Below are positions 1 through 64,000 of a stretch of DNA of 64,000 nt, in pieces. Numbering within the stretch: the first letter of the stretch is position 1; each line of letters starts with the position of its first letter. The position numbers were made by a program, and so were the translations under genes. The DNA comes from Thermoplasmatota archaeon. Its GTDB lineage: Archaea > Thermoplasmatota > Thermoplasmata > Halarchaeoplasmatales > Halarchaeoplasmataceae. The notes beneath the pieces are model-generated. The model did not search any database, had not been told where the DNA came from, and was given only the letters and a program-made list of their open reading frames with translations. The stretch is from contig JBNJDY010000001.1 in the NCBI GenBank assembly GCA_051745305.1, positions 2,065-66,064 of the forward strand. The letters are read 5' to 3'.

Positions 1-1880
1 ATTCTGAGGACCAGATCAAACCTAAAATACACGATGGGTATGTAGTATGGGAGGACTATACAGATAATTATTATGGTGATATATGTATCTACAACATCAT
101 TGAAAACCTTGGCCCGTACCGGATTAATACAAGAAACACTGATGATTCTTTAGTTCCTCATAGAAACCCGGATATTTTTGAAAATAAAGTTGTTTGGACC
201 GATTATAGAAATCATTGGGGTGATAGACTTAAAGGGGATATATTCATTTACGATTTATCTGTTGATAGTAACGATGACGGTATCCCAAACTTCAGAGACT
301 CTGAGATAACCTACGACGATCCTGCAGAGTTTGAACTTGCTAATCAATCCATACATCAGCATTCTCCTTCGATATACAAAGATACGATCGTATGGACCGA
401 GTATAACAGCACCAATAATAATGATATATATTTCAAAAGTATGGGAGGCGAAAGAACTCAGATAAGCAGAGATGGAATGAAAGATGATAACCCTACCATC
501 TATGGTGAGATTGTAATTTACCAGAAGAGTGAATACGAGGTAGTCGATGGTGATAGACGTAATACAGGGTACAGCATATGGCTTTATAATTTACATGACG
601 GTGAGCACGAATTGATCCGTCAAATTCCAGCAGACGAGGATAGGAGGGGACGGGTAAAAGTAAGGTTTCCGTCTATTCACCAAAACAGGATAACCTGGGA
701 GGAAAATCATCCTTCATCCGATGAGGATATAGACTATCAATATGATATTTTTTATACTGAGACCGAAGCGAAGGAACCGATAATTGAATCAGCAGAGGTT
801 GCGAACCAGACCGAAGAATTTAGCCATTCCACAGAGATGTATTTGGTAGATGGAAACAAAATTCACTTCAGAACTGAAGTCATAGATCCAAACGGAAATG
901 TGGAACAAGTAACAGTAGATACTAGTGAACTTACCGATTCAGTTGATCATATCGATCTTTTCGAGTCCCAACAGAACATCTACAAGGGTAGTTTAGATTA
1001 TCAAGATGATATGCAGGAGGGAACGTATAATGTTACCATCGAAGTATGGGATTCATCGGGCAATCGCATAGAAAGTGATATACTAGAAATACGCCTTTTT
1101 GAAGTGCCTCTCGAATTTTCATTCGTGGGTGTTGGAACTGATATAAACGAATTGGGAAATGAGACTAATTTTGTTCTAGAAGAAGGAAATAGCATTTTCT
1201 TCACAGCGGATCTGAGTGAATTCGAAGGAGAAGTATCTCGGGTATACGTTGATGTTTCATCGTTTGAATTGGATAGAAGTGAGTTCGATTTGAGTATACA
1301 CGAAGGGCTTTATCTGTATGAGTACGAATTCGAAGAAGATATTTCACCTGGTGAAAAGACTGTTAGATTTCATGCTGTGAGTAGTAGGGGTCAGGAGATA
1401 GAGAGTCGTAACTTAACGGTGAATGTTTTAGCTAAGCCTACCCAGACTCCTAACATAATCTCATCCGGCGTTGGAAGAGAGTTATCTGAAGTGAGACAAT
1501 CCATCGACTTTGAATTAGAAGATGGAAATTATATATATTTCATAGCTACGGTAGAGCATGCTGAGGACGTTTCTTACAATGTGTCCTTGAACATTGAGGG
1601 TATGGAAAACATCGAGATGATTGAAAAGGTGGATGAGAACACTTATTATTATAGATTAGAATATTCAGAAGGTCTAGAACAAGGCGAAAAAACAGCAGAC
1701 ATATTCGTTGAAGATGAATTCTGTCAAAATGTAACTAGTGAAGAAATAAAGATCAATTTTATCCCGCCTGAGGAAAGTTTACCGATGTATTACTATCTCA
1801 TACCTGTATTAGCTGTTATACTTTTGATTGTTGGAGTCTTATACTGGAAAAAGCCCGAATATTTCAAAAAATCCTATTAA
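1..1880 (+). CDS. Cell-surface protein, 5' partial. It has PD40/beta-propeller-like repeats, Ig-like repeats rich in N-glycosylation sequons, and a C-terminal TM anchor.
   Basis: Frame 3 is open from window position 3 with no stop, so the ORF extends upstream of the listed ATG at 441. It carries repeated xVVWxDYR...GDIYIYDL motifs (PD40/WD40-like), many NxT/S sequons, and a C-terminal hydrophobic helix (LIPVLAVILLIVGVLYW) followed by KK. Confidence 0.55.
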   Translation, partial: SEDQIKPKIHDGYVVWEDYTDNYYGDICIYNIIENLGPYRINTRNTDDSLVPHRNPDIFENKVVWTDYRNHWGDRLKGDIFIYDLSVDSNDDGIPNFRDSEITYDDPAEFELANQSIHQHSPSIYKDTIVWTEYNSTNNNDIYFKSMGGERTQISRDGMKDDNPTIYGEIVIYQKSEYEVVDGDRRNTGYSIWLYNLHDGEHELIRQIPADEDRRGRVKVRFPSIHQNRITWEENHPSSDEDIDYQYDIFYTETEAKEPIIESAEVANQTEEFSHSTEMYLVDGNKIHFRTEVIDPNGNVEQVTVDTSELTDSVDHIDLFESQQNIYKGSLDYQDDMQEGTYNVTIEVWDSSGNRIESDILEIRLFEVPLEFSFVGVGTDINELGNETNFVLEEGNSIFFTADLSEFEGEVSRVYVDVSSFELDRSEFDLSIHEGLYLYEYEFEEDISPGEKTVRFHAVSSRGQEIESRNLTVNVLAKPTQTPNIISSGVGRELSEVRQSIDFELEDGNYIYFIATVEHAEDVSYNVSLNIEGMENIEMIEKVDENTYYYRLEYSEGLEQGEKTADIFVEDEFCQNVTSEEIKINFIPPEESLPMYYYLIPVLAVILLIVGVLYWKKPEYFKKSY

Positions 1881-1962
1881 ATGACTCGATCCAGTATGAA
1901 TATTAAATCACTCAAATCTATTTCCAGAAGAATTATATAACCCTCGCGAATGTTCGAAGTCG

Positions 1963-4227
1963 ATGACTACATTAGTGATTTGTGAAAAGAATAACGCAGC
2001 ATCCCGTATAGCTTATCTGCTTTCAGATGGCGATCAAGATAAAGAATATTACTACAAAGTACCCTATTACGAATTCGATAGAGAAGGAGAACATTACATT
2101 GTTGTCGGTCTTAGGGGGCACATACTGGAGTATGATTATCCAGATAATTACAATAACTGGTCTAAGGTGGATGAAGAAGAACTGATAGATGTAGAGCCGA
2201 ATAAAGAGATCAGCGCTAAGCGTATAGCTAATCTTGTAAAAAAGATGGGAGATAAATCGGATAGTGTGATCGTTGCCACCGATTACGATAGAGAAGGTGA
2301 ATTGATAGGTCTTGAAGCTGTTAGATTGTTGATAGAAGACCGACCTGATTTAGAAGTAAAAAGAGCTAGATTCAGTTCGCTATCTAAGGGTGAGATCGAA
2401 AGTGCCTTCGGTGAGTTGGAGGACGTAGATGAGAAACTAGCTGAGTCTGCCGAGACTAGACAGGTCGTAGATCTTGCTTGGGGAGCGGTTTTAACTAGGT
2501 TCTTATCCAAGACAGCGGGTAGGTACGGAAAAAATTTCATTTCAGCTGGTAGAGTTCAAACACCTACCCTCGCTATTGTAGTCGATAAAGATGAGGAGAT
2601 CGACAATTTTGAACCGGATCCGTTTTGGAAAATAACTGCCCTCCTGGAAAAGGATTTTCAATTCGAAGCGAGTTTCGACGAAGATAGAGTTTGGGATGAA
2701 GAGAGAGCTGAAAAGATTTATGAGAAGGTCGAAAACGCAGAAACTGGTACAACCACTTCTTTCAAAGAAAATAAGAAACAGAACAGACCTCCAAGTCCGT
2801 TCAATACGACACAATTCGTTTCAGATGCAAATAAGTTAGGTTTGAGTCCAGCCCAGGCCATGCGTACAGCTGAGAATCTATATACCGAAGGGTGGATATC
2901 CTATCCAAGAACTGAAAATACCGTTTATCCAAAGAGTTTGAACTATCGTCAACATCTTAAGAAACTTACGGATTCCGAATTAGGTGATGAGATAGAAGAG
3001 ATCCTAACTCAAAAGAAGATCACCGCTACGCGTGGAAAAAAACAAACTACCGACCATCCTCCTATATATCCAATTCGACCTGCTACTAAAAAACAGTTGA
3101 ATGGTAGAGATTGGAAGGTATATGAACTCATCTTAAGAAGATTTTTAGCGACTTTATCGCCCAATGCCGTATCAAGGTCTAGACGAGCTGAATTTGATAT
3201 TGAAGGTGAAAAATTCTTCAGTAAAGGGTATGAGATAATAAAAGAAGGATGGAGAAAGTATTACCCTTATTACAAGGTAAATGAAACAAAAGTTCCATTC
3301 CTTTCAGAAGGCGATATAGTCGATGTTAAAGATGTAGATCTGACTGAAGACGAAACTAAACCTCCAAATAGATATTCGCAAGGATCATTGATCAGAAAAA
3401 TGGAAAACCTTGGGTTGGGCACCAAGAGTACGAGACATAATATCATACAGAAATTATTCGATAGGGGATTCTTATCAGGAAAGGTTCCAAGGTCTACACA
3501 ATCCGGAAAAAGTGTTGTGGAAACTCTTGAGAACCATGCTGAGATGGTTACTAGGGCTGAAATGACCAAGACTCTAGAAGAGGATATGAACAAGATCGCA
3601 GAGGGTAAACAGGATATCGAAGAGGTTATCGAAGAATCTAGAGAGATGTTAACCAAAGTGATCAAATCATTAAAAGAGGAAAAGGAAGAGATCCGGAAAG
3701 AGTTAAAAGAATCTTTTAAAGAACAGAATGCAGTTGGTAAATGTCCGGAATGTGGTGGAACTCTTCAGATGAGGAAAACCAACAAAGGGAGATTCGTAGG
3801 ATGTTCCGGTTATCCCGATTGTAGAAATACCTACAATGTTCCTAGGTCTGGTAAAGTTAAACCTGCTAGCGGAGAATGTCCTGAGTGTGGTTCACCGAAG
3901 ATTATGGTATATCATTATGGAGATACTGAAGAACTCTGTATAGATCTTAACTGTAAATATTCTAAAGACAAAAGATACAGAGGACCATGTCCTGAATGTG
4001 GAGGGGATCTTAGAGAGATGCGTTCATATCGTGGAAAGAGATTTCTGGGATGCTCGAATTATCCTGATTGTAAAAACACATATCCTGTTCCTCAAAAAGG
4101 TAAGATCGAGTATACTGGAGAAAAGTGTACCGAATGTGATTCACCTATATTGAAAATTCCAAGAAAAACGAAATCAGCTTGGGAATTCTGTCCCAACCCA
4201 GATTGTCCAGAAAATAAAAAAGAATAA
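1963..4227 (+). CDS. topA: DNA topoisomerase I (type IA) with four C-terminal C4 zinc ribbons
   Basis: It has a Toprim N-terminus (VICEKNNAASRIA, DYDREGE), a type IA core, and four CPECG...GC..YPDC zinc-ribbon repeats at the C-terminus. Confidence 0.9.
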   Translation: MTTLVICEKNNAASRIAYLLSDGDQDKEYYYKVPYYEFDREGEHYIVVGLRGHILEYDYPDNYNNWSKVDEEELIDVEPNKEISAKRIANLVKKMGDKSDSVIVATDYDREGELIGLEAVRLLIEDRPDLEVKRARFSSLSKGEIESAFGELEDVDEKLAESAETRQVVDLAWGAVLTRFLSKTAGRYGKNFISAGRVQTPTLAIVVDKDEEIDNFEPDPFWKITALLEKDFQFEASFDEDRVWDEERAEKIYEKVENAETGTTTSFKENKKQNRPPSPFNTTQFVSDANKLGLSPAQAMRTAENLYTEGWISYPRTENTVYPKSLNYRQHLKKLTDSELGDEIEEILTQKKITATRGKKQTTDHPPIYPIRPATKKQLNGRDWKVYELILRRFLATLSPNAVSRSRRAEFDIEGEKFFSKGYEIIKEGWRKYYPYYKVNETKVPFLSEGDIVDVKDVDLTEDETKPPNRYSQGSLIRKMENLGLGTKSTRHNIIQKLFDRGFLSGKVPRSTQSGKSVVETLENHAEMVTRAEMTKTLEEDMNKIAEGKQDIEEVIEESREMLTKVIKSLKEEKEEIRKELKESFKEQNAVGKCPECGGTLQMRKTNKGRFVGCSGYPDCRNTYNVPRSGKVKPASGECPECGSPKIMVYHYGDTEELCIDLNCKYSKDKRYRGPCPECGGDLREMRSYRGKRFLGCSNYPDCKNTYPVPQKGKIEYTGEKCTECDSPILKIPRKTKSAWEFCPNPDCPENKKE

Positions 4228-4236
4228 AGCTGAGGT

Positions 4237-4386
4237 TTATAACCTACGGCTTTCTTTAGCTTTCATTCTCAAATTCTTCTTACCGCATTTACGACAACTG
4301 GTTGCTTTCTTTGGATTACTTGCGTAGCAATCCATGCATATTTTCTTATCTAGTAATCTTTTTTCAGCTTCTGGGAATCTTGCCAT
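4237..4386 (-). CDS. rpl40e: Ribosomal protein L40e
   Basis: The conserved N-terminus [25 protein letters not shown]...CRKCG matches L40e. The listed ORF begins 11 codons upstream at a non-conserved Met. Confidence 0.8.
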
Positions 4387-4500
4387 AATTAACACCGTAG
4401 GATATAATGGACACAACATGTTCTTATATATAAATTATTAGGGTGATGTAAGGATCATATTTTTCAAAAAGTCAAGTTTTAATAATGAAGAAACAATTGA

Positions 4501-5226
4501 TTGATCATGGATAAATCTGTAAAGTACTTCAACGAAATGCACATGGACGATTTTTCAAATTCTAAAGACTTGTTATTCTTCCTACCTGTGGGGATCAGCG
4601 AAGGACATGGCAAACACCTGCCTGTCGGTACTGACACTTATCAAGCAGATTATATGGTAGAAAGGGTTGCAGAAAAGATAGGAAAAAAATCTGTGATAGG
4701 ACCAACATTGAATTATGGTCACTGTAGAGCTACTTCTGATTTACCTGGAACACTTTCTATTTCGTTTGATTCACTTAGAAACATCGTTTACGATATCTTA
4801 AAAGGCGTATGTAAAAATGGTTTTGAAAAGATAATAGTGATCTCTGGACATGCGGGTGCAACTCATATGACCGCTTTAAGATTATCTGCTGAGAAAATTA
4901 TCGATGAATTCGATGTTAAAATAATGCTGCTTTCAGATTATGAATTGGCTTATGAATTGAAAGGAGAAAAAGTATCTGAAACTGATGGGCATGGTGGAGA
5001 ACTCGAAACTTCCAGGATGATGGATATCAAAGGTCATCTTGTCGATGAAGATCGACCTTCTAATGAAGTTCATTATCCACGCTTTAGGGTCATTAAGAAT
5101 TATAAAAAGTACCTGACAGAGGGGATGAGAGGTAACGCTAAAAAGGCAACTAAAGAGGAGGGAAGCGAAATTAATGACTATGTGATACAAGGTATAATCA
5201 AAAACATAAATGAGCACTTATTCTAA
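4501..5226 (+). CDS. Creatininase-family amidohydrolase (ArfB-like)
   Basis: The LPVGISEGHGKHLPVGTD and ISGHAG motifs are typical of the creatininase/ArfB fold. Confidence 0.65.
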   Translation: MIMDKSVKYFNEMHMDDFSNSKDLLFFLPVGISEGHGKHLPVGTDTYQADYMVERVAEKIGKKSVIGPTLNYGHCRATSDLPGTLSISFDSLRNIVYDILKGVCKNGFEKIIVISGHAGATHMTALRLSAEKIIDEFDVKIMLLSDYELAYELKGEKVSETDGHGGELETSRMMDIKGHLVDEDRPSNEVHYPRFRVIKNYKKYLTEGMRGNAKKATKEEGSEINDYVIQGIIKNINEHLF

Positions 5227-5268
5227 CAAAAAATAAATACTTTCTACCTGTTAAATAAATAGAGTTTC

Positions 5269-5937
5269 ATGTTACAAGAAAAAAGAAATGCCGGATTTAG
5301 AGCTGCAGAATATGTAGAAGATGGCATGGTAGTAGGTTTGGGGACCGGTTCTACAGCAAAGCATGCTGTGGAGAAGATCGGAGAACGAATCAGGGAAGAA
5401 GGTCTAGATATCGTGGCGATCCCAACATCAGAAAACACAAAGATGATGGCAGAAGACTTCAATATACCTTTAACAACATTGGATGAAGTCAAAAAGATCG
5501 ATGTCACCATAGATGGTGCAGATGAAGTTGATGATGACAAGAACTTGATCAAAGGCGGCGGGGGAGCTCTCCTAAGAGAAAAGATGGTGGCCTTTGAATC
5601 AGATTTTGAACTAATCGTTGTCGATCCCACTAAAATAGTTGAAAAATTAGGAGTCGGTTTCGATCTACCTGTTGAAATTATTCCGCACTGGAAGAATTCT
5701 ACTATACGTAGTATTGAAATGCTGGGATGTACATCTAATATCAGGATGCATGATAGCAGCATTTTTAAAACGGATAATCATAACTACATTGTAGATTGCT
5801 CTTTTGAGGGTATAGATGATCCAGAAACACTTTCCAATCAACTTAATAACATACCTGGTGTTATAGAGAATGGATTATTCATAGAACTTGCAGATAAAAT
5901 AATAATAGGAAAAAAAGAGGGTTTTGAAGAGTTTTAA
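5269..5937 (+). CDS. rpiA: Ribose-5-phosphate isomerase A
   Basis: It carries the GLGTGSTA motif, the IPTSE motif and the KGGGGAL motif. Confidence 0.85.
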   Translation: MLQEKRNAGFRAAEYVEDGMVVGLGTGSTAKHAVEKIGERIREEGLDIVAIPTSENTKMMAEDFNIPLTTLDEVKKIDVTIDGADEVDDDKNLIKGGGGALLREKMVAFESDFELIVVDPTKIVEKLGVGFDLPVEIIPHWKNSTIRSIEMLGCTSNIRMHDSSIFKTDNHNYIVDCSFEGIDDPETLSNQLNNIPGVIENGLFIELADKIIIGKKEGFEEF

Positions 5938-6308
5938 TAGATTTTATCTGATAGTTCTTTTATATGTTTTAGATTGTCTTGTATCTCTTTGATCCTATCT
6001 TTTTCCTTTTGTTCTATCTCAGCTATGATTTCGTCAACTTTTTTATCAAGTGTGTAACCATGAACAGGTCTACCTTTACCTTCTTTCTTTATATCTCTCT
6101 TGGTTACCCATCCCCTTTCTCTCAATTCCTGCATAGCAATTGATACTTCAGGCTGCCTGAGATTAGTTGATGATTCTATCTCCCGGCTTCTAGTTTCTTC
6201 TTTTGCGGCAACAAAAACCAAAGTTTTAGCTATGTTTTTCTGTAAACCAGCTTTTATCAGTCTATCTATCAATTCTTCTTGATTTTCCGTCAGGCTTTTT
6301 TTGACCAT
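5934..6308 (-). CDS. Winged-helix transcriptional regulator
   Basis: This is a 124 aa protein with an internal wHTH (TRSREIESSTNLRQPEVSIAMQELRERGWV...GRPVHGY). It is transcribed divergently from the Usp/permease cluster. Confidence 0.45.
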   Translation of the reverse strand: MVKKSLTENQEELIDRLIKAGLQKNIAKTLVFVAAKEETRSREIESSTNLRQPEVSIAMQELRERGWVTKRDIKKEGKGRPVHGYTLDKKVDEIIAEIEQKEKDRIKEIQDNLKHIKELSDKIY

Positions 6309-6464
6309 ATTTCTCCACCTTAAATAAATATTTTATCTCTAGTATATATCATTTTCTAAATTAGAGGACTCCTTTATATATTTTTAGGACGATTGAATGA
6401 GATGTAGAGAAAATTTCGTGAAAATATGTATATATCACTCTATCAATTTAAAAAGTGATTCATC

Positions 6465-7271
6465 ATGTTCAATAAAATACTAATCGCCACAGACAACTCG
6501 CCTTTGATGAAAAAAGCTATGGAATATACTGCAACTATCTTTCCATATGCTGATTACCATCTTATCAATGTGATCAATACAAGTGATGGAAGTATTCCTC
6601 AAACAAGACTGATGCAGAAGAGATTAAGAGAGATATCTTCTGATGCGCTCAAATCAGGAAAAAAAGTTCTGAACAATATGGGTATTACAGGTATAAAAGT
6701 GGCTATGCCGGAAGGGACTCCTTCTAGACAGATAACAAACTACATCACAAAGAACGGTATCGATCTACTCGTGATGGCCACTCATTCTAAAATGGGGTCC
6801 CAGGAGGTACATATTGGGGAAACCGCTATACATTCTTTACAAATCACAAGTATACCATCGCTGATATTTTCCAGTAAATGCGAAGTTGAGATCCCTAAAA
6901 AGATATTTAATCCGACCACTTTCAGTAGTTATTCTGTTGACGCTACAATGGTTGCTCTTAGTTTAGCATCTCACTTCGAAGCAAGTTTAACAACATACCA
7001 TTTTGGCAGCAAAGATCCTGGACATGCTGCTAGGAGGATTCAACGAAGGGCTGAAAAAAATGATATTGATTTCGAGTTGATCATCGATAAAGAGGCGACC
7101 GATGAAAAATTACTCGAAGAATCAAAAAAATATGATTTTATAGTAGGGAGCAGGGGTAGAGGTGGCTTACTATATAAATTAAGATTCTTGTTCCCTAGAT
7201 TTGCACTGAGTAGTTTGGAGAAAGAATTGATCGCAGATTGTTCGATACCTTTACTCTTGGTCGGTGACTGA
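6465..7271 (+). CDS. Universal stress protein with tandem Usp domains
   Basis: The N-terminus ILIATDNS is the UspA signature. The 268 aa length fits two Usp domains, and the gene is a paralog of 10028..10837. Confidence 0.7.
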   Translation: MFNKILIATDNSPLMKKAMEYTATIFPYADYHLINVINTSDGSIPQTRLMQKRLREISSDALKSGKKVLNNMGITGIKVAMPEGTPSRQITNYITKNGIDLLVMATHSKMGSQEVHIGETAIHSLQITSIPSLIFSSKCEVEIPKKIFNPTTFSSYSVDATMVALSLASHFEASLTTYHFGSKDPGHAARRIQRRAEKNDIDFELIIDKEATDEKLLEESKKYDFIVGSRGRGGLLYKLRFLFPRFALSSLEKELIADCSIPLLLVGD

Positions 7272-8577
7272 GTTGAAAATAACCGTAATAGGATCACTAG
7301 TAATATTTGCACTGACTTATTACGGCATCATCAACAGACGAATACACAGAACCATAGCAGCCATGTCCGGCGGTATTTTTATGATACTGATCGGACATTG
7401 GATGGGATTCTACGATGCAAATCAAGCCATAGACTATATCGATTTCAATACCATCGGATTACTTTTTGGTATGATGATAATAGTTGGAATGCTGGGAGAT
7501 ACGGGATTCTTTAGATATTTAGCTATCAAAATCGCAAAGTTCTCAAACGGCAGTTATTACAAACTCTTGGCTTTACTAGTATTGGTGACTGCTTTTACTT
7601 CAGCTTTTCTAGATAATGTGACTACTATTCTTTTGATGGTGCCGATCACGATCACTATCGCGAGAGAATTAGATGTGACCCCTATTCCATTTTTGATGGC
7701 GGAATTGATCGCATCTAACATCGGTGGAACGATGACGTTGATAGGTGATCCTCCTAATATCATGATCGGAAGTGCTGCAAATATACATTTTATCCATTTC
7801 ATCATATATCTTGCACCAATTGTTATCATAGTTCTATTCATAGTACTACTAGTCTTTGAATTATCTAACTATGAATTGCTTAATCAAGAGATGACGAGGT
7901 TTGATGATATACTTAAACTAGATGCAAATGCCAGTATAGTCAATTATGATTTGCTGAAAAAAACAATTTTTATACTTACAATAACAATCTTATTATTTAC
8001 TGTTCACCATATTTTAAATTTGGAGCCTTGGTTTGTTGCAGTTTTGGGAGCTAGCCTTCTTTTACTTTTGACATTCACTGAGCCTGAAGAGGCATTGAAA
8101 CATGTCCATTGGGAAACTTTATTATTCTTCATGGGCTTGTTCATAGTCATAGGAGGTCTTCATAGTGCTGGTGTTATTGAGATCATCGCCTTGGAGATAG
8201 AGATATTCAGCGGTCACAGCTTGGTTTTATCCATGTTCATTATAATTATGATAAGTGGTCTTTTCGCCATTGTTATGGGAAATATACCAGCCGCTATTAT
8301 ATTGATTCCAGTTGTTAATATTTTCATCGATCATTCGGGATTGGGGGCAGGATTTATAATAAATCCTCTATGGTGGGCCCTATCATTGGGAACTTGTTTT
8401 GGTGGTAATGGTACTTTGATAAGTGCTCCAGCAAATCTCGTCGTTTCAAACATCTCTAATAAAATGGGGGAACCTATATCATTTTGGGGATATGCGAGAA
8501 AGGCACTTCCAATAACTATACTTTCTTTGTTCCTGTCGTTTATTTTCCTTTGGTTATTCTACATTGTTTTACTGTGA
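7264..8577 (+). CDS. Ion-transporter superfamily permease (ArsB/NhaD/DASS-like), paralog 1
   Basis: It is polytopic with the duplicated motifs IGGTMTLIGDPPN and GGNGTLISAPANL. It is closely similar to 8676..9980. Confidence 0.6.
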   Translation: MTELKITVIGSLVIFALTYYGIINRRIHRTIAAMSGGIFMILIGHWMGFYDANQAIDYIDFNTIGLLFGMMIIVGMLGDTGFFRYLAIKIAKFSNGSYYKLLALLVLVTAFTSAFLDNVTTILLMVPITITIARELDVTPIPFLMAELIASNIGGTMTLIGDPPNIMIGSAANIHFIHFIIYLAPIVIIVLFIVLLVFELSNYELLNQEMTRFDDILKLDANASIVNYDLLKKTIFILTITILLFTVHHILNLEPWFVAVLGASLLLLLTFTEPEEALKHVHWETLLFFMGLFIVIGGLHSAGVIEIIALEIEIFSGHSLVLSMFIIIMISGLFAIVMGNIPAAIILIPVVNIFIDHSGLGAGFIINPLWWALSLGTCFGGNGTLISAPANLVVSNISNKMGEPISFWGYARKALPITILSLFLSFIFLWLFYIVLL

Positions 8578-8675
8578 TTTTAAACCTATGAATATAAACT
8601 ATGAAAAACTGTAAATAGCTTAACATATCCTGGTTTTCAAAATGTGTATATAATAATTAAGAATAGGCGAAAGAT

Positions 8676-9980
8676 ATGACGGTAGAGGTTATCGGTTCAA
8701 TTATAATATTCGCATTATCTTACTATGGTATCGTTTCTAAGCGTATCCATAGAACGATAGCCGCCCTTTCAGGGGCCGTTGGTATGCTGCTTTTTGGACA
8801 CGGTTTGGGATTTTATGATACCCATGCAGCGATTGATTATATCGATTTCAATACTATCGGATTATTACTGGGTATGATGATTTTAGTGGGGCTACTAGGT
8901 GAAACCGGGTTTTTCAAATATGTTGCAATAAAAACAGCAAAAGCTTCCGAAGGTAGTTATTATAGATTACTCGCATTTTTTGTTCTAGTGACGGCTTTTA
9001 CATCTGCATTTCTTGACAATGTTACAACCATTTTACTTTTAGCTCCAGTTACTATCACTATAGCAAAAGAGATGGACATAAATCCTATACCTTTCCTAAT
9101 GACCGGTATTGTATCCGCAAACATAGGGGGTACCGCCACCCTGATAGGTGATCCTCCTAATGTGATAATCAGCAGTGCAACCGGAATCCAATTCAACGAA
9201 TTTATTTTATATTTGGCACCGATAGTGATCATCATCCTATTTGTGATACTGTTAGTCTTTGAATTTATTTACAAAGATATTGTCGAAACAGATATTGAAA
9301 ATTTCTCAAAGATAAAGAATATGGATGAAAAAAGTGCAATCACTAACAAATCCTTGTTAAATAAAGCATTGTTCGTCTTATTAATCACTACAATACTATT
9401 CTTATTTCATCATATAATCGGTATCGAGCCTTGGTTGGTGGCCATAACAGGTGCAAGTCTTCTTCTTATACTTTCACTTTCTGATCCGGAGGAAGCTCTA
9501 CAACACGTTCACTGGACCACATTGTTATTTTTTGCTTCTAAATTTATCCTAATCGGTGGATTGGATCAAGCGGGGATAATTCGAATGATAGGTTTTGGTA
9601 TGGTAAATGCAGCTGGTGAAAGTGTAGTTTTATCTATATTCATAGTACTTATGGTAGCTGGGGTATCGGCCATAATAATCGGGAACATACCTGCTGTAAT
9701 TGCACTTATACCTGCAGTTGAAATCTTTATAACACAGAGCCAGATGTTTGAAGGTTTTGCTGTTAATCCATTTTGGTGGGCTCTATCTCTTGGAGTGTGC
9801 CTGGGTGGTAATGGAACTCTAATCAGTTCTCATACTAATATGATCGTCTCAAGTATATCTGGTAAGATGGGATATCCTCTTTCATATTGGAAATACACAA
9901 AAACCGGCCTTCCAATAACAATTTTGTCTTTGTTTATAGCATTCTTTTTGATGGTTCTGTTTTTTGTAGTAATACTCTAA
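8676..9980 (+). CDS. Ion-transporter superfamily permease (ArsB/NhaD/DASS-like), paralog 2
   Basis: It carries the same motifs (IGGTATLIGDPPN, GGNGTLISSHTN) and is collinear with paralog 1 along its whole length. Confidence 0.6.
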   Translation: MTVEVIGSIIIFALSYYGIVSKRIHRTIAALSGAVGMLLFGHGLGFYDTHAAIDYIDFNTIGLLLGMMILVGLLGETGFFKYVAIKTAKASEGSYYRLLAFFVLVTAFTSAFLDNVTTILLLAPVTITIAKEMDINPIPFLMTGIVSANIGGTATLIGDPPNVIISSATGIQFNEFILYLAPIVIIILFVILLVFEFIYKDIVETDIENFSKIKNMDEKSAITNKSLLNKALFVLLITTILFLFHHIIGIEPWLVAITGASLLLILSLSDPEEALQHVHWTTLLFFASKFILIGGLDQAGIIRMIGFGMVNAAGESVVLSIFIVLMVAGVSAIIIGNIPAVIALIPAVEIFITQSQMFEGFAVNPFWWALSLGVCLGGNGTLISSHTNMIVSSISGKMGYPLSYWKYTKTGLPITILSLFIAFFLMVLFFVVIL

Positions 9981-10027
9981 ATAAAAGCAAAAAGTGTAAA
10001 TATATACATCAACTTATGATTATACAT

Positions 10028-10837
10028 ATGTTCAAGAATATACTCATAGCTACAGACGATTCCGAACTCATAAAAAATGCCATCAGATATACATCTAATG
10101 CTTTTCCGGATTCACAATACCATCTTTTAAATGTATTATACTCTACTGAATCAAGTGTTCCATCAACAGACATACTGATGAAAGACTTGAATCAAGCCTC
10201 TAAAAGAGCGATCCAAGACGGAGTTGAAATACTGCGAGATATGGGTATAGATAAAATCAAGAAAAGTGTTAGAGAAGGTGTTCCGAGTAAACAGATATTG
10301 AGATATGCGGAGGAAAATCATATAGATATGATCGTTATGGGAACCCAATCTAAATCTGGTATACAGACTTACGAGATAGGTAATACATGTATTCATACCT
10401 TAGAAAATACCACTATACCTGTGCTGCTTTTCGATACGATAGTCGATATAGTTGACCCCAAGAAGATTCTCCATCCAACAAGTGGAAGTAAATACTCTGT
10501 AGAAGCCGGTTATGTCGCAATAGAATTAGCTGAATACTTTAAAGGGAAAGTAAAAGTCCTATGTATCCGGGGAGATAAAGAAACTGAAGTTTCTTTCCGT
10601 AGATTGGAGACCTTTGCCGAGAAAAACAAAATATCTTTCAACATAAGTGCTTGTACTAAGAAACCAAACAAAGAAATTGTAAGAGAATCTAAAAAGAACG
10701 ATATAGTTGTCACTAGTCGTGGTAGACCTGGATTTAAGTACAAATTAAGAAAGATATATCCTCCATTCGCTCTTGGCACATTAGAAAGAGAGATTATTGT
10801 TGAGGCCAGGAAACCGGTACTCTTTGTAGGAGATTAA
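10028..10837 (+). CDS. Universal stress protein with tandem Usp domains
   Basis: MFKNILIATDDS parallels the start of 6465..7271. The listed ORF start at 9887 overlaps the permease by 94 bp and is probably too long. Confidence 0.7.
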   Translation: MFKNILIATDDSELIKNAIRYTSNAFPDSQYHLLNVLYSTESSVPSTDILMKDLNQASKRAIQDGVEILRDMGIDKIKKSVREGVPSKQILRYAEENHIDMIVMGTQSKSGIQTYEIGNTCIHTLENTTIPVLLFDTIVDIVDPKKILHPTSGSKYSVEAGYVAIELAEYFKGKVKVLCIRGDKETEVSFRRLETFAEKNKISFNISACTKKPNKEIVRESKKNDIVVTSRGRPGFKYKLRKIYPPFALGTLEREIIVEARKPVLFVGD

Positions 10838-10856
10838 TTCGGTTTATACATTCCGA

Positions 10857-12110
10857 TTATACAATAACACCGTATTTTGAACTCTCCCCCAGTTCCTCTT
10901 CTATCTCCATCAATCTGTTGTATTTAGCTGTTCTTTCTGAGCGAGCTGGAGCACCGGCCTTTATCTGACCTGAGGATAAAGCAACAGAAAGGTCTGCTAT
11001 AAAATCGTCACAGGTTTCTCCGGACCTATGAGATATTTGGACATCGTAACCATTTCTAATAGCCAAAGATGCAGCATTCATAGCCTCGGTTAAACTTCCG
11101 ATCTGATTTACTTTTAATAATAAACAATTACAAGCTCCTTTCTCTATACCCTTCTCTAACAATTCAGGGTTTGTTACAAAAAGATCATCTCCTATGATTT
11201 GGACACTATCACCGATTCTATCTGTAAGTTTAATGAATCCGTTCCAATCATCCTCAGATAGTGGATCCTCTATAGAGATCACCGGATATTCTTCTATTAA
11301 TCTTTCATAGAATTCTACCATATCTTCAGAAGTTAGAGTTTCTCCTGCGAATTGATAAGAATTGTTTTTGTAAAATTCTGAACCCGCACAATCTATGGCT
11401 AAATCTACAACCTTGTCATAGCCTGTTTCTTCAAGAGTTTCTAAAATTAAATCAAGTGGTTCAAAAGGATCACCTAGAGGGGGAGCATAACCGCCTTCAT
11501 CACCTACATTAGCTGCGGAATTACCATACTTAGAAACCAATTTGTTACCTAACTCATGATAGACTTCGGCTCCTATCCTAACTGCATCATGAATGTTTTC
11601 TGCTCCAGTTGGTGCGATCATATATTCCTGTATATCTAGATCATTGCCGGCATGTTCCCCACCATTTAGGACGTTCATGAAAGGAACAGGCAATAAAACG
11701 TCATTCAATCTTCCCAAATAACGGTATAGTGGTAATTCACTAGCATAGGCACCGGCTCTAGCAGCAGCCAATGAAACAGAAAGGATGGCATTTGCACCAA
11801 GATTACTTTTATCATCAGTACCGTCAAGATCGATCATAATCTTATCTATTTTGGACTGGTCTCTCACATCCATACCGAGTAACTCAGAGGCTATAACTTC
11901 GTTAACGTTATCCACAGGTTTTAAAACTCCTTTACCCCCGAATCTGGAACCGTTATCTCTTAATTCAAGAGCTTCCCCAACACCCGTTGAAGCACCAGAA
12001 GGGACTGCTGCTGTCCCTCTAGAAATTTCAGTCGTTACTGTGGTTTCAACTGTAGGATTACCTCTAGAATCTAATATCTCTCTTGCAGATACACCTATTA
12101 TTTCATACAT
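10857..12110 (-). CDS. eno: Enolase
   Basis: It has the SHRSGETCD motif, the IKLNQIGSLTEA-like motif and a full-length enolase fold. Confidence 0.95.
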   Translation of the reverse strand: MYEIIGVSAREILDSRGNPTVETTVTTEISRGTAAVPSGASTGVGEALELRDNGSRFGGKGVLKPVDNVNEVIASELLGMDVRDQSKIDKIMIDLDGTDDKSNLGANAILSVSLAAARAGAYASELPLYRYLGRLNDVLLPVPFMNVLNGGEHAGNDLDIQEYMIAPTGAENIHDAVRIGAEVYHELGNKLVSKYGNSAANVGDEGGYAPPLGDPFEPLDLILETLEETGYDKVVDLAIDCAGSEFYKNNSYQFAGETLTSEDMVEFYERLIEEYPVISIEDPLSEDDWNGFIKLTDRIGDSVQIIGDDLFVTNPELLEKGIEKGACNCLLLKVNQIGSLTEAMNAASLAIRNGYDVQISHRSGETCDDFIADLSVALSSGQIKAGAPARSERTAKYNRLMEIEEELGESSKYGVIV

Positions 12111-12240
12111 TATTAAACACCTAACTTTGATTTTAATCTATAATTAATACCTGGTATTTTATAGTAACGGGTTTAGTATCTTCATTAAACACTTCAATTT
12201 TAAGGGAAAATTCAATAAAAGAGTTATTATATAGGGTTCT

Positions 12241-13329
12241 ATGAACGGCAAAATCCCTGTAGCAGAGCCGTTAATAGAGGAGGAAGAAAAACGTGCCGTT
12301 CAGAAGGTACTAGAATCCGGGCAGATAGCAGCCGGTCCGAAAGTTAAAGAATTCGAAGACAAGTTTGCTGAGTATATCGGAGTTGAACATTCGATTGCAG
12401 TGAATTCAGGAACATCGGCCCTGATCACTTCGCTTTTAGCTGCAGGTGTGGGGAAGGGGGACGAGGTTATCGTTACACCATACAGTTTTGTATCAAGTGT
12501 GACCTCTGTCCTCCTGACTGGTGCTGAACCCGTTTTTGTAGATATCTCCTACGAAACGTTTTGTATAGAACCGGATAATATCGAAGAGAAAATCAGTGAA
12601 TCTACAAAGGCGATCGTTCCAGTTCATCTATACGGACAACCAGCAGATATGGGTGGGATAATTTCCATCGCCGATGAATATGGACTTTCTGTTATCGAAG
12701 ATTCCTGTCAAGCCCATGGAGCGGAATATAGAGGTGATAAAGTCGGTGGTATCGGTGATATCGGCTGCTTCTCGTTTTACGCTACTAAAAACATGATGAC
12801 CGGTGAAGGAGGTATGGTCACGACGGATAACGGGGAACTGGGTGAGAAAGTCCGGATGTTAAGGGAACACGGTAGAACTGGATATGGATACAATATCCCC
12901 GGATACAACTTTATGATGACTGATATAGAGGCCGCTTTAGGTATCGAACAGTTAAAAAAATTGGATTATATCAATGAAAAACGCAGAAAGAATGCTCAGA
13001 TATTAAATGATAGTCTCAAATCAGAGGAAGAAGCTGGGAATTTGAAAACACCTGCGGAGATTGAGGGAACTAAACATGTATATCACCAGTACGCCCTTAA
13101 AGTCGATGAAGAAAAAAGGGAAAGAGTTGTCAATGCAATGAGGAAAGCTGGGATGGGAGTTAGAGAAGGATACCAAAAACCGATCTATAAAGAAAAAGCT
13201 GTTGAAAAGGACATCGAGCTTACTAATGCAGAGAAAGCATGTAAGGAAGTCGTTTGGCTTCCAGTTCATCCACAGCTTGAAGCAGCTCACATGCGTAGGA
13301 TGTCATGGGGGTTAAAGCACTATCTCTAG
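12241..13329 (+). CDS. DegT/DnrJ/EryC1/StrS-family PLP aminotransferase (nucleotide-sugar aminotransferase)
   Basis: The FYATKNMMTGEGGMVTTD and AHGAEY motifs are typical of this family. Confidence 0.85.
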   Translation: MNGKIPVAEPLIEEEEKRAVQKVLESGQIAAGPKVKEFEDKFAEYIGVEHSIAVNSGTSALITSLLAAGVGKGDEVIVTPYSFVSSVTSVLLTGAEPVFVDISYETFCIEPDNIEEKISESTKAIVPVHLYGQPADMGGIISIADEYGLSVIEDSCQAHGAEYRGDKVGGIGDIGCFSFYATKNMMTGEGGMVTTDNGELGEKVRMLREHGRTGYGYNIPGYNFMMTDIEAALGIEQLKKLDYINEKRRKNAQILNDSLKSEEEAGNLKTPAEIEGTKHVYHQYALKVDEEKRERVVNAMRKAGMGVREGYQKPIYKEKAVEKDIELTNAEKACKEVVWLPVHPQLEAAHMRRMSWGLKHYL

Positions 13330-13376
13330 TTTGAACAATAGAAAATAATATTGGCTCCCATTACAATCCTTGATTT

Positions 13377-13991
13377 ATGACACGAGTATATATCGTTAGA
13401 CACGGTGAAACCGAGTGGAATCGGGAAGGGCGTTTTCAAGGATGGAAGGATTCACCTTTAACAGAAAAAGGTAGGGAACAAGTTGAATATTTAGCTGAAC
13501 GGTTGAAAGATCATCAAATCGATTATCTATATTCCAGCCCGTCCGGGAGGACGATTGAGACAGCTGAGGTAATAGCAAATGCTAATGACCTCGAGATCAT
13601 CGAAGAACAGGGTTTCAAGGAGATAAATCTCGGGGAGTTGGAAGGCAAAAGATCTGAGTGGATCGAGGCTAATCATCCTGATGTTATTCATGATTTCTGG
13701 AACGATCCTGAAAACTATGAACCAATATCTGGAGAGGATTTCTACGAGCTTAGAGAAAGAGTCATCGGCACGTTAAATGATCTCATAAGGAAACATTCAG
13801 ATGATCATGTCTTGATAGTCTCTCATGCTGCAGCATCTAAAACCATCTTATCACATTTTGAAGAGAGAGAACTCAGGGGGTTGTGGGACCCTCCAGAGGT
13901 GAAAGCTGCTAGTTTAAGTATGGTTGATATCAAGGGATATGAATCAGATATCAAACTATATGGAGATACTTCTCATTATAGTTTTGAATGA
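13377..13991 (+). CDS. Histidine-phosphatase family (phosphoglycerate-mutase-like) protein
   Basis: It has the RHGETEWN motif followed by a His near the C-terminus (VSHAA). Confidence 0.75.
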   Translation: MTRVYIVRHGETEWNREGRFQGWKDSPLTEKGREQVEYLAERLKDHQIDYLYSSPSGRTIETAEVIANANDLEIIEEQGFKEINLGELEGKRSEWIEANHPDVIHDFWNDPENYEPISGEDFYELRERVIGTLNDLIRKHSDDHVLIVSHAAASKTILSHFEERELRGLWDPPEVKAASLSMVDIKGYESDIKLYGDTSHYSFE

Positions 13992-13995
13992 AATA

Positions 13996-14220
13996 TCAAA
14001 ATTTTCTTCTTTCGGCAAACGTCATAATCAGAGCGATTATTACAAAAGCTGCCAAAGAATAGATTATACTGTTTGTAACTAGATATACCAAAACAGAAGC
14101 AGCCGTGGCAGGTAAAAACTCCAATATCAGTTTGAAGAATACCGAGATTATAATAACGATTAGAACTAGAATCAATATAGCTGCGCATGCTAACGTTCCA
14201 AGTTCCAATATTCCGAACAT
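13996..14220 (-). CDS. Small hypothetical membrane protein
   Basis: This 74 aa protein is predicted to have 2-3 TM helices. It has no family motif. Confidence 0.3.
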   Translation of the reverse strand: MFGILELGTLACAAILILVLIVIIISVFFKLILEFLPATAASVLVYLVTNSIIYSLAAFVIIALIMTFAERRKF

Positions 14221-14271
14221 GCTTTTAATATATTATTGATTATAGGTAAGGATTGTTATTTTTTCCTCGAT

Positions 14272-15174
14272 TTATAGTCTCTTTATAACGTATTCCTTAA
14301 ATAGCTCTTCAAATTCTTTCTGAGCAATTGTTTGATCGATTTCACGTTTTACAGGAGGTGTATCTTCGTACCCTGGGAGAATTTTTTGAATTCTTTCTTT
14401 AAACGTTGATTTCTTCTCGTTTTTTAGGAAGACTCCAGTGTATATCTTTTCTTCATCGTTTAACATCTTAAACGCATGGTTAATTTTGTCCTCGTCATCT
14501 TTGACTTCTGGATCATAGTTTTCGCCCAGTTGTTCAACATTGTTCTTTATATATTCCCATGTATGGATATCGTTGTAGGTAACACATGGTTGTAAAATAT
14601 CAATGAATGCTGTTCCTTCGTGTTGGATACCTTCCATTATCAATTCTTTCAATTGTTTCGGATCGAGAGCGGAACCCCTTGCCACGTATGTAAAACCACA
14701 TGTTAAAGCGAGTTTTAATGGTTCGACTGGATCCTGTATATTCGGTTTGAATAGTGCCTTTGTTTTAAGATCTTTATCTAAAGTTGGTGCTGCTTGACCC
14801 TTGGTTAACCCATAAACTCTGTTATCATGGAGTAAGATTGTCATATCGATATTTTTTCTACCGAGAGCTACGATATGTCCCGCACCTATGCCCAGAAGGT
14901 CACCGTCACCACCGTTGACTATTATGTCAAGTTCAGGATTCGATATCTTTATGCCCGTTGCAAAGGGGATAGCTCTACCATGAAGTGTATGGACTCCTGA
15001 AACATCTATGAAATGAGGTATCTTACCAGAGCATCCTATCCCTGAAACAACTACGGTGTTTTCTTTAGATAGTTCAAGTTCTTTAAAGGCTTTGTACATG
15101 CTGGAAACTATACCAAAGTCTCCACATCCTTTACACCAATCAACCCAAACATCGCTTTCATAATCATGGGCCAT
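14272..15174 (-). CDS. 2-oxoacid:ferredoxin oxidoreductase beta subunit (TPP-binding)
   Basis: The motifs CKGCGDFG, GIGCSGK and GGDGD are typical of the POR/KOR beta subunit. Confidence 0.9.
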   Translation of the reverse strand: MAHDYESDVWVDWCKGCGDFGIVSSMYKAFKELELSKENTVVVSGIGCSGKIPHFIDVSGVHTLHGRAIPFATGIKISNPELDIIVNGGDGDLLGIGAGHIVALGRKNIDMTILLHDNRVYGLTKGQAAPTLDKDLKTKALFKPNIQDPVEPLKLALTCGFTYVARGSALDPKQLKELIMEGIQHEGTAFIDILQPCVTYNDIHTWEYIKNNVEQLGENYDPEVKDDEDKINHAFKMLNDEEKIYTGVFLKNEKKSTFKERIQKILPGYEDTPPVKREIDQTIAQKEFEELFKEYVIKRL

Positions 15175-17026
15175 GTTCTATCACCTTCCTTTTATCTCCA
15201 TCTAAAATATCTTTGATGGCTTTTTTCACTTCCATGAGATGCATAGGTCTACCAGTGTATTTTACGATCTCATTCCCGATGGTAATACCGGTATTCATGG
15301 CTATAGACCTCTTTATTAAAGGCGTGTGAGTGTGTTCAACTGCTATGCAAGTTTCACATTTCGATAATATATCTTTGACTGAATCTGCTGGGAACGGAGA
15401 GAACATCTTTATGTGAAGATAAGCTCCATCTATCTCCTCAATAGCATCTAGACATACACCTTTCACAGAACCCCATCCGACGAGTATGAAATCTGGGTTA
15501 TCTGGTCCGAAATATTTGAATTGTTTTTCATCAGGGATTTCTTTAGATGCTAATTCTAGTTTTTCCATCCTCTTATCCTGCATCTTAACACGAGTTCCTG
15601 GATTTTCAGTGACGTTACCATAGTCATCGTGTTCACTTCCAGTATACCACATGACTTCCTGACCTAGAAAGGCTCTTTTTGAAACTGGGCCATCAGTGAA
15701 TCGTTTGTAATCTTTAGAACCACCTATATCACCCCTTCTAATTTCTATGTTGGAAGAGTCAGGGGATTTCATGTTAACAACAGAGTTGGCTAAGAATTTA
15801 TCGAGCATGTGTATGACTGGGACTTGGTATTCCTCTGCGAAGTTGAATGCTTCGACGGCGTCATAGAAGGCCTCTTCGTGATCGCCGGAACAGACGACTA
15901 TCTTGGGAATTTCACCGTGCGAGCCGTATAATGCTGAGAAAAGGTCGGATTGACCACCTCTAGTGGGCATACCCGTACTTGGTCCTCCCCTTTGATAATA
16001 AGTTACAACCACCGGGACCTCGTTGATACCTGCCCAACCGATCCCCTCGACCATTAGACTGTATCCAGGTCCGCTTGTAGCGGTAGCACTCCTTGCCCCG
16101 GTCAATGACGATCCGATAGCAGAATTGATAGCTGCGAGCTCGTCCTCTGTTTGAATAACCACTATATTCTTTTCTTCTCCATACTCTTCTAAAAAGAAGC
16201 TTTCGTCGGCTGCAGGAGTGATAGGATAGTAACTTTGGAATGAAATACCACCCATGATCTTACCCATGCCAACAGCATCGTTTCCATTGACTAGAAGACG
16301 TTTGTCTTCATTCAGTTCTGATTTTTTTAATTCTAAAGGTGATCCGAGATCGTCTTTTATTTTGCTGGAGATGAGTTCGACGAAAAACTTGTTCTGGTCT
16401 GCGATTTTTTCTTTACCTTTGAATTTCCGTTCTACCGCTACGTTTAGACTTTTTTCATCAAGACCTATAAGCCCAGATACTGCACCTATCAGTATAGAAC
16501 TAACATATCGAGACGCATGGGATGATGATAATTCGAAATTCTCTTGAAGCTCCTCTAAAAGGGCTTGAAAATCGAGAGGTATAGCGGTTATATCTTTTTC
16601 TTCCTCTAAGTATTGGATTAGTTCATTTATCTCGTTGCCTATATCATTCTTTTTGTAAGCTGATTTCAATTCGTGACTAATGCTTGGAATATCGTCGATG
16701 TTGGTATCTTCGGTGGAAACGTCGTAAACAACATATCCTTCCTCTTCAACATCCTCATAATGGGTAAAAAGAGTTTCTGCGTCCATGCATCCCAATAACT
16801 GGATAGGGTACGTCAAGGATCTTGGATAAGTTTTGGAAGAGATTTTACTGTGTACGTAACTATGTTTACCTTTTATGTTAGAATAGTACTCTCTGTCAGC
16901 TATAGAGCCGTAACCTTTGGAGGTCAAAGCGTACGTCAATATTTGGGCAGTAGTTTCAAGTCCGGCTCCCTGTTCACCACCAATGATGAATAATAATTCT
17001 TCTCTACTCATATTTTCAGTCTCCAA
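15164..17026 (-). CDS. 2-oxoacid:ferredoxin oxidoreductase alpha subunit (fused gamma-alpha; two-subunit OFOR type)
   Basis: This 620 aa protein has a gamma-like N-terminus followed by the alpha domain. It overlaps the beta gene by 11 bp. Confidence 0.9.
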   Translation of the reverse strand: METENMSREELLFIIGGEQGAGLETTAQILTYALTSKGYGSIADREYYSNIKGKHSYVHSKISSKTYPRSLTYPIQLLGCMDAETLFTHYEDVEEEGYVVYDVSTEDTNIDDIPSISHELKSAYKKNDIGNEINELIQYLEEEKDITAIPLDFQALLEELQENFELSSSHASRYVSSILIGAVSGLIGLDEKSLNVAVERKFKGKEKIADQNKFFVELISSKIKDDLGSPLELKKSELNEDKRLLVNGNDAVGMGKIMGGISFQSYYPITPAADESFFLEEYGEEKNIVVIQTEDELAAINSAIGSSLTGARSATATSGPGYSLMVEGIGWAGINEVPVVVTYYQRGGPSTGMPTRGGQSDLFSALYGSHGEIPKIVVCSGDHEEAFYDAVEAFNFAEEYQVPVIHMLDKFLANSVVNMKSPDSSNIEIRRGDIGGSKDYKRFTDGPVSKRAFLGQEVMWYTGSEHDDYGNVTENPGTRVKMQDKRMEKLELASKEIPDEKQFKYFGPDNPDFILVGWGSVKGVCLDAIEEIDGAYLHIKMFSPFPADSVKDILSKCETCIAVEHTHTPLIKRSIAMNTGITIGNEIVKYTGRPMHLMEVKKAIKDILDGDKRKVIEHGP

Positions 17027-17336
17027 CAGGACTGTCCTCAGCAGCTACATCGTCTGGATAAAACTCCCAAACGACCTTACCTTTGGTATGTTTCTTCAAT
17101 TCTTCCACATCGTAGATTGGTTTTTTACATGTCTCACAGTACACCCAACCCTGTTCTTCCAATACTTTTTCCACATCTTTGAATTTGATCTCTTTTGCTT
17201 CTGGACATTCGTGCTTGGAAAGAGACATCTGTTCCCTTTTCTTACAGAAACCAATGTAGTTATAGGAATCGTGAGAAATAAAATAGACACATTCTTTGCA
17301 AGTTTTCGACGACATTATATCACCTTGACATAACAA
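17016..17336 (-). CDS. Small Cys-rich zinc-ribbon/rubredoxin-like protein
   Basis: It has two CxxC pairs (CKEC...CETC) plus extra Cys residues. It overlaps the start of OFOR alpha by 11 bp on the same strand. Confidence 0.4.
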   Translation of the reverse strand: MLCQGDIMSSKTCKECVYFISHDSYNYIGFCKKREQMSLSKHECPEAKEIKFKDVEKVLEEQGWVYCETCKKPIYDVEELKKHTKGKVVWEFYPDDVAAEDSPVGD

Positions 17337-17431
17337 TGTAAAAAGTATTAATTAAATGTGTTTACTAAAATCATACAAATTCAAAAAAATATAAATCCAA
17401 TGGTGATTAATCAATTCGTGTGGCATAAATC

Positions 17432-17941
17432 ATGCAGGACGCGGAAAAAGTGATGAACAGGTTCTTGGAAGATTATGAAGAAGATCCAAATGGATGGAAG
17501 TTCTGGACCGATAAGTCTGGAGAGTTCTATGACATATATATCATACGTGAAGATACCGGATACTTCCTCAAGATCGATTCCATATATACACAGAATCCCA
17601 TCGGCAAAGGTACGAAGATCGATATAGACGGGGTGAAGATCGAAAGGGACCTTCCAAGTTTTGGGTACCGGCATTTCACCAGAGATGAACTGGAGAACTT
17701 TATGCACATCCTAGAAGAATGTAAGGATGATAAAGAAAAGGCACAAAAAGTTATCAAGAAAAAGATGAGTGAAAAACCTACACGATTATCATCTGTAGAT
17801 AAAGAGGGTGCCCTTATGATGGGACCTATAAACAAAGGGTATCCCTTCGATCCTGAAGATTCGAAGTACCAGAGGATTGACAAAGAATTGAAAAAGAAAT
17901 TACTCAAAAAGTTCAGGAACGAAAAGCCTATGTACCGTTAA
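17432..17941 (+). CDS. Hypothetical protein
   Basis: This 169 aa charged protein has no recognisable motif and good coding potential. Confidence 0.4.
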   Translation: MQDAEKVMNRFLEDYEEDPNGWKFWTDKSGEFYDIYIIREDTGYFLKIDSIYTQNPIGKGTKIDIDGVKIERDLPSFGYRHFTRDELENFMHILEECKDDKEKAQKVIKKKMSEKPTRLSSVDKEGALMMGPINKGYPFDPEDSKYQRIDKELKKKLLKKFRNEKPMYR

Positions 17942-17943
17942 TA

Positions 17944-18933
17944 TCAAAAGTGACCTCTCATAAATTCCGCTATGTTTTCTGGAGCCTTATTGGAAGATTT
18001 TTCACCTAGGAGCTTTTCTAATGAGAAAACGTCACACCAATAGTACTTATCAAAATTACTTCTAGCGACTATATCTACGACGGTTCTGTTCCTATTTTCT
18101 CCTAGTGGCGACATGAGCACGGAGATGTTGTATGAATTCTTCCCCATTTCGTAGTAACCCTTCAGAACATTAACGATACCCTGTGCCATCCCTTCTAAAT
18201 AGTCATTTTCTAAATCTGTAAAGTCTTCTAAACACACTCCTCTAACGTGTTCTAAGCCCAAAGGAGCAAAAGGAGTCTTCCATGTGAATCCATCGGATTC
18301 GGATATAAACCTCTCTCCGTTCTTTTCTTCCTTAACTAACTCCTTCCAGTACGATGTTTCGTTCTCGTCATAGAACCTTTCTTCAGAAGATAAGATCTGG
18401 TCCTGGTTCTCGAAAGGTGTCCCGGTCACCATGACTTGTATGTGGGGATGAGTTACGGTACTACCAGCGGGTTTCAGGTAGTTCATGATTATAGTTGGAA
18501 ATACGTCACTTTCGATCTTTGTTAATTTTTTAAGGTACCTTTGAACAAGCTTAAAAGCGTTCAGAAAATGTTCTTTTTTGAACTCGTCCAACCTTAGGTA
18601 ATGAGTTTTGGTTAAAGGTATCACCAACGAATACTCTGCATACGGGGAGATGTTGGATAACAGCGATGCTTCTCCTTCTTTCATCATCTCACCTTCCAAC
18701 ACCTTACAATCTCTCGCCCCGACAGTCTCGATATTTTCTGGACAGAAGGGACAGAAACCTTTCTCCATTTTATCCATATCTGCGCCTTTCTCCATGGGAA
18801 GAGGTTTTTCAAGTATTCTAGAAGTTCTACCTGTCAAAGGATCGTATCTGATCTCGACGGAAGTATCTTTAAACTCATCTTCAGATGGATCATAGAACTG
18901 GCTGGTTTCGACTTCTTTCTTGAATTCTATCAT
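17944..18933 (-). CDS. Galactose-1-phosphate uridylyltransferase (GalT/HIT-like) family protein
   Basis: It has a CPFCPEN zinc motif and the HPHIQ nucleotidyl-transfer motif. Confidence 0.7.
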   Translation of the reverse strand: MIEFKKEVETSQFYDPSEDEFKDTSVEIRYDPLTGRTSRILEKPLPMEKGADMDKMEKGFCPFCPENIETVGARDCKVLEGEMMKEGEASLLSNISPYAEYSLVIPLTKTHYLRLDEFKKEHFLNAFKLVQRYLKKLTKIESDVFPTIIMNYLKPAGSTVTHPHIQVMVTGTPFENQDQILSSEERFYDENETSYWKELVKEEKNGERFISESDGFTWKTPFAPLGLEHVRGVCLEDFTDLENDYLEGMAQGIVNVLKGYYEMGKNSYNISVLMSPLGENRNRTVVDIVARSNFDKYYWCDVFSLEKLLGEKSSNKAPENIAEFMRGHF

Positions 18934-18947
18934 GTTACATATTTAAG

Positions 18948-19229
18948 ATGAACAAATGTTTAATATCTTTATCGGATGTAAAAATGATGAATGAAAAAGT
19001 GAAAATAGGGATCGCACTACTGATTTTTGGAGCTTTGGCGATCTCAGTAGTTTTCGCTTTGATGTCCCTTGATATCGAAGAGGAGGAACAAGAAGGGATA
19101 GATGGTGGGCAAGAACAGGTTACTACCGTAGATTTGATAGCTAGGGCAGGCGGGTTCTGCAGTGCCATATTTTTGATTAGCGGGATTATTGTTGTTATTT
19201 ACTATTATAATAGATCTGGAACCTCTTGA
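18948..19229 (+). CDS. Small hypothetical membrane protein
   Basis: It has two predicted TM helices flanking an acidic loop. Confidence 0.3.
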   Translation: MNKCLISLSDVKMMNEKVKIGIALLIFGALAISVVFALMSLDIEEEEQEGIDGGQEQVTTVDLIARAGGFCSAIFLISGIIVVIYYYNRSGTS

Positions 19230-20003
19230 TCAAAATTCTCCGAATCCGACGGTCACTAGACTCATCTCTTCAGGATCGTATTCCCCACCTGTTTTATAAC
19301 CTAAAACGATCCCATCACATGGCGATTTTACAGTTTCCGAATCTAGATATCCAACGACATCACCTTCTTTGATTATATCTTCAAGTTCAACATCAGGTTC
19401 GAATACTCCCTCACCGTCTGGGTTGAAGCGATCGTATTCCCTGATAAATTGAACTTCTTTTTCGGGTTCTTCTCCAGCGATAAAGCGTTTCAAAGCTGAT
19501 CTCACTATATCTATCTCATTCCTCAACCAGTTAGCGCCGCCTGCTTCGATTATCATGGATGGGATACCTATCTTTGACAGTTCTATGAACAATTGTCCTT
19601 CAGCACCTAAACTCTGGACAGCATATTTTATACCCACTTTTTTACAGAGTTCTTCATTGAAGTCATATTCCAGTTTTGTCAACATGTACGGGATACATTT
19701 ACTCTCATCTCCATAGGTGTGGAGGTCTATAACGGCATCGAACTTTTTCGCCTTTTGAAAGATATCATGGGCGATTACTTCAGAACGTGTACCATCTTTA
19801 TTACCGGGAAAAATTCTGTTCAGATCCTTACAATCAACTGGATTCTCTCGCTGACGTGCCTCGATGGCTTTTAGATTTATATCTGGAATCACTTCTACTT
19901 GTTCAATTCCTCTCCCTTCAAGCCAACCTTTGATCTCCCTAGCTACAAACATAGAGCCGATCTCGTTCCCGTGAACCCCGGCTGTTATGAGTATGTTTTT
20001 CAT
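19230..20003 (-). CDS. Succinylglutamate desuccinylase/aspartoacylase (AstE/AspA) family zinc hydrolase
   Basis: The N-terminal ITAGVHGNE motif and the overall length fit this family. Confidence 0.8.
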   Translation of the reverse strand: MKNILITAGVHGNEIGSMFVAREIKGWLEGRGIEQVEVIPDINLKAIEARQRENPVDCKDLNRIFPGNKDGTRSEVIAHDIFQKAKKFDAVIDLHTYGDESKCIPYMLTKLEYDFNEELCKKVGIKYAVQSLGAEGQLFIELSKIGIPSMIIEAGGANWLRNEIDIVRSALKRFIAGEEPEKEVQFIREYDRFNPDGEGVFEPDVELEDIIKEGDVVGYLDSETVKSPCDGIVLGYKTGGEYDPEEMSLVTVGFGEF

Positions 20004-20131
20004 GATTTATTAATACATATCCGTCTATTTTACGGTTTTCATAGGATATGTTTGGTCATTAGAAGGTTATCTTACGGCCATATAAAAAAATATATATGTA
20101 ATTATATCTTTCCACTTTATAGAGGGATATC

Positions 20132-20893
20132 ATGACCGAAGATAATAAATTCGAAAAATTAAGAAAATTCAATGCATTTATGGCAGTGTTACACTTTATA
20201 CAGGGCGCCCTAATGTTATACTTAAGCACAGACTTTGCCATTTCGATCACTAGAACATATATGGCCGGACCTCCCGGTACGGATAGGATGGTAACTAGTA
20301 CTCTTTTTGACCTACAATTGGGACCAGCGGTGGCTGCTTTCCTGTTCATGTCTGCGATCGCCCATTTTGTAGTATCTACTATAGGCTTCGATTGGTATAA
20401 AAGAAATCTGAAAAATCATATCAATAAAGCGAGATGGGTTGAATACTCGTTCAGTAGTTCACTGATGATAGTCCTGATAGCTATGCTCGTAGGAATAACA
20501 AACATAGAATTCTTGGTAGTGATATTCATCGTTAACGCTTCCATGATACTATTTGGATGGCTTATGGAATCGTACAATCAAAACACGGAAAAAGTGGTAT
20601 GGACTCCGTTCATCTTTGGATGTATAGCTGGTATAGCTCCTTGGATAGCAATCGCAATACGTTTACTGACCGCCGTATCTGAGTCACCAGAACCTGTACC
20701 GAGTTTCGTTATCTGGATCTTCGTTTCGATCGCGATATTCTTCAACATCTTCGCCCTGAATCAACTTTTACAATACAAGAAGGTAGGTCCCTGGGCCGAT
20801 TACCTATATGGAGAAAGGATGTACATCATACTTAGTTTAGTAGCAAAGTCAGCTCTAGCATGGCAGGTTTTCGCAGGAACGTTAGCAGGGTAG
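20132..20893 (+). CDS. Heliorhodopsin (7-TM retinal protein)
   Basis: It is 253 aa with 7 TM helices. It carries the RWVEYSFSS counterion-Glu motif, the VNASMILFGW motif, the FGCIAGIAPW motif and a TM7 Lys in VAKSALAWQ, following heliorhodopsin signatures as I recall them. Confidence 0.8.
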   Translation: MTEDNKFEKLRKFNAFMAVLHFIQGALMLYLSTDFAISITRTYMAGPPGTDRMVTSTLFDLQLGPAVAAFLFMSAIAHFVVSTIGFDWYKRNLKNHINKARWVEYSFSSSLMIVLIAMLVGITNIEFLVVIFIVNASMILFGWLMESYNQNTEKVVWTPFIFGCIAGIAPWIAIAIRLLTAVSESPEPVPSFVIWIFVSIAIFFNIFALNQLLQYKKVGPWADYLYGERMYIILSLVAKSALAWQVFAGTLAG

Positions 20894-20939
20894 TTCAACA
20901 AGAAAACTGATTTAAGACAGTAATGTATCATCATAATTA

Positions 20940-22094
20940 GTGAAAACTTTGCTGATATGTACCAAATGTTCGAAAAGTAAACCTGAAACGGATACGGAAC
21001 AGCGATGCCAGTGCGGTGAACCGCTTGAGTTCGAATATCTGACGGGTGAAGTTTGTAAACCAGGTTCTGTATGGAATCGGTACAAAGAATTTTACGGATT
21101 CGATATGTCTGATTCTGGTTCTTTAGGTGAAGGTGATACATCTCTAACCCGGTTGAACAAACTTTCCTCTGAACTAGATATCGAGCTTTTTGCTAAGAAT
21201 GAAACGACCAATCCGACCTGGAGTTTCAAAGACAGGGGAACGTCCCTTGGAGTTCAACAAGCTGTCAAAAATGATTTCTCAAAGATTGGCACAGTTTCCA
21301 CAGGGAATATGGCGGTAAGTGTTGCTGCCTACGGAGCTAGATTCAATCTAGATACACACATATTGGTATCAAAAAATATCGATAAAGTCAAACTTTCTCA
21401 GATCGGAGTTTATGGTCCAAAGATATATCGAGTTGACGGGGACTACGGAAAACTGTATTTTACAAGTTTGGAAGTGGGTAGAAGTAAAGATATCTACTTC
21501 ATCAACTCTGATGATCCTTATAGAGTGGAGGGATACAAAACAATAGGATTCGAAATTGCTGAAGATATGATCCCCGATCACATATTGATACCCACTAGTT
21601 CGGGTGGATTGTTCAGAGGGATCGTGAAAAGTTTTATTGAGTTGAAAAAGAGTAGTATAATTCAACGACTTCCAAAATTTACAGCAGTCCAAGCTGAAGG
21701 CTGTTCACCGATCTACGATGCTTTCAATGAAGGGAAAAACAAAATATCTCACGTAGAAGAGAAAAATACTTTCGCCAAGGCCATAGCGAATCCATACCCA
21801 CCAAGCGGGAACGAGGTCTTAAGAAAATTAAAAGAAATAGATGGAAATTGTGTCGTAGTCAGCGACGGAGAGATTATGAGTTCGCAGAAAGAATTAGCTT
21901 CTGAAGGGATATTTGCTCAACCAGCAGCTTGTGTTGGGATAGCAGCAGTTAAAAAGTTGAAGGATCATGAAAACATTGAGGAAGGAGAGAAAGTGGTAAG
22001 CATAATTACAGGTTCGGGTCTCAAAGTTAGCAGTGGAGAGTTTAATGAACCACAGATCACAGATTTAAATATAGATGAATTAGAAACGATTTAA
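20940..22094 (+). CDS. Threonine-synthase family PLP enzyme with N-terminal zinc ribbon (ThrC or cysteate-synthase-like)
   Basis: It has the SFKDRG PLP-lysine motif, a C-terminal glycine-rich loop, and an N-terminal CTKC...CQCG motif. Confidence 0.75.
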   Translation: MKTLLICTKCSKSKPETDTEQRCQCGEPLEFEYLTGEVCKPGSVWNRYKEFYGFDMSDSGSLGEGDTSLTRLNKLSSELDIELFAKNETTNPTWSFKDRGTSLGVQQAVKNDFSKIGTVSTGNMAVSVAAYGARFNLDTHILVSKNIDKVKLSQIGVYGPKIYRVDGDYGKLYFTSLEVGRSKDIYFINSDDPYRVEGYKTIGFEIAEDMIPDHILIPTSSGGLFRGIVKSFIELKKSSIIQRLPKFTAVQAEGCSPIYDAFNEGKNKISHVEEKNTFAKAIANPYPPSGNEVLRKLKEIDGNCVVVSDGEIMSSQKELASEGIFAQPAACVGIAAVKKLKDHENIEEGEKVVSIITGSGLKVSSGEFNEPQITDLNIDELETI

Positions 22095-22525
22095 GTTAAA
22101 CTTTTATCAATTCTCTTCTTCATGACGATAGCGTCGTCATCGTTTTCATAGTACTCTTTTAACATGCCTTTGATTTTGAAACCCAATTTACTGTAAAACC
22201 GTAATGCAGCCCGATTATGTTCTCTCAGTGTAAGCATTACCACGTCGGTCTCTAACAATTCTATGGACTTTTCCATCAAAGCTTTACCTATTCCTTTCCG
22301 ACGATAACTACGTAAAACTGCGATAGAAACGATCAATCCTTCTTCACCCCTGATATCCGATATGATGTAGCCAACAACTTTTCCCTCGAGCTCTGCAACT
22401 AAAAATTTGTCACTATTTAAAAAGTAATAAAATATATTTTCACGGTACGGATATTCAAAACTTTTATTCTCGATCTTGATAACCGATGGGATGTCTTTTT
22501 TCTTACACTTTCTTATCGTAAACAC
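22091..22525 (-). CDS. GNAT N-acetyltransferase (RimI-like)
   Basis: It has the acetyl-CoA binding motif RRKGIGKALM and overlaps the upstream gene by 4 bp. Confidence 0.75.
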   Translation of the reverse strand: MFTIRKCKKKDIPSVIKIENKSFEYPYRENIFYYFLNSDKFLVAELEGKVVGYIISDIRGEEGLIVSIAVLRSYRRKGIGKALMEKSIELLETDVVMLTLREHNRAALRFYSKLGFKIKGMLKEYYENDDDAIVMKKRIDKSLT

Positions 22526-22581
22526 ATACCTCTATATGTCAAAAAGGATTAAGTATGTTTTGAGTCTTTTATCTAAAATAT

Positions 22582-23658
22582 ATGGAAGATGACCCCGATA
22601 TAAATTACGATTGGTCCATGGAGATGATGGCTAGGTACCCCTTCCTTGAAGATTCCAAGAGATACATCAAACATCAAGGGCCAAGTTTAAATGAACTCGT
22701 CGAGGACAGAGTCTGGGATATGGTGAGGATAAGAGGTAAAGAGAGGATCATGCAGGCCATCGAACATGGTGAGATAAACGAAGTACCTATGAGCGATGAC
22801 CTCGATATGGAGATGGAACTATTTTCGTACCCGATAGCTAGGATCTTAGTTTCTTGTGTCGACGATAACTATTTGACCAATCGTTATGCACTGGGCGAGT
22901 CTGAAAAATTTTTAAATATATTAAGTGAAGAACCATTAGAAAACACTATGAATATCGGAGAAGAATTAGGTATTGAAGGTGCTGCTGAAAATGACCAAAT
23001 CAAGGTTTATTTTATAGATTATCTGGAAAATACTGAACACCTAAAATCGACACAATGGAAACTTACTAATCAGGATCTAAGACATGGGTATATCTACCTT
23101 GATATCGATAAATACAGACGTCTTCTCAAGGAAAGCCTTTTCCAGAGGATCGTAAAAGAACTTCCTAGACCTGTCAATGATGAACTGTTGGATATATTTT
23201 CATCTCAGATCAAAGAGATCGAAAAATTCTTACAGGAAAAAAGGAAGGATTACGGGGAAGTTGAATTCGGTGAAGTGGATTCCGAAAAATTTCCGCCCTG
23301 TATCAAAAAGATGTTGGGATTACAGAAAGAGGGAGTCAATCTATCACATGAAGCTAGGTTCGCTATGACTTCTTTCCTTCACAACATAGGTTTGTCAGTC
23401 GATGAAATACTTTCACTTTTCAGTGAATCGCCTGATTTCAGAGAAGACTTAGCATTATACCAGATCGAGCATATAACAGGTGAGATCTCTGGCACTGAAT
23501 ATACTATGCCTAGCTGCAGTACTATGAGGACCAACGGTATCTGTTTCGAACCTGATGATCTATGTAGTGCAGAATGGATGAAACATCCATTAACGTATTA
23601 CGCATACAAAAAGAAAAAAGACTTTAAAAAACAGAATAAAACTGATGATGAAGAATGA
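22582..23658 (+). CDS. priL: DNA primase large subunit
   Basis: It carries the FPPCIKKM (PPCM-type) motif and C-terminal Fe-S cysteines (PSCSTM...ICFEPDDLC). Confidence 0.7.
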   Translation: MEDDPDINYDWSMEMMARYPFLEDSKRYIKHQGPSLNELVEDRVWDMVRIRGKERIMQAIEHGEINEVPMSDDLDMEMELFSYPIARILVSCVDDNYLTNRYALGESEKFLNILSEEPLENTMNIGEELGIEGAAENDQIKVYFIDYLENTEHLKSTQWKLTNQDLRHGYIYLDIDKYRRLLKESLFQRIVKELPRPVNDELLDIFSSQIKEIEKFLQEKRKDYGEVEFGEVDSEKFPPCIKKMLGLQKEGVNLSHEARFAMTSFLHNIGLSVDEILSLFSESPDFREDLALYQIEHITGEISGTEYTMPSCSTMRTNGICFEPDDLCSAEWMKHPLTYYAYKKKKDFKKQNKTDDEE

Positions 23659-24282
23659 TCATTCAAGGTCTTTCCATGTTTTTAAACCCCTTATTACGGC
23701 CGTTATATTTCCAGCTACTGCGAACCACAGCATCAATATATCGAATATTCCTAGTTCGTAGTTTGAGATTATGAAACTAGATGTGTAAAAGCTTTCCAGT
23801 ACAACGTAAATTAGGGGTATCAAGATCAATAGAACAAGTCGATCTGCCCTTCCAGCGACACCTCCGTAATCTCTACCCACCCCGACTGCCTGTGCCTGGG
23901 TTCCCATATAACTGGTCATCAAAACACCTATCATAGCCAGTAATCCGATAGGCATACTGCACAATGGTCCTAAAGTGATCCCACCTAAAATGAATATGTC
24001 GGCGTATCTATCGATGGCATGATCTAAAAAATCTCCCTTCACAGAAGCCTTTCCAGTAAGTTTAGCCACTCTACCATCCATGGCGTCGAAAAAGGAATTT
24101 GATAAAACGAAGATTGCACCAAGTAACACAAATAAGGTATCACCAAAGTAAAATGAAACCCCAGCTAATATGGCAAATACCATCGAGAATGCAGAAAGAA
24201 GGTTCGGTTCTATTCCCGACATCTTTTCAGCTATCGGTTTGACTATGGAATCTGCCTCTTTCCGATAACTGTTCAATACCAT
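23659..24282 (-). CDS. CDP-alcohol phosphatidyltransferase (archaeal lipid head-group synthase)
   Basis: It is polytopic with the DAMDGRVAKLTGKASVKGDFLDHAIDRYAD signature. Confidence 0.8.
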   Translation of the reverse strand: MVLNSYRKEADSIVKPIAEKMSGIEPNLLSAFSMVFAILAGVSFYFGDTLFVLLGAIFVLSNSFFDAMDGRVAKLTGKASVKGDFLDHAIDRYADIFILGGITLGPLCSMPIGLLAMIGVLMTSYMGTQAQAVGVGRDYGGVAGRADRLVLLILIPLIYVVLESFYTSSFIISNYELGIFDILMLWFAVAGNITAVIRGLKTWKDLE

Positions 24283-24336
24283 GGTAAAGGATAATGGACT
24301 TTTTTATTAATATTATCGGTTGATGATGCTAGTTTT

Positions 24337-24858
24337 CTAAAATTCGTCGGACCAATCTACCTGACCGATGGAATAATTATCAACCTTGTTATTCATTATC
24401 TTGATCACTGCATTGCTGACTTCTTCTGGATCCATTTCTGATGTATCTATTTCATAAACTTCTTCCGTATATTCAAGCGATTCTATTAGTACCACATCTA
24501 AAATTTCTGCCTGGATATTCTCTTCTATCTTTCTCTGTGGCCAATCTTTAGAGGCCATCCTTTTCCTGAGTTCTTTTGGAGAACATCTAAGGACGATTAT
24601 AGGTGATAAATCGAGATGATGGGATAGATGACCTTCGACGATATCGTTAACTGATGTTTTAGAGATGTGGTTTCTTATGTGATTTCTTAATTCAGATATG
24701 TCAACCTCGTCTGATTGACGGATTTCATCTCTTTCCCCCCTCAATCCTTTTTCATCTATGAACGCGTTTAGATCGAGTACTTTGTAACCCTCTTCTTTCA
24801 GACATTCAGCTACGGTTGTTTTACCGACCCCTGGAGTACCAGTAAGAGCAGTAGTCAT
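24337..24858 (-). CDS. Fap7/adenylate-kinase-6-like NMP kinase
   Basis: It has the P-loop GTPGVGKTT and is the short (173 aa) archaeal kinase type. Confidence 0.7.
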   Translation of the reverse strand: MTTALTGTPGVGKTTVAECLKEEGYKVLDLNAFIDEKGLRGERDEIRQSDEVDISELRNHIRNHISKTSVNDIVEGHLSHHLDLSPIIVLRCSPKELRKRMASKDWPQRKIEENIQAEILDVVLIESLEYTEEVYEIDTSEMDPEEVSNAVIKIMNNKVDNYSIGQVDWSDEF

Positions 24859-24965
24859 GATTTATTATGAGTAATTCATGTTATAATAGTTTACTCATTC
24901 ACTTTTATATTACCCCCCCTCTCTAGAACAAATATATATGTGATGTGCATAATTTATAGAAGACG

Positions 24966-26207
24966 ATGAACGGTGACTTATTGGATAAAGAAGGGATCAA
25001 AAATGTGTACACTGTTAGAGATCTTAATGTTTACGTTAAATCGCTTCTAAGAAGAGACGAACACATCCAAAACATATGGGTTAGAGGAGAGATATCCAAT
25101 TTCACCCATTACAATGATAGGCATATGTATTTTGAATTAAAAGATGAGCACAGCATTATCAAATGTGCCATGTTCAGAGCCAGCAATAAAGGATTAGATT
25201 TTAAACCAGAGGATGGGATGGAAGTTCTCTGCAGAGGAGATGTTGGATTATACATCCCTAACGGTAAGTATCAGTTGATCGTCAATGAAATGCTGCCAGA
25301 AGGAAAAGGAAAGTTGTACTTGGCATACGAAAAGCTGAAGAAAAAGTTGGCTGAAGAAGGACTTTTCGATGATAAATATAAGAAAGCGATCCCAAGAGTT
25401 CCTGAAAAAATAGGCGTGGTAACTTCAGAGGAAGCCGATGCCCTTAGAGATATAGTCACAGTTACAAAACGTAGATTCCCAAATATGGATATCATATTAT
25501 CTCCTACACCCGTTCAAGGTAAGGGAGCTGCACCGAAAATAGTCGCAGCGATAAAAAGGTTAGATGAAGAAAATGTAGATGTGATCATAGTAAGTCGGGG
25601 TGGAGGATCATTTGAAGATCTATGGAATTTCAACGAAGAGGTGGTTGCAAGGGCCATATTCAATACTCAGACGCCTGTAATATCTGCTGTTGGTCATGAA
25701 ACTGATCTACTGATCTCTGACCTGGTTGCGGATTTTCGTGCACCGACGCCATCAGCAGCGGCGGAGATGGTTGTACCTGAAAAAGATGAATTGCTTTTAA
25801 AATTAAATGATTTATTAAATAGGGCGGGTAATGCATTGTTGAATATCGTTGAGATCAATGAAAGAAATCTACAGAATCTAGTCAAGCGTCCTATATTCCA
25901 AAGTCCAGAGTTATTGACAGAAGAACCAACACAGCGAGTAGATGAATTGAAGATAAAGATCCAGAAGAATATTGAATTGTTTCTAAAACAGAAAGACCAA
26001 GATTTTAAAGGGAAAGTTGAGAGATTGAAGGCATTGAGTCCAGAGTCGACTATGAAAAGAGGGTACTCAGTGATTTTGACCGGGGAAGACGAACTGATCA
26101 AAAGTATTGAAGAAATCGAAGTGGGTGATGAATTAAAGGTCATGATGATTGACGGTAAAATTAAAGCTATCACAGAGGAGGTGATAAAATCGAAGAAGAA
26201 GGAATAG
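24966..26207 (+). CDS. xseA: Exodeoxyribonuclease VII large subunit
   Basis: It has an N-terminal OB-fold ([11 protein letters not shown]...HMYFELKDE) and a catalytic core. Confidence 0.85.
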
Positions 26208-26212
26208 ATGAC

Positions 26213-26425
26213 ATGCAGTTCGAAGATGCATTGGAAGAGTTGGAGCGTATTAACGAAAAGCTTGAAAGGAACCAGGTATCGTTGGAAGATGCTCTTCAAC
26301 TGTATGAAAGAGGAATGGAATTGATCAAACACTGCGAAAAGAGACTAGATAAAGCTAAAGGAGAGATCAAAAAACTTACTGGAGACAACGGATATAATAA
26401 AATAGAAGACCTAGATATCAAATAG
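26213..26425 (+). CDS. xseB: Exodeoxyribonuclease VII small subunit
   Basis: This 70 aa helical protein (FEDALEELE...[11 protein letters not shown]) lies immediately downstream of xseA. Confidence 0.8.
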
Positions 26426-26479
26426 TGTACGATTGTACATATAAACAAAAATTTTATCTACATTAGGTTACATGGGAAC

Positions 26480-27097
26480 ATGGAATCTATGGGGCAAAAA
26501 GTAGAAACTGTTAAAGAGATTGACCGAATCAAAATATCCTTGGAGGAGACCAGGGAGAAGATTCTAGCTTTGCTTAGAGTTAACAACATGTCGATCTCTC
26601 AGATCGCGGAAGTTTTGAATAAGGACCAATCTACAATAAACAGACACATAAAGAAACTGGAAAATGCTGGTTTTGTAGAAGTGGTCGGGGAGAGAAAAGA
26701 ACACCATATTCCAGAAAGGATATATGGAAGGGCTGCAGATACCTTTTTAATTAACCCTGATGTTCAAAGTACAAAGAAATTAGCTTCTCTAATGATCAAA
26801 TGGAACCTGGGTTACAATATAGATACCTTGGAAAAACTCGATATGGTAGGATACAGCGAGGGAATCTCTGAAAACACTCTGATAAACATTTATGATTTTA
26901 TAGAAAGTATGAACCAACATTTATCCACAAAAGTGGATGAATTAGAAAGAGAAGTAATGGATATGAACTATCGTGAATTGATCAAACTAAAACTTCTACT
27001 GTACCTTATTGAAATAAATAATGATAAAGATTTAGAAAATTATTTTTCTAAGGTTTTTTCAGATTTCAAAGGTATTATTAATTGGGAAGATGAGTAG
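26480..27097 (+). CDS. ArsR-like wHTH regulator with C-terminal domain of unknown function (paralog 1 of 3)
   Basis: It has the wHTH MSISQIAEVLNKDQSTINRHIKKLENAGFVE and no metal-binding ELCVCD-type motif. Confidence 0.6.
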   Translation: MESMGQKVETVKEIDRIKISLEETREKILALLRVNNMSISQIAEVLNKDQSTINRHIKKLENAGFVEVVGERKEHHIPERIYGRAADTFLINPDVQSTKKLASLMIKWNLGYNIDTLEKLDMVGYSEGISENTLINIYDFIESMNQHLSTKVDELEREVMDMNYRELIKLKLLLYLIEINNDKDLENYFSKVFSDFKGIINWEDE

Positions 27098-27144
27098 TAA
27101 TTCATCAGAAATTTTATTTACTTAACTTACTTATTTGATTTTAT

Positions 27145-27732
27145 ATGAAGGAAGATGTAGAACTTGTACATGACTCTGAGAGGATAAAGATTCTCCTCGA
27201 AGATACTAGAAAAAACATTTTGAATCTTCTAAAGGTAGAAGATATGTCGATCTCTCAGTTAGCTGAAGGATTGGACAAAGACCGTTCTACAATATATAGA
27301 CATGTTAAAAAATTAGAGGATTATGGGTATGTTGAGTTGAAAGGAGAAAGGATCGTGAATAATGTGCCAGGGATGGTTTACGGACGAACGGCTGTGTTAT
27401 TTTTACCTTGCCCAAAATCAATGGAACCTGGAGATCCTATACTTGAAAGTTTTTCGTGGGATGAAGAAAGTACATATAATATACTAGATTGTTTAAAATT
27501 ATTGGGTTATGATTTTGATTTAACTGAAGATTTAGCTAGGGATATCAGTAATATATTTACTAAAATTGATAACAATATAATCGATATCTTTAGAGAAACA
27601 GATTTAGTAGAAATGGATCACCTGGAAGCTTTAAGGCTTAAATTTTTAATTATTTTGATAGAATTCTCCAATAACGAAAAACTAAGAGATGATATCGAAA
27701 GCGTGATATCTGGTTTCGAAATACCTGAATAA
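27145..27732 (+). CDS. ArsR-like wHTH regulator (paralog 2 of 3)
   Basis: It has the wHTH MSISQLAEGLDKDRSTIYRHVKKLEDYGYVE and is collinear with its two neighbours. Confidence 0.6.
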   Translation: MKEDVELVHDSERIKILLEDTRKNILNLLKVEDMSISQLAEGLDKDRSTIYRHVKKLEDYGYVELKGERIVNNVPGMVYGRTAVLFLPCPKSMEPGDPILESFSWDEESTYNILDCLKLLGYDFDLTEDLARDISNIFTKIDNNIIDIFRETDLVEMDHLEALRLKFLIILIEFSNNEKLRDDIESVISGFEIPE

Positions 27733-27786
27733 TTTTATGATATACCAAAAACTTAATTATTATGTAAACTTCAATGGGAATTAGTC

Positions 27787-28374
27787 ATGAAAAAAGACGT
27801 TAAAGTTGTTCGAGACCCAAAAGCTATCAAGATAGCTGTGGAAGATACAAGAAGTAATATCCTTTCTTTATTGAGGATAAATGATATGTCGATTTCGCAG
27901 CTAGCTGAATCATTGGATAAGGATCAGTCTACGATATACAGGCATATCAAAAAATTAGAAGAGTATGGATACCTCGAACCATCCGGTGAAAAGAAAACAC
28001 ATCACATCCCTGAAAAAATATACGGGAGGACTGCAGGCGTGTTTTTACTATGTCCGAGTAACATAGATACCGGCCAGCCTTCAGATATGATGGTGGAATG
28101 GGAACGAAATAAAGCTGAAAGGATTTTAGAACTGCTAGATGTCATGGGTTACGAATCTGAAGACGGTGAAGAACTAGTCGACGATATCTCGGAGATATTT
28201 ATCGATTTGAAAGAACGTGTTACCAATCCAATCGAAAAATCTGAAGACGAGATCGGTAAGATCAGTTTTGCGACTCTCTTAAGACTTGAACTATTACTAT
28301 TCCTTTTGGAACAGCGGAATGATGAAGAACTAAAAAACAAAGTTGATTCCGTGCTCGATAAGTTTGTACAATAA
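27787..28374 (+). CDS. ArsR-like wHTH regulator (paralog 3 of 3)
   Basis: It has the wHTH MSISQLAESLDKDQSTIYRHIKKLEEYGYLE. Confidence 0.6.
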   Translation: MKKDVKVVRDPKAIKIAVEDTRSNILSLLRINDMSISQLAESLDKDQSTIYRHIKKLEEYGYLEPSGEKKTHHIPEKIYGRTAGVFLLCPSNIDTGQPSDMMVEWERNKAERILELLDVMGYESEDGEELVDDISEIFIDLKERVTNPIEKSEDEIGKISFATLLRLELLLFLLEQRNDEELKNKVDSVLDKFVQ

Positions 28375-28379
28375 ACGAA

Positions 28380-28405
28380 AGGAAAAATAATATATCTGAC
28401 CTTTT
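28380..28405 (+). promoter_or_regulatory. Putative TATA/BRE promoter of tRNA-His
   Basis: The A/T-rich box aaaaataatatat lies about 35-45 bp upstream of the tRNA 5' end. Confidence 0.3.
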
Positions 28406-28433
28406 TCTACTCCAACATAGATTAAAACATAAT

Positions 28434-28536
28434 GGCCGTGGTGGTGTAGCTATTCGAATGGCTCTACACTCGAACTACAATGGCAGCATGTGGGACTGTG
28501 GATCCCCTGGCCCGGGTTCAAATCCCGGTCACGGCC
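28434..28536 (+). tRNA. tRNA-His (anticodon GTG) with encoded G-1 and about 29 nt of intervening sequence
   Basis: The 7-bp acceptor stem GCCGTGG/TCACGGC is preceded by an extra G that pairs with discriminator C. The anticodon loop is CTGTGGA on an xGGGA/TCCCC stem. The T-arm is CCGGG-TTCAAAT-CCCGG. Total length is 103 nt, against about 74 expected. Confidence 0.7.
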
Positions 28537-28613
28537 CTCTAAATTTCTAAAATATCTATACAAATCAGACAACTGATTATAATATACAAAAAAGTAATTC
28601 ATTCTAAAAATAT

Positions 28614-29738
28614 TCACATCTCAGATGTGTCAATATTCCATATAATATAAAGCGGTTCGCTTTTCATTCCAGTTACCAGTGAAAATCTTCCATTTAGGAT
28701 GATTTCATCTCCATCTTTAGTTACCGCCTTAAGATCTAGATTTTTTTCTTTGATCTTACCTTCGAAGATTAGATTTATTATTTGATCGAATTTTTCTTCA
28801 TCCTTATCTAGAAGTAAGTCCCTGCAATCGGTATCTAATATTTCGAAATCATGGTAGCCCAATAATTGACAAAAATTTTCATTAACGTCTATGAATTCTC
28901 CCTTTTTGTTTATCAAATTTACAGCATCGTAAGATCTATCAAATAATCCTCGAAAAGCCTCCTGACTTTCTATCAAATTTTCATATCTTTTTCGCTGTTC
29001 AGTAATGTCAATAAGCGAAATAACGCTCTTCTTGATCTCAGGAATGACTCCTAGCTGGATTATCATATCTCTAATTTCGCCAAACCTATTTACAAAATTA
29101 ACATCGAGATTATTAAAATTATTTTCAGAATCGGTTTTTATATTTTCACGAAGTTTCAATATCTTATCTAAATCAGAAGGGGAAAAAAATTTATCTAATG
29201 CCATATTATTTTCAAGTCTCTCTTTTGAATATCCTGTTAGTTGCTCAAATTCCTCGTTCACTATGTAGAATGTGTTATCTTCCTCCATCATGGCCATGGC
29301 AGTTCCCGTATTTTCAAAAATCCCTCTGTACTTCTTTTCACTCTCCACTAGCTTTCTTTCCATCTCATGTTTATAGAATGCCATCTGGATATTGCTGTGC
29401 AGTTCTCTCTTACGGTACGGTTTAAGGATGTATCCAAAGGGTTCGGTCACTTTAGCTCTTTCCAACCTTTTGTCATCTGCATATGCTGTGATATATATGA
29501 GTGGAATACCTAATTCAGACTTGATCTTATCTGCGGCTTCGATACCATCCATTTCACCCTTCAATACAATATCCATCAAGACCAAACCAGGTTCTAATTC
29601 TCTTGATCTCTCGATAGCCTCTTCTCCACTATTTACTATATCAACAACAGTGTATCCGATATCCTCAAGAGTTTGTTTGATATCCTCGGCTACAAGCCTT
29701 TCATCCTCCACTATCAATATATCTTTTTCATGCATCAA
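28614..29738 (-). CDS. Response regulator with a receiver domain and two PAS domains, and no DNA-binding output
   Basis: It has an N-terminal REC domain (ILIVEDE...LMDIVL...K) followed by PAS-like repeats. Its start overlaps the end of the kinase gene by 4 bp. Confidence 0.75.
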   Translation of the reverse strand: MMHEKDILIVEDERLVAEDIKQTLEDIGYTVVDIVNSGEEAIERSRELEPGLVLMDIVLKGEMDGIEAADKIKSELGIPLIYITAYADDKRLERAKVTEPFGYILKPYRKRELHSNIQMAFYKHEMERKLVESEKKYRGIFENTGTAMAMMEEDNTFYIVNEEFEQLTGYSKERLENNMALDKFFSPSDLDKILKLRENIKTDSENNFNNLDVNFVNRFGEIRDMIIQLGVIPEIKKSVISLIDITEQRKRYENLIESQEAFRGLFDRSYDAVNLINKKGEFIDVNENFCQLLGYHDFEILDTDCRDLLLDKDEEKFDQIINLIFEGKIKEKNLDLKAVTKDGDEIILNGRFSLVTGMKSEPLYIIWNIDTSEM

Positions 29739-32700
29739 ATTATATCCCCCTCTTTCCTAAACCCGATCTTAAACGTTGTTCCTCCATCCCGTATAACCTC
29801 TACCTCACCATCCAACTGATCTACTATCAACATGTGTATTAGTCTAAACCCAAAAGTCTCAGAACTATCTAAATCTATCTCTCCCGGTATCCCAACTCCA
29901 TTGTCACTGATCATTATTTCTATGATCTGATCATCAGTTAATTTAGTTGATATCTTCAATTTTTTCTTTCCTTCGTAATCATCTGGGAATGCGTGCTGTA
30001 AAGAGTTAGAAACGATTTCATTGATTACCTGAACACATGGATTGGCTTGATCTATACCGAGCACTATATCCTCCATATCGGTTTCCAGTTCAACTTCACC
30101 GTAACTAATATTGTAGCTTTGATATATAGTTCTAATCAGCTCTCTTATGTAAGCTTTCAATTCAATTCTCGTCATATCATCTGAACGATGAAGCATCTCA
30201 TGTATGAGAGCCATGGACTGTATACGATTCTGTCCTTCCTGTAAAATCTTCAAGGGATCTTTATTCCCCCTTTCAGATGCTTGCAATTTTAGGAGACTTG
30301 AAACTACTTGTAAATTATTTTTTACTCTATGATGGATCTCATCTAAGAGGATCTCTTTTTCTCTCAAAGACCTCTTCAATTTTTTTTCTGCCTTGATCTT
30401 ATTCATAGCCATGGCTAAATCACCAGCGATCTCCATAAGCAGACCTAATTCCTCATCATCTAGCACTTCTAGATTTTCTATAGCTAATATCCCCTCCAAT
30501 TTACTATCGATCAAGGGTGCTAGACCTCTGGTACTACAAATATCATCCTTTTCGCAACTTACGACTGATGGATCTTTTGTTTTTAGAAGGTCCTCTTTTT
30601 TCAAATCGGTCTCATCAAGACTGATATTACCCACTTTTTCGTATATATTTCCATCGTCTATGAGGAAGATTGAAACCCTTGAATAACCCCGTGTTTCCAT
30701 CAACAACGTCCTTGATTTCCTCATCAGCTCTAAAATATCATCTTCTTGTGTGATAAGTTTATTTACATTACCTATAGATTTCAGTAAACTATTCAGATGT
30801 TTTATTCTCTCCTCTTTCTTTTTACGCTCTGTGATATCCGCATGTGTACCTACAAATCGCGTTGGTTCACCGTTTTCATCTCGTTCAACGATACGTCCCC
30901 TCCCTCTGACCCACATATAATTCCCATCACTCCTTTTAAAACGGAATTCAACGTCAAATTTTTCAATTTCACCGTTAATATGTTTTTCTGCTTGTTCAAT
31001 AACGTAGTCTCTATCATCCCTATGAATCCGTTTTTTAAATTCTTCCAATTTGTGTGAAAATGCGTCTACCCCATAACCGGCCATTTCATAATATCTCGGA
31101 TCAAAATATACTTCGTCCGTTGTTAGATCCCAATCCCATATCCCTTCGTTTGTTACTGCCATCGCAAGATTTAATCGCTCTTTACTTTCTTTTATTGCAT
31201 CTTCCATTTCTTTTCTTTCAGTGATATCGATTACGGTACCGAACCCAGCGGTATCCCCCTCAAAATGAATCATCCCTCCAGTGAAGTAAACCCATTTAGA
31301 AGTCCCATCTTTTTTTACTATCTTGAACTCATACTGCGGGGGAATATCTTCTCCCTTTACTCTTGCAAGTCCTCTTTGTTTAACCATCTCTCGATGGTCT
31401 GGGTGTACCAATTCCCAAAAGGGTTTATTCAACAGCTCATCTTTTGAATAGCCAGTAAGATCTTCACTTGCATCATTAACATAAAGGAAGTTTTCCCGGT
31501 AAACGAATATTGTGAAGGGGCTGTTTTCGGACAGAGCTTTGAATTTTTCTTTGCTCTCTTTTAACTTTCTATAGTTACGTAATCTTTCGATAGTTTCTGT
31601 TACGTGGGCAATGAGAAGTTCGGTAATAGCTAGATCATCCTGGTCGAAATCATCTTTATGCTCAGAGAGGGCTTGGAAGACGCCAAAGTCCCCTATCGGT
31701 ACACTTATAGCAGACCGATAACTCTTTCTTTTTGGTTTAGCCAATTTTGACCCTTGAACATCTTCTATAAGGTAAGAATGGTTTGATTTTAGTGTTTCCC
31801 CAGCTACACCCTCGATAGGGTATCTATCACCTCTTTTATTGACTCCTCCTTTTGTGGCCTTTACTTCAAATTCTTCATTTTCCAAGATGTCGATGCTGCA
31901 TACATTAAAATTGAGTATGTTTTTAGCAGCCTCTAAAGTTATTTTGTAGAGTTCTTTCTCATCTGTAATTTTTACCATTTTTGTAGCTATATCATGGAGC
32001 TTTTTCACTTTCTTTTCGCTTCTTTGAAGTTCATCTTTTGCTTCTATTCGTTCGGTAATATCTGTGATAAAACCCTCTAGATATCTTTTACCATCTTTGT
32101 TTGTAACTTCTCTACCCTGCTCCCATAGCCACTTTATTTCCCCATCAGCCGTTTCGATCCTATAACTTAACTTAAAAGGTTCATCCTTGTCTAATGCAGA
32201 TTGGACCTTTTCCCAAACATAATCTCTATCTTCAGGGACTATAAGGTCACCATAAGCAACATTTTCATTGTCTTTTAAATCCTCTCGTTCATATCCAGTT
32301 AGCTCTTTAGTACCTTCACTGACGAATTTCATCGTATAATCTTTATTATTCAAGCATCGGTAGGCCATGCCGGTTAGATTGCTAAGAAGAGTTTCCATCT
32401 GGATGTGCTTTTCTTTAAGTTTTATTTCAACTTCCTTCATATCTGTAATATCGTTCAATATAATCATATTAAGAGGGGTACCATCTTCCCTTTCAGTAAA
32501 AGATATTTTTAGATCGATATATCGTTTATTACCATCTTTAGTTATAATTGTGAGATTAGGGTAGTTATGGGTATCACCTTTATTGATTATTTTATTAAAT
32601 ATATTTAATATTTCCTCTAATACATCTTTATCTACAAGTTTATGAGCAATATTTACAACATTCTTACCTAAAATCTCATCTTTACTTAAGCCGGTAATCT

Positions 32701-32767
32701 CCTCAAATTTCTCATTAATCTTCAAAATATTCCCATTTATATCAGTAACTAAAACACCGTCTTCCAT
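29735..32767 (-). CDS. Multi-PAS/GAF sensor histidine kinase (HisKA_2/HWE-type)
   Basis: This 1010 aa protein has repeated PAS/PAC modules, GAF-like segments, the H-box EIHHRVKNNLQVVSSLLKLQ and a C-terminal HATPase (DNGVGIP). Confidence 0.85.
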   Translation of the reverse strand: MEDGVLVTDINGNILKINEKFEEITGLSKDEILGKNVVNIAHKLVDKDVLEEILNIFNKIINKGDTHNYPNLTIITKDGNKRYIDLKISFTEREDGTPLNMIILNDITDMKEVEIKLKEKHIQMETLLSNLTGMAYRCLNNKDYTMKFVSEGTKELTGYEREDLKDNENVAYGDLIVPEDRDYVWEKVQSALDKDEPFKLSYRIETADGEIKWLWEQGREVTNKDGKRYLEGFITDITERIEAKDELQRSEKKVKKLHDIATKMVKITDEKELYKITLEAAKNILNFNVCSIDILENEEFEVKATKGGVNKRGDRYPIEGVAGETLKSNHSYLIEDVQGSKLAKPKRKSYRSAISVPIGDFGVFQALSEHKDDFDQDDLAITELLIAHVTETIERLRNYRKLKESKEKFKALSENSPFTIFVYRENFLYVNDASEDLTGYSKDELLNKPFWELVHPDHREMVKQRGLARVKGEDIPPQYEFKIVKKDGTSKWVYFTGGMIHFEGDTAGFGTVIDITERKEMEDAIKESKERLNLAMAVTNEGIWDWDLTTDEVYFDPRYYEMAGYGVDAFSHKLEEFKKRIHRDDRDYVIEQAEKHINGEIEKFDVEFRFKRSDGNYMWVRGRGRIVERDENGEPTRFVGTHADITERKKKEERIKHLNSLLKSIGNVNKLITQEDDILELMRKSRTLLMETRGYSRVSIFLIDDGNIYEKVGNISLDETDLKKEDLLKTKDPSVVSCEKDDICSTRGLAPLIDSKLEGILAIENLEVLDDEELGLLMEIAGDLAMAMNKIKAEKKLKRSLREKEILLDEIHHRVKNNLQVVSSLLKLQASERGNKDPLKILQEGQNRIQSMALIHEMLHRSDDMTRIELKAYIRELIRTIYQSYNISYGEVELETDMEDIVLGIDQANPCVQVINEIVSNSLQHAFPDDYEGKKKLKISTKLTDDQIIEIMISDNGVGIPGEIDLDSSETFGFRLIHMLIVDQLDGEVEVIRDGGTTFKIGFRKEGDII

Positions 32768-32965
32768 AAACTCTATCAGCCGTAAAGCGCTCTTCTCAAG
32801 CTTATCATCTGGGATTATTCTCCCCCCTATATAATGTAATTAACAAGTCTTTTAATTATCTATTACTCACATTCCAATTTATAAATATGTAAATAATTGA
32901 TTTAAACCTTTCGTATATTTTCTAAGTCAATATTTTATAGAATATAATTAACAAACTTCTAAACA

Positions 32966-33625
32966 TCAAGTCTTCAAAAATTTGATATCTAGGCGTGCTC
33001 CACCCATTTCAGATTCCTTTAATTCGATATTTCCATCGTACTTCTCGACGACTTCTTTAACATAACTTAACCCAAGTCCATTACCTGCATTATCTCCCAT
33101 TTTGACTCCAAAATCAAATAGATTGTCTTTAATTCCTTCTGGGATCCCTTTTCCATCGTCTTCCACTGTAACTGTTACTTGTTCATCTCCTTCTTTAACC
33201 TGTATAATTATTTTATCACAATCTGAATGTTTTATCGAATTGTCGATAAGATTCGAAAAGAGGTTCTTGTATAATTCACTGCCGATGACTGTTCCACCAG
33301 AACCTTCAACCTCAATTACTATGTCTCTTTCCCCAGCCAAGGTACGATATTCCCCCACAACCTGAGATAATATCTTTTCCAAATTTACTTCATATCCCTC
33401 GCGGTCCCAAATAGAACGTATATTTCGTACTTTCGATATCAGCTGGTTGCTCTCTTTAAGAGAATTCAACGCTTTTTCAACAAATTGTTCCTGCTGTTCG
33501 TTCAATTCAGTGTCCCGCATCAACTGTAGGTAACCAACAGCCACCTGTAACTTGTTTTTAAGGTCGTGTCTAAGCATCGAGTGAAGCTCTGCATCTTTCT
33601 TACTAAAAACCTCTTCGCTCATCAA
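32966..33625 (-). CDS. Soluble histidine kinase (HisKA + HATPase_c) with no sensor domain
   Basis: It has the H-box LRHDLKNKLQV and the G-box GNGLGLSYVKE. At 219 aa, it has no TM segments. Confidence 0.7.
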   Translation of the reverse strand: MMSEEVFSKKDAELHSMLRHDLKNKLQVAVGYLQLMRDTELNEQQEQFVEKALNSLKESNQLISKVRNIRSIWDREGYEVNLEKILSQVVGEYRTLAGERDIVIEVEGSGGTVIGSELYKNLFSNLIDNSIKHSDCDKIIIQVKEGDEQVTVTVEDDGKGIPEGIKDNLFDFGVKMGDNAGNGLGLSYVKEVVEKYDGNIELKESEMGGARLDIKFLKT

Positions 33626-33676
33626 AATTATAGTTGAATAGGTCTTATTTATTATTTTAAGTCGAAAAGAAGGAGT

Positions 33677-34138
33677 TCATGTTGAATTCATCTCGTATAA
33701 CTTTTCTTCTATATTCTTTAAGTATAAATCTATGTTCTCTATAATCTCATCACTCATCTTATCACCAAGTTCCATATTCTCCGATTTGATCCCCATGATG
33801 ATGATTTCATCCGGTGCTTCCTCCATTTTTTTTGATAATTCGATGATCTGGAACAGGTTAGAGCCATGAGATCCAGATATTTCTCTTATCGAGTCAACTT
33901 CATCGATTTTAAAAAATCTAAACTCACCAACTTTGCCATCAAAATTCACGGCGTCGATTATCAATACTGAATCGAGGTCCTTTAAAATATGTATAAGACT
34001 AATCTCTTTTAACCCAATATCAAAAAAAAGAATGTTCGAGGGAAAGGGTTTTTCTTGAATTTCCTGAACCAATTTAGGTCCTATCCCATCATCGCCGCGA
34101 TATAGATTACCTATACCGATAACTCCGATTTTCTTCAT
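33677..34138 (-). CDS. Hydrogenase maturation endopeptidase (HycI/FrhD family)
   Basis: It has the GIGNLYRGDDGIG signature and overlaps the large-subunit gene by 4 bp. Confidence 0.85.
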   Translation of the reverse strand: MKKIGVIGIGNLYRGDDGIGPKLVQEIQEKPFPSNILFFDIGLKEISLIHILKDLDSVLIIDAVNFDGKVGEFRFFKIDEVDSIREISGSHGSNLFQIIELSKKMEEAPDEIIIMGIKSENMELGDKMSDEIIENIDLYLKNIEEKLYEMNST

Positions 34139-35472
34139 CTGAATTCTACATCGAGATAATGTGTAGAACAGGAAATACAGGGATCGTAGGCCCTAACAAG
34201 CATCTCCAATGTAAGTTCCATCTCATCCTCTGACTTCTGACCGACCATCTCAGGTACCAATTTCTCCATGTCATGCTGTATGTTACCGTGATTCTGATTT
34301 GTAGGTATGATGCAGTTTGCTTCTGTACACTCACCTTTTTCATTGTAAGTATAATCGTGGAACAGAATACCTCTCGGAACTTCAACCGCGCCTATACCTC
34401 TTCCAGCTTTTACTTCGATATCTGGTTGATGGTATTCTTTCTGCTCTTCTAGACCTCTATCGAGTATCTTGTCGATTAGCCCGATTGAATCTTCAACGCT
34501 GTGTACTACTTCGACTAATTGTGCTACATTGTTCATATATGGATTGTGATTTACCGGTTTGAGACCGAATTTATCAGCGACTTCTTTAGCCATTGGACTT
34601 AACTGCTCATAATTATTATTTAATCTAGCTAGTGCTCCGACCATATAAGATTCTCTGTTATTTTTGGTGTACTTCGCAGTAGATTGTGGAACTATGTATT
34701 CATTAGTGACATCTAAATAATTATCTACTGGATTTGTACCTACATCAGTAGATTTTATATCCCCACCATAAAGAGCATATTCGTCATCATGGGTAAGAGA
34801 TATAAATTCAGTTTCTCTAGTAAAGTCGGGTAGGTTGGGCGAAACCTCTTTTAACAGTTCAGCAACAGCAGTTAAATCATCAACAGAACTTTTGAGCTTA
34901 CTTTTCAAATCGATAAGTTCTTTCTCTGTTGGGAGTTTAGAGAACCCTCCAGGAATTAACCTTTGAGGATGTGTTGTTCTACCTGTAATCAGACTCGACA
35001 TTTCATTTGCCAATCTGTGTAATCTTATCACTGTTTTGACCTCCTCAGTATGTGTAGAAGCCAGAGGTACCACAGATGGGGCACCTAACAGATCCGGTAG
35101 AGCAAGATATCCCACATGGAGAACGTGGCTCTGCATGTTCTCCCCGTGAAGTGCGAGTCTTCGTAATAGTTTATCCTGTTCAGAGACATCTATGTCCATG
35201 GCATCTTCTGTTGCTTTAAGTGATGTGAGAGTATGACCTATCGAACATATACCACAAATTCTAGATGTGATGTGATGTAATTCCTTCCAGCTTCTATCCA
35301 CAACCAATGATTCAAAGTATCTCGGTGCTTCAACTACCTGCCATTCACATTTTTTAAGATCACCATCTTCAACATCAACAACGATGTTACCATGACCTTC
35401 TACTCTTGTTAAATATTCAACATCAACTTTTATATCTTCACTCATCTTCTCTTGCCTCCTGCTGCCAACCAA
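34135..35472 (-). CDS. hydA: [NiFe] sulfhydrogenase large subunit (alpha)
   Basis: It has the N-terminal RICGICSIGH motif and the C-terminal DPCISCSTH Ni-binding motif. The alternative start MSEDIKV at 35445 would reduce the overlap with hydD. Confidence 0.9.
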   Translation of the reverse strand: MVGSRRQEKMSEDIKVDVEYLTRVEGHGNIVVDVEDGDLKKCEWQVVEAPRYFESLVVDRSWKELHHITSRICGICSIGHTLTSLKATEDAMDIDVSEQDKLLRRLALHGENMQSHVLHVGYLALPDLLGAPSVVPLASTHTEEVKTVIRLHRLANEMSSLITGRTTHPQRLIPGGFSKLPTEKELIDLKSKLKSSVDDLTAVAELLKEVSPNLPDFTRETEFISLTHDDEYALYGGDIKSTDVGTNPVDNYLDVTNEYIVPQSTAKYTKNNRESYMVGALARLNNNYEQLSPMAKEVADKFGLKPVNHNPYMNNVAQLVEVVHSVEDSIGLIDKILDRGLEEQKEYHQPDIEVKAGRGIGAVEVPRGILFHDYTYNEKGECTEANCIIPTNQNHGNIQHDMEKLVPEMVGQKSEDEMELTLEMLVRAYDPCISCSTHYLDVEFR

Positions 35473-36193
35473 AATAAAGATTGAATTTCTTCATCACTTC
35501 ATCAACCGTCAAACCATATTCTTCAAGAACCTCTTTATGAGCATCTTCATTCGGATTGTCTATCAATCCACGGCATCCCCAGCATATCGTGCCTTCGTTC
35601 ACACAGCATGAGTCACACCCTGCTCTTGTTATAGGTCCAACACAGAATTCATCTCTCTCAAATGCACAAACGTTCTCGTTCAGTTTACATTCTACACAAA
35701 CTGGATAGTTTGGTATATTCGGTTCTTTTCCTAGTACCAACGATTCTACAACGTGTATGAACTCGTCTCTATCGATAGGACATCCATGGACGTGATAATC
35801 CACCTTGATAACATCCTCTATGGCCTTTGCTTTGTCCCATGAAGGAAACATATCTCCTTTGTCACCATATACTCTGCGTTTCACTTCCTCGAAATCCTGA
35901 GAATTCCTTATAGAGTTTATACCCCCTATTGTAGCACATGAACCGATGGCTACGACTATACTGGCATTCTCTCTTATCTCTTCTAGCCTCTCAGCAAGAT
36001 GATCGTTGGTCACCGAGCCTTCTATGAAAGCTACATCATAATCATCTGAATGCTCTTTCATGACCTCTCTAAAGCTAACTACATCTACGATCTCCAATAG
36101 ATCTAGAAGTTTCTCTTCTAGGTTAGCGATCTGGAGTTGATCTCCTTCACACCCAGCAAAATCGAAGAATGCCGCTTTTGGTTTTTCTGACAT
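35438..36193 (-). CDS. hydD: Sulfhydrogenase small subunit (delta)
   Basis: It shows a hydrogenase small-subunit Cys pattern (FAGCEGD, GSCATIGG, HGCP, C-rich C-terminus). Confidence 0.85.
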   Translation of the reverse strand: MSEKPKAAFFDFAGCEGDQLQIANLEEKLLDLLEIVDVVSFREVMKEHSDDYDVAFIEGSVTNDHLAERLEEIRENASIVVAIGSCATIGGINSIRNSQDFEEVKRRVYGDKGDMFPSWDKAKAIEDVIKVDYHVHGCPIDRDEFIHVVESLVLGKEPNIPNYPVCVECKLNENVCAFERDEFCVGPITRAGCDSCCVNEGTICWGCRGLIDNPNEDAHKEVLEEYGLTVDEVMKKFNLYFGWQQEAREDE

Positions 36194-37027
36194 CTATAAC
36201 GCCTCCTCTACATCTTTGATATCTGCATAATTGAATACTGGACCCTCCTGACATGTGTACAATCCGTCTATCTGACAGTGACCACATTTACCGACCCCAC
36301 ACTTCATACGTCGTTCCAGCGACAAGAATACCTGTTCATCTGGGAGGTCTCTTTTATCCAACTCCTGCATAACAAACTTATACATAATCGGTGGTCCACA
36401 AACGGCAGCTATAGTAGTATTTGGATCAAAATCAACTTTGGGTATTAAAGTCGTGATGACACCGATATTGCCTTCCCAACAAACCCCGTCGGGGCATTTA
36501 TCGACTGTCTGTAAAAGATCCATATCACTCAATTCATCCCAGCGATCAAGTTCGTTTTCATAAAGTATCTCACATGGTTCTCGACAGCCATATAATACCA
36601 TTACTTTCTCGAATTCTTCTCTTCTATCGATAACATAGTTTATGAGTGATCGCAAAGGTGCTAAACCTAATCCACCACCGATAAATAATACGTCCTGACC
36701 TTTGAACTCGTCAACATCAAAACCGTTACCAAATGGACCACGTATACCTATCTCGTCACCGATATCTAAGGAATGTAAAGCATTAGTTACATTCCCCACA
36801 GCTCTAACGCACAATTCAAAAGATTCTCCTTCCTTAGTAGGTGAAGAAGTAATCGATATAGGAGCTTCGCCTACACCAGCGATGGATAATTCTACGAATT
36901 GGCCAGGGTCGTGATCTAGAGATTGTCCATTTTCAAGAACGATCTCGAAGAGTTTTTCATTCTCCGTCAATTGTTTTATATCCAAAATCTTAGCTTTTTC
37001 TGGTAGATATACCGATTCTTCAGTCAT
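36194..37027 (-). CDS. hydG: Sulfhydrogenase gamma subunit (FAD/NAD-binding, [2Fe-2S])
   Basis: It has a PyrK-like fold with the C-terminal CGVGKCGHCQ cluster motif. Confidence 0.85.
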   Translation of the reverse strand: MTEESVYLPEKAKILDIKQLTENEKLFEIVLENGQSLDHDPGQFVELSIAGVGEAPISITSSPTKEGESFELCVRAVGNVTNALHSLDIGDEIGIRGPFGNGFDVDEFKGQDVLFIGGGLGLAPLRSLINYVIDRREEFEKVMVLYGCREPCEILYENELDRWDELSDMDLLQTVDKCPDGVCWEGNIGVITTLIPKVDFDPNTTIAAVCGPPIMYKFVMQELDKRDLPDEQVFLSLERRMKCGVGKCGHCQIDGLYTCQEGPVFNYADIKDVEEAL

Positions 37028-38049
37028 TCTGATACCTCCTTCAAATCATTGTAAACTTTAGTTGGGTCTGCGATATCTGGAACACATTGTGAACCACAGC
37101 GACCGCAACCAACACATGCTATATCTTCAAATCGCTCATAGATATATCGCCCTTTTCTCATGAATCTGTGGCGATATCTTTGATGCCTCTCCTCCCTGAA
37201 ATTTTCATCACCTGCAACTATGGCAAATTCTTCAAGTAAACATCCGTCCCATTGTCTTATCCTTTCTCCTTCATCTAGTGTGATCTCGTTTATATCTTTT
37301 ACATCGAAGCAGTAACAAGTGGGACATACGAGATTACAGGAACCACAGCTGTAACACTTTTCTGAGTTTTCTTCCCAGAATTCGACGTTGTCATAGTTTT
37401 CTTCTAAGAGTTCAGGTAATTCTTCTGGCGGGAAGTCGAGTTCTTTCTCGAATTTACCTTTGATCTCCTCTTTCTTCTGTTCTACTGTTTCTCGTTCTTC
37501 ATCGGTGGCATCACGTATATTTGCTCCATCTAAAAGGTCAGAGCCCTTGTCTGATCCTATCTCTACTGCGTATTTTTCACCAATATCTGTAAGCATAAGG
37601 TCGTAATGATCTGAGATGGTTGCTGTACCCATACTGCCTGCAAAACTCCACTCAGAAACATCTTCCATATTTACACCGACTAGAACTGATGCTTCCCTCT
37701 TCTTAAGGTAGTTATCATCTTCGTAGGTATCTGTAAAGACCTTGTCCATCTGTCTTATAGCTTCTAAGTCGTACGGATGTATACCTAAAATTATTCGAGG
37801 CGTTACTTCGTTAACTGCTTCATGTCCATCTTTGACTTTATATTTGAGTAAAGTTTCCTTTTGGGGTGCAAAATATTTCTTCGGCGGTAAAATAGTCACA
37901 TCATAATCCAATTGTAGGTCTTCCGCTTTCTTGAGAACATCGAAAACAAACTTGTTCCCCTTCTCTTGGACCCCAACTACCTCCCGGGGGTCTTCCTGTA
38001 CCAGATGTTCCACAAAACCATTAAAATCTTCTTTTTTTATGACCTTCAT
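37024..38049 (-). CDS. hydB: Sulfhydrogenase beta subunit (Fe-S)
   Basis: It has multiple 4Fe-4S motifs (CYSCGSCNLVCPTCYC, CVGCGRCGSQC). It is the first gene of the hydBGDA array. Confidence 0.85.
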   Translation of the reverse strand: MKVIKKEDFNGFVEHLVQEDPREVVGVQEKGNKFVFDVLKKAEDLQLDYDVTILPPKKYFAPQKETLLKYKVKDGHEAVNEVTPRIILGIHPYDLEAIRQMDKVFTDTYEDDNYLKKREASVLVGVNMEDVSEWSFAGSMGTATISDHYDLMLTDIGEKYAVEIGSDKGSDLLDGANIRDATDEERETVEQKKEEIKGKFEKELDFPPEELPELLEENYDNVEFWEENSEKCYSCGSCNLVCPTCYCFDVKDINEITLDEGERIRQWDGCLLEEFAIVAGDENFREERHQRYRHRFMRKGRYIYERFEDIACVGCGRCGSQCVPDIADPTKVYNDLKEVSE

Positions 38050-38171
38050 GATCTCACTCTTCTATAAACTGTGGAAATCAGATAAGAGGTTCGTTTTTAA
38101 ATCTTTCTATGATTTTATATATAACGTTGTAATATCTAGAAATATCATCGATGTTTATAACATCTAATAAT

Positions 38172-38843
38172 TCACTCACCGAATCTTCTTTCCCTGCTTT
38201 GATAAGACCTGATAGCTCTCAAGAAATCTATTTTTCTAAAACCGGGCCAGTAAACATCTGTGAAATATAGTTCAGAATAGGCCAACTGCCATATAAGGAA
38301 ATTAGATATCCTTTCTTCGCCGCTTGTTCTCAATATTAGATCAGGATCGGGAAAATCAGCTGTATAAAGTCTCTGAGTAAACGATCTTTCGTCGATATCC
38401 TCTACATCGAGTTTACCTTCCTTAACTTCCGTAGCTATCTTCTTTATAGCCTGTATAATCTCTTCCCTACCACCATAAGCCACTGCTATATTGAAATAAT
38501 AATTATCATAATCTTTGGTTTTTTCTTCAGCATATCTTATAGATTCTTTTACCCCTTCTGACAATCTATCTAGAGCACCTATAGCTTGGATCCTTATCTG
38601 GTTCTCGTGAACCCTTTTATCATCTGCAGCCTTCCTAAAATTCTCTTCGAAGAGATCCATGAGATGTTCTACTTCGTCAGTATCTCTATTCAGATTCTCT
38701 TTAGAGAAGGCATACACCGTTAGAATCTTTACACCGACTTCAGTACACCAATTAAGCATCTCTTCAAGTTTTTCTTTTCCCATGACATGACCATCATCTT
38801 CGTTCAAGCCCAATTGTCTAGCAAAACGTCTGTTTCCGTCCAT
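38172..38843 (-). CDS. uppS: Undecaprenyl-diphosphate synthase (cis-prenyltransferase). The listed ATG truncates the conserved N-terminus.
   Basis: The MDGNRRFA and FLIWQLAYSELYF motifs are present. The in-frame upstream region to the stop at 38958-38960 encodes ...GKVPTHIAVIMDG, with no ATG, GTG or TTG in it. Confidence 0.75.
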   Translation of the reverse strand: MDGNRRFARQLGLNEDDGHVMGKEKLEEMLNWCTEVGVKILTVYAFSKENLNRDTDEVEHLMDLFEENFRKAADDKRVHENQIRIQAIGALDRLSEGVKESIRYAEEKTKDYDNYYFNIAVAYGGREEIIQAIKKIATEVKEGKLDVEDIDERSFTQRLYTADFPDPDLILRTSGEERISNFLIWQLAYSELYFTDVYWPGFRKIDFLRAIRSYQSRERRFGE

Positions 38844-39063
38844 TATAACTGCAATATGGGTAGGTACCTTTCCTTCTTTGATTTCTTTCAGCAGTTTCTT
38901 TTCATATGCCTTGTAGGCCGTATCCGAGATGGTCTTAGATATATCTGCGATGCCACATCACCATAATGTTTGATTACCGAATAGTATAAAAATATGTTGC
39001 AAGGAGTCCTAATCAAAGAGAATATCACAATAATTATATACACTGTCTTTAATCCTGAACCAG

Positions 39064-40149
39064 GTGGTGTATATGAAACATAAAAAATTATATATTCCGG
39101 GACCCACGGAAGTTAGAAAAGATGTGATAGAGGCAATGGACCAATGGTTATTTGGCCATCGTTCAGATACAATGACTGACCTTTATACTACGATCGTAGA
39201 GGATAGTAAAAAATTTTTAGAAACTGACAATGATATTATTGTTTTAACTGCCTCAGGCACTGCTTTTATGGAGAGCTCTATATTAAACTTGGTAGACGAT
39301 AAAGTTTTAAGCGCCACATGTGGGAGCTTCAGTGAAAGACATGCTAATATAGCTGAAAGGTTGGGTAAGAATGTTGATAGATTAGAATATGAATGGGGGA
39401 AAGCCGTAAAGCCAGAGGACGTTAGAAAAGCTCTTGAAAAGGATGATTATGATGCTTTAACATGTGTTATGAACGAAACCTCAACCGGTGTTCGAAATCC
39501 TTTGGAAGAGATAGGTGAAGTGATGGAGGATTTCCCAGATACTATGTTTATAGTTGATGCAATCTCCGCACTAGGAGGGGACTATATCGATATAGAAGGG
39601 AGCAATATTGATGTGATATTCACATCCGTACAAAAGGCATTCGCTATGCCTCCAGGATTAGCTGTATGTGTGGTAAGTGAAGATGCCTACGATAAAGAAG
39701 TGAACTCTGATTCCTCTGCATGGTATGGAGGCTTCCAGAGATGTATCGATTATTACAACAAGAAAGGACAGACACACTCAACACCCGCTATATCCCTGAT
39801 GTTAGCTTATAGAAAACAGATGAAACACATGTTGGAGGAAGGGTACAAGAATATAGATAAGAGACACAAGGAGATGGCCGAATTCACCAGAGAATGGGCT
39901 TATGAACACTTTGATATGTTCCCAGAAGAAGGTTACATGTCTCAAACAGTCAGTACCATCAAGAATACCAGAGGTATCAATATCGCAGAATTGAGAGAAA
40001 AAGTTGACAAGAAATATAACATGACCTTCGCTAATGGTTACGGTTCAAAATTGAAAGAGAAAACCTTCCGTATAGGACACATGGGTATTCACGACGTAGA
40101 CAGCATAAAAGAACTAACCGATGCTATAGAAGATGTCGCAGGACTGTGA
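39064..40149 (+). CDS. Class V aminotransferase (phosphoserine/serine-glyoxylate aminotransferase-like)
   Basis: It has the N-terminal YIPGPTEV motif and a PLP-lysine region (TSVQKAF). It lies adjacent to the serA-like gene. Confidence 0.75.
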   Translation: MVYMKHKKLYIPGPTEVRKDVIEAMDQWLFGHRSDTMTDLYTTIVEDSKKFLETDNDIIVLTASGTAFMESSILNLVDDKVLSATCGSFSERHANIAERLGKNVDRLEYEWGKAVKPEDVRKALEKDDYDALTCVMNETSTGVRNPLEEIGEVMEDFPDTMFIVDAISALGGDYIDIEGSNIDVIFTSVQKAFAMPPGLAVCVVSEDAYDKEVNSDSSAWYGGFQRCIDYYNKKGQTHSTPAISLMLAYRKQMKHMLEEGYKNIDKRHKEMAEFTREWAYEHFDMFPEEGYMSQTVSTIKNTRGINIAELREKVDKKYNMTFANGYGSKLKEKTFRIGHMGIHDVDSIKELTDAIEDVAGL

Positions 40150-41069
40150 TAAAAATGGCAAAGAAAGTTTTAGTATGTAATCCAGTTGCGGAAGAAGCTA
40201 TCAAAATGCTTGAAGAGGCTGGTTTGGAAGTTGATCAGGAATTCGGGATGTCAAAGGAAGAATTGACTGAGAAAGTTCCACCTTACCATGCTTTGATCGT
40301 CAGAAGTTCGACAAAAGTTCGAGAACCTACGCTTGATGCCGCTGAAAACCTCGAGGCTATCGGACGTCCAGGAATCGGACTGGATAACATAGACGTCGAT
40401 TTTGCTGAAGAAAAAGGTGTTGCAGTTTTCAACACACCTACAGCCACTACTGTTTCAGTTGCTGAATTAGCTATGACCCACATACTTGCAGCCTATAGAG
40501 ATATTGTGGCTGGTACTACCAGTCTAAGAGACGGTAAATGGATCAAAAAAGATCTGAAGAGTAATGAACTGTACGAAAAGACTCTAGGTATAATCGGATA
40601 CGGGAATATCGGTCAAGCAGTTGCTGAAAGGGGCAAAGCTTTCGGTATGGATGTTATCGCCTTCGACGTAAGAGATATTGAAAATCCAGAACCTGCTGAG
40701 ATGGTGGATATGGATACATTACTTGAGAAAAGTGATGTGATCACGATCCACGTTCCTCACATAGAAGCTACACATCACATGTTGGGTAATGAAGAATTTA
40801 AAAAGATGAAGGATAGTGCGGTACTCGTTGATCCATCGAGAGGTGGAGTAGTCGATGAAGATGCACTATATGAGGCCTTAAAGAATGACGTTATCCGTTT
40901 CGCCAGTAAAGATGTGTTCGAAGAGGAACCACCAGGAGATAATCCACTTTTCGAATTGGATAACTTCCATGCGACCCCTCATATCGGTGCCCAAACACAT
41001 GAAGGGCAAATAAGAGCGGGAACATTAGCAGCGGAACAAGTGATCGAAGAACTAGAGAAAAGAGGCTAA
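40146..41069 (+). CDS. serA: D-3-phosphoglycerate dehydrogenase / 2-hydroxyacid dehydrogenase
   Basis: It has the NAD-binding motif GIIGYGNIGQAV and the catalytic H in the PHIGAQT region. Confidence 0.75.
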   Translation: MIKMAKKVLVCNPVAEEAIKMLEEAGLEVDQEFGMSKEELTEKVPPYHALIVRSSTKVREPTLDAAENLEAIGRPGIGLDNIDVDFAEEKGVAVFNTPTATTVSVAELAMTHILAAYRDIVAGTTSLRDGKWIKKDLKSNELYEKTLGIIGYGNIGQAVAERGKAFGMDVIAFDVRDIENPEPAEMVDMDTLLEKSDVITIHVPHIEATHHMLGNEEFKKMKDSAVLVDPSRGGVVDEDALYEALKNDVIRFASKDVFEEEPPGDNPLFELDNFHATPHIGAQTHEGQIRAGTLAAEQVIEELEKRG

Positions 41070-41071
41070 AA

Positions 41072-42349
41072 ATGGTAGAAATAAAACCGTTCAAGGGGAT
41101 AGAATACAATAAAGATAAAGTCGAAGATATGGAAGAAATCATAACTCAGCCATACGATAAGATCAACGATGAATTACGAGATAAGTACTATGAGAATAGT
41201 GAATACAATTACTGCCGATTGATATTACCAAAAGAAGAAAATAGATACGAAAAAGCCAAAGAAAGATTGAACAACTGGTTTAGAGAAGGTATCCTTAGAA
41301 AAAGAGCTAAACCGGGAATATACGTTTACATGCAGGATTTCAAGGTGCTTGGTAAGAAACATACTCGTAAGGGATTCGTCTCTGCAGTAAAACTTCATCC
41401 GTTTGAAGAAGAAATAGTTCTTCCGCACGAAGAAACACACGAGGGGCCGAAGATAGACAGATTGAACATGCTTAGAGCAACTGAAAAAAACCTAGAAGCC
41501 GGTTTCATGCTTTACAGCGATGCAAAAAAAACAACTATCGACATATTCGAAGATATAGCTGATAAAGAACCTTTATTCGAAGCTACCGACGAGTACGGGG
41601 TACACAGCAGAGTATGGAGAGTCGGAGATGAGGAACATATCAAGATTATTAAGAAGGTTCTTGAAGGTGAACAAATAGTAATCGCAGACGGCCATCATAG
41701 ATACGAAACTGCCGTTAATTTCAGAGATGAATTAAGAGCGAAGAACCCAGAATGGCAAGAAAGTGATGCATTTAACTGGAGGATGACGTATATGGTTCCT
41801 GTCGAGGACCCTGGATTAGTGGTTTTACCTGGACATAGATTGCTTTTAAAACACGAACTTAAAAATGAACATATTGAAAAATTCAAGGAATATTTTGAAA
41901 CCTACCAAGTGGATATCAGTGAGGCTGAAGGATTCCTTGAAGAGAACAAAGACACTATCTCATTCGTTGTTTACGATGGTGAACGTACACTGGGACTGAA
42001 ACTAAGAGATAAATCTGACATCGAGAAGTTCCTTTCCGAAGATTACTCAGAGGACTACAAAAATCTAGATGTTGTCGTTTTAAGAGATGTAATATTTGAA
42101 GGTATAATGGAAGCTTCTGATCTTGACATCGACGTCACTATAGCTTATGAGAGATGGTCTGATGATGCAGTAAAACGAGTGGAGAAAGGGGATGCTACTG
42201 TTGCATTCCTTGTCAACGCTACTAAACCAGAACAAGTTTTAAAAGTTGCTAAAAACGGGGAACGTATGCCCGAGAAATCCACAGATTTCTATCCAAAAGT
42301 GAACTCTGGATTTATGATGATGGACATAGAACCCGGTGAAACATTATAG
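41072..42349 (+). CDS. DUF1015-family protein
   Basis: It has the characteristic N-terminus (xIKPFKGIEYN), is 425 aa, and starts 3 bp after serA. Confidence 0.55.
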   Translation: MVEIKPFKGIEYNKDKVEDMEEIITQPYDKINDELRDKYYENSEYNYCRLILPKEENRYEKAKERLNNWFREGILRKRAKPGIYVYMQDFKVLGKKHTRKGFVSAVKLHPFEEEIVLPHEETHEGPKIDRLNMLRATEKNLEAGFMLYSDAKKTTIDIFEDIADKEPLFEATDEYGVHSRVWRVGDEEHIKIIKKVLEGEQIVIADGHHRYETAVNFRDELRAKNPEWQESDAFNWRMTYMVPVEDPGLVVLPGHRLLLKHELKNEHIEKFKEYFETYQVDISEAEGFLEENKDTISFVVYDGERTLGLKLRDKSDIEKFLSEDYSEDYKNLDVVVLRDVIFEGIMEASDLDIDVTIAYERWSDDAVKRVEKGDATVAFLVNATKPEQVLKVAKNGERMPEKSTDFYPKVNSGFMMMDIEPGETL

Positions 42350-42386
42350 TTTTGAAAACCATTTCCCTAAAATCTTTTTTATATTT

Positions 42387-43376
42387 TTATTTGTTAAAAT
42401 CGAATTCTTTTGCTAGTTCTTCCATCCTTTCAACACTTTTGTGATAACCTGCTTGTTCAATTCTATCTATCAAATCATAAAACCTTTCCTTACCACCTGC
42501 GGTATTATCTGCATGACAAACGATCTTCTCCTCTAGTGTCTCAGGTAATAAATTTCTAGCTGGTAAACCATGTTCCTCCGCCTCTTCTCTTGTTATTCCT
42601 CCGCCTATATGCCGTTCAACAATCCTTGCTAGTTCTTCATCCCATCCTTGCTCCCTGATGATTTTACCGCCTTCTACGCCGTGTTCGACCCCATGTGTGA
42701 CAGTTCTCCCGATATCGTGTAACAATGCACCAGCCATCAATAGTTTAAGATTTCCATCGAACTTTTCATGTATCTCAAGCGTTCTTTCAAGTACTTCCAT
42801 AGTATGTTTCATCAGACCTACATCCATACCTCGGTCATTCATCAATTCAAAACATTGGGAAGCGGATGGTATCTTTGAATAATCAACTATTTTTTTCCCT
42901 TTTTTACGTGGGATAACACCTATTTGACCATTATATATCTTATCTAACTTTCGAGCTTTTAATCTGTCCATAAACACAGCCAAAGCCGCGACTTCAGAAT
43001 GAGGCTGACTCCCGATAGAAACGTTGTAATCCGCTTTATCGTACACTTCCGCTGGAACTTTTTCAGCACCTACGATAATTAATGGGTTATTGATTTCATT
43101 ATTATCAAAAAAAGTGTCAACATCTTCCCCATACATTGTAAGATGGATTACATCTCCTTTCCATTCTTCTATCAAGTACCGCCAATCTTTGGATTCTTCA
43201 ACTGAGAAATCTCCTCCAAACCGTTCGGTAACATCCTCTAACGTCTTTTTAATCCTCTCGTCCATCTTTGGAAGGTATATACTACTAGCTCCAAAAGCTC
43301 TAGCTGTCAAACCTACATGAGTGGTCATCCGCTTATCCCTTTCAGGACGATGACCTAAGCGAAGGATGCTTATCAA
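42387..43376 (-). CDS. tRNA (cytidine56-2'-O)-methyltransferase Trm56 fused to a C-terminal HD-domain phosphohydrolase
   Basis: The N-terminal 150 aa (ILRLGHRPERDKRMTTHVGLTARAFGA...IIVGAEKVP) match Trm56. The C-terminal half has a HD motif (LLHDIGR...H...H...HADNT). Confidence 0.65.
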   Translation of the reverse strand: MISILRLGHRPERDKRMTTHVGLTARAFGASSIYLPKMDERIKKTLEDVTERFGGDFSVEESKDWRYLIEEWKGDVIHLTMYGEDVDTFFDNNEINNPLIIVGAEKVPAEVYDKADYNVSIGSQPHSEVAALAVFMDRLKARKLDKIYNGQIGVIPRKKGKKIVDYSKIPSASQCFELMNDRGMDVGLMKHTMEVLERTLEIHEKFDGNLKLLMAGALLHDIGRTVTHGVEHGVEGGKIIREQGWDEELARIVERHIGGGITREEAEEHGLPARNLLPETLEEKIVCHADNTAGGKERFYDLIDRIEQAGYHKSVERMEELAKEFDFNK

Positions 43377-43381
43377 TTATC

Positions 43382-43906
43382 TCACCAGGGTTCGTCCTCT
43401 TCTTCTAGGAATTTATCTCCCTCAGAACTCTCTTCTACTTCTTCAAATTCTTCTTCCTCGTCTTCGAATTCCTCATCTAACAATGTTTCCTCCCTCTGTT
43501 CAACGAGCTGAACTGCGACTCCCCTAATAAAAAGAAAAGAAGTGATAAACCCAAGTATACCTGTTATAAAGATACGTGGTATCGGATAAAGCCATCTTTC
43601 AATTACCATGGTTTGTGTAACATGATATATCAAAGTACCAAATATCGCTAGGGTTATCCCTGAGGAAAATTTACCTATTATGTCTGAAAAATTCATTAAT
43701 GTACCAAGGTAGAACAATGCGGGGGAAGAAGCAGTCAGGAGTAGAGCTACAAGTGCGTAGTAAAACACGGTTGAATCACCAGTTGCCCTTGGTGAGACCG
43801 CGTATATCATATATGTAGCAGTCGCGATCATAAACATGCCAGAGACTAATGCGAAAGACCCTGCGTCATATTTATGAAATATATCTATATCTTCCCAATC
43901 TACCAT
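43382..43906 (-). CDS. Membrane protein with a highly acidic C-terminal tail
   Basis: It has 4 predicted TM helices and the tail EEFEDEEEEFEEVEESSEGD. Confidence 0.4.
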   Translation of the reverse strand: MVDWEDIDIFHKYDAGSFALVSGMFMIATATYMIYAVSPRATGDSTVFYYALVALLLTASSPALFYLGTLMNFSDIIGKFSSGITLAIFGTLIYHVTQTMVIERWLYPIPRIFITGILGFITSFLFIRGVAVQLVEQREETLLDEEFEDEEEEFEEVEESSEGDKFLEEEDEPW

Positions 43907-43919
43907 ATTTATTCCTTCC

Positions 43920-44417
43920 TTATTCTTCTTTTACTTCCATAATCCTATGGCCTCTATAATCTAATTTGAGAGATCTTTTTACCAGACTTTTTAATGTTGT
44001 AGAACTACATTCCAACTTCTCAGCTATGTCCTTTGCGAAGTTATCACCCATATCAACGTATTCCAATATCTCATTTTCTATCTCTTCGAATTTTTCGTCG
44101 CTGACCATGGCTGCGTACAATACCTCGCTGATCTCCTGTACCGGTACAGATGCGTCGATATGAACCGATGAGTAATATGTATGGTAAGCTCTCTTTGTTT
44201 CCGTATCTGTGTGTTGCCATCTTGTTTCCACTAGTTTCATCTTTTCGAAATGTTTCAGAGCTTCCACACCTTCTTCACCATATTCGTCCTCGATCTCATC
44301 TTCGGTTTTCCAACCTTCTGCAAGATCTGTAAAAACATCCTTTTTTATCTGTGAACTAACAGCTCTAAGTATCGGTACAAAATCTGAAACATCCTTGATT
44401 ACTTTAATTCGGGCCAT
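43920..44417 (-). CDS. Hypothetical acidic protein with a putative C-terminal HTH
   Basis: This 165 aa protein has a C-terminal helix-turn-helix-like segment (DIAEKLECSSTTLKSLVKRS). Confidence 0.35.
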   Translation of the reverse strand: MARIKVIKDVSDFVPILRAVSSQIKKDVFTDLAEGWKTEDEIEDEYGEEGVEALKHFEKMKLVETRWQHTDTETKRAYHTYYSSVHIDASVPVQEISEVLYAAMVSDEKFEEIENEILEYVDMGDNFAKDIAEKLECSSTTLKSLVKRSLKLDYRGHRIMEVKEE

Positions 44418-44461
44418 TTTTTATCTAATGCCCTTATAGTGTTTAACGATTTAATATTTTT

Positions 44462-44893
44462 CTATGATTTGTTGACTCTTTTCCTTGCATGATATGGGTT
44501 TTTAACTATCCTTCTTAATCTATTCAAAAATACAGGTAAGCTCTCTACATCTTTAATATCCGTCTTTGTGTACTTGATCAGTTGCTCCCTGAGATCAGGA
44601 TTGAATGATAAGATGTTCGCTTTACATGCTCTTTTAATTCTGTAGTACAGTCTTGAACCAGCCCTATCCCAGTCTGTTAGTATGATAACTTCATCGTTTG
44701 TTTCTCTAAGATTTTCGATTATCCTGAAAACAGTTCTAGAAGTTTTGATCTTGATGATCCTCCCTTTGAACCCCAACCGTCTTAAAGCTTTGACGTCTTT
44801 TTTACCCTCTACGATCACAGGAACTTTACGATTTTTTTCTTTTATAATTTCTAAAACTCTTTCAGTACCTTCTAATTTCTCTTTTATTCTCAT
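44462..44893 (-). CDS. Small Toprim-domain protein (COG1658-like)
   Basis: It has the Toprim motifs VIVEGKKD and IILTDWDRAGS. Confidence 0.65.
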   Translation of the reverse strand: MRIKEKLEGTERVLEIIKEKNRKVPVIVEGKKDVKALRRLGFKGRIIKIKTSRTVFRIIENLRETNDEVIILTDWDRAGSRLYYRIKRACKANILSFNPDLREQLIKYTKTDIKDVESLPVFLNRLRRIVKNPYHARKRVNKS

Positions 44894-44895
44894 AT

Positions 44896-45216
44896 CTATT
44901 TACCCTCTAAGATATCCTTGAGAATTCTCACTAGTCCTCCTTTATCAATATCCATGTAAACTCTTTTTTTATTTGTTCTTCTGCCCTGTACAATAGCTAC
45001 TTTTGTTGGAGGTATCTGGAATTCCTTAGATATCAATTTTATAACCGAACTATTCGCTTTACCGTCCTCCGCTTTTTCTGTAACATATATTTTCAACCTA
45101 TCTCTCCATTGGTCGATACCTTTTATTTTGTTCTCTGTCGAATTGGGAGACACTATTATATCCAAATATACCCCTTCTCTACCTTCTTCCAAACAGTCTG
45201 AAACTGGTTTTCTCAT
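44896..45216 (-). CDS. DUF167/YggU-family protein
   Basis: At about 100 aa with the DGKANSSVIKLISKEF...VAIVQGRRTNKKRV pattern, it is typical of YggU. Confidence 0.6.
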   Translation of the reverse strand: MRKPVSDCLEEGREGVYLDIIVSPNSTENKIKGIDQWRDRLKIYVTEKAEDGKANSSVIKLISKEFQIPPTKVAIVQGRRTNKKRVYMDIDKGGLVRILKDILEGK

Positions 45217-45268
45217 GCATATAATAACAGTATTTTACAATAAAAATTTTTCTTAAAAGTATAACAGA

Positions 45269-46282
45269 TCAAATTATAGTTTTCATTTTCTTCTTGCTTC
45301 CCCTATTTAGCCCGGTAACGATAGACATTAATTTGATCTTGTTTTTACATTCCTCATCGATCCGAGCTCCAAATATTACCCCTGCTTTAGGGTCCAATTT
45401 AGATGTCATCATCCTGACAACGTCGTTCATTTTACTGATAGAAAGGTTTGGTCCGCCAGTAACGTGTATTAGAGCTTTTTTTGCTCCGGTATAATCCACG
45501 TTAAGGAATGGATTCTCACTAGCTTCCTGTACAGCTTTTTTAGGTTCATCATAAGTAGATTCTCCGATCATAAGTGTCGAAATCCCTCCATCACCGAGAA
45601 CCGATTTTAGATCATTATAATCGAGGTTGATCAAAGAAGGAAGCGTAATTATTTCTGTTACACTTTTTATCAACTCAGATATCAAAGAATCCATTATCCC
45701 AAAAGCTTGATCCATTGGTAAATCTGGTACTACTTCTAAGAGTTTATCGTTTTCTAAAAGGATCATAGAGTTCGAATATTCACGTAAACGTCTTACTCCT
45801 TGTTTAGCAGTTTCTCTTCTATTACCTTCAACTGAGAACGGCATAGTCGCTATACTTATTACCATGGCTTTTTCCCTTCTTGCGATCTCTGCGATAACCG
45901 GTGCTGCACCGGTACCTGTACCTCCGCCCATTCCTGCTGTGATAAAAACTAAATCACTACCTCCAATGATTTTTTTGAAGCCTCCGTAGGCAGCCTCTGC
46001 ACATCTCATTCCTACATTTGGGTCCCCACCTGTCCCAAGACCCCGATTATATTCTTTTCCAATGAGCATCTTTGTATCTGATTGTATATTGTTTAGGTGC
46101 TCTTTATCTGTGTTGACTGCTATAGTTCTAGCCCCATATACACCGATTCTACTTAGGCGGTTTATACTATTGTTTCCTCCTCCACCCACTCCTATAACTG
46201 ATACATTTAAACCTGAAGAATCTTCATTGTTTTCATAATTGCTATATTGATTCATGGCAATACCTTCTCTTTGATCACTCAA
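45269..46282 (-). CDS. ftsZ: Cell-division GTPase FtsZ
   Basis: It has the motifs GVGGGGNN, GMGGGTGTGAAPVIAEIA and NTD, and a canonical T7 region. Confidence 0.85.
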   Translation of the reverse strand: MSDQREGIAMNQYSNYENNEDSSGLNVSVIGVGGGGNNSINRLSRIGVYGARTIAVNTDKEHLNNIQSDTKMLIGKEYNRGLGTGGDPNVGMRCAEAAYGGFKKIIGGSDLVFITAGMGGGTGTGAAPVIAEIARREKAMVISIATMPFSVEGNRRETAKQGVRRLREYSNSMILLENDKLLEVVPDLPMDQAFGIMDSLISELIKSVTEIITLPSLINLDYNDLKSVLGDGGISTLMIGESTYDEPKKAVQEASENPFLNVDYTGAKKALIHVTGGPNLSISKMNDVVRMMTSKLDPKAGVIFGARIDEECKNKIKLMSIVTGLNRGSKKKMKTII

Positions 46283-46319
46283 TAATGGATATTTTTGTAA
46301 TCATCAGGTGGATCTTTAC

Positions 46320-46637
46320 TTAGTCTTCCAATCTCTTTTTGTATTGATCTATCTTTTCTTTTACATAATCTCGAACAGCGTTCCTGATAGCATCGTCTAC
46401 AGATATAGAATCTCCTTCTTGAACTAGATTCTTTATCTCATTAACCTTCTTTTTTGGAAGATCGACCGTCACTTTAGATATGTGATCGGGTGCATTTTTA
46501 TTTTCGATAAAGTCAGCGATAGCGGTTCTAATAGCTGCTGACATGGTTGAATATTCTCCTTTTTCAACTAGGGTCTGTAGATCATCAGCCATTTCGTTTG
46601 GAATTCTGACAGTTATTCTTTGTGTGTCCGACGCCAT
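46320..46637 (-). CDS. Tandem ribbon-helix-helix (CopG-like) DNA-binding protein
   Basis: It has two RHH units (ITVRIPNEMADDL... and VTVDLPKKKVNEI...). It lies immediately upstream of ftsZ on the same strand. Confidence 0.5.
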   Translation of the reverse strand: MASDTQRITVRIPNEMADDLQTLVEKGEYSTMSAAIRTAIADFIENKNAPDHISKVTVDLPKKKVNEIKNLVQEGDSISVDDAIRNAVRDYVKEKIDQYKKRLED

Positions 46638-46818
46638 AGAGGCACCACATTGTTTTTAGTCCGACGATTTTTATAAATACGTCAGACATAAGGGTAATGG
46701 TTTTTAATATTTATAAAATTTTCGGTAAATGTCTGATAAGTCGATACATAATTAAGGATTGATAAATTTTAGAAAATCATCGAAAGTTTTTAATAATAAT
46801 ACATAATAATGTATCCTC

Positions 46819-49257
46819 ATGGGTGTATCAGATTCACTGATGGGTACCAACACTAATTGTAAATTTGTCAATAGATGGGGAGAGATGGACGAACTAAAAG
46901 AACATATGAAGCAAGTATTGAATGAAAATGGTAAATTTGTTATTTTAAAGGGAGAAGCTGGAATAGGTAAAACAAGGATGGCTGAGAGATTCAGTCAGGA
47001 ATGTATAAAAAACGATTTTGAATTTTTATGGGGAAGATGTCTTTACCATGAAAGTACTGATCCTTATATCCCTTTTATAGAAGCTTTAGATGAATACCTA
47101 GAAGGAGAATCTGAAAGCTCTGAATCCAATGATAGTGGATATCTAGGACTCGGGGCCAAATTTACCAATCAATCATCTTCTCCAAAATCTATTTCGCTTG
47201 TTGGATTAGGTTCATCAAAGCCCGAATCGATCGATATATCGATCTCTGATGAAAGAGAGGTCATGTTCACAAAGATATTGAATTTGATCAAAAAATTATC
47301 CAAAGAGCATCCTTTACTGTTGTTTTTAGACGACCTTCAGTGGATCGATGAATCATCTTCACAACTTCTTCACCTTTTGGTGAGGAATTTGACGGATTAC
47401 AGAGTCTTTATATTAGGGGCATATCGACCCGAAGAACTAAAAACACATGGAGAGAAAAGGCCTTTAGAGATCCTGTTGGATAGAACAAAACAGGAGGGTA
47501 TAGTGGATATAATCGAAGTCGATAGATTGGGATTTCAACCAGTTTCTGAGATGGTAAGAAATCAACTTAACTCCTCAGGTCTGCCGGAGTCGTTTTTACT
47601 TACTATATATAAGGAAACTGAAGGAAACCCGTATTACGTCATAGAAATTTTAAATTCCATGGTCGACGAAGGCATAATTAATCCGTATTCCTATAAATGG
47701 AATCCAGAAGAGGAATTAACAAATATCACTATACCAACTTCTATCAAAGACATTACCAATCGGAGAATAGAAAGATTGGATGATCTCGAAAAAAAGGTCC
47801 TCATGTACGCTTCCGTTATAGGGAAAGAATTCAATTTTGAAATACTAGAAAAGGCGATTGATTTGGATGTCCTTAAATTATTGGACGTCTGTGATGAGTT
47901 AGAGGACCACGGGATAATCAGTGAGAAACAAAACACCGATGAAGAGGTATACCGTTTCAATCACCTTCAACTAAGGCTTACTATGTATGACAACATGGGT
48001 AAAACCAGAAAACGCATTTTAAATAAAAAAATTGGAGAGGCAATAGAAGAATTTTATGATGACATGGAAGGACATTATTCTTCATTGAGTAGACATTTCT
48101 TCGAGGGTAAAGTATACGATAAGGCGTATGAGTACTCATTAAAATCTGCAGAAAAGGCTGTTAATACATTCGCGATCGAGACCGCTATAAAACGTTACAA
48201 AAATGCTTTGCAATCACTAAGAAAATCAAAAGATTTGGAGAACAAGGAAAAAAAAGAGATCTCGATCCTCAAACACATCGGAAATTTATCCTATGAAATA
48301 AGTGAACTTGATGGAGCTGAAAAATCTTTCCGATCTTTGCTTAATTTGGCTGAAAAATTAGGAGATAAAAAAACAACTGCTTATGCAATGAGATGGTTAG
48401 GACATACATATAGAGAACTTCAAGATTTTCAAGAATCTTATGATTGCTATGAAAAAGCTCTTGAATTGTATACAGAATTAAACGATAATGAGGGATGTGC
48501 TGATTGTAAGAGAGGTATCGGTTACTTGATGTGGCGAGAGGGGAAATTTGAACAATCTATTAAATTGTATAATGAAGTTATAGAGGAAGCTCAGGATTTA
48601 GATGACGAAAATATTTTGTCCCAAACATACATAGAGATGGGGAACACCTACGCACAAAAAGGTGAAAACGAAAAAGCTATTGAGTATTATAAAAAGAGCG
48701 TCTCATATTTTGAAAAACAAAATGCATACAAAAATCTAGCAAGGGCTTTCAACAACATGGGTGACCAGTTCATGAAGATGGGGGAGTGGGATAAAGCCAT
48801 AGGACACTTCAAAAAGACCGTTGAAATTTCTAAAAAATTAGGGGATAATCGAGTTGTGGGATGGGGATATTTCAATATGGCTGAGGCACTAGCAAGGAAA
48901 GGGGATTTAGAAAAGGCCAATAATTATACCTCTATTAGTGAAAAGATAATGAGAAGCTTAGATGATAAAGTTGGATTATCATCTGTATATAGGGTCAATG
49001 CCATAATCAAAAGGATGAAAAATGACTGGAATGGTGCATTAGATTCACTTGAAAAATCTTGGGAGTTTCTTGGAAACATGGATATACCCTTTGCTAGAGC
49101 GGAAAATAAATACGAACTTGGTAGACTTTATATGGATAAAAACGAACCGGAGAAATCAATTAACCAATTTGGAGAGGCGAGAAAAATATTTGAAGACCTA
49201 GGTGCGACTCAGTATCTTGAAAAAATAAAAAAACACATAGAGAGTTTAGAAGACTAA
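46819..49257 (+). CDS. STAND-class P-loop NTPase (AAA_16-like) with C-terminal TPR repeat array and no effector domain
   Basis: The Walker A motif GEAGIGKTR lies about 45 aa from the N-terminus. It is followed by the FLDDLQWID Walker B and the C-terminal half has at least 8 TPR-like repeats (YxKA...G/A...A). Confidence 0.7.
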   Translation: MGVSDSLMGTNTNCKFVNRWGEMDELKEHMKQVLNENGKFVILKGEAGIGKTRMAERFSQECIKNDFEFLWGRCLYHESTDPYIPFIEALDEYLEGESESSESNDSGYLGLGAKFTNQSSSPKSISLVGLGSSKPESIDISISDEREVMFTKILNLIKKLSKEHPLLLFLDDLQWIDESSSQLLHLLVRNLTDYRVFILGAYRPEELKTHGEKRPLEILLDRTKQEGIVDIIEVDRLGFQPVSEMVRNQLNSSGLPESFLLTIYKETEGNPYYVIEILNSMVDEGIINPYSYKWNPEEELTNITIPTSIKDITNRRIERLDDLEKKVLMYASVIGKEFNFEILEKAIDLDVLKLLDVCDELEDHGIISEKQNTDEEVYRFNHLQLRLTMYDNMGKTRKRILNKKIGEAIEEFYDDMEGHYSSLSRHFFEGKVYDKAYEYSLKSAEKAVNTFAIETAIKRYKNALQSLRKSKDLENKEKKEISILKHIGNLSYEISELDGAEKSFRSLLNLAEKLGDKKTTAYAMRWLGHTYRELQDFQESYDCYEKALELYTELNDNEGCADCKRGIGYLMWREGKFEQSIKLYNEVIEEAQDLDDENILSQTYIEMGNTYAQKGENEKAIEYYKKSVSYFEKQNAYKNLARAFNNMGDQFMKMGEWDKAIGHFKKTVEISKKLGDNRVVGWGYFNMAEALARKGDLEKANNYTSISEKIMRSLDDKVGLSSVYRVNAIIKRMKNDWNGALDSLEKSWEFLGNMDIPFARAENKYELGRLYMDKNEPEKSINQFGEARKIFEDLGATQYLEKIKKHIESLED

Positions 49258-49258
49258 A

Positions 49259-49717
49259 CTACTGGTATATCCATTCTTCTTCGACTCGAGAATAATCCTG
49301 ATAATCCTTTTCATCGAAAAATATGTCTAATTCTCTTTTTGCACTTTTTTCGGAATCCGCAGCATGGACTATATTTCTACCTATCTCTATACCAAAATCT
49401 CCTCGTATCGTACCCGGTAGAGCTTCTTTTGGATCAGTTTCTCCAACTATTTTTCTAACTATGGATATAGCGGAGTCGCCTTTAAGTGCCATAGTGACTA
49501 CAGGACCAGATGTTATGTATTCAATCAAAGGTTCATAAAAATCCTTACCCTCATGCTCTGCGTAGTGCTCTGAAGCTGTTTCTTTATCGATCCACAGCAT
49601 TTTCATGGCCATGATTCTAAGACCTTTTTCCTCTAACCGAGATATGATCTTTCCGGTTAACCCTCTTTGAACACCATCGGGTTTTATCATCAAAAAAGTA
49701 GTTTCCACTGGGATCAC
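49259..49717 (-). CDS. ndk: Nucleoside diphosphate kinase
   Basis: It has the ETTFLMIKPDGVQRGL motif and the NIVHAADS active-site His region. Confidence 0.9.
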   Translation of the reverse strand: MIPVETTFLMIKPDGVQRGLTGKIISRLEEKGLRIMAMKMLWIDKETASEHYAEHEGKDFYEPLIEYITSGPVVTMALKGDSAISIVRKIVGETDPKEALPGTIRGDFGIEIGRNIVHAADSEKSAKRELDIFFDEKDYQDYSRVEEEWIYQ

Positions 49718-49720
49718 ATC

Positions 49721-49963
49721 CTACTTCCTTTTGATCTTCTTCTTTTTGGATTTTTCTTTCTTGCGGTACGTTTTTACAACTTTTTCTTGGGCGTGTTTCT
49801 TAGTCCATTTCGTTTCTCTTTCCTTTCTCCCAAGTTTCAGCATATTCTGTTCACATTTGTGATTACAAAAATTGTAGGTTTGTCCATCTGTTTTGATATA
49901 CAATTTTCCTGTTCCGGGTTCTATTTTATTCCCACAGAAAGTACATTCCTTAGCTTCAACCAT
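49721..49963 (-). CDS. rpl24e: Ribosomal protein L24e
   Basis: It has the CTFCGNKIEPGTGKLYIKTDGQTYNFCNHKC zinc motif. Confidence 0.85.
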   Translation of the reverse strand: MVEAKECTFCGNKIEPGTGKLYIKTDGQTYNFCNHKCEQNMLKLGRKERETKWTKKHAQEKVVKTYRKKEKSKKKKIKRK

Positions 49964-49964
49964 G

Positions 49965-50177
49965 CTATCTAACTCCTATACTTTTCGCTTCCCTAGCAGT
50001 CTCTCTAAGCATCAGCTTGTCGCCTTTCTGAACAGGTCCCATTACATTCCGAGTGATTATTCTACCCTCGTCTCTTCCTTCAAGGACTCTGACTTTAACC
50101 TGGGTAGCCTCTCCGGTCATCCCGGTCCTACCTACTATTTCGACAACTTCACCCGGCGTACCTTCATATTCTGCCAT
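49965..50177 (-). CDS. rps28e: Ribosomal protein S28e
   Basis: It has the [40 protein letters not shown] motif. Confidence 0.9.
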
Positions 50178-50204
50178 TTGAAACTCCTCTTTATATTATT
50201 TTTA

Positions 50205-50570
50205 TTATTTCAATTCTTCAATCGAATTTTTAATGTTTTCTATCATCTGTTCCGCCTTTCCTGGATCCGTTATAGCCACGGATGCGGAATAAGAATCTAT
50301 ACCAGAAGCAGCTCCGAGTTCTTGTTTACTTGGGACGTAAGCATAAGGAACACCTCTTTCTTCACACAATAAAGGCATGTGTGCTAAAATCTCCGGCGGG
50401 TTAACATCTTCTGCCATGACTACAAATTTAGCGTCACCACGTTCAACAACCTTGGTTACCTCGTTAGTTCCCTTTCTAACCTCTCCAGTATCCCTTGCTA
50501 TCTCTACTGCTTCATAACTTTTATCGATCAACTCTTCAGACATTTCGAAATTTACATACATTTTTGCCAT
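50205..50570 (-). CDS. rpl7ae: Ribosomal protein L7Ae (K-turn binding)
   Basis: It has the [29 protein letters not shown]...[12 protein letters not shown] motif. The listed ORF start at 50603 is probably 11 codons too long. Confidence 0.85.
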
Positions 50571-50730
50571 TATTAACACCTCTTTCGGACGTATCGTCCT
50601 CACAAATCATCGGTATATTACCAATGGAGTAAGCCCTTTACAGAAGGTATAATATAAAAACCTTTTTCCACTCCTTATGGACTTGCTTGTTAATCCGTAA
50701 AGATTAAAGTAATTAAAACTATCTGAAACC

Positions 50731-52479
50731 ATGAAAGGCTGGTGGAGAAAGTTAGCCAAGGTTGACCTAAGTGATCGCGAAATTCAGTTTGAGGAGGTCG
50801 ACAAGGGTATACTCGTTGACTATATAGGTGGAAGAGGATTGGGCGGTAGATTACTATACGAAGAGATCAAATCTACTGAATATCCACTAGATGAAAACGT
50901 ATTGGTGTTTACTAGAGGACCTTTAACGGGAACCATGGTTCCCACTAGTGGTAGATTTTCCGTTTCTACCATCTCACCACTCACAGGTACTATATTAGAT
51001 TCTAACGTAGGAGGATTTTTTGGTAAACATTTTTCTTCAACAGGTATCGATGCACTCATTGTGAAAGGAAAATCTGATATTCCGGTTGTATTGAAGGTCG
51101 ACAATGATGAAATTACCATAGAAGAAACTGACCTCTGGGGTAAGACCGTAAGTGAGACTTTAGATTCTTTAAATGGAGCTAACGCAGTTATCGGCCCAGC
51201 AGGTGAAAATTTAGTTCGTTTTGCCAATGTTGTCACTGATGATGACCGTGTTTTCGGAAGAGGCGGGGTAGGTACGGTTATGGGTTCTAAGAATTTGAAA
51301 GGGTTATCTGTCAAAGGAGATAAGAAGATAGAAGTAGATAACCGAGAACTGTTAAAAAATTATCTAAAAAAAGCCGTTTCTAAAATAGAATCGTCTCCAG
51401 TTACTTCTAGAGGTTTGAGAAAATTCGGCACTCCTATACTTGTAAACCTTTTAGAATGGCTCGGGATGTTTCCCCTTGAAAACTTTCAGAGGGTTAAAGA
51501 TGATAGGGTCGATAATCTCTCCGGCGAAACGATGAAAGATGAGATAGTGGAGGGTCATTACCGATGTCACGCATGTCCCATAAGATGCGGATTGAAAACT
51601 AAGACTGACAAGATGAAAGGAAAGGGACCAGAGTACGAAAGCGTATGGGCACTCGGTGCAAATCTAGGTATATTTGATCTGAAAAAAACCACCGAAGCCA
51701 ATTATCTGTGTAATGAATTAGGGCTCGATACTATAACCACTGGTGGTACCATCGCTAGTGCTATGGAGATGTTCGAGAAAGGTGTATGGGATGAAACAGA
51801 TGGTTTTGGAAGTGATGTGACCGAACTGATAAAGATGATCGCTTACCGTGATGGAGTTGGAAACGAATTAGCAGAGGGATCTAAACGGTTATGCGAGAGA
51901 TACAACTGTGATTACTCCATGTCTGTTAAAGGTATGGAACTGCCTGCTTACGATCCACGTGGTGCTGCGGGACAAGCTTTATCTTTTGCCACTTCTAACA
52001 GAGGTGGGTGTCATCTTCGTGGATACATGATAGGGGAAGAGATATTTGGAGTTCCAAAATTGTTCGACAGGTTTAACACTAGTGGGAAGGCGGAAGTGGT
52101 AAAGCGGTCTCAGGAAAGGAACGCTTACCTGGATTCACTCATAGTCTGTAAGTTCAGTTCCTTCGCCTTAGGGGAGGAATATTACTCTAGGTTTTTGAAA
52201 GCTGTAACAGGTATAGATTATACCGTCGGAGAACTGCATAAAATCGGAGAGAGGATCTACAATTTAGAAAGAATGTTCAATATTTCCAACGGTTTTTCTA
52301 GGGACGATGATCGGTTACCTGAACGGTTCAACAAACCGCTCCCTAAAGGGGCTAGCTCCGGGAACGTATTCGATATGGAAAAAATGCTTGATGATTATTA
52401 CAAAGCCATGGACTGGGATAAAGAAGGGAAACCTAATGAAAAGAAACTCGATGAATTAAATTTAGGTTTCATGGTTTGA
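50731..52479 (+). CDS. aor: Aldehyde:ferredoxin oxidoreductase family (tungstopterin enzyme)
   Basis: It has the N-terminal LxVDLS..I.FEEV..GIL.DYIGGRGLG motif and is 582 aa, within the usual AOR length range. Confidence 0.85.
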   Translation: MKGWWRKLAKVDLSDREIQFEEVDKGILVDYIGGRGLGGRLLYEEIKSTEYPLDENVLVFTRGPLTGTMVPTSGRFSVSTISPLTGTILDSNVGGFFGKHFSSTGIDALIVKGKSDIPVVLKVDNDEITIEETDLWGKTVSETLDSLNGANAVIGPAGENLVRFANVVTDDDRVFGRGGVGTVMGSKNLKGLSVKGDKKIEVDNRELLKNYLKKAVSKIESSPVTSRGLRKFGTPILVNLLEWLGMFPLENFQRVKDDRVDNLSGETMKDEIVEGHYRCHACPIRCGLKTKTDKMKGKGPEYESVWALGANLGIFDLKKTTEANYLCNELGLDTITTGGTIASAMEMFEKGVWDETDGFGSDVTELIKMIAYRDGVGNELAEGSKRLCERYNCDYSMSVKGMELPAYDPRGAAGQALSFATSNRGGCHLRGYMIGEEIFGVPKLFDRFNTSGKAEVVKRSQERNAYLDSLIVCKFSSFALGEEYYSRFLKAVTGIDYTVGELHKIGERIYNLERMFNISNGFSRDDDRLPERFNKPLPKGASSGNVFDMEKMLDDYYKAMDWDKEGKPNEKKLDELNLGFMV

Positions 52480-52485
52480 ATTCGT

Positions 52486-53004
52486 TTAAGATTCGATCAT
52501 ATCTCTAAGAGTTTCAAATGAGATAGGTTCCTCGATGAGTAAGTTCTTACTTTCTACTAACTCCATGAATTTTTCTTTATCTTTCATCCTGGTTTTGTAA
52601 AAATGTTCCCCCTTTAAATCGCCGTTATCTCTATGAACGATATATAAAGTTCTAGGGAGCTCCTCGATATTGTAGTACACCTTTTCTACATCATCTATGT
52701 GTATTCTAGTTATCTCTGAGGATAATTTTGCATTATATTTGAGTATATGATCTCCTTCGATCAACATATCATCCATTAGGGAACGTAACTCTCCGATTTC
52801 TTTCATCAGTCGATAACCTAGAAAAAAGATGTACCCGAAACCAGCTATGTAGTAGAACAACAAGTAATAAAACCGATCTTCGTAAATTGAAACGACCAGG
52901 ATAAATAGACCCATAACTATCAGTCCGGCTATTTTCCCGTACATCTTGCGTTTCCTGCGCTTCTTCTCTTTTTTCAAATCTTCTTCATAATCCGGATCAT
53001 CCAT
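52486..53004 (-). CDS. Membrane protein (2 TM plus cytoplasmic PH-like domain, YdbS-type topology)
   Basis: It has a basic N-terminus, two TM helices and a roughly 90 aa soluble C-terminus. Confidence 0.35.
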   Translation of the reverse strand: MDDPDYEEDLKKEKKRRKRKMYGKIAGLIVMGLFILVVSIYEDRFYYLLFYYIAGFGYIFFLGYRLMKEIGELRSLMDDMLIEGDHILKYNAKLSSEITRIHIDDVEKVYYNIEELPRTLYIVHRDNGDLKGEHFYKTRMKDKEKFMELVESKNLLIEEPISFETLRDMIES

Positions 53005-53070
53005 GCTTTCACCGTAAGTTTTTAGAAATCAATATCAAACAAATTATTAAAAGCATTGTGGTCAGGACGA

Positions 53071-53685
53071 TCATTCTTTATGGTCTTCGGTATGTTTGCA
53101 CTCGGGATAATTCGTGCATCCGTAAAATTTACCATATTTTCCTTCCCGTAGGACCATCTCGCTCCCACATTCTGGACAGACTTTTCTTTCATCCTTTTTC
53201 TTGATTTTATGTAGAGTCCTATGATCTTTTATTGCGGTTTGTGCCAGACCGTCAGCACGTCCATTCTTTTCTCTCATTATATGTTTGAACTCCACAGATA
53301 TAGATTTGTTCTCAAATTCATCGATTAGAGTTTTTAGCTGTTCGTAAAGATCAATTATATTGCTGGATTTAACTGACCAGTCACCGTTAATCTGGTTTAC
53401 CATTAATTGAGAATCGGACATCAAGGTGATCTTATCGATATCTTCAAAACGCTCTTCAGATAATCTTAACCATTTGAACGCTTTTATAGGTGCCATATAC
53501 TCGGCGAAATTGTTGGTAGCTCCTTCTCCTGTTTTCAGTACTCCATAGTCCTCTCTGACCGTTCTACCTCCCTTTTCTATAAGATAACCGTAAGCAGCCA
53601 CTCCTCCCGGGTTCTTTCCACTGCAGGCTCCATCAGTATGTATCACCAGTTCTTTGTTTTTTTTCTTAGTTCTCGACATCATCAT
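53071..53685 (-). CDS. rnhA: Ribonuclease HI fused to a C-terminal topoisomerase-type C4 zinc ribbon
   Basis: It has the RNase H motif VIHTDGACSGKNPGG plus a conserved D/E pattern. The C-terminal CPECGSEM...YGCTNYPEC matches the TopA zinc ribbons. Confidence 0.7.
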   Translation of the reverse strand: MMMSRTKKKNKELVIHTDGACSGKNPGGVAAYGYLIEKGGRTVREDYGVLKTGEGATNNFAEYMAPIKAFKWLRLSEERFEDIDKITLMSDSQLMVNQINGDWSVKSSNIIDLYEQLKTLIDEFENKSISVEFKHIMREKNGRADGLAQTAIKDHRTLHKIKKKDERKVCPECGSEMVLREGKYGKFYGCTNYPECKHTEDHKE

Positions 53686-53792
53686 TACATCCTTGCACTG
53701 TCATAAAGCCTTTACCTTTAAGCTTAATGGAAACACATAGAATACGAAACTTTATTAATATTAGTTTACGTTGTTAAGATACGATAGGAGAT

Positions 53793-54260
53793 GTGATATA
53801 CATGGCAGATTTGAAATTGACAAGTCCCAAATTTCCGGATGGAGAAGCGATACCGGAGAAATATGGGTACAAGAGAGAAAACGTGAACCCACCCTTGAAG
53901 ATAAAAAATGTTCCGGAGAATGCAGAATCCCTGGCCTTGGTCATGGATGATCCAGATGCTATGAAACCCGCTGGTAAGGTGTGGGATCACTGGGTGATCT
54001 GGAACATAGACCCGGATACTACCCTCATAGAAGAGGATCAGGTCCCTAAAGGAGCGACAGAGGGTAAAAGCGATTATGGAGAAAAGGGATATGGAGGACC
54101 GAATCCACCAGATGCGAAACATGCCTATAATTTTAAATTGTATGCACTGGATACCAAGTTGGACATCCCATCTAACTCGACTAAGAAAGACTTGGAGAAA
54201 GCCATGATGGGGCATATCATCGATAAGACCAAGTTGACAGGAACGTTCGAACCGATCTAA
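53793..54260 (+). CDS. PEBP (YbhB/YbcL) family protein
   Basis: It has the motifs DPDAM, HWVIWNI and GYGGPNPPDAKH. Confidence 0.8.
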   Translation: MIYMADLKLTSPKFPDGEAIPEKYGYKRENVNPPLKIKNVPENAESLALVMDDPDAMKPAGKVWDHWVIWNIDPDTTLIEEDQVPKGATEGKSDYGEKGYGGPNPPDAKHAYNFKLYALDTKLDIPSNSTKKDLEKAMMGHIIDKTKLTGTFEPI

Positions 54261-54334
54261 AACCCTTTTCTTTTTTACATTATCATTCTAAAAAAGTTTA
54301 TACCTGAGAGGCTGTTTTTACCAAAGGTAATCAC

Positions 54335-54925
54335 ATGGACCGAAAAATCCTAGAAGAGATGAAAAAGTATGGAGAATTCCTGGAAAACAGGGGGCTTAAT
54401 CTATCGTCTCACAGTGGGAACATGAGTGTTAAAAGAGGTGATCGTATCGTTATCAAAAGAAGAGGGGCTATGATGGGGGATCTTCAAAAAGAAGATATCG
54501 TGGAAACCGGTTTAGAGGAGGACGATTCTGGGGTCATCATCGCTTCTACGGAGATAGGAGTTCATCGAGCTATTTACAAAAAAACATCAGCACTAGCCAT
54601 AGTTCACGCTCATACACCCTACGCCATCGCACTTTCCATCACACGAGATGACATAATACCTATAGACGATGAAGGACGATATCATCTAAAGAGGGTTCCG
54701 ATACTGGACGTAAAAGAATCTATAGGATCGAAAGAGGTGGCAGAAAAGCTCCCAGATATATTACAGAACTATAACGCCGCAATCGTTAAAGGTCACGGGA
54801 CCTTTGCACACGGTGAGAACCTAGAAGAAGCTTACAACTGGATAACGGTTGTGGAGAGTATATGTAAGATCATTTACCTGGTCGAGAACTTAGGTGGAGA
54901 CACGGTCAAGGAGGAGATCTGGTGA
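54335..54925 (+). CDS. Class II aldolase/adducin-family protein
   Basis: It has GNMSV and a HAHTP zinc-ligand region. Confidence 0.7.
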   Translation: MDRKILEEMKKYGEFLENRGLNLSSHSGNMSVKRGDRIVIKRRGAMMGDLQKEDIVETGLEEDDSGVIIASTEIGVHRAIYKKTSALAIVHAHTPYAIALSITRDDIIPIDDEGRYHLKRVPILDVKESIGSKEVAEKLPDILQNYNAAIVKGHGTFAHGENLEEAYNWITVVESICKIIYLVENLGGDTVKEEIW

Positions 54926-55350
54926 CCTTTCATTACATAGAGTTCAAAGCGTACTGTCAGGCCACTGAAGATCCTGATAAAGTCATCCAATCTATCGTTA
55001 ACATAGCCGGGGAAAGTATAGAGCTAGAAAAGGAAGATGCTGAAGGTTATTACGGCAACCCAATCGAAATAATCGAGGGGAATATATCTAGGAATAGGGA
55101 GATGGACATGGTTTTTAGGAAATTACCAGAAACGGTGATCCAAACTTTGTTAAATTCGTTAGAGAGAAGGATGGACGAAAGATGCAATTTCTTTTTCAGA
55201 TTGGATAAACAGCAAGCCTATGAAAAGAATTTCGTACTCTCTGATGGGAGCAACACTATCAAGTGCCGGGCTAGAGTGGAAAGTTATCCTGCTAAAAGGG
55301 AGAAAGCTATACAGCGCATAGAAAATTATCTAAAAAGTGTTTTAGATTGA
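54922..55350 (+). CDS. Conserved hypothetical protein
   Basis: This is a 142 aa protein with no recognisable motif. It overlaps the aldolase gene by 4 bp. Confidence 0.3.
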   Translation: MTFHYIEFKAYCQATEDPDKVIQSIVNIAGESIELEKEDAEGYYGNPIEIIEGNISRNREMDMVFRKLPETVIQTLLNSLERRMDERCNFFFRLDKQQAYEKNFVLSDGSNTIKCRARVESYPAKREKAIQRIENYLKSVLD

Positions 55351-55392
55351 ACAAGTTTTTAATAATTCTCTAGATATACCGTACCGTATCAC

Positions 55393-56370
55393 ATGAATAT
55401 GGGAGTTATAGGCGTAGGCTCGATGGGACAGAATCACGCTAGAGTTTTATCAGGAATGGATTCACTTGGAGCAGTACTAGATTCTAACGAAAAACTTGCA
55501 GAAGAATTAGGGAAAAGATTCAATGTACCTTATTTTACAGACATCGATAATTTTTTAAAATCTGATTTAGACGGTGTAACCGTAGCGACCCCTGCCAGAA
55601 CACATAATGAAATCGCCACGGAAGTCATGGAACATGGATTAGATGTTCTAGTGGAAAAACCGATAGCTTTGAACAGTTCGAAAGCAAGAGAACTTGTAGA
55701 AAAAGCCTCGAAAGAAGATCTTATACTGGCAGTCGGGATGATAGAAAGACACAATCCAGTGATCTCTACAGCTAAAACTTTACTCAACGATGGTGATGTC
55801 GGAGATGCCATAACTATGAGTTCAAAAAGAGTGAGTTCGTTCCCTGCTAGAGTTTCGGATATGGGCGTGATTATGGATTTAGCTATTCACGACCTTGACG
55901 TGATGAGATACTTATCCGAAGACGAGATCACGTCCGTTTACACTTCTGGAGGACCATCTAATAACGGTTCAGGTCACGAAGATCACGCTAATATTTTGAT
56001 CCAATTCGAAAACGGTATCGACGGGTTACTGGAAGTCAATTGGCTGACACCTCATAAAGTCAGAAACTTGTGGATAACGTGCTCTAAGGAGTACATAGAA
56101 ATTGATTATATCGACCAGACCATGGTGATAAGTTCTTCGCAATTATTGGAATACGATGTGAGCAACTTATTCGATATACCTTTGGAACATAATATACGTA
56201 AATATTCAGTTAAAAGACAGGAACCGTTAATAAGAGAACTACAAGACTTTATAGATTCTATTAAAGAAAGGCGAGAACCCATGGTAAATGGTGAAGACGG
56301 ACTGAAGAGTATGAAGGTGGCGGAGGCTGCTTTAAAATCTTTAAGGCAGAGAAAGAAAATTGAGTTGTGA
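55393..56370 (+). CDS. Gfo/Idh/MocA-family NAD-dependent sugar oxidoreductase
   Basis: It has an N-terminal Rossmann fold (MGVIGVGSMGQNHARVL), an EKP motif and a C-terminal alpha/beta domain. Confidence 0.8.
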   Translation: MNMGVIGVGSMGQNHARVLSGMDSLGAVLDSNEKLAEELGKRFNVPYFTDIDNFLKSDLDGVTVATPARTHNEIATEVMEHGLDVLVEKPIALNSSKARELVEKASKEDLILAVGMIERHNPVISTAKTLLNDGDVGDAITMSSKRVSSFPARVSDMGVIMDLAIHDLDVMRYLSEDEITSVYTSGGPSNNGSGHEDHANILIQFENGIDGLLEVNWLTPHKVRNLWITCSKEYIEIDYIDQTMVISSSQLLEYDVSNLFDIPLEHNIRKYSVKRQEPLIRELQDFIDSIKERREPMVNGEDGLKSMKVAEAALKSLRQRKKIEL

Positions 56371-56957
56371 TGAACATGGTCAATAAACTCGGACCTTTGG
56401 AATTACCAGATGACATTATAATAGGTGAAAATGTAATTATGGGTTATCCGGTTAAAGAAAATATATCTTGTTTAAAGGGCAAAGATTTTACAGATTTAGC
56501 AAAGACCGTGATCGGATCCGGATCCATCATCCGAGACTTCACCGTGATCTATTCTGATGTAAAAATCGGTAAAGGTGTTATAACTGGACACCATGTACTG
56601 ATCCGAGAGGGATGTATAATAGGAGATCACTGTTTGATAGGTTCAGGCTCTATAATCGAAAATGATTGTGACATCGGGGATAACGTATCTCTGCAGAGCG
56701 GGGTATATTTATCGACAGGCACTAAAATCAAAAATGATGTCTTCATGGGACCTAATGTATGTATAACCAATGATAAAAAGATGGATTCTAACATTCAGCC
56801 AGTCGTAATAGAAAAGGGAGCCAAAATCGGTGCTAATTCTACGATCATTTCTGGTGTAAAAGTTGGTAAAGATTCGATGGTAGGAGCGGGTTCTGTTGTG
56901 ACAAAAGATGTCCCGGGTGACTCTCTAGTCTATGGAAATCCTGCAGAAGAGAGATGA
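56367..56957 (+). CDS. Hexapeptide-repeat (left-handed beta-helix) acetyltransferase
   Basis: It has repeated [LIV]G.....I hexads (IGDHCLIGSGSIIE...) and overlaps the oxidoreductase gene by 4 bp. Confidence 0.8.
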   Translation: MMNMVNKLGPLELPDDIIIGENVIMGYPVKENISCLKGKDFTDLAKTVIGSGSIIRDFTVIYSDVKIGKGVITGHHVLIREGCIIGDHCLIGSGSIIENDCDIGDNVSLQSGVYLSTGTKIKNDVFMGPNVCITNDKKMDSNIQPVVIEKGAKIGANSTIISGVKVGKDSMVGAGSVVTKDVPGDSLVYGNPAEER

Positions 56958-57008
56958 ATCATCACCGTGATAGTTACATGGTTATAAATCTTTTTTAGAA
57001 AGATTTAT

Positions 57009-57533
57009 TTGGTGCCCTATTATTTGACTAGAACAGATAGCATGGCAGAAGTACAGCAATTGATCGACCAGGGAGAAAGATTACTAAATGAATTTGATTA
57101 CAAAGGAGCCCATAAAAAATTCAAAAAGGCTCTTGATAAAGATAAAAATGCGAGGGCTCATTTTGGTAAAGCTGAGGCTGCATTAGGGATACCTGAAATC
57201 GAATCAGAGGAAATCATAGCAGACTATGAAAAAGCTATCGAATTGGAAGAGAATCCGTTTTATCACCAAGCTGTAGCCTCTTTCTGCATAGATGTTGGTA
57301 AATTCGAAAAGGCTGAAGAGCATTATCGGGAAGCCGCTGAGCTTGATCCTGAGAACAAACCTCATTATCTCTCAGAATTAGCAGTTGGATACAGATTTAA
57401 AGCTCCTATTATGATGGAGAAACTCATCCAACAGACCGGCCAAGGTGAGGATATCATATTAAGAAAATCTCTCAACTATATGTTAGAAGCACTAGACATA
57501 GACAGGGATAAAGCAAAAGAATTACTTGGTTAA
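57009..57533 (+). CDS. TPR-repeat protein
   Basis: It has three or more TPR-like helical repeats (AHFGKAEAALG..., EEHYREAAELDPEN). Confidence 0.5.
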   Translation: MVPYYLTRTDSMAEVQQLIDQGERLLNEFDYKGAHKKFKKALDKDKNARAHFGKAEAALGIPEIESEEIIADYEKAIELEENPFYHQAVASFCIDVGKFEKAEEHYREAAELDPENKPHYLSELAVGYRFKAPIMMEKLIQQTGQGEDIILRKSLNYMLEALDIDRDKAKELLG

Positions 57534-57583
57534 ATTACCACGTAAACTTTATATTCTACCACTAGTAGTATTCCCTGAATAAG

Positions 57584-57886
57584 ATGTTCTGTCCAAAGTG
57601 TAATTCGTTAATGAAGCCCAATGAAGGAGAATGGTTCTGTAAAAAATGTGAGTTCACAAGAAAGGTCAAAGATGATGACCACACCTCTATCACATCTAAA
57701 AAACAGACTAAAGAAACAATAATTATCGAAGAAGAAGTGGATACTTTACCAACAACCAAAGTTAGATGCCCAGAATGTGATAATAATAAAGCTTATTGGA
57801 GATTAGAGCAAACTAGAGCCGCAGATGAACCTGAAACCAGAATATATAGATGCACTGAATGCCGTCACACCTGGAGAGAATATTAA
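57584..57886 (+). CDS. tfs: Transcription factor S / RNA polymerase subunit M
   Basis: It has an N-terminal zinc ribbon (FCPKCNSLM...CKKC) and a C-terminal TFIIS-type ribbon (CPECDNNKAYW..QTRAADEPETRIYRCTECRHTW). Confidence 0.9.
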   Translation: MFCPKCNSLMKPNEGEWFCKKCEFTRKVKDDDHTSITSKKQTKETIIIEEEVDTLPTTKVRCPECDNNKAYWRLEQTRAADEPETRIYRCTECRHTWREY

Positions 57887-57905
57887 AATAATCAAGGTGG
57901 GTTAA

Positions 57906-58523
57906 ATGTTCGAAATCGGACAAATTAGATTTCGTGCTATGGATAGGGAGGATATACCTCTATTAGTCAATTGGGAAAGTGAACACCAGGTAACTCTTTT
58001 TTCTAGAGGTGAACCGATAGTTCTTAAGAACAGGGATGATGTGGAAAAAGAGTATGAAGAGAACCTTAAAGACGATGATAAAATGGTGATGATTGTCGAA
58101 CTGATCGGGGATGATAAAGCAGTTGGGATCGCTACTGTGAAAAAGCGTTCTAATAAAGTTAGAAACGCAGATATCGGAACCTACATAGGTGAAAAAGACT
58201 TTTGGAACAAAGGATTAGGGACGAATATCACTTTGGGTTTGTGTGAAATGTTATTTGTTCATAAAAATTACGATAGGATTAGTGCATGGAGCAGTTCAAT
58301 TAATAAAAGAGCCCACAAGGTATTAGAAAGGTTAGGCTTCAAAAAGACAGGTGTGGCAAGGAAAAGCGGTTATCTATTTGGTAATCGTATGGATTGGGTC
58401 TTCTTCGATCTGTTGAAAGAGGAGTACATGGAAAAGAGAGATGAATATTTAGAAGATTATCTAGAAGATAAAGTAACTTATCTTAAGAGGTACTGTGGCA
58501 TCAATTTTACACCCAAGAAATAA
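57906..58523 (+). CDS. GNAT N-acetyltransferase (RimJ/RimL-like)
   Basis: It has the N-terminal FRAMDREDIPLLVNW motif and the acetyl-CoA motif region (KGLGTNI). Confidence 0.65.
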   Translation: MFEIGQIRFRAMDREDIPLLVNWESEHQVTLFSRGEPIVLKNRDDVEKEYEENLKDDDKMVMIVELIGDDKAVGIATVKKRSNKVRNADIGTYIGEKDFWNKGLGTNITLGLCEMLFVHKNYDRISAWSSSINKRAHKVLERLGFKKTGVARKSGYLFGNRMDWVFFDLLKEEYMEKRDEYLEDYLEDKVTYLKRYCGINFTPKK

Positions 58524-58577
58524 TGTTGTCAACTATGTAAAAATTAAAGTAAGATAAACTTCTTTTCTAAAATCAGA

Positions 58578-59726
58578 ATGAAGTCGGAATTGTCATTGAA
58601 CTACAAAGATAAAGTTCTCCTATTTCTAAGAGATCACATCGGTTTGGATGAAGAAACCGACCTACCAGAAGATGTCACCCAAAAAGGTATTTCTGAAAAT
58701 ATAGGTATGTCAAGAACTCATGCATCGAGATTACTTAAAGAACTGAGGGAGAAAGGTTTTCTTAACGAAGATTTATGCAGTGTTGAGGGCCATGAACGTA
58801 AATTAAAAACTTACAGATTAACATCTAAAGGGTTTAAAAAGTCAGAAAAGCTCTATGAAGATTTTATGGAGAAAAAAGTTCCTATCGTTTATAAAGAAGG
58901 AAAAAAATCCATGAAGATCTCCAATGTGTTAGATAGATATGAAAAAAATCCCACGTTGTTAGAAATGATACGTATTTTAGAAAATGAAGAATTGCCTCTA
59001 AATATTTATGATACTGAAGAGACGATCACATTCCTTGAAGATGCGCCTGACTTCGAAGAAATGATCAATAGGAAAAGAGAATTGGAGGAATTAGAAAGAT
59101 GGTTTGAAAGCGATATTCCCGTAGCCGTTATACTCGGGAGAAGGGGATATGGTTGCTCGACTCTAGCTCGTTCTTTTATCGAAGGGAAGAATAGACATGT
59201 ATTATGGATTAAAGTCGCTAAAAAACCCTTAGAACGGATCAAAAAACAAATTGTATTTTTTTTAAAAGAGTTGGGTGCAGAAGAAAATAAAAACATAATT
59301 AAAAAACTGTGTCGGAAAAATGTTCTAGTTGTACTCGATGATTATTACGAAGTTGATGACGATCTAGTGGATTTTCTTGATGAATATATAAAAATAAGTG
59401 GTAGAGATGTCAAAAGCAAACTCCTTGTAACTTCAAGAAAAGGAATTCCCGTCTATGAAAGATTTTACAAGATCCAAGATGTGAACAACGACGATGTAAG
59501 AGAAATAGACATCTCACCATTAGATAAATATGATGCCCAAGAACTCTTAGGAACCCACTTAAAAAAAGAAGCTTTAGATAGATTGATGTTGATGACAAAA
59601 GGGTCTCCACTCTTACTTAAACTATTAAAAGTAGAAGATCGAAAAAAGCTTCATGAAGTAAGCCCCCTCAGTAAAGAACAGATTTCTTTATTGATATTTT
59701 TGAAATCGGAAGAATTGAAACAATAG
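58578..59726 (+). CDS. wHTH plus Arch_ATPase-like P-loop protein with degenerate Walker A (Lys replaced by Cys)
   Basis: The N-terminal HTH is ISENIGMSRTHASRLLKELREKGFL. The putative P-loop is VILGRRGYGCST, where GKT has become GCS. The Walker B-like motif is VLVVLDDYY. Confidence 0.55.
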   Translation: MKSELSLNYKDKVLLFLRDHIGLDEETDLPEDVTQKGISENIGMSRTHASRLLKELREKGFLNEDLCSVEGHERKLKTYRLTSKGFKKSEKLYEDFMEKKVPIVYKEGKKSMKISNVLDRYEKNPTLLEMIRILENEELPLNIYDTEETITFLEDAPDFEEMINRKRELEELERWFESDIPVAVILGRRGYGCSTLARSFIEGKNRHVLWIKVAKKPLERIKKQIVFFLKELGAEENKNIIKKLCRKNVLVVLDDYYEVDDDLVDFLDEYIKISGRDVKSKLLVTSRKGIPVYERFYKIQDVNNDDVREIDISPLDKYDAQELLGTHLKKEALDRLMLMTKGSPLLLKLLKVEDRKKLHEVSPLSKEQISLLIFLKSEELKQ

Positions 59727-59778
59727 CTGTATAAATAGTAATATTTTTATTACATAAGAGATTGGGAGATGTGATAAC

Positions 59779-60069
59779 ATGTATGCAGTATTTGAAGTTG
59801 ACTCCGATAAATTCGAGTTGATCCAGGATGTATTATCCGATGAGTTAGTTAGCCGCCAGACTACCAGTATAAGAGATGGTAAAAGTTTGGGTATGAAAGA
59901 AGACGTCAATTATTTCCTGGTTGAAGGTAGCGAAGAAGCAATTGAAAGAGCAGTTGAATTATTCAGTGAAGAAGGTATAGAAAAAGCTGAAAACGCTGAA
60001 GAAGTAAAAAAAGCTATCGAAAAAGAAGATGAAGCTGCTGCCCAAGGTATGGGAACGGTCTTCGGTTAA
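59779..60069 (+). CDS. Small acidic hypothetical protein
   Basis: This 96 aa E/D-rich protein is followed by a T-rich terminator. Confidence 0.35.
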   Translation: MYAVFEVDSDKFELIQDVLSDELVSRQTTSIRDGKSLGMKEDVNYFLVEGSEEAIERAVELFSEEGIEKAENAEEVKKAIEKEDEAAAQGMGTVFG

Positions 60070-60125
60070 ACCTTTTTTTAACTTTTTTAACTTCTTTACG
60101 ATCTTTTTTTCTAATCTATTGTTCT
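60070..60125 (+). terminator. T-rich archaeal terminator region after the 59779 gene
   Basis: There are successive oligo-T tracts: tttttttaactttttt and atcttttttt. Confidence 0.45.
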
Positions 60126-60173
60126 AGTTTTGTACCAAAATCCTTTTTTAAAATAGGCACGGATTAATTAGTA

Positions 60174-61208
60174 GTGATAAACATGAAAGCGATGAACAAA
60201 AAATTAGGAGTGATATTGAGCGTAATACTGATAGCTTTAATCCCAGTATCACTAGCGACTACATCGATTGCCGAAGAAAGCGGACCGATAGATGGATTTG
60301 ACCCGCCAGTAGATGGTGGGGAAATGTTTAGGAACAGAACTGAAAACGCCGCTTCACACGGTGCAGCAACATTTTTGAAAGTTGAAGACTATGAACCTTG
60401 GGCGGCTTTAGTTATAAACGCCGGAGATCCAAGAGGTGTTGATGAGGTTACTGCAAGTTTTGAAAACGACACACTGAGGATAGAAGCCCAAGATAGCAAC
60501 TCTACAAATCACGTTACTATACTGATAAACAAAGAATTCGCTGACGAATATCTAGCTGATGCTGAAAGTGATTTAGAAATAGAAACAAGCGATGCTGTGA
60601 ACTACGACGGTTTAGAGAATTCCAACTCAAGTGCCGGCGAAGGAGCTGTTTACGTCTTCCATATCGAGCATTTCAGTACGCAATGGTTCGAGATAACGAG
60701 TTCAATCGTTGACATCGATCCACCCGTTGAGGGGGGAGAAACTTTCAGGAACACAGCTCAAAACGCTGCCTCTAATGGTGCAGCTTCATTCCTTTGGGTA
60801 GAGGATTATAAACCATGGGCCGCTTTAGTCATTAATGCTGGAGATCAGAGAGGTGTCGATGCGGTTACTGCAAGTTTTGAAAACGACACACTGAGGATAG
60901 AAGCCCAAGATAGCAACTCTACAAATCACGTTACTATACTGATAAACAAAGAATTCGCTGACGAATATCTAGCTGATGCTGAAAGTGATTTAGAAATAGA
61001 AACAAGCGATGCTGTGAACTACGACGGTTTAGAGAATTCCAACTCAAGTGCCGGTGGAGGAGCTGTTTACGTCTTCCATATCGAGCATTTCAGTACACAA
61101 TGGTTCGAGATATCCGCTGAGGAATCCATACCATTCATAGGTATTCCACTGATGTTGATGGCAGGAGCTATTCCAGTAGTGTACTATTACTTCAAGAAAA
61201 AAGAATAA
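60174..61208 (+). CDS. Secreted/cell-surface protein with two tandem 139-aa repeats and a C-terminal TM anchor
   Basis: It has a signal-peptide-like N-terminus, many NxS/T sequons, the duplicated module DPPV(D/E)GGE.FRN...STQWFEI, and the C-terminal anchor IPLMLMAGAIPVVYYYFKKKE. Confidence 0.65.
   Translation: MINMKAMNKKLGVILSVILIALIPVSLATTSIAEESGPIDGFDPPVDGGEMFRNRTENAASHGAATFLKVEDYEPWAALVINAGDPRGVDEVTASFENDTLRIEAQDSNSTNHVTILINKEFADEYLADAESDLEIETSDAVNYDGLENSNSSAGEGAVYVFHIEHFSTQWFEITSSIVDIDPPVEGGETFRNTAQNAASNGAASFLWVEDYKPWAALVINAGDQRGVDAVTASFENDTLRIEAQDSNSTNHVTILINKEFADEYLADAESDLEIETSDAVNYDGLENSNSSAGGGAVYVFHIEHFSTQWFEISAEESIPFIGIPLMLMAGAIPVVYYYFKKKE
60290..61123 (+). repeat. Two in-frame tandem direct repeats of 417 bp, with about 248 bp nearly identical between the copies
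   Basis: Segment 60447..60694 recurs at 60864..61111 with only about 3 mismatches. The first halves of the two units are more diverged. Confidence 0.8.
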
Positions 61209-61240
61209 AAACGCTCAAAAAAACCTTTTTTTCTATTTTT
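61209..61240. terminator. Bidirectional T/A-rich terminator between convergent genes
   Basis: The sequence is aaaaaaacctttttttctatttttc, lying between the stop of 60174(+) and the stop of 61241(-). Confidence 0.45.
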
Positions 61241-62158
61241 CTATATTCCTGCTAATAATGTAACACGTGTTCTTTCACCCAAGTCAGGATCTTTTTTCAA
61301 TCCCCACATTATATTTGCATTTGGTGATCTTCGTCGGATCACTTCTAAAGCATCTTCTGCTTCTAATTCAGCAGAACCCTGACCGCTTGTAACCACGGTT
61401 AAAATAGTCTCGTATTTTTCTGGATTATCTAGCCACGGCGATCTGTAAGCTTCTTTGGATGCCCTTTTACCTCTTTTCCTACCTTTCCCGTAACCAGCAC
61501 CTATTCTAAATTCGTCCACACCTTTACAGAAGTCCCGAAGTGAAGAAATATCTCCTCTAGTCATAACCGCGTTGAAATCAGTAATAGGGAGCATAATAAT
61601 AGAATTCATAACATCGAAAGCTTTTGTCATAGGGAGATGAGGGCTCATTTTTAGTAATCTACTGTTCTCAAAAACACCTAAGACGTCACAGTTATTACTT
61701 ATTTTTTCCTTTGATTCTTTAGCTAGACGGTATCTAGAACCACCTTCATTTCTAAATGGCATTGCCACAAATACCATTGTGAAACCTTGTTTTGAAGCTT
61801 TTTTTGAAAATATAGGAGTGGTCCAACTTCCCGTTTGCCCTCCTAGACCAGATAATATGTAAAAGAGATCACCAGATTCTGTAGAACGATCTATTTTATC
61901 TTCAGAGAGGTTAGAATAAGAGTTTCTAAAATTTGCCATCGAATCGTAAGAGTTTCTAATCTCATGTTTATCGATATTAATAAAGGAACAGTTACTGAAT
62001 CGCCTTTTTTCACCAACTTCACAAAACGACATATTCGTTACCGATTGATCATCCATCAGAGAGGATAATATATTCCTTCCTGCACCACCTATGCCAAATA
62101 CTTTTGTTTCTGGTCTATCTCTATTTATTTCTGCTCCGAATCTCAAGGTTTTTCCCAT
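61241..62158 (-). CDS. Divergent FtsZ/tubulin-superfamily protein with a non-canonical GTP-binding signature
   Basis: It is FtsZ-like over its full length (FGIGGAGRNILS, a PF.NEG T5-like region, C-terminal domain). The glycine signature is GLGGQTGSW instead of GGGTGTG. Confidence 0.6.
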   Translation of the reverse strand: MGKTLRFGAEINRDRPETKVFGIGGAGRNILSSLMDDQSVTNMSFCEVGEKRRFSNCSFINIDKHEIRNSYDSMANFRNSYSNLSEDKIDRSTESGDLFYILSGLGGQTGSWTTPIFSKKASKQGFTMVFVAMPFRNEGGSRYRLAKESKEKISNNCDVLGVFENSRLLKMSPHLPMTKAFDVMNSIIMLPITDFNAVMTRGDISSLRDFCKGVDEFRIGAGYGKGRKRGKRASKEAYRSPWLDNPEKYETILTVVTSGQGSAELEAEDALEVIRRRSPNANIMWGLKKDPDLGERTRVTLLAGI

Positions 62159-62195
62159 CTTATACGTTCCTCATAATAATTGATAAGATAAAAAA

Positions 62196-62627
62196 CTATT
62201 TGTTATCTGAGAACAAAGATCTTTTATTCTTAAAAAAATCCGATTCTGCACCACCATCTAAAAAGATCCTTCTTCTAGATGAATACCATCCTGTTAATCC
62301 TCCGATGATCGGAGATACATACGACGCAAATACAGCCTCATGTGTACCGAATAATACAAAGGCTAAATAAACCCCTATAAATAAGTTGATAATTATTGGT
62401 ACTATCCAACCTAAGCTAAAACCGAAGTAAACACCAAAAAAGATCCCTGTAAAACTACCGATAAGTAGAGCGATACCTAAAAATGATATGTAATTTGAAC
62501 CTAAAATAATCCCTACTATAAGTGTGACTATTCCTACAACGAATAAAAATGAAAGCTGCTTCCAAATTTCTGTATATTTTTGAAAGACATCATTTATCCT
62601 TTCGATTTTAGATTTTTCGTCCATCAC
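62196..62627 (-). CDS. Small membrane protein (4 TM)
   Basis: It is hydrophobic and co-oriented 37 bp upstream of the FtsZ-like gene. Confidence 0.4.
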   Translation of the reverse strand: MMDEKSKIERINDVFQKYTEIWKQLSFLFVVGIVTLIVGIILGSNYISFLGIALLIGSFTGIFFGVYFGFSLGWIVPIIINLFIGVYLAFVLFGTHEAVFASYVSPIIGGLTGWYSSRRRIFLDGGAESDFFKNKRSLFSDNK

Positions 62628-62761
62628 AGATCACATCACTCATAGATTTATTGGATTTTAGATAATAAGGTATCTATAATTCTTTTGGTTGTTTTAGGAA
62701 TTTTAAACTGATGAAAAGTTAAAAATACAACTTAATACAATATATTAACGGGTGTATAAAG

Positions 62762-63496
62762 ATGGTTCCTTGTTATGAGGTTATAGAAAATGAAGAAATA
62801 TCAGATGTAGAATGCCTTATCGCTGGTTTTCCTGCCATGGGATTGATAGGGGGGATTGCTAGTGAACAATTGATAAACAGTTTAGATATGGTTCAGGTAG
62901 CATCTCTTACTTGTGATGAGTTCCCTCCGACTTCGGTTATATTCGAAGGGGTACCAAGAAGGCCTTTAAGATTTTTTATTCATGAGGACTTGATGCTAGT
63001 TAAATCAGATATGGTTATACCAAATCACCTGATAACTAAATTAGCGGGTGAAATCATTGATTGGAGCATTGAAAAAGGAGTCCAGGAGATAATAACTCTA
63101 GACGGGATACCTCAAAAAGAAGATACTGACGAGGTGAAAATATGGGGTGCTTTGAGTAGTCGAGAACATACTGAAGAACTAGAAGAGATGGGTATAGAGA
63201 TGATCGAAAGAGGTGCGATTGCTGGCATCTCAAGTTCCCTTCTACTTGAAGCTGTAGAACATGACATTAAAGCACTCGGATTGTTCGCAGAGGGGGCTCA
63301 TAAAATACCAGACCCAAGAGCTTCTGCAGCATTGTTAGAAGTATTAGCAGAATATAAAAGTCTAGATATTGATATCCAGACACTGCTCGACAGTGCTGAT
63401 AAGCTAGAGAAAGAATTCGAAGATTTGGTACAGCAAACAGAGGAATTGAAAAAAGATATGGATAGTAAGTCCGCACATCCGCCCTTATACGGGTAA
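62762..63496 (+). CDS. PAC2-family proteasome assembly chaperone (PbaA/PbaB-like) with C-terminal HbYX motif
   Basis: It has the N-terminal AGFPAMGLIGGIA motif and a C-terminus ending ...PPLYG (hydrophobic-Tyr-X). Confidence 0.6.
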   Translation: MVPCYEVIENEEISDVECLIAGFPAMGLIGGIASEQLINSLDMVQVASLTCDEFPPTSVIFEGVPRRPLRFFIHEDLMLVKSDMVIPNHLITKLAGEIIDWSIEKGVQEIITLDGIPQKEDTDEVKIWGALSSREHTEELEEMGIEMIERGAIAGISSSLLLEAVEHDIKALGLFAEGAHKIPDPRASAALLEVLAEYKSLDIDIQTLLDSADKLEKEFEDLVQQTEELKKDMDSKSAHPPLYG

Positions 63497-63643
63497 GTTT
63501 GAAGAGCCAAAATAACTCTAAGATCCTGTTTCATCTCATCAGGTATGATAAATCTTCCAACCAAAATAGCTCAACGAGCCACATCAAACCTAAGTTATCT
63601 TCCGATAACTATTTTTGTGAGTATACAGAATATTTGATTAAAG

Positions 63644-64000
63644 ATGGAACCCGATACAAACATATATCGTTCAGAGCGGTTGAAGTGGAAACTCATATCC
63701 AAACACAAAGGTGATCGTCTAGAAGAACTTATAGACGGTGATATAAAAGAGAACACAGAAGGAGAATTTTATGAATTAATAGATGAAGTTAATGTGAACT
63801 TCGATATAAAAAACAGTAAATTCGTTGAAGATGACCTGCTTTCCGACCTGAAGTTAGTCCCTGGAATAGGTGAAAAAACCGAGGAAAAATTAAAGAAAAA
63901 TGGTATCCGAGATCATTATGGATTAAAAGATAATGAACGCTTTTGTAATCACGTGGAAGAGATAATCGATGAGGTAAAATGTAGAGACCTTAAAAGACTG
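63644..64000 (+). CDS. Hypothetical protein with a helix-hairpin-helix motif, 3' partial
   Basis: Frame 2 is open from the ATG at 63644 to the window end. It has the HhH-like motif LVPGIGEKTEEKLKKNGI. Confidence 0.4.
   Translation, partial: MEPDTNIYRSERLKWKLISKHKGDRLEELIDGDIKENTEGEFYELIDEVNVNFDIKNSKFVEDDLLSDLKLVPGIGEKTEEKLKKNGIRDHYGLKDNERFCNHVEEIIDEVKCRDLKRL

Follow-up and report, generated by a model that had tools for sequence, protein, structure and literature searches.

An intact heliorhodopsin gene in a probably halophilic, anaerobic Thermoplasmatota archaeon and a proposed sensory role for its product

What would an archaeon of oxygen-free sediment do with a rhodopsin, and where would it obtain the retinal? 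These questions are raised by one gene in the 64-kb stretch of DNA analysed here, the whole of which we call the window. The open reading frame was found exactly where the first-pass annotation had placed it, encoding 253 residues on the forward strand (Table 1), and its translation contains all four motifs listed there: RWVEYSFSS, VNASMILFGW, FGCIAGIAPW and VAKSALAWQ. The protein matches Pfam PF18761 from profile position 1 to 242 of 242 (E = 1.2e-104; 349 bits, cutoff 26.7) and the NCBIfam equivalog NF038020, "heliorhodopsin HeR", at 352 bits (cutoff 100), in both cases far above the threshold. Among solved structures its only sequence matches are heliorhodopsins, namely TaHeR (6IS6, E = 4e-76) and 48C12 (E = 4e-70), to which it is 50–53% identical and, as had been claimed, collinear. 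The Pfam scan returned no match to the type-1 microbial rhodopsin family PF01036 at E <= 1. We consider it near certain that the gene encodes an intact, bona fide heliorhodopsin (HeR). Two antisense ORFs of 96 and 113 aa overlap it; neither is supported, the reverse strand of the interval being full of stops.

The predicted fold agrees with this assignment. The AlphaFold2 model, for which the protein was aligned with 22 relatives (mean pLDDT 85), has the seven transmembrane helices expected from the first-pass annotation, and between helices A and B it places a two-stranded hairpin (residues 36–44 and 53–62); an A-B loop beta-hairpin is peculiar to heliorhodopsins. In Foldseek comparisons the model superposes on TaHeR 6IS6 with a TM-score of 0.92 (rmsd 2.2 Å) and on 48C12 with 0.91, whereas the best type-1 rhodopsin structures reach a TM-score of at most 0.64 at no more than 17% identity, which leaves an assignment to type-1 rhodopsins or to another seven-helix family without footing. 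The counterion Glu of TM3 and the retinal-binding Lys of TM7 named in the earlier annotation align with their 48C12 counterparts as E104 and K239, respectively. His21 and His78 make up the His pair that heliorhodopsins conserve in their cytoplasmic hydrogen-bond network. Across the 22 relatives, which are 60–89% identical, H21, S74, H78, E104, S235 and K239 are invariant. Lys and Arg are distributed very unevenly, the N-terminus together with loops 2, 4 and 6 carrying 13 of them and loops 1, 3 and 5 with the C-terminus only 2, implying by the positive-inside rule that the protein is predicted to sit N-in and C-out. The computed charge bias thus agrees with the inverted orientation for which the first-pass annotation had suggested a check.

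Table 1. Features of the window discussed in the text, with the basis on which each was placed.
Feature	Position	Strand	Basis or remark
2-oxoacid:ferredoxin oxidoreductase, two subunits	14272-17026	-	
AstE/AspA-family deacylase, divergent from HeR	19230..20003	-	AstE_AspA_cat PF24827, E 3.9e-25
A-rich/TATA-like putative promoter motif atataaaaaaatatatat	20080..20097	+	read directly; ends ~34 nt upstream of ATG
GAGGG Shine-Dalgarno-like motif	20122..20126	+	read directly; 5 nt before ATG
Heliorhodopsin (HeR) CDS, 253 aa + stop, ATG start	20132..20893	+	ORF, PF18761, NF038020, PDB matches, AF2 model
H21 codon (48C12 H23)	20192..20194	+	alignment offset
H78 codon (48C12 H80)	20363-20365	+	alignment
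E104 codon, Schiff-base counterion, TM3 (48C12 E107, TaHeR E108)	20441..20443	+	PDB-chain alignment; helix 99-119 of model
Fenestration residues F160, C164, G167 (TM5), F204, N205, A208 (TM6), plus I200	20609..20755	+	48C12 positions
K239 codon, retinal Schiff-base Lys, TM7 (48C12 K241, TaHeR K238)	20846..20848	+	alignment; helix 224-250
Threonine synthase thrC, N-terminal CxxC...CxC zinc ribbon	20940..22094	+	PALP E 1.8e-67; TIGR00260 179.9 bits (cutoff 167.1)
Sulfhydrogenase-like NiFe hydrogenase, four genes + HycI protease	33677-38049	-	
Aldehyde:ferredoxin oxidoreductase	50731-52479		

Of the two heliorhodopsins matched among solved structures, TaHeR (from Thermoplasmatales archaeon SG8-52-1; PDB 6IS6, 7U55) shares family and phylum with the window HeR at 53% identity. 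Like the window host, its host is known from a sediment MAG, and that host is said to be without retinal synthesis. The two proteins have in common the counterion Glu, the Lys, the His pair, the Ile/Phe gate positions and the fenestration; one difference is Y164 of TaHeR, which corresponds to F160 in the window HeR. The founding actinobacterial heliorhodopsin, 48C12 (PDB 6SU3, 6UH3), is about 51% identical and collinear save for two one-residue indels, and its E107, K241, H23, H80, F162, C166, G169, F206, N207 and A210 are all matched in the window HeR, although the 48C12 host is bacterial, freshwater and aerobic, unlike the host considered here.

The window HeR is an ordinary and already known member of its family. 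It is not new because an identical protein, encoded on a 69-kb contig, stands in GenBank as MGM0404532.1 ("MAG: heliorhodopsin HeR [Thermoplasmatota archaeon]"), because HeRs of Thermoplasmatota, of strictly anaerobic Firmicutes and of haloalkaline sediments have already been described (Bulzu 2021), and because HeRs of anaerobic sediment Thermoplasmatota that do not synthesize retinal are familiar from TaHeR and discussed in detail by Bulzu 2021 and the Chazan preprint. Our homologue search scored 8,000 candidates, of which at least 7,999 were matches, and confirmed 594 loci in species-representative genomes, so the gene adds one further member to a family of thousands. Its value is modest and lies in providing a defined representative of a hypersaline-sediment HeR clade, from a host with an acidic proteome, with a promoter-like motif of its own and with no retinal pathway in the window. 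As such it is a possible test case for the loading of a rhodopsin in anaerobes auxotrophic for retinal, and for the signalling target of a stand-alone HeR.

The gene content of the window speaks to the host. Archaeal markers are present (the PriL primase subunit, aTrm56 and two FtsZ genes), the G+C content is 36–41%, and neither tRNA genes nor Rfam structured RNAs were found within the 64 kb. The anaerobic setting assumed in the first-pass annotation is supported by the ferredoxin-linked oxidoreductases and by the four-subunit NiFe hydrogenase with its HycI protease (Table 1), and the window shows neither an oxidase nor any other respiratory gene. Its predicted proteome is acidic, with a median pI of 5.04 and 81% of the 59 proteins scored falling below pI 6, and an acidic proteome is a signature of "salt-in" halophiles. 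HeRs that share a 90% cluster with the window HeR are encoded on contigs with full collinearity, from GCA_019594235.1 and from JGI samples labelled SL_5KL_010_SED, which, from the name alone, we take to be soda-lake sediment. The next relatives, at 74–82% identity, come from Thermoplasmata MAGs of soda-lake sediment (B1Sed10, T1Sed10) and Great Salt Lake sediment and from Ca. Natronoplasma; one of the Great Salt Lake relatives is a bin from 30 cm sediment depth. The Great Salt Lake study describes these Thermoplasmata as anaerobes of anoxic hypersaline sediment and proposes for them an order Haloplasmatales. The window host is probably a halophilic, salt-in, fermentative and anaerobic Thermoplasmatota archaeon of soda-lake or other hypersaline sediment, close to Ca. 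Natronoplasma and the Haloplasmatales.

Such a host would need a source of retinal. When some 60 window proteins were scanned, none matched a Pfam family for the synthesis of carotenoids or retinal, which bears out the statement that no beta-carotene dioxygenase is visible in the window, and the precomputed Pfam lists for the flanks of the relatives' HeR genes contain no blh or crt family either. This is in line with the family at large, in which blh seldom neighbours a HeR gene and the two co-occur mostly in genomes with other microbial rhodopsins (Chazan preprint). For TaHeR it has been proposed that, its host being unable to make retinal, the protein takes up the exogenous molecule through the lateral fenestration. 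A 2025 preprint equates this fenestration with a carotenoid-binding site and assigns to it positions 162, 166, 169, 206, 207 and 210 of 48C12. All six are conserved in the window HeR, and among the 22 relatives five are invariant and F160 nearly so. Because no retinal pathway is seen and the fenestration residues are intact, uptake of exogenous retinal would be the most economical explanation within the 64 kb seen.

The consensus hypothesis in the literature assigns HeRs a sensory or photoprotective role (Bulzu 2021 among the sources). We propose, with moderate confidence, that the window HeR is a non-transporting sensory or regulatory protein which uses exogenous retinal and signals to a partner encoded elsewhere than beside it. 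The hallmark of the proton-transporting viral HeRs is a pair of TM6 residues, E191 and W195 of V2HeR3, where TaHeR has I199 and F203. Mapped through TaHeR, these positions are occupied in the window HeR by I200 and F204, and because of this the protein appears to be of the non-transporting TaHeR/48C12 type. The apoprotein would be inserted as a dimer with its N-terminus inside, and all-trans retinal made by neighbouring organisms would enter through the lateral fenestration. Light would then isomerize the retinal, and the Schiff-base proton would pass to an internal network of E104 and the His residues with no net ion transport. A long-lived intermediate may alter the cytoplasmic surface of HeR and thereby modulate a partner protein that is not encoded adjacently. 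This proposal would also make physiological sense, since for an oxygen-sensitive sediment dweller such a signal could mean "near the lit, oxidizing surface", a meaning already suggested for HeRs at large. Two observations run counter to it: none of the published partner classes adjoins the window HeR, and related MAGs come from sediment down to 30 cm, where there is no light.

It is also possible that HeR serves as a two-antenna light harvester that recruits exogenous xanthophylls through the fenestration, as the 2025 preprint puts forward, although we think this unlikely as a role of its own. The six carotenoid-binding positions defined there (F160, C164, G167, F204, N205 and A208 in our numbering) are conserved, and xanthophylls are abundant in hypersaline systems; yet the support for the idea comes from docking and from sequence statistics, and the preprint leaves unstated what use a non-transporting HeR would make of the harvested energy. 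It is compatible with the sensory model and offers no output in its place.

The depth at which one related MAG was recovered (30 cm), together with the retinal pathway not being seen, could instead point to a relic, or to a light-independent role in hosts that live in dark, anoxic sediment. Such an outcome seems to us quite improbable in view of how the gene has been maintained. Between the window HeR and its 89%-identical relative L082, pN is 0.07 and pS 0.72, the synonymous sites being nearly saturated, and between the relatives L082 and L085 dN/dS is 0.06. These rates show strong purifying selection on the gene, and the Lys, the counterion and the residues of the retinal pocket are invariant in the 22 relatives. 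The signals upstream of the gene are conserved as well. The spacer ahead of HeR is 128 bp long, and a AAAAATATATAT-type motif stands equally far upstream of HeR in L003, L004, L005, L082 and L085 and, in weaker form, in L086, while GAGGG is kept 5–8 nt ahead of the start in all lineage relatives compared. Both motifs persist where the upstream gene ends just 50–60 bp before HeR. On the strength of this conservation and of the archaeal promoter geometry, we infer that they are HeR's own putative promoter and ribosome-binding site.

The earlier remark that HeR function is unresolved is now partly outdated: it no longer holds for those particular HeRs for which regulation of glutamine synthetase (GS), of a photolyase or of an ABC transporter, or viral proton transport, has been shown. 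AbHeR with glutamine synthetase, TfHeR with photolyase and OcHeR with the OmrDE ABC transporter belong to the same family as the window HeR, and a comparable light-dependent protein-protein regulation is presumed for it. None of their partner genes is adjacent in the window, and in 80 species-level HeR loci an ABC ATPase is a neighbour in 9 and a photolyase in 5. Ten operon-coupled HeR groups have been defined, with GS, NAD synthetase, photolyase, MerR, TerC, ABC transporter, SDR, alpha/beta hydrolase, DUF2177 and DUF2238 (Shim et al. 2024), and the window HeR has no co-oriented adjacent gene from any of them. When the 837 flanking ORFs of the 80 loci were clustered all-against-all, no neighbour family occurred in more than 9 loci; besides the two just mentioned, MsrA and DUF1722/2-thiouracil desulfurase recur in 5 each and histidine kinases in 4. 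These recurrent families match associations already published (Bulzu 2021 among the sources), and therefore no partner for the window HeR emerges from the neighbourhood. Two kinases, one of them a PAS/GAF histidine kinase, and a PAS response regulator are encoded 8–12 kb downstream of HeR, too far away to argue for linkage.

The flanking genes themselves are an AstE/AspA deacylase and a ThrC-like enzyme, as the first-pass annotation had said. HeR could be a light-dependent regulator that acts on one of these enzymes by binding it directly, in the way that AbHeR regulates glutamine synthetase, and pairs of HeR with an enzyme in one operon have precedents. A gap of 46 bp, in which no T-run terminator lies, separates the HeR stop from the co-oriented thrC, and an AstE homologue remains near HeR across the lineage. 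We nonetheless regard this as highly improbable. The adjacency of thrC is confined to collinear contigs of the same species (L001, L089–L092) and is found in 0 of the 80 species-level loci, for which reason a HeR-thrC operon was rejected. In every related species a different gene lies downstream of HeR (the PolD small subunit, HD, LSM with L37e). Moreover, thrC has its own BRE/TATA-like element, whose centre lies some 26 nt ahead of the GTG start, and this would fit a separate leaderless transcript; thrC is followed by a RimI-type GNAT, PriL, a CDP-alcohol phosphatidyltransferase, an AAA_18 kinase-like gene and XseA. The AstE gene is divergent from HeR. Among 14 window neighbours it is the only one with a match (tblastn) near HeR elsewhere, in 3 of the 80 species-level loci, and its homologues (52–57% identity) lie upstream of HeR in L003, L004, L005 and L082; in relatives, one or two genes stand between it and HeR. 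Both flanking enzymes therefore appear to be genomic context only and give no functional lead.

The neighbourhood does record some history. The ancestral order in the lineage is a STAND/TPR gene (-), DHH-DHHA1 (+), AstE (-), a NodU/CmcH-type carbamoyltransferase (+) and HeR (+). The HeRs of Ca. Natronoplasma, the Haloplasmatales and other soda-lake and Great Salt Lake Thermoplasmata are 74–89% identical to the window HeR. Their loci have the AstE-side synteny and the promoter-like and Shine-Dalgarno-like motifs in common with the window, but most of them carry the carbamoyltransferase immediately upstream of HeR, a pair that recurs in nine loci. In L085 the enzyme is reduced to a 69-aa C-terminal remnant, and in the window it is absent both beside HeR and elsewhere in the 64 kb; the window lineage has lost it. 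An operon of HeR with this carbamoyltransferase was set aside in view of the TATA-like motif that HeR keeps for itself, the decay in L085 and the absence from the window.

Proton transport by the window HeR, whether gated or driven by light, would liken it to the viral V2HeR3 group, with which it shares family and counterion Glu, but we find this barely credible: some heliorhodopsins do transport protons, and E228 and Q214 are present at positions equivalent to the proton-accepting group, but the E191/W195 hallmark is replaced as in non-transporting TaHeR, and the protein is 50–53% identical to two heliorhodopsins in which no transport was detected.

The sensory reading can be set in a wider frame by the relationships of the protein. 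In a neighbour-joining tree of 73 sequences (100 bootstraps), a simple distance method, the window HeR groups with those of hypersaline Thermoplasmata at 83% bootstrap. A wider clade, at 74%, adds Halanaerobiales (87% alone), MSBL1/Hadarchaeia and a Paceibacterota MAG from Great Salt Lake. TaHeR falls in a separate clade with other Thermoplasmata (77% to L071), in contrast to the window HeR with its hypersaline-sediment sequences. The closest relatives of the window HeR outside the Thermoplasmata are those of Halanaerobiales, a diderm order.

The grouping suggests that Haloplasmatales-like Thermoplasmata, MSBL1/Hadarchaeia, the Paceibacterota MAG and Halanaerobiales are members of one exchanged lineage. 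Tentatively, and with more doubt than conviction, we consider that this may be a habitat-bound HeR lineage passed across domains among sediment anaerobes of hypersaline and soda lakes, serving retinal auxotrophs as a sensor of the surface and its oxidative danger. Retinal and carotenoids leaking from haloarchaea and Salinibacter above would feed HeR in these organisms. HeRs are reported from monoderms, three genomes of other phyla being the sole exceptions, and Halanaerobiales are listed among the diderm Firmicutes (Bulzu 2021); the lineage would therefore break the monoderm-only rule and could be a diderm exception. The Halanaerobiales relatives thus bear on a widely used generalization, and a diderm exception, if true, would weaken those accounts of HeR topology and function in which a missing outer membrane is essential. 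Beyond the remark in Bulzu 2021, we found no link between HeR and Halanaerobiales in the papers searched. The assignment to this order is no binning accident, because HeR is carried by at least four independently binned Halanaerobiales MAGs and because, on the 118-kb contig of L008, an aspartate racemase encoded 2 kb from HeR finds its named best matches solely in Halanaerobiales, namely in Iocasia, Orenia and Halanaerobium at 69–76% identity.

In a neighbour-joining (NJ) tree of 73 heliorhodopsins (HeRs), the HeR of the window falls into a habitat-linked clade (bootstrap 74%) composed of hypersaline Thermoplasmata, Halanaerobiales, MSBL1/Hadarchaeia and one Great Salt Lake Paceibacterota MAG, whereas TaHeR, the solved HeR of Thermoplasmatales archaeon SG8-52-1, sits with other Thermoplasmata in a clade of its own. 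The separation of this mixed-domain habitat clade from the TaHeR clade suggests that HeR has been transferred across domains inside hypersaline sediments.

Among the Halanaerobiales, an HeR with 68–70% identity to that of the window is carried by at least four MAGs that were binned independently and come from sites of hypersaline and soda-lake type. For the racemase flanking HeR at one of these loci (L008), the named best matches in a homologue search were all Halanaerobiales. Because Halanaerobiales are listed among the diderm Firmicutes (Bulzu 2021), their HeRs may be an exception to the rule that HeRs occur only in monoderms.

The window also encodes anaerobe-type redox enzymes (see table), and its 59 proteins are acidic, with a median pI of 5.04, a pI <6 in 81%, and 16.9% D+E versus 12.2% K+R. 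Such a composition fits a salt-in halophile. The pI of the HeR is 8.6.

Coordinates of features in the window and at HeR loci of relatives
Feature	Location	Strand	Remarks
Usp-domain protein + CitMHS-family transporter	6465-10837	+	tandem duplication of two-gene unit
2-oxoacid:ferredoxin oxidoreductase	14272-17026	-	fused alpha/gamma plus beta
AAAAATATATAT-type motif	20080-20097		last base ~34 nt before HeR start
GAGGG motif	20122-20126		5-8 nt before HeR start (window and relatives)
Tandem paralogues (three)	26480-27097, 27145-27732, 27787-28374	+	195-205 aa
Signalling cluster	28614-33625	-
NiFe hydrogenase, sulfhydrogenase-like	33677-38049	-	four-subunit, with HycI
aTrm56 tRNA 2'-O-methyltransferase + HD domain	42387-43376	-	unusual fusion, 329 aa
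FtsZ/tubulin-family paralogues (two)	45269-46282, 61241-62158	-	15 kb apart
Aldehyde:ferredoxin oxidoreductase	50731-52479	+
RNase H + topoisomerase-type C4 zinc ribbon	53071-53685	-	unusual fusion, 204 aa
ORFs without clear family	441-1880	+	479 aa
	17432-17941	+	169 aa
	17944-18933	-	329 aa
	60174-61208	+	344 aa
Carbamoyltransferase upstream of HeR (lineage loci)	L003 4261-5949; L004 3958-5928; L005 4300-5940; L082 4327-5946; L086 4294-5937
Halanaerobiales HeR loci	L007, L008, L009, L050; HeR ~6001-6759 in L007/L008		proteins P0040, P0045, P0051

Within the window's Thermoplasmata lineage, the gene directly 5' of HeR, on the same strand, encodes a NodU/CmcH-type carbamoyltransferase (PF02543 + PF16861), a pairing absent from the ten neighbour groups published for HeRs (Shim et al. 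2024). This gene has shrunk to a 69-aa remnant in L085 (5737-5946) and is wholly missing from the window, where 20004-20131 is the spacer upstream of HeR. Both the AAAAATATATAT-type motif and GAGGG are conserved at matching positions upstream of HeR in six lineage loci (L003, L004, L005, L082, L085 and L086), and are retained also at loci in which a different gene terminates 50–60 bp upstream of HeR.

The signalling cluster comprises a 1010-aa GAF and multi-PAS HisKA_2 kinase, a two-PAS response regulator and a short HisKA kinase. An association of HeRs with kinases is on record in the literature; the 8–12 kb between the window HeR and this cluster is too great to argue for linkage. Each of the three tandem paralogues has an N-terminal winged helix of the ArsR/HTH_5 type, followed by a C-terminal part without a family match.

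Elsewhere in the window, the duplicated Usp/CitMHS units are mirrored in order (268 aa + 437 aa in the first, 434 aa + 316 aa in the second). The second FtsZ/tubulin paralogue (61241-62158) is far more divergent than the first, its Tubulin domain scoring 69 bits versus 144 bits. Pfam and NCBIfam gave no family, or marginal ones only, for the 479-, 344-, 169- and 329-aa ORFs; the 169- and 329-aa genes are kept in the same-species contigs L089–L092.

Follow-up and report, generated by a model that had tools for sequence, protein, structure and literature searches.

An effector-less STAND NTPase with a TPR sensor, encoded beside an RHH-ftsZ locus in halophilic Thermoplasmatota

The stretch of DNA analysed here (64 kb, hereafter the window) encodes a protein of 812 amino acids that combines an ATP-switch core with a TPR sensor and carries no output domain. 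On balance, we consider it probable that this is a lineage-specific STAND signalling ATPase of the AAA_16/MalT-like clade, vertically inherited in Thermoplasmatota, in which a complete NBD-HD-WHD-arm core and a TPR sensor without fused output would work as an ADP/ATP oligomerisation switch that signals in trans. Its host lineage is a halophilic, 'Ca. Halarchaeoplasmatales'-like group of Thermoplasmatota. The features of the gene and of its surroundings are collected in Table 1.

Table 1. Features of the STAND gene and its locus (window coordinates; aa numbers refer to the STAND protein).
Feature	Position	Strand	Basis or location
Effector-less STAND NTPase gene	46819..49257	+	ORF, Pfam, AF2 model, fold matches, ~110 full-length homologues
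Nucleotide-binding domain (NBD), aa 15–235	46861..47523	+	AAA_16 match, model strands, residue conservation
Walker A GEAGIGKT, aa 45–52	46951–46974	+	
Disordered acidic/Ser-rich loop, aa 96–139	47104..47235	+	pLDDT 24–34
Walker B LLLFLDD, aa 166–172 (with following LQWID, aa 166–177)	47314–47334	+	
Helical domain (HD) aa 239–283 and winged-helix domain (WHD) aa 309–391	47533..47991	+	AF2 model
Arm aa 395–450 and TPR sensor aa 453–811, ~9 repeats	48001..49251	+	
FtsZ (Tubulin + FtsZ_C)	45269..46282	-	
Tandem ribbon-helix-helix (RHH) protein, 105 aa	46320..46637	-	RHH_1, two stretches, E 7.8e-12
Conserved palindrome GTCCGACG-N13-CGTCAGAC	46659..46687	.	Divergent RHH/STAND intergenic region
Convergent ndk-L24e-S28e-L7Ae cluster	49259..50603	-	

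Architecture of the STAND protein

The reading frame begins with an ATG whose position is common to all 32 aligned homologues, and there is no longer frame upstream. Pfam places AAA_16 on aa 15–198 with an E-value of 5.5e-23 (82.7 bits, against a cutoff of 32.6), and TPR_12, TPR_1 and TPR_2 match the protein at E 1e-23 to 1e-35. At 38% GC, a frame of 812 codons with such E-values is far beyond chance, and the protein is confirmed as real. Searches with Pfam, NCBIfam and PADLOC revealed no output domain in it, be it an HTH, a nuclease, a kinase, a cyclase or one of another kind. The 14 residues ahead of the NBD are variable and disordered, and at the other end the C-terminus is the final TPR helix of the AF2 model (pLDDT 82.9, pTM 0.77).

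In this model, the strands of the NBD are formed by aa 39–44, 68–73, 166–171, 196–202 and 230–233. Among the 32 homologues, which were aligned at 30–70% identity, the residues G45, E46, G48, G50, K51 and D172 are invariant, while D171 and the sensor-1 arginine R203 are at least 90% conserved. Both patterns that characterise the NBD of the STAND class, Walker A GxxxxGK[ST] and Walker B hhhhDD, are present. The helical domain contributes an invariant GxP motif (G269-N270-P271) and the winged-helix domain an invariant histidine (H382, within YRFNH), in agreement with the NOD of the class in motifs as well as in fold; their contact with the nucleotide is predicted. An arm of three helices (aa 395–449) then leads to 18 helices at aa 453–811, which make up about nine TPR hairpins and provide the C-terminal repeat sensor expected after the arm. 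What the protein lacks is the usual terminal effector domain. STAND proteins 'generally' have at least one such domain at either end, which is thus a usual feature and not a strictly defining one (PMC6468293). The cycle of these proteins has been described (PMC6468293, PMC10427625), and from the motif conservation and the fold we would predict ligand-triggered ADP/ATP exchange and oligomerisation also in the present case.

The central TPR repeats (aa 615–714) have an identity of 0.44, approximately the same as the NOD, and this favours an endogenous ligand that is itself conserved. The Asn and Trp residues that are conserved in the repeats mostly belong to the general TPR consensus and speak only weakly for a peptide in that role.

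A Foldseek search with the model ranks PH0952 (6mfv) first, with an E-value of 4e-15 over 748 columns, and Apaf-1 next, and the fold of the NOD matches that of PH0952, Apaf-1 and MalT. A profile of the NOD only, run against the sequences of the PDB, gave nothing significant (the best values being 0.003 for Clp and 0.017 for Apaf-1), which means that the kinship to solved STAND structures is visible by fold only. The strongest PDB sequence matches of the whole protein are scaffold TPRs, for example those of LGN/Pins, KLC and OGT.

A sequence-only reading of the window had described a protein of 812 residues with Walker A, Walker B and at least eight TPR repeats, which is borne out with about nine hairpins (Pfam, AF2). 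Its classification as a STAND-type NTPase whose sensor consists of TPRs and which carries neither a fused effector nor an HTH agrees with Pfam, NCBIfam, PADLOC, the AF2 model and the fold matches, and the domain search that it had proposed as a check indeed found AAA_16 and TPR and no recognised output domain (Pfam). The same reading had placed both Walker motifs within 45 residues of the N-terminus; this applies to Walker A (aa 45–52) but not to Walker B (aa 166–177).

Locus, palindrome and inheritance

The gene belongs to a block of 13 genes, Trm56/HD … Toprim–DUF167–FtsZ–RHH <> STAND >< NDK–L24e–S28e–L7Ae–AOR, that is kept in four other genomes, where the STAND proteins are 67% (L085), 65% (L093), 49% (L005) and 48% (L086) identical to that of the window. 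The upstream half of the block is kept in L001, L092 and L006. The RHH gene, located between ftsZ and the STAND gene, is divergent from the latter and lies directly upstream of the former, while on the other side the ndk stop codon is 1 nt from that of the STAND gene; the genes around it in the window have metabolic or housekeeping functions. Compared with its neighbours, the STAND gene evolves faster (67% versus 76–100% identity in L085). Horizontal transfer was considered as well and set aside, the compositional test being negative (GC3 z = -0.4, a normal value). In halophilic Thermoplasmatota the STAND gene is conserved, has been inherited vertically and occupies a fixed place beside cdrS-ftsZ.

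These results bear on what had been claimed for the surroundings from the letters of the window. The flanks are as described there, an ftsZ cluster and an ndk-ribosomal cluster, with the RHH gene as an addition between ftsZ and STAND. The view of a single-gene insert fails because the housekeeping synteny is conserved, with the same gene order on both sides in the four genomes mentioned above, and the GC3 is normal. A variable island, which had been suggested as something to look for in related genomes, has to be given up as well, conserved housekeeping synteny across the lineage being just the observation that had been named as contradicting it. Of the proposed MalT/Avs-type architecture, the STAND/MalT-like part stands and the Avs/defence part does not, as PADLOC gives generic TPR matches only and the surroundings contain neither defence nor mobile genes. 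That the locus is no defence island disposes of a false lead.

Within the divergent spacer, which measures 181 bp in the window and 180–210 bp over the loci, the palindrome precedes the RHH start codon by ca 20 nt and the STAND start by 130 nt, and an extra direct copy of the half-site, at 46626–46633, overlaps the RHH start codon. The palindrome is invariant in a four-way alignment, in which the remaining spacer diverges. It occurs once in each of the loci of the window, L001, L005, L006, L085 and L086, always in the same position, and an extended-pattern metagenome scan showed the same arrangement in L092 and L093. In all of these eight loci the STAND gene stands opposite the RHH gene, at 48–100% STAND identity, and the RHH-ftsZ pairing is conserved. 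The palindrome is likely to be the operator of the RHH-ftsZ operon. The likely STAND promoter is an AT-rich stretch immediately before the STAND ATG, at a distance of about 100 nt from the palindrome. Another option considered was that the palindrome forms an RNA hairpin. However, the G·U pair that would result from its variable fourth base falls on one strand or the other depending on the locus, so this option was rejected and a DNA site is more likely.

The cdrS-ftsZ2 locus is described as widely conserved in archaea, and CdrS is a regulator of cell division that is co-transcribed with ftsZ2 (PMC7439475). The RHH-ftsZ pair is a locus of this type, and the RHH protein is a possible partner of the STAND protein. 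A strongly conserved palindromic putative operator at a cdrS-ftsZ2-type locus of halophilic Thermoplasmatota would be relevant to the regulation of archaeal cell division. We also note that L001 has a second FtsZ elsewhere, only 40% identical to the FtsZ of the window, beside the genes of ribosomal L1/L10/L12.

About 110 full-length relatives of the STAND protein are found in Thermoplasmatota. There are several paralogues per genome, each with its own conserved housekeeping locus, and tandem duplications or clusters of paralogues occur in L008, L088 and L091. A multi-paralogue, effector-less STAND family is hereby defined across Thermoplasmatota. It has no single conserved partner, as the neighbour genes differ among the sub-clades: they are cdrS-ftsZ in the sub-clade of the window, NTP-transferase/PGM/membrane protein in L002 and L088, NikR-FmdE-ABC in L089 and L094, and a GvpD-like ATPase plus Roadblock in L004, L090 and L091. 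The membrane protein of L002/L088 (290–300 aa), DUF4129 and STAND paralogues were searched for in the window and none was found there. A scan of genome contigs with the family alignment was overwhelmed by AAA_16 proteins of bacteria, since its two peptide patterns occur across the superfamily; L005 and L006 alone were useful for synteny, and the bacterial loci were reused for the tabulation of effector domains given below.

Relation to known systems

The AAA_16/MalT-like STAND superfamily is very large, with 95,273 cluster representatives at E ≤ 1e-30, and the window protein is an uncharacterised, fairly ordinary member of it. Judged by sequence, its closest relatives outside the orthologous group are the bacterial AAA_16-TPR signalling proteins, that is, fusions with Ser/Thr-kinase, adenylate/guanylate-cyclase, SARP/BTAD (AfsR-type) or LuxR parts, which are 21–30% identical over the NOD and often over the TPRs as well. 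They have the motifs GRC..(E).PY.PF..AL, LDDLQWAD, TEGNPFF and YxFxH in common with the window protein. An output domain is usually fused to this core: the effectors in the 40 nearest non-orthologous relatives, mostly bacterial, include Pkinase (11/40), BTAD (11/40), Guanylate_cyc (7/40), GerE (3/40) and Trans_reg_C (3/40), and the paralogue P0113 has an N-terminal wHTH (weak matches to HTH_Crp_2 and MarR_2). The best NCBIfam match, TIGR03903, describes a TOMM kinase/cyclase fusion. It scores 181 against a cutoff of 705.75 bits, with aa 10–592 of the window protein on positions 477–1047 of its 1267, so that only the central NOD-TPR part aligns, the kinase and cyclase being absent from the window protein.

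E. coli MalT resembles the window protein in that its P-loop NOD begins a few residues from the N-terminus, with an arm and then a TPR-like sensor behind it. MalT is the STAND activator of the maltose regulon and passes from an ADP monomer, upon binding of the inducer, to an ATP oligomer (PMC10427625). It ends, however, in a C-terminal LuxR/GerE DNA-binding domain, which the window protein does not have (no GerE match). The identity between the two is about 13%, the TPR_MalT model reaches 40.7 against a gathering cutoff of 45, and the window protein has canonical TPR_12-type repeats and the disordered loop of Table 1 as an extra element. PH0952 of Pyrococcus horikoshii, the best whole-length Foldseek match, is an archaeal protein of NOD, arm and TPR that is doubly autoinhibited by arm-NBD and TPR-ISM contacts (PMC6468293). 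It differs from the window protein in having an N-terminal ArsR-like wHTH effector and six TPRs instead of no effector and about nine, and the sequence relation between them is detectable in the TPR part only.

Avs proteins likewise consist of a STAND NTPase and a TPR-like sensor. In contrast to them, the window protein has neither an N-terminal effector (nuclease, protease, Sir2, TIR) nor a PADLOC match to Avs, for which PADLOC gave generic TPR models and sub-threshold noise only. While Avs genes are found in defence islands and have a diversifying sensor, the window protein combines housekeeping synteny with a conserved sensor. The RRNPP receptors (Rap, NprR, AimR) and the TPRs of LGN/Pins are without an ATPase core, and the likeness is limited to a generic repeat fold, which is no sign of a homologous function. 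Our literature search returned no specific work on this STAND family, on STAND with Roadblock, or on AAA_16 with TPR and effector.

Proposed mechanism and alternatives

By analogy with MalT, PH0952 and Apaf-1, the resting protein would be an ADP-bound, closed monomer that is autoinhibited by contacts of the arm with the NBD and of the TPRs with the NBD (ISM). The autoinhibition would be released once a conserved ligand of the cell, most likely a peptide or a stretch of protein, binds on the concave side of the central TPRs, in their groove; ADP would then be exchanged for ATP and the NOD could oligomerise. With no effector fused to it, the oligomer would need to act in trans, on partner proteins that it clusters or sequesters.

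The output, or its regulation, may go via the disordered loop at aa 96–139. This loop tips a helical hairpin (helices 84–100 and 142–163) between strand 2 and Walker B, and by its position the hairpin is the ISM. The mean pairwise identity of the loop is only 0.22, yet a duplicated short motif of the PMGL type, [FLV][PS][MLI]G[LMIF]xG, recurs in it in 32/32 sequences, the window copies being YLGLGA and SISLVGLG. In sister paralogues the same position is occupied by a domain with a predicted longin fold. The same split match is seen in about 28 of the best 150 of the 95,273 representatives and was counted toward the loop as a functional hot spot. The loop is our best candidate for an output or regulatory element, and the ISM-tip loop or longin insertion offers a concrete, testable candidate for effector-less STAND signalling. 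What speaks against this part of the mechanism is that AF2 docks the loop nowhere and with very low confidence, that the longin model has a pLDDT of 63 only, and that the insert has no sequence similarity to the neighbouring Roadblock proteins. A Roadblock domain akin to the neighbouring Roadblock genes was tried for it and rejected (nothing in Pfam, hhalign probability 1.9%), and its assignment to the longin/Roadblock superfamily is supported by the predicted fold alone. One can speculate further that this Thermoplasmatota family carries its output element within the ATPase domain instead of at a terminus, as a linear-motif loop or a longin/Roadblock-fold insert at the ISM tip. By analogy with other STAND assemblies, oligomers would then gather these inserts into a multivalent platform, with which the window paralogue, opposite a cdrS-ftsZ2 operator, would feed a cellular signal into cell-division control; we give this idea a slim chance.

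Other explanations than a switch signalling in trans have to be weighed. The STAND protein could be a signal-sensing co-regulator of cdrS-ftsZ2 that, having no DNA-binding domain itself, acts via the CdrS-like RHH protein and the palindromic operator and couples a metabolic or cell-cycle signal to the expression of cdrS-ftsZ2. The divergent arrangement with the invariant palindrome in 8/8 loci is consistent with this, as are the known role of CdrS and the many transcription factors among the NOD-TPR relatives (those with BTAD, GerE or Trans_reg_C, the wHTH of P0113, PH0952 and MalT). However, the known cdrS-ftsZ2 locus already explains the RHH-ftsZ pairing without STAND, the palindrome adjoins the RHH start and not the likely STAND promoter, homologues of 43–48% identity in L002, L087, L088 and L089 (orthologues or other paralogues) are not beside RHH/ftsZ, and an adjacency in one clade can be historical; we regard such a co-regulator as unlikely. 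Quite unlikely, too, is a multi-component regulatory module of the STAND family with Roadblock/longin proteins and KaiC/GvpD-like ATPases, the partners being encoded outside the window. It would account for the most distant orthologue clade (33–36% identity), where three independent loci are convergent with an operon of a GvpD_P-loop/KaiC-like ATPase (ca 505–511 aa) and a Roadblock/LC7 protein (122 aa), and for the longin/Roadblock-superfamily domain in the NBD loop of the sister paralogues. Only a single sub-clade shows this association, though, the confidence of the longin model is modest, hhalign finds no sequence relation between insert and Roadblock neighbour, and a search of the window for Roadblock, longin and GvpD-like genes, by tblastn and with HMMs built from the neighbours, gave none.

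The architecture shared with Avs-type sensors also raises the option of an Avs/NLR-like antiviral sensor, whose effector would be encoded elsewhere or which would act by sequestration. That the gene is among the faster-evolving ones of its syntenic block and that the family has tandem duplications or paralogue clusters (L008, L088, L091) would fit a role in conflict equally well as the signalling switch proposed above. Against such a sensor, which we consider highly improbable, stand the missing N-terminal effector, the lack of any Avs/defence HMM match beyond generic TPR, the normal composition, the central repeats that are as conserved as the ATPase core, and a housekeeping position that is fixed over deep divergence, with no mobile-element or defence neighbours in the ca 15 archaeal loci examined. 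Hardly credible, finally, is the idea that the protein serves passively, as a TPR scaffold or in the manner of a co-chaperone, its P-loop domain being structural and the switch lost. The absence of an effector domain and the scaffold TPRs among the best PDB sequence matches would suit it, but the Walker A Lys, the Walker B DD, the sensor-1 Arg, the GxP motif and the WHD His are invariant or nearly so at 30–70% identity, which is not expected of a degenerate ATPase.

Domain structure and the loop at the ISM tip

The sequence-only reading had described an open reading frame of 812 codons, which is borne out with an ATG start. Pfam places AAA_16 at aa 15-198 (E 5.5e-23, 82.7 bits versus a cutoff of 32.6) and packs TPR_12, TPR_1 and TPR_2 matches between ca aa 450 and 800; these dense matches and the hairpins of the AlphaFold2 model confirm the long TPR array noted there. 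Walker A (GEAGIGKT, aa 45-52) indeed lies near residue 45, but Walker B (LLLFLDD), also claimed to be close to the N-terminus, was found at aa 166-172. Pfam, NCBIfam and PADLOC detected neither an HTH nor a nuclease, kinase, cyclase or any further output domain in the protein, in agreement with the effector-less architecture proposed before.

For the AlphaFold2 model, which draws on 32 homologues, the mean pLDDT is 82.9 and the pTM 0.77; its parts are listed in the table. In the family alignment, the STAND-switch residues are conserved across homologues only 30-70% identical: G45/E46/G48/G50/K51, D172, the GxP motif G269-N270-P271 and the winged-helix residues F380/H382 are invariant, while D171 and R203 (sensor 1) are at least 90% conserved. 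The identity of the central TPR repeats (aa 615-714) is 0.44, matching the 0.45-0.50 of the ATPase. The STAND core is thus complete and under selective maintenance, with a TPR sensor and without a fused effector.

Conservation is poor in two stretches only, the first 14 residues and aa 96-139, an acidic and serine-rich loop that is disordered (pLDDT 24-34) and averages 0.22 in pairwise identity. The loop sits at the tip of the helical hairpin that separates strand 2 from Walker B; by its position this hairpin would be the ISM, the element that touches the TPR sensor in resting PH0952 (PMC6468293). A short hydrophobic motif, [FLV][PS][MLI]G[LMIF]xG, occurs twice in the loop of every homologue (LVPMGMVGF…LVPMGLVGF in homologue P0087; YLGLGA…SISLVGLG in the window protein). 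Of the 150 best superfamily representatives, ca 28 show the same split profile match, offset by 90-160 residues, though an N-terminal extension such as that of paralogue P0113 can produce a similar pattern. The split matches and the variable loop with its retained motif thus suggest that the ISM tip is a recurrent site of functional elaboration.

Features of the window and of related loci (L numbers, loci in other genomes)
Feature	Location	Strand	Remarks
STAND gene	46819-49257	+	ORF, ATG start, 812 aa
Disordered N-terminus	first 14 residues		AlphaFold2 model
α/β NBD	strands aa 39-44, 68-73, 166-171, 196-202, 230-233		AlphaFold2 model
Helical domain	aa 239-283		AlphaFold2 model
Winged-helix domain	aa 309-391		AlphaFold2 model
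Arm	aa 395-449		AlphaFold2 model; three helices
TPR sensor	arm to C-terminus		AlphaFold2 model; 18 helices, ~9 TPR hairpins
RHH gene	46320-46637	-	105 aa, RHH_1 matched twice
Palindrome GTCCGACG-N13-CGTCAGAC	46659-46687		pattern GTCnGACG-N13-CGTCnGAC; just upstream of RHH gene
Extra direct half-site copy	46626-46633		overlaps RHH start codon
TATA-like ATTTATAA	~46711-46718		after palindrome
Palindrome, other loci	L001 5833-5861; L005 7801-7829; L006 1462-1490; L085 5842-5870; L086 5811-5839; L092 2500-2534; L093 7007-7041
Stop codons, STAND gene and ndk	49255-49261		convergent
Stand-alone TPR protein	57009-57533	+	174 aa, 8 kb downstream of STAND gene
Paralogues in GCA_046497075.1	L085 6001-8439; L094 2102-4549		Saliniplasma MAG
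290-300-aa protein	L002 4992-5894; L088 5057-5929		same strand, just before STAND gene
GvpD_P-loop/KaiC-like ATPase + Roadblock/LC7 operon	L004 8566-10459; L090 8459-10334; L091 8545-10438		~505-511 aa + 122 aa
Tandem duplicates of STAND gene	L088 8534-10756; L091 3489-5963

A housekeeping locus with a candidate operator

The gene had been taken for a single-gene insert between ftsZ and the ndk cluster. The flanks are as described, with the addition of the RHH gene between ftsZ and the STAND gene, but the insert claim fails. The 13-gene order Trm56/HD – unknown – ArsR – Toprim – DUF167 – FtsZ – RHH <> STAND >< NDK – L24e – S28e – L7Ae – AOR is kept in full in related loci L085, L093, L005 and L086 (STAND proteins 67, 65, 49 and 48% identical), and only its upstream half in L001 and L092 (52%) and in L006 (54%, short contig). 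The palindrome upstream of the RHH gene was used as an independent anchor, with loci retrieved without consulting the STAND gene, and gives the same answer, the STAND gene being found across from it in all 8 palindrome-bearing loci. The GC3 of the gene is typical for the window (z = -0.4; overall GC z = -1.5), its neighbours in the window are housekeeping or metabolic, and PADLOC returned only generic TPR matches for the protein. Together, these results overturn the insert reading and show that the gene is vertically inherited at housekeeping loci. Conserved synteny among housekeeping genes is also what the sequence-only reading had itself named as grounds for its rejection. The protein does evolve faster than most of its neighbours (at L085, 67% identity versus 76-100% for FtsZ, RHH, NDK, ribosomal proteins and AOR), yet it has kept its full length and lost none of the motifs.

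The STAND and ndk stop codons are 1 nt apart, and in L086 the two genes overlap, which leaves no space for separate terminators. The stand-alone TPR protein encoded downstream has no relation to the STAND sensor detectable by tblastn.

The RHH gene is divergent from the STAND gene across a 181 bp spacer, and its product is a tandem RHH protein, with two repeats in one chain, rather than a single-domain small protein. The palindrome, present in one copy per locus in all related loci, is essentially invariant in the four genomes compared, while the remaining spacer has diverged. An RNA hairpin is less likely, since the variable fourth base would put G·U on different strands in different genomes; this pattern favours a DNA operator. 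The RHH gene directly precedes ftsZ, so the locus is of the cdrS-ftsZ2 type, an arrangement reported to be widely conserved in archaea, in which CdrS is a cell-division regulator (PMC7439475). The candidate operator is then most simply the binding site of the RHH protein itself, and in halophilic Thermoplasmatota it probably acts as the cell-division operator.

Relatives and paralogues

When 1.84 billion cluster representatives were searched with a profile, 95,273 proteins matched at E <= 1e-30, which gives the extent of the superfamily. Beyond the close orthologues, 40 of the nearest relatives, nearly all of them bacterial, were scanned; AAA_16 is present in every one, and an output domain in most (Pkinase 11, BTAD/SARP 11, Guanylate_cyc 7, GerE 3, Trans_reg_C 3; SpoIIE, TIR and GAF one each). 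The window protein is therefore the bare switch and sensor core of a clade that is usually effector-fused. Its best NCBIfam match is to the central NOD-TPR part of a TOMM kinase/cyclase fusion protein and scores far below the cutoff of that model.

In the protein collection searched there are ca 110 full-length homologues (~790-840 aa), with identity grading smoothly from 70% to 30%. Those named are all from Thermoplasmatota MAGs (Saliniplasma, Natronoplasma, Thermoplasmata, Methanomassiliicoccales), apart from two labelled Aenigmatarchaeota, for which we suspect mislabelling or faulty binning. The halophilic order 'Ca. Halarchaeoplasmatales' includes Saliniplasma and Natronoplasma (PMC11332174). 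The only database annotations of the family are 'tetratricopeptide repeat protein' and 'predicted ATPase', and no literature on an effector-less Thermoplasmatota STAND family was found.

The family is not single-copy. Assembly GCA_046497075.1 holds both P0004 (67%, ftsZ locus) and P0014 (53%). The window contains no paralogue. P0014 adjoins an acylphosphatase/NikR/FmdE/Fe-siderophore-type ABC cluster (periplasmic-binding protein, FecCD), and P0063 in another genome (L089) has the same NikR-FmdE-ABC neighbourhood. Further sub-clades have conserved surroundings of their own. In that of L002, L003 and L088, NTP-transferase, phosphoglucomutase and a 290-300-aa membrane protein lie directly upstream. 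In L002 and L088 the latter is conserved, has a hydrophobic, probably membrane-embedded centre, shares the C-terminal motif HHS[KR]SNGDDWE[FL]L and has no Pfam match. Besides the tandem duplicates, a cluster of copies occurs in L008, and proteins of ~1,700-1,800 aa (P0121-P0126, P0136) have two full NOD-TPR modules arranged head to tail, being either fusions or read-through gene calls.

A proposed switch and its alternatives

By analogy with MalT, PH0952 and Apaf-1, the resting protein would be an ADP-bound closed monomer, autoinhibited via arm-NBD and TPR-ISM contacts. The TPR groove would take up a conserved endogenous ligand, plausibly a peptide or protein segment since the TPR fold resembles Rap, NprR, AimR and LGN, and nucleotide exchange and oligomerisation would then follow. 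Output would occur in trans, with partners clustered or sequestered, possibly through the ISM-tip motif. We lean slightly towards this general picture of a ligand-released STAND switch signalling in trans, while output through the ISM-tip loop is much less likely.

It is unlikely that the protein acts instead as a co-regulator of cdrS-ftsZ2, working through the adjacent RHH protein. A little less probable again is that it forms a module with Roadblock/longin and KaiC-like proteins whose genes lie elsewhere: in the clade furthest from the window protein (33-36% identity) the STAND gene is convergent with the GvpD_P-loop/KaiC-like ATPase and Roadblock/LC7 operon in 3/3 independent loci (L004, L090, L091), but no Roadblock/longin-type or GvpD-like counterpart is detectable within the 64-kb window. 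The loop and this neighbour hint at a link to Roadblock/longin-type partners. The Avs-type defence reading is very improbable, given the generic PADLOC matches and the conserved housekeeping surroundings, and we give hardly any credence to a purely scaffolding role with an inactive ATPase.

The window protein belongs to the STAND class and the AAA_16 clade, and in the latter it stands for a multi-paralogue family that lacks an effector and spans the Thermoplasmatota. It would be of little surprise to a specialist; only the conserved probable operator and the insertion site at the ISM tip are mildly unexpected. It is not an Avs, and while it may work like MalT and PH0952, it is a member of neither family, as it lacks the LuxR domain of the former (its TPR_MalT score is under the cutoff) and the ArsR domain of the latter. 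The close paralogue P0113 (956 aa, outside the window), with a ~190-aa N-terminal winged-helix extension giving weak HTH_Crp_2 and MarR_2 matches, does have the PH0952-type architecture, so the family also includes transcription-factor versions.

What the first reader, a model, noticed from the sequence alone, without database searches (positions are those of the whole stretch)
58578..60069. wHTH-ATPase with Walker A Lys-to-Cys substitution, followed by a small acidic protein
The 382-aa protein combines an N-terminal wHTH with an Arch_ATPase-like P-loop whose consensus GxRRxGKT reads GRRGYGCST. The essential lysine is replaced by Cys, although a DD Walker B remains. This suggests a non-hydrolysing scaffold or regulator. 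A 96-aa highly acidic protein follows 52 bp downstream and is then terminated by oligo-T tracts, so the pair looks like a two-gene unit of unknown function.
Basis: seen in the sequence. Interest (0 to 1): 0.5.

Follow-up and report, generated by a model that had tools for sequence, protein, structure and literature searches.

The report
Lysine-less STAND regulator plus stalk-tailed protein
An archaeal DNA-binding regulator whose ATPase-like switch module has lost its catalytic lysine lies next to a small, separately transcribed protein. That small protein is conserved across the phylum, and its tail copies the ribosome-stalk peptide that recruits translation factors.

Summary
The 382-aa ORF (58578-59726) has an N-terminal winged HTH and a P-loop, G187-R-R-G-Y-G-C193-S-T. 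A 96-aa acidic ORF follows 52 bp downstream and ends before oligo-T tracts.

The ATPase module is a truncated STAND NOD (NBD plus helical domain). Its closest solved relative is the Pyrococcus regulator PH0952. The Walker A lysine is missing across the whole family: that column reads A/S/T/C/N, with K only in rare distant members. The P-loop glycines, Ser/Thr, Walker B Asp, sensor-1 Arg and GxP motif are conserved. This fits a non-hydrolysing regulator.

The "two-gene unit" reading is not supported:
- The small gene has its own promoter. An exact 14-mer BRE/TATA-like element sits in the spacer and recurs upstream of the gene in 22 related loci.
- It is far more conserved than the ATPase.
- It belongs to an unannotated family found across Thermoplasmatota, including Picrophilus and Ferroplasma. 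The family is usually not next to the STAND gene.
- Adjacency is confined to a halophilic clade, inside a colinear block of at least 12 genes.

An unexpected lead emerged. The small family's invariant C-terminus (acidic run, then G-h-G-x-h-F-G) matches the ribosomal stalk aP1 tail at every residue shown experimentally to bind aEF1A and aEF2.

The parts
58578..59726 (+). Gene for the 382-aa wHTH plus truncated STAND-like NOD protein. It lacks the Walker A lysine.
   Evidence: ORF. It is 100% identical to an NCBI Thermoplasmatota MAG protein and has 60 homologues. The best solved relative is PH0952, at E 1.4e-11. The AF2 model has pLDDT 87.6. Top Foldseek hits are CED-4, NLR resistosomes, PH0952, Apaf-1 and MalT.
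58602..58820 (+). Winged helix-turn-helix DNA-binding domain, residues about 9-81.
   Evidence: Pfam HTH_Crp_2, HTH_IclR and MarR-type hits. The AF2 model has helices 9-18, 35-42 and 46-58 and wing strands 62-69 and 75-81. T34, Q35, G37, H48 and R51 are invariant.
59136..59162 (+). Degenerate Walker A / P-loop, G187-R-R-G190-Y-G192-C193-S194-T195. The C193 codon is at 59154-59156.
   Evidence: Aligned to GIAGIGKTS of PH0952. G190 and G192 are invariant and S/T194 is 28/28. The lysine column reads A11/S6/T5/C3/N2/K1.
59325..59342 (+). Walker B strand, LVVLDD, residues 250-255.
   Evidence: D254 is D in 27/28 and D255 in 22/28, and Y256 is invariant.
59430..59438 (+). Sensor-1-like T285-S-R287. 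A family-specific invariant stretch follows at residues 291-297 (P-x-Y-x-R-F-Y, PVYERFY in this protein).
   Evidence: T is present in 26/28 and R in 26/28. P291, Y293, R295, F296 and Y297 are invariant. The stretch is an insertion relative to PH0952.
59601..59609 (+). GxP motif of the helical domain, G342-S-P344.
   Evidence: G and P are 28/28. It aligns to the 'GHPLML' of PH0952. The GxP motif contacts the adenine and the P-loop in PH0952 (PMC6468293).
59737..59750 (+). AGTAATATTTTTAT, the conserved BRE/TATA-like promoter element of the small gene. It lies inside the 52-bp spacer, and its T5 run (59744-59748) could also terminate the upstream gene.
   Evidence: It is the only exact copy in the 64-kb window. 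One exact copy occurs in each of 22 related loci, in the printed upstream regions 25-41 nt before the start of the small gene. That it acts as a promoter is inferred.
59764..59775 (+). Shine-Dalgarno-like GGGAGATGTGAT, ending 3 nt before the ATG.
   Evidence: Sequence. Many other lineages have GGTGAT at the same place upstream of their small gene. Function is inferred.
59779..60069 (+). Gene for the 96-aa acidic protein, called SMALL here. It has an alpha/beta core (residues 1-64), an acidic helix (73-93) and a stalk-like C-terminal peptide.
   Evidence: ORF. There are 252 family representatives. The AF2 model has pLDDT 82 with a b-a-a-b-b-a core plus a long helix. No Pfam family matches.
60025..60066 (+). 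C-terminal peptide E83-D-E-A-A-A-Q-G90-M-G-T-V-F95-G96, which resembles the aP1/aP0 ribosomal stalk tail (EEEALAGLSALFG).
   Evidence: G90, M91, G92, T93, V94, F95 and G96 are invariant among close relatives. The G-h-G-x-h-F motif is present in 154/171 family members and 116/123 loci. This ORF is the top scorer of 245 window ORFs against aP1 tails, z 5.4-7.4. Residue roles come from PMC4267659 and PMC5887453.
60073..60110 (+). Three oligo-T tracts (T7, T6, T7), a likely archaeal terminator of the small gene.
   Evidence: Sequence. Function is inferred from the established oligo-T termination signal of archaeal RNA polymerase.

Best explanation
These are two neighbouring but separately expressed genes. 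They do not form an operon or a dedicated pair.

(1) The 382-aa protein is a transcription-factor-type regulator conserved in its lineage. It has an N-terminal winged HTH, a linker, and the NBD and helical domain of a STAND (PH0952/MalT-like) nucleotide-binding oligomerisation module. It lacks the winged-helix subdomain, the arm and the repeat sensor. Its family lost the Walker A lysine long ago but kept the glycine-rich loop, the Ser/Thr, Walker B Asp, sensor-1 Arg and GxP motif. It most likely binds DNA and uses the degenerate pocket as a structural or ligand-binding oligomerisation module, not as a hydrolytic switch. This last step is inferred.

(2) The 96-aa protein is a housekeeping-type, independently transcribed member of an unannotated Thermoplasmatota-wide family. 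The family combines a small KH-like alpha/beta domain, an acidic helix and a C-terminal peptide. That peptide reproduces the factor-binding tail of the ribosomal stalk protein aP1. It most likely docks into the same hydrophobic grooves of translational GTPases or ABCE1, acting as a soluble decoy or an adaptor (inferred).

(3) The adjacency in this window is left over from an older arrangement, STAND> CobO-like< SMALL>, within a strongly colinear region.
For: STAND identity:
- The profile of 28 homologues hits PH0952 (6mfv) at E 1.4e-11 across the NBD and helical domain, with the P-loops superposed.
- The top Foldseek hits are CED-4, plant NLR resistosomes, PH0952, Apaf-1 and MalT.
- PH0952 is itself a putative transcription regulator with an N-terminal DNA-binding domain (PMC6468293).

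Family-wide loss of Lys with the other motifs retained.

Independent transcription of the small gene:
- An exact 14-mer, AGTAATATTTTTAT, sits in the spacer. It occurs once in the window and once upstream of the small gene in 22 loci, although the encoded proteins in several of those loci are only about 61% (SMALL) and 43-45% (STAND) identical to the window's.
- Many other lineages have a canonical AGATTAATTTTATATA element plus a GGTGAT Shine-Dalgarno sequence upstream of the gene, even when it follows a same-strand gene.

Different distributions and contexts:
- The dominant context is NosD-like< PPAT-like> SMALL> HDAC< PolB>.
- STAND> CobO-like< or GAF< SMALL> occurs in 11 loci.
- 20 of 24 STAND-anchored halophile loci have SMALL directly downstream, and 0 of 19 distant homologue loci do.
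- SMALL occurs in Picrophilus and Ferroplasma.

Stalk-like tail:
- Aligned from the C-terminus, G90/M91/V94/F95/G96 correspond to aP1 G102/L103/L106/F107/G108. L103S, L106S and F107S abolish aEF1A binding, and G102S, L103, L106 and F107 mutants abolish aEF2 binding. The terminal carboxylate makes a salt bridge (PMC4267659; PMC5887453). The conserved motif is described as L/GXXLF (PMC6125642).
- In the same genomes, P1 ends ...EEEAAAGLSALFG and SMALL ends ...SAISGMGAIFQ or ...SAASGMGMIFD.
- A stalk-tail regular expression run over all other ORFs of 127 loci recovered only genuine P1.
- The only recurrent NCBIfam hits of family members are archaeal L10/P0 models, matching at their C-terminal end.
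- In L104 the order is P0> P1> SMALL> on one strand, with a 52-bp gap between P1 and SMALL.
Against: - No experiment exists for either protein.
- Whether the lysine-less pocket binds nucleotide cannot be decided from sequence.
- A basic residue at P-loop position 3 (R/K189, 24/28) could conceivably compensate for the lost lysine.
- STAND and SMALL lie within about 1.3 kb of each other in several different Thermoplasmatota orders. A regulatory link, for example the wHTH acting on the strongly conserved SMALL promoter, is therefore not excluded.
- The SMALL tail differs systematically from P1: M for L, G for S, I for L, and often a final D. It could therefore serve a different partner.
- A tail-only profile did not retrieve stalk proteins from the PDB sequences.
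- The NCBIfam P0 hits are weak (best E 7.8e-4) and seen in 5 of 60 members.
Confidence: 0.55

Rival explanations
1. One reading: the wHTH pseudo-ATPase and the acidic protein form a dedicated two-gene module. The acidic protein would be a partner, anti-regulator or DNA mimic of the regulator, and the two would be co-transcribed.
For: - The genes lie on the same strand 52 bp apart.
- Direct adjacency is kept in 20 of 24 STAND-anchored hypersaline loci.
- The two families lie within about 1.3 kb of each other in 11 further loci from other Thermoplasmatota lineages.
- The SMALL promoter element is conserved unusually strongly, 14/14 nt. It could contain an operator.
Against: - SMALL has its own BRE/TATA-like and Shine-Dalgarno-like signals.
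- The gap is variable, and in some lineages an ORF or an opposite-strand gene lies in between.
- Three halophile loci (L149-L151) and 19 distant STAND loci have no SMALL nearby.
- Most SMALL loci have no STAND gene.
- Rates of evolution differ widely between the two proteins.
- The whole block of at least 12 genes is colinear, so adjacency carries no specific signal.
Confidence: 0.12
2. The ATPase is still catalytically competent. Another basic residue takes over the role of the missing Walker A lysine, as happens in kinases with a relocated lysine. Candidates are R/K189 at P-loop position 3 and the invariant R295 of the PVYERFY stretch.
For: - Position 189 is R or K in 24 of 28 sequences.
- G190, G192, S/T194, D254, R287 and the GxP motif are all retained. 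This argues that the pocket is still under selection.
- R295 is invariant.
Against: - Position 189 is Q or H in four members and L or M in some further homologues.
- In canonical P-loops the side chains at positions 2-3 point away from the phosphates (general structural knowledge, not tested here).
- The second Walker B acid, D255, is replaced by N, G or A in 6 of 28.
- Lys survives only sporadically in distant members, which fits relaxed constraint.
Confidence: 0.15
3. The small protein's C-terminal hydrophobic-Phe-Gly is not a stalk mimic. It is a different docking motif, such as an HbYX-like tail for the 20S proteasome alpha-ring or a ligand for an unknown partner. The resemblance to aP1 would be convergent or coincidental.
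For: - The tail consensus G-M-G-x-I-F-G/D differs systematically from the P1 tail G-L-S/G-A-L-F-G in the same genomes.
- A PAC2-family protein in the same window ends in PPLYG, an HbYX-type ending. Hydrophobic-aromatic-Gly termini therefore have other uses in this organism.
- Statistical support from profile searches is weak.
Against: - The match extends over about 10-13 residues: an acidic run, A-A, then G-h-[GS]-x-h-F-G at the extreme C-terminus. It is not limited to the last three residues.
- HbYX motifs prefer Tyr, whereas Phe is present in 116 of 116 tails that match the motif.
- The only other ORFs with this signature in 127 loci were P1 proteins.
- SMALL lies directly after P0-P1 in L104, and P1-P0 lie within about 5 kb in five other loci.
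Confidence: 0.13

Closest known systems
PH0952 (Pyrococcus horikoshii) and MalT-type STAND transcription regulators (PDB 6mfv; PMC6468293)
   Same: - An N-terminal DNA-binding domain is followed by a STAND NBD and helical domain.
- The P-loop, Walker B, sensor-1 T-x-R and GxP motifs align.
- It is the best sequence match among solved structures, E 1.4e-11, and is among the top fold matches.
   Different: - There is no Walker A lysine, where PH0952 has GIGKT.
- The protein ends about 38 residues after GxP, so the winged-helix subdomain is absent. In PH0952 that subdomain supplies the ADP-contacting His.
- The arm and the TPR sensor are also absent: 382 aa here against 653 aa for the crystallised PH0952 chain, which lacks its N-terminal domain.
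- It carries a family-specific invariant stretch (PVYERFY in this protein) after sensor 1.
   Same: Both have a P-loop NTPase core joined to winged-helix DNA-binding domains. There are weak hits to PF01637 (24.5 bits) and to Drosophila ORC5 (E 9e-4), and a marginal one to the PF01637 structure 2qen (E 0.11).
   Different: - The PF01637 score is below the gathering threshold and covers only residues 163-213.
- No NCBIfam Orc1/Cdc6 model matched.
- STAND proteins score far better.
- The wHTH is N-terminal here, not C-terminal.
Archaeal ribosomal stalk proteins aP1 (L12) and aP0 (L10): the C-terminal factor-binding tail
   Same: - The extreme C-terminus consists of an acidic run, small residues, then G-h-x-x-h-F-G-COOH.
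- It matches aP1 G102, L103, L106, F107 and G108, the residues required for aEF1A and aEF2 binding.
- Weak recurrent hits fall on the C-terminal end of the NCBIfam P0 models.
   Different: - There is no aP1 N-terminal dimerisation domain and no Ala/Pro/Lys-rich hinge.
- The preceding part is a folded KH-like alpha/beta domain plus a helix.
- No PF00428 hit was found.
- The tail consensus is shifted: M for L, G for S, I for L, and often a final D.
- The gene usually lies outside the rpl10-rpl12 operon.
Type I KH domain (beta-alpha-alpha-beta-beta-alpha)
   Different: - There is no GXXG loop. The equivalent loop carries the family's most conserved motif, DD-x-V-S-R-Q, which is acidic and polar.
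- ACT and ferredoxin-like folds score equally well.
- Membership is not established.

Membership tests
STAND NTPases (NOD = NBD + helical domain + winged-helix domain) | NBD with a P-loop-type strand-loop-helix that aligns to known STAND proteins | tested here: met
   The profile hits PH0952 at E 1.4e-11 with the P-loops aligned. The top Foldseek hits are CED-4, NLRs, PH0952, Apaf-1 and MalT.
STAND NTPases (NOD = NBD + helical domain + winged-helix domain) | Canonical Walker A GxxxxGK[ST] with the catalytic lysine | tested here: not met
   C193 occupies the Lys position. Across the family the column reads A11/S6/T5/C3/N2/K1. K is present only in P0060, L153 and L166.
STAND NTPases (NOD = NBD + helical domain + winged-helix domain) | Walker B hhhhDD, sensor-1 Arg, and GxP motif in the helical domain | tested here: met
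   D254 is conserved in 27/28, D255 in 22/28, R287 in 26/28, and G342/P344 in 28/28.
STAND NTPases (NOD = NBD + helical domain + winged-helix domain) | Winged-helix subdomain after the helical domain (supplying the nucleotide-contacting His), plus a C-terminal sensor or repeat region | tested here: not met
   The protein ends at residue 382, about 38 residues and three short helices after GxP. The alignment to PH0952 stops at profile position 357. No repeat domain was found by Pfam.
Pfam PF01637 ATPase_2 (Arch_ATPase) | Score at or above the Pfam gathering threshold (33.2 bits) | tested here: not met
   The score is 24.5 bits and covers only residues 163-213. Some homologues carry precomputed PF01637 hits, so the relationship is at superfamily level.
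ORC/Cdc6 AAA+ initiators | Significant match to Orc1/Cdc6 models, plus an AAA+ lid and a C-terminal winged helix | tested here: not met
   No NCBIfam Orc1/Cdc6 hit was found. Only a weak ORC5 hit, E 9e-4, was seen. The wHTH is N-terminal.
Anti-phage STAND/Avs or other defence systems | Match to PADLOC defence models; effector and sensor domains | tested here: not met
   Only weak HTH-type matches (Csa3/CARF HTH, E >= 1.4e-5) and one weak candidate-system (PDC-S27) NTPase match (E 1.4e-4) were found. The gene is single-copy and lies in a colinear housekeeping block.
Ribosomal stalk proteins aP1/P1/P2 (PF00428) | N-terminal helical dimerisation domain and flexible hinge; Pfam PF00428 match | tested here: not met
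   No PF00428 hit was found for the window protein or for 60 family members. The predicted N-terminal part is an alpha/beta fold.
Ribosomal stalk proteins aP1/P1/P2 (PF00428) | Conserved C-terminal L/GXXLF factor-binding motif at the extreme C-terminus, after an acidic stretch | tested here: met
   The window protein ends EDEAAAQGMGTVFG. The motif is kept in 154/171 members and 116/123 loci. The z-score against aP1 tails is 5.4-7.4. The motif is defined in PMC6125642.
Ribosomal stalk proteins aP1/P1/P2 (PF00428) | Binding of aEF1A, aEF2, aIF5B or ABCE1 through the tail | not testable with these tools
   This needs a binding assay or a multimer structure prediction.
Type I KH domain | beta-alpha-alpha-beta-beta-alpha fold with a GXXG loop between helices 1 and 2 | tested here: inconclusive

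The most novel reading that the evidence does not exclude
The 96-aa protein founds an undescribed family, found across Thermoplasmatota and also in some DPANN archaea, of free-standing 'stalk-tail' proteins. Each is a small KH-like domain that carries the aP1-type C-terminal factor-binding peptide. It would engage translational GTPases or ABCE1 away from the ribosomal stalk, either as a decoy that tunes factor availability or as an adaptor that brings factors to whatever the conserved DD-x-VSRQ...RD surface binds. In several lineages that have it, P0 lacks its own tail, which hints at a redistribution of stalk-tail copies. Separately, the neighbouring lysine-less wHTH-STAND protein might act on the ultraconserved promoter of this gene.
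Probability: 0.3. Interest if true: 0.75.

Novelty: new variant of a known kind. Interest (0 to 1): 0.45.

Why it matters
The regulator adds an archaeal example of a minimal STAND-type module: a DNA-binding domain, NBD and helical domain with no sensor and no catalytic lysine. Such proteins bear on how NOD modules can work without a hydrolytic cycle, a question also raised by P-loop-independent NLRs.

The more consequential lead is the small protein. The archaeal and eukaryotic stalk tail is the common handle for EF1A, EF2, IF5B and ABCE1, and in eukaryotes also for GCN2 and ribosome-inactivating toxins. In the literature I searched I found no description of a cellular non-ribosomal protein that carries this handle. 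If it binds the same factors, it would represent a new layer of translation control in archaea. The hypothesis can be tested directly, because homologues exist in the cultured genera Picrophilus and Ferroplasma.

Tried and rejected
- P-loop elsewhere: rejected. There is no other GK[ST], and both the profile and the structure place the loop at residues 187-195.
- Cys193 as a specific redox or metal residue: rejected. Cys occurs in only 3 of 28 homologues.
- ORC/Cdc6 or PF01637 membership: rejected. Scores are sub-threshold and STAND proteins score better.
- Anti-phage defence system: rejected.
- RNA element in the region: none found in Rfam.
- The sigma-70 promoter and intrinsic-terminator scan does not apply to an archaeon and gave no enrichment.
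- Tail-only profile (30 columns) against PDB sequences: no stalk hits, probably too short and too compositionally biased for HMMER. Uninformative.
- Whole-protein SMALL profile against the PDB: nothing significant.
- The afdb50 fold library was unavailable.
I therefore used the stricter DD.VSRQSI..RD pattern. It samples only about 15% of the family, so the context statistics are biased towards lineages that carry that exact motif.
- Acidity as mere halophile adaptation: rejected. The family and its tail are conserved in non-halophiles, for example Picrophilus.
- Co-variation between P1 and SMALL tails: only six genomes carried both genes in the fetched DNA, too few to judge.
Full report
**Source and observation.** The window comes from a low-GC (37.9%) Thermoplasmatota MAG. 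The 382-aa protein is 100% identical to an NCBI 'Thermoplasmatota archaeon' protein, and its nearest named relatives are Candidatus Saliniplasma and Natronoplasma. T7, T6 and T7 tracts follow the second gene. Both are real genes. The first has 60 homologues at 32-100% identity. The second has 252 cluster representatives at E<=1e-3 in a library of 1.84 billion proteins, nearly all 90-105 aa long.

**The 382-aa protein: domains.**
- Pfam finds an N-terminal winged HTH. HTH_Crp_2 covers residues 14-63 and sits at threshold, with IclR and MarR-type hits alongside.
- It also finds sub-threshold P-loop hits: PF01637 at 24.5 bits against a cut-off of 33.2, and NB-ARC at 23.1 against 23.5.
- A profile of 28 homologues (A1) finds the STAND protein PH0952 (PDB 6mfv) as by far the best solved relative, E 1.4e-11. 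The match spans the NBD and the helical domain. ORC5 follows at 9e-4, and the PF01637 structure 2qen scores only 0.11.
- The AF2 model (pLDDT 87.6) gives CED-4, plant NLR resistosomes, PH0952, Apaf-1 and MalT as top Foldseek hits, ahead of generic AAA+ proteins.
- PH0952 is itself described as a putative archaeal transcription regulator with an N-terminal DNA-binding domain, a NOD, an arm and a TPR sensor (PMC6468293).

The window protein is a shortened version of that design: wHTH, linker, NBD and helical domain. It stops about 38 residues after the GxP motif. It therefore lacks the NOD's winged-helix subdomain, the arm and any sensor repeats.

**The P-loop.**
- The loop G187-R-R-G190-Y-G192-C193-S194-T195 aligns on GIAGIGKTS of PH0952. 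In the model it lies between strand 182-187 and helix 193-201.
- The substitution is not specific to Cys or to this genome. The Lys column reads A11/S6/T5/C3/N2/K1 in A1, and A/S/T/I in further metagenomic homologues. K is retained only in a few 26-33%-identical outliers: P0060, L153 (GSQGFGKSS) and L166 (GSKGYGKTA).
- The rest of the site is conserved. G190 and G192 are invariant. S/T194 is 28/28, D254 is 27/28, D255 is 22/28, T285-x-R287 is 26/28 and G342-x-P344 is 28/28.
- This pattern of an old lysine loss with the rest of the pocket retained fits a module that keeps its fold, and perhaps ligand binding, but not a normal hydrolytic cycle. That conclusion is an inference. A compensating basic residue (R/K189 in 24/28, or the invariant R295 in the family-specific PVYERFY stretch) cannot be excluded.
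- PADLOC gives no defence-system membership, and Rfam finds nothing in the region.

**Is it a two-gene unit? Evidence from STAND-anchored loci.**
- In Saliniplasma- and Natronoplasma-like genomes the order is always RNA_binding(PF01877) - ... - TPR - TFS - GNAT - STAND - (56-57-aa ORF in some) - SMALL - ... - FtsZ-like(-).
- A metagenome scan anchored on the STAND family returned 43 loci. Among the 24 loci at 39-83% identity, all from three soda-lake-type sediment samples, 20 have SMALL directly downstream on the same strand with gaps of 19-284 bp.
- These lie inside a block of at least 12 colinear genes.
- Three loci (L149-L151) keep the upstream block and the STAND gene but have no SMALL within at least 2.8 kb. 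None of the 19 distant homologues (26-37% identity over the matched segment) has SMALL within 4 kb.

**Is it a two-gene unit? Evidence from SMALL-anchored loci.**
- A genome scan with a DNA pattern for the family motif DD.VSRQSI..RD returned 116 stretches, nearly all from Thermoplasmatota MAGs.
- The dominant context is NosD-like< PPAT-like> SMALL> HDAC< PolB>.
- A STAND homologue is present in 11 of these loci. An opposite-strand gene, either CobO-like or a GAF protein, separates it from SMALL.
- Direct adjacency is therefore specific to the halophilic clade. It looks like the remnant of an older arrangement, STAND> CobO-like< SMALL>.

**Is it a two-gene unit? Rates and transcription signals.**
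- SMALL evolves far more slowly than its neighbour. Identities are 99% against 83% and 86% against 56% on the same contigs, and 61% against 43% in L001.
- The 52-bp spacer contains AGTAATATTTTTAT at 59737-59750, followed by GGGAGATGTGAT 3 nt before the ATG.
- That 14-mer is unique in the window. It occurs exactly once in each of 22 related loci. In the upstream regions printed it ends 25-41 nt before the SMALL start. This holds whether the upstream gene is the STAND gene or the 56-aa ORF.
- In many other lineages SMALL is preceded by a canonical AGATTAATTTTATATA element and a GGTGAT Shine-Dalgarno sequence, even when it follows a same-strand gene.
- I read this as SMALL having its own strong BRE/TATA promoter (inferred). 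Its T5 run could also terminate the STAND transcript.
- Taken together, the data do not support an operon or a dedicated pair. A looser regulatory link is not excluded.

**The 96-aa protein.**
- No Pfam or NCBIfam family covers it or 60 diverse relatives. Where sources name a member, the name is almost always 'hypothetical' or 'uncharacterized' (a few JGI labels look spurious), including the members from the cultured genera Picrophilus and Ferroplasma.
- The family consensus is MYxVFxV...L-DD-x-VSRQS-I-x-x-RD...LG...Y-x-L-I-EG-x-E-A...A-x-EL...KIK-x-EE-x-x-AA-x-G-x-G-x-IFG.
- AF2 (pLDDT 82) predicts a beta-alpha-alpha-beta-beta-alpha core (residues 1-64) and a long acidic helix (73-93). The last residues have low confidence.

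**The stalk-like tail.**
- The window protein ends EDEAAAQGMGTVFG. The motif G-h-[GSA]-x-h-[FLM] within three residues of the end occurs in 154 of 171 collected family members.
- In 116 of 123 locus-encoded members the logo is G-[M79 V13 I10 L9 F5]-G(116)-[M54 F21 L19 ...]-[I97 L11 V5 M3]-F-[G62 D37 ...].
- This corresponds, residue by residue from the C-terminus, to P. horikoshii aP1 G102-L103-S104-A105-L106-F107-G108 (EEEVSEEEALAGLSALFG).
- In aP1, L103S, L106S and F107S abolish aEF1A binding. G102S and the same hydrophobic residues are required for aEF2 binding. The terminal carboxylate forms a salt bridge. The same peptide binds ABCE1, and the motif is summarised as L/GXXLF (PMC4267659, PMC5887453, PMC6125642).
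- Among 245 stop-to-stop ORFs in the window, SMALL scores highest against three aP1 tails, with z of 5.4-7.4. The next best reach 2.5-3.1.
- A stalk-tail regular expression over all non-SMALL ORFs of 127 loci recovered only four genuine P1 proteins.
- In genomes where both genes were captured, P1 ends ...EEEAAAGLSALFG and SMALL ends ...SAISGMGAIFQ or ...SAASGMGMIFD.
- The only recurrent NCBIfam hits of family members are archaeal L10/P0 models. For the window protein the match is to the last 60 positions of the model.
- In L104 the genes run P0> P1> SMALL> on one strand with a 52-bp gap between P1 and SMALL. In five other loci P1 and P0 lie about 4-5 kb away.
- Against this reading: the profile-based statistics are weak. 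The tail is systematically shifted from the P1 consensus. An HbYX-like or other docking role remains possible.

**Most likely mechanism.**
- Shown: domain composition; family-wide loss of Lys with the other motifs retained; conserved upstream element; phyletic and contextual independence of the two genes; a stalk-like tail conserved across a phylum.
- Inferred for the regulator: it binds DNA through the wHTH and uses a non-hydrolysing NOD remnant for oligomerisation or ligand sensing.
- Inferred for SMALL: it is monocistronic and well expressed. Its tail docks onto translational GTPases or ABCE1 as the aP1 tail does, while the conserved DD-x-VSRQ/RD surface of the core binds a second partner.

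**Verdict.** The pseudo-ATPase regulator reading is supported and can be made more precise: a truncated STAND module whose lysine loss is shared by the whole family. The pair hypothesis is not supported. The regulator is a new variant of a known kind and is of modest interest. The stalk-tailed small protein is an uncharacterised family and the more interesting lead, but its function rests on motif-level inference only.

Noticed in passing
L022:21-389, L049:7430-7876, L086:4975-5880, L104:6977-7828, L119:5923-6771: The ribosomal P0 (L10) genes next to P1 in these Thermoplasmatota loci end without an acidic or LFG tail (...KKKIGK, ...KNKTT, ...VVKKE). The complete ones are 282-301 aa. P1 in the same loci keeps the tail. 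Whether loss of the P0 tail correlates with presence of the SMALL family was not tested.
   Followed up: partly
L104:6293-7828: P0, P1 and the SMALL homologue lie on one strand in that order, with 52 bp between P1 and SMALL. This is the only locus seen where SMALL sits at the end of the stalk operon.
   Followed up: partly
L001:5222-5395; L002:5214-5384 (also L133-L147): In Natronoplasma-like genomes a 56-57-aa hydrophobic ORF, ending ...IPFTYGGKK, lies between the STAND gene and SMALL. The SMALL promoter element follows it directly. It has no Pfam hit and is absent from the window.
   Followed up: no
window 57009-57533 (+): A 174-aa TPR protein is conserved three genes upstream of the STAND gene throughout the halophile clade (TPR-TFS-GNAT-STAND). 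PH0952 and MalT carry a TPR sensor in cis, so a sensor supplied in trans is conceivable. It is absent near the STAND gene in other lineages.
   Followed up: partly
window 61241-62158 (-); L006:2334-3251; L159: A short (305-aa) FtsZ/tubulin-family gene lies convergent and 1-2.5 kb downstream of the STAND gene in the halophile clade. It also lies near 29-33%-identical STAND homologues, so this neighbour persists over a wider range than SMALL.
   Followed up: partly
L008:4415-4945; L009:4412-4945; L035, L072, L088: A 176-aa CobA/CobO/BtuR-family gene is divergent from SMALL and sits between STAND and SMALL in several lineages. In Picrophilus (L171) SMALL follows CobQ and CobD, and its last 26 nt overlap the start of an AAA_18 (adenylate-kinase/Fap7-like) gene.
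   Followed up: no
window 60174-61208 (+): This 344-aa predicted secreted or membrane-anchored protein consists of two nearly identical tandem copies of about 160 aa (DPPV[DE]GGE[MT]FRN...HIEHFSTQWFEI). It has an N-terminal signal-like segment and a C-terminal hydrophobic segment, and no significant Pfam hit.
   Followed up: no
window 62762-63496 (+): By eye this looks like a PAC2 (proteasome-assembly-chaperone) family protein. It was not scanned against Pfam here. It ends in ...PPLYG, an HbYX-type C-terminus. This bears on the rival reading of SMALL's hydrophobic-Phe-Gly end.
   Followed up: no
window 59142-59144 (R189) and 59448-59468 (PVYERFY, aa 291-297): P-loop position 3 is R or K in 24 of 28 homologues. 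A stretch with five invariant residues (P-x-Y-x-R-F-Y, PVYERFY here) follows sensor 1 and is an insertion relative to PH0952. Either could be a compensating or inter-subunit basic residue.
   Followed up: no
P0139 (194 aa), P0096, P0124, P0165: Some SMALL family members are tandem duplications of the core domain or carry a 25-40-aa insertion before the acidic helix. In all of them the stalk-like tail is kept only at the extreme C-terminus.
   Followed up: no
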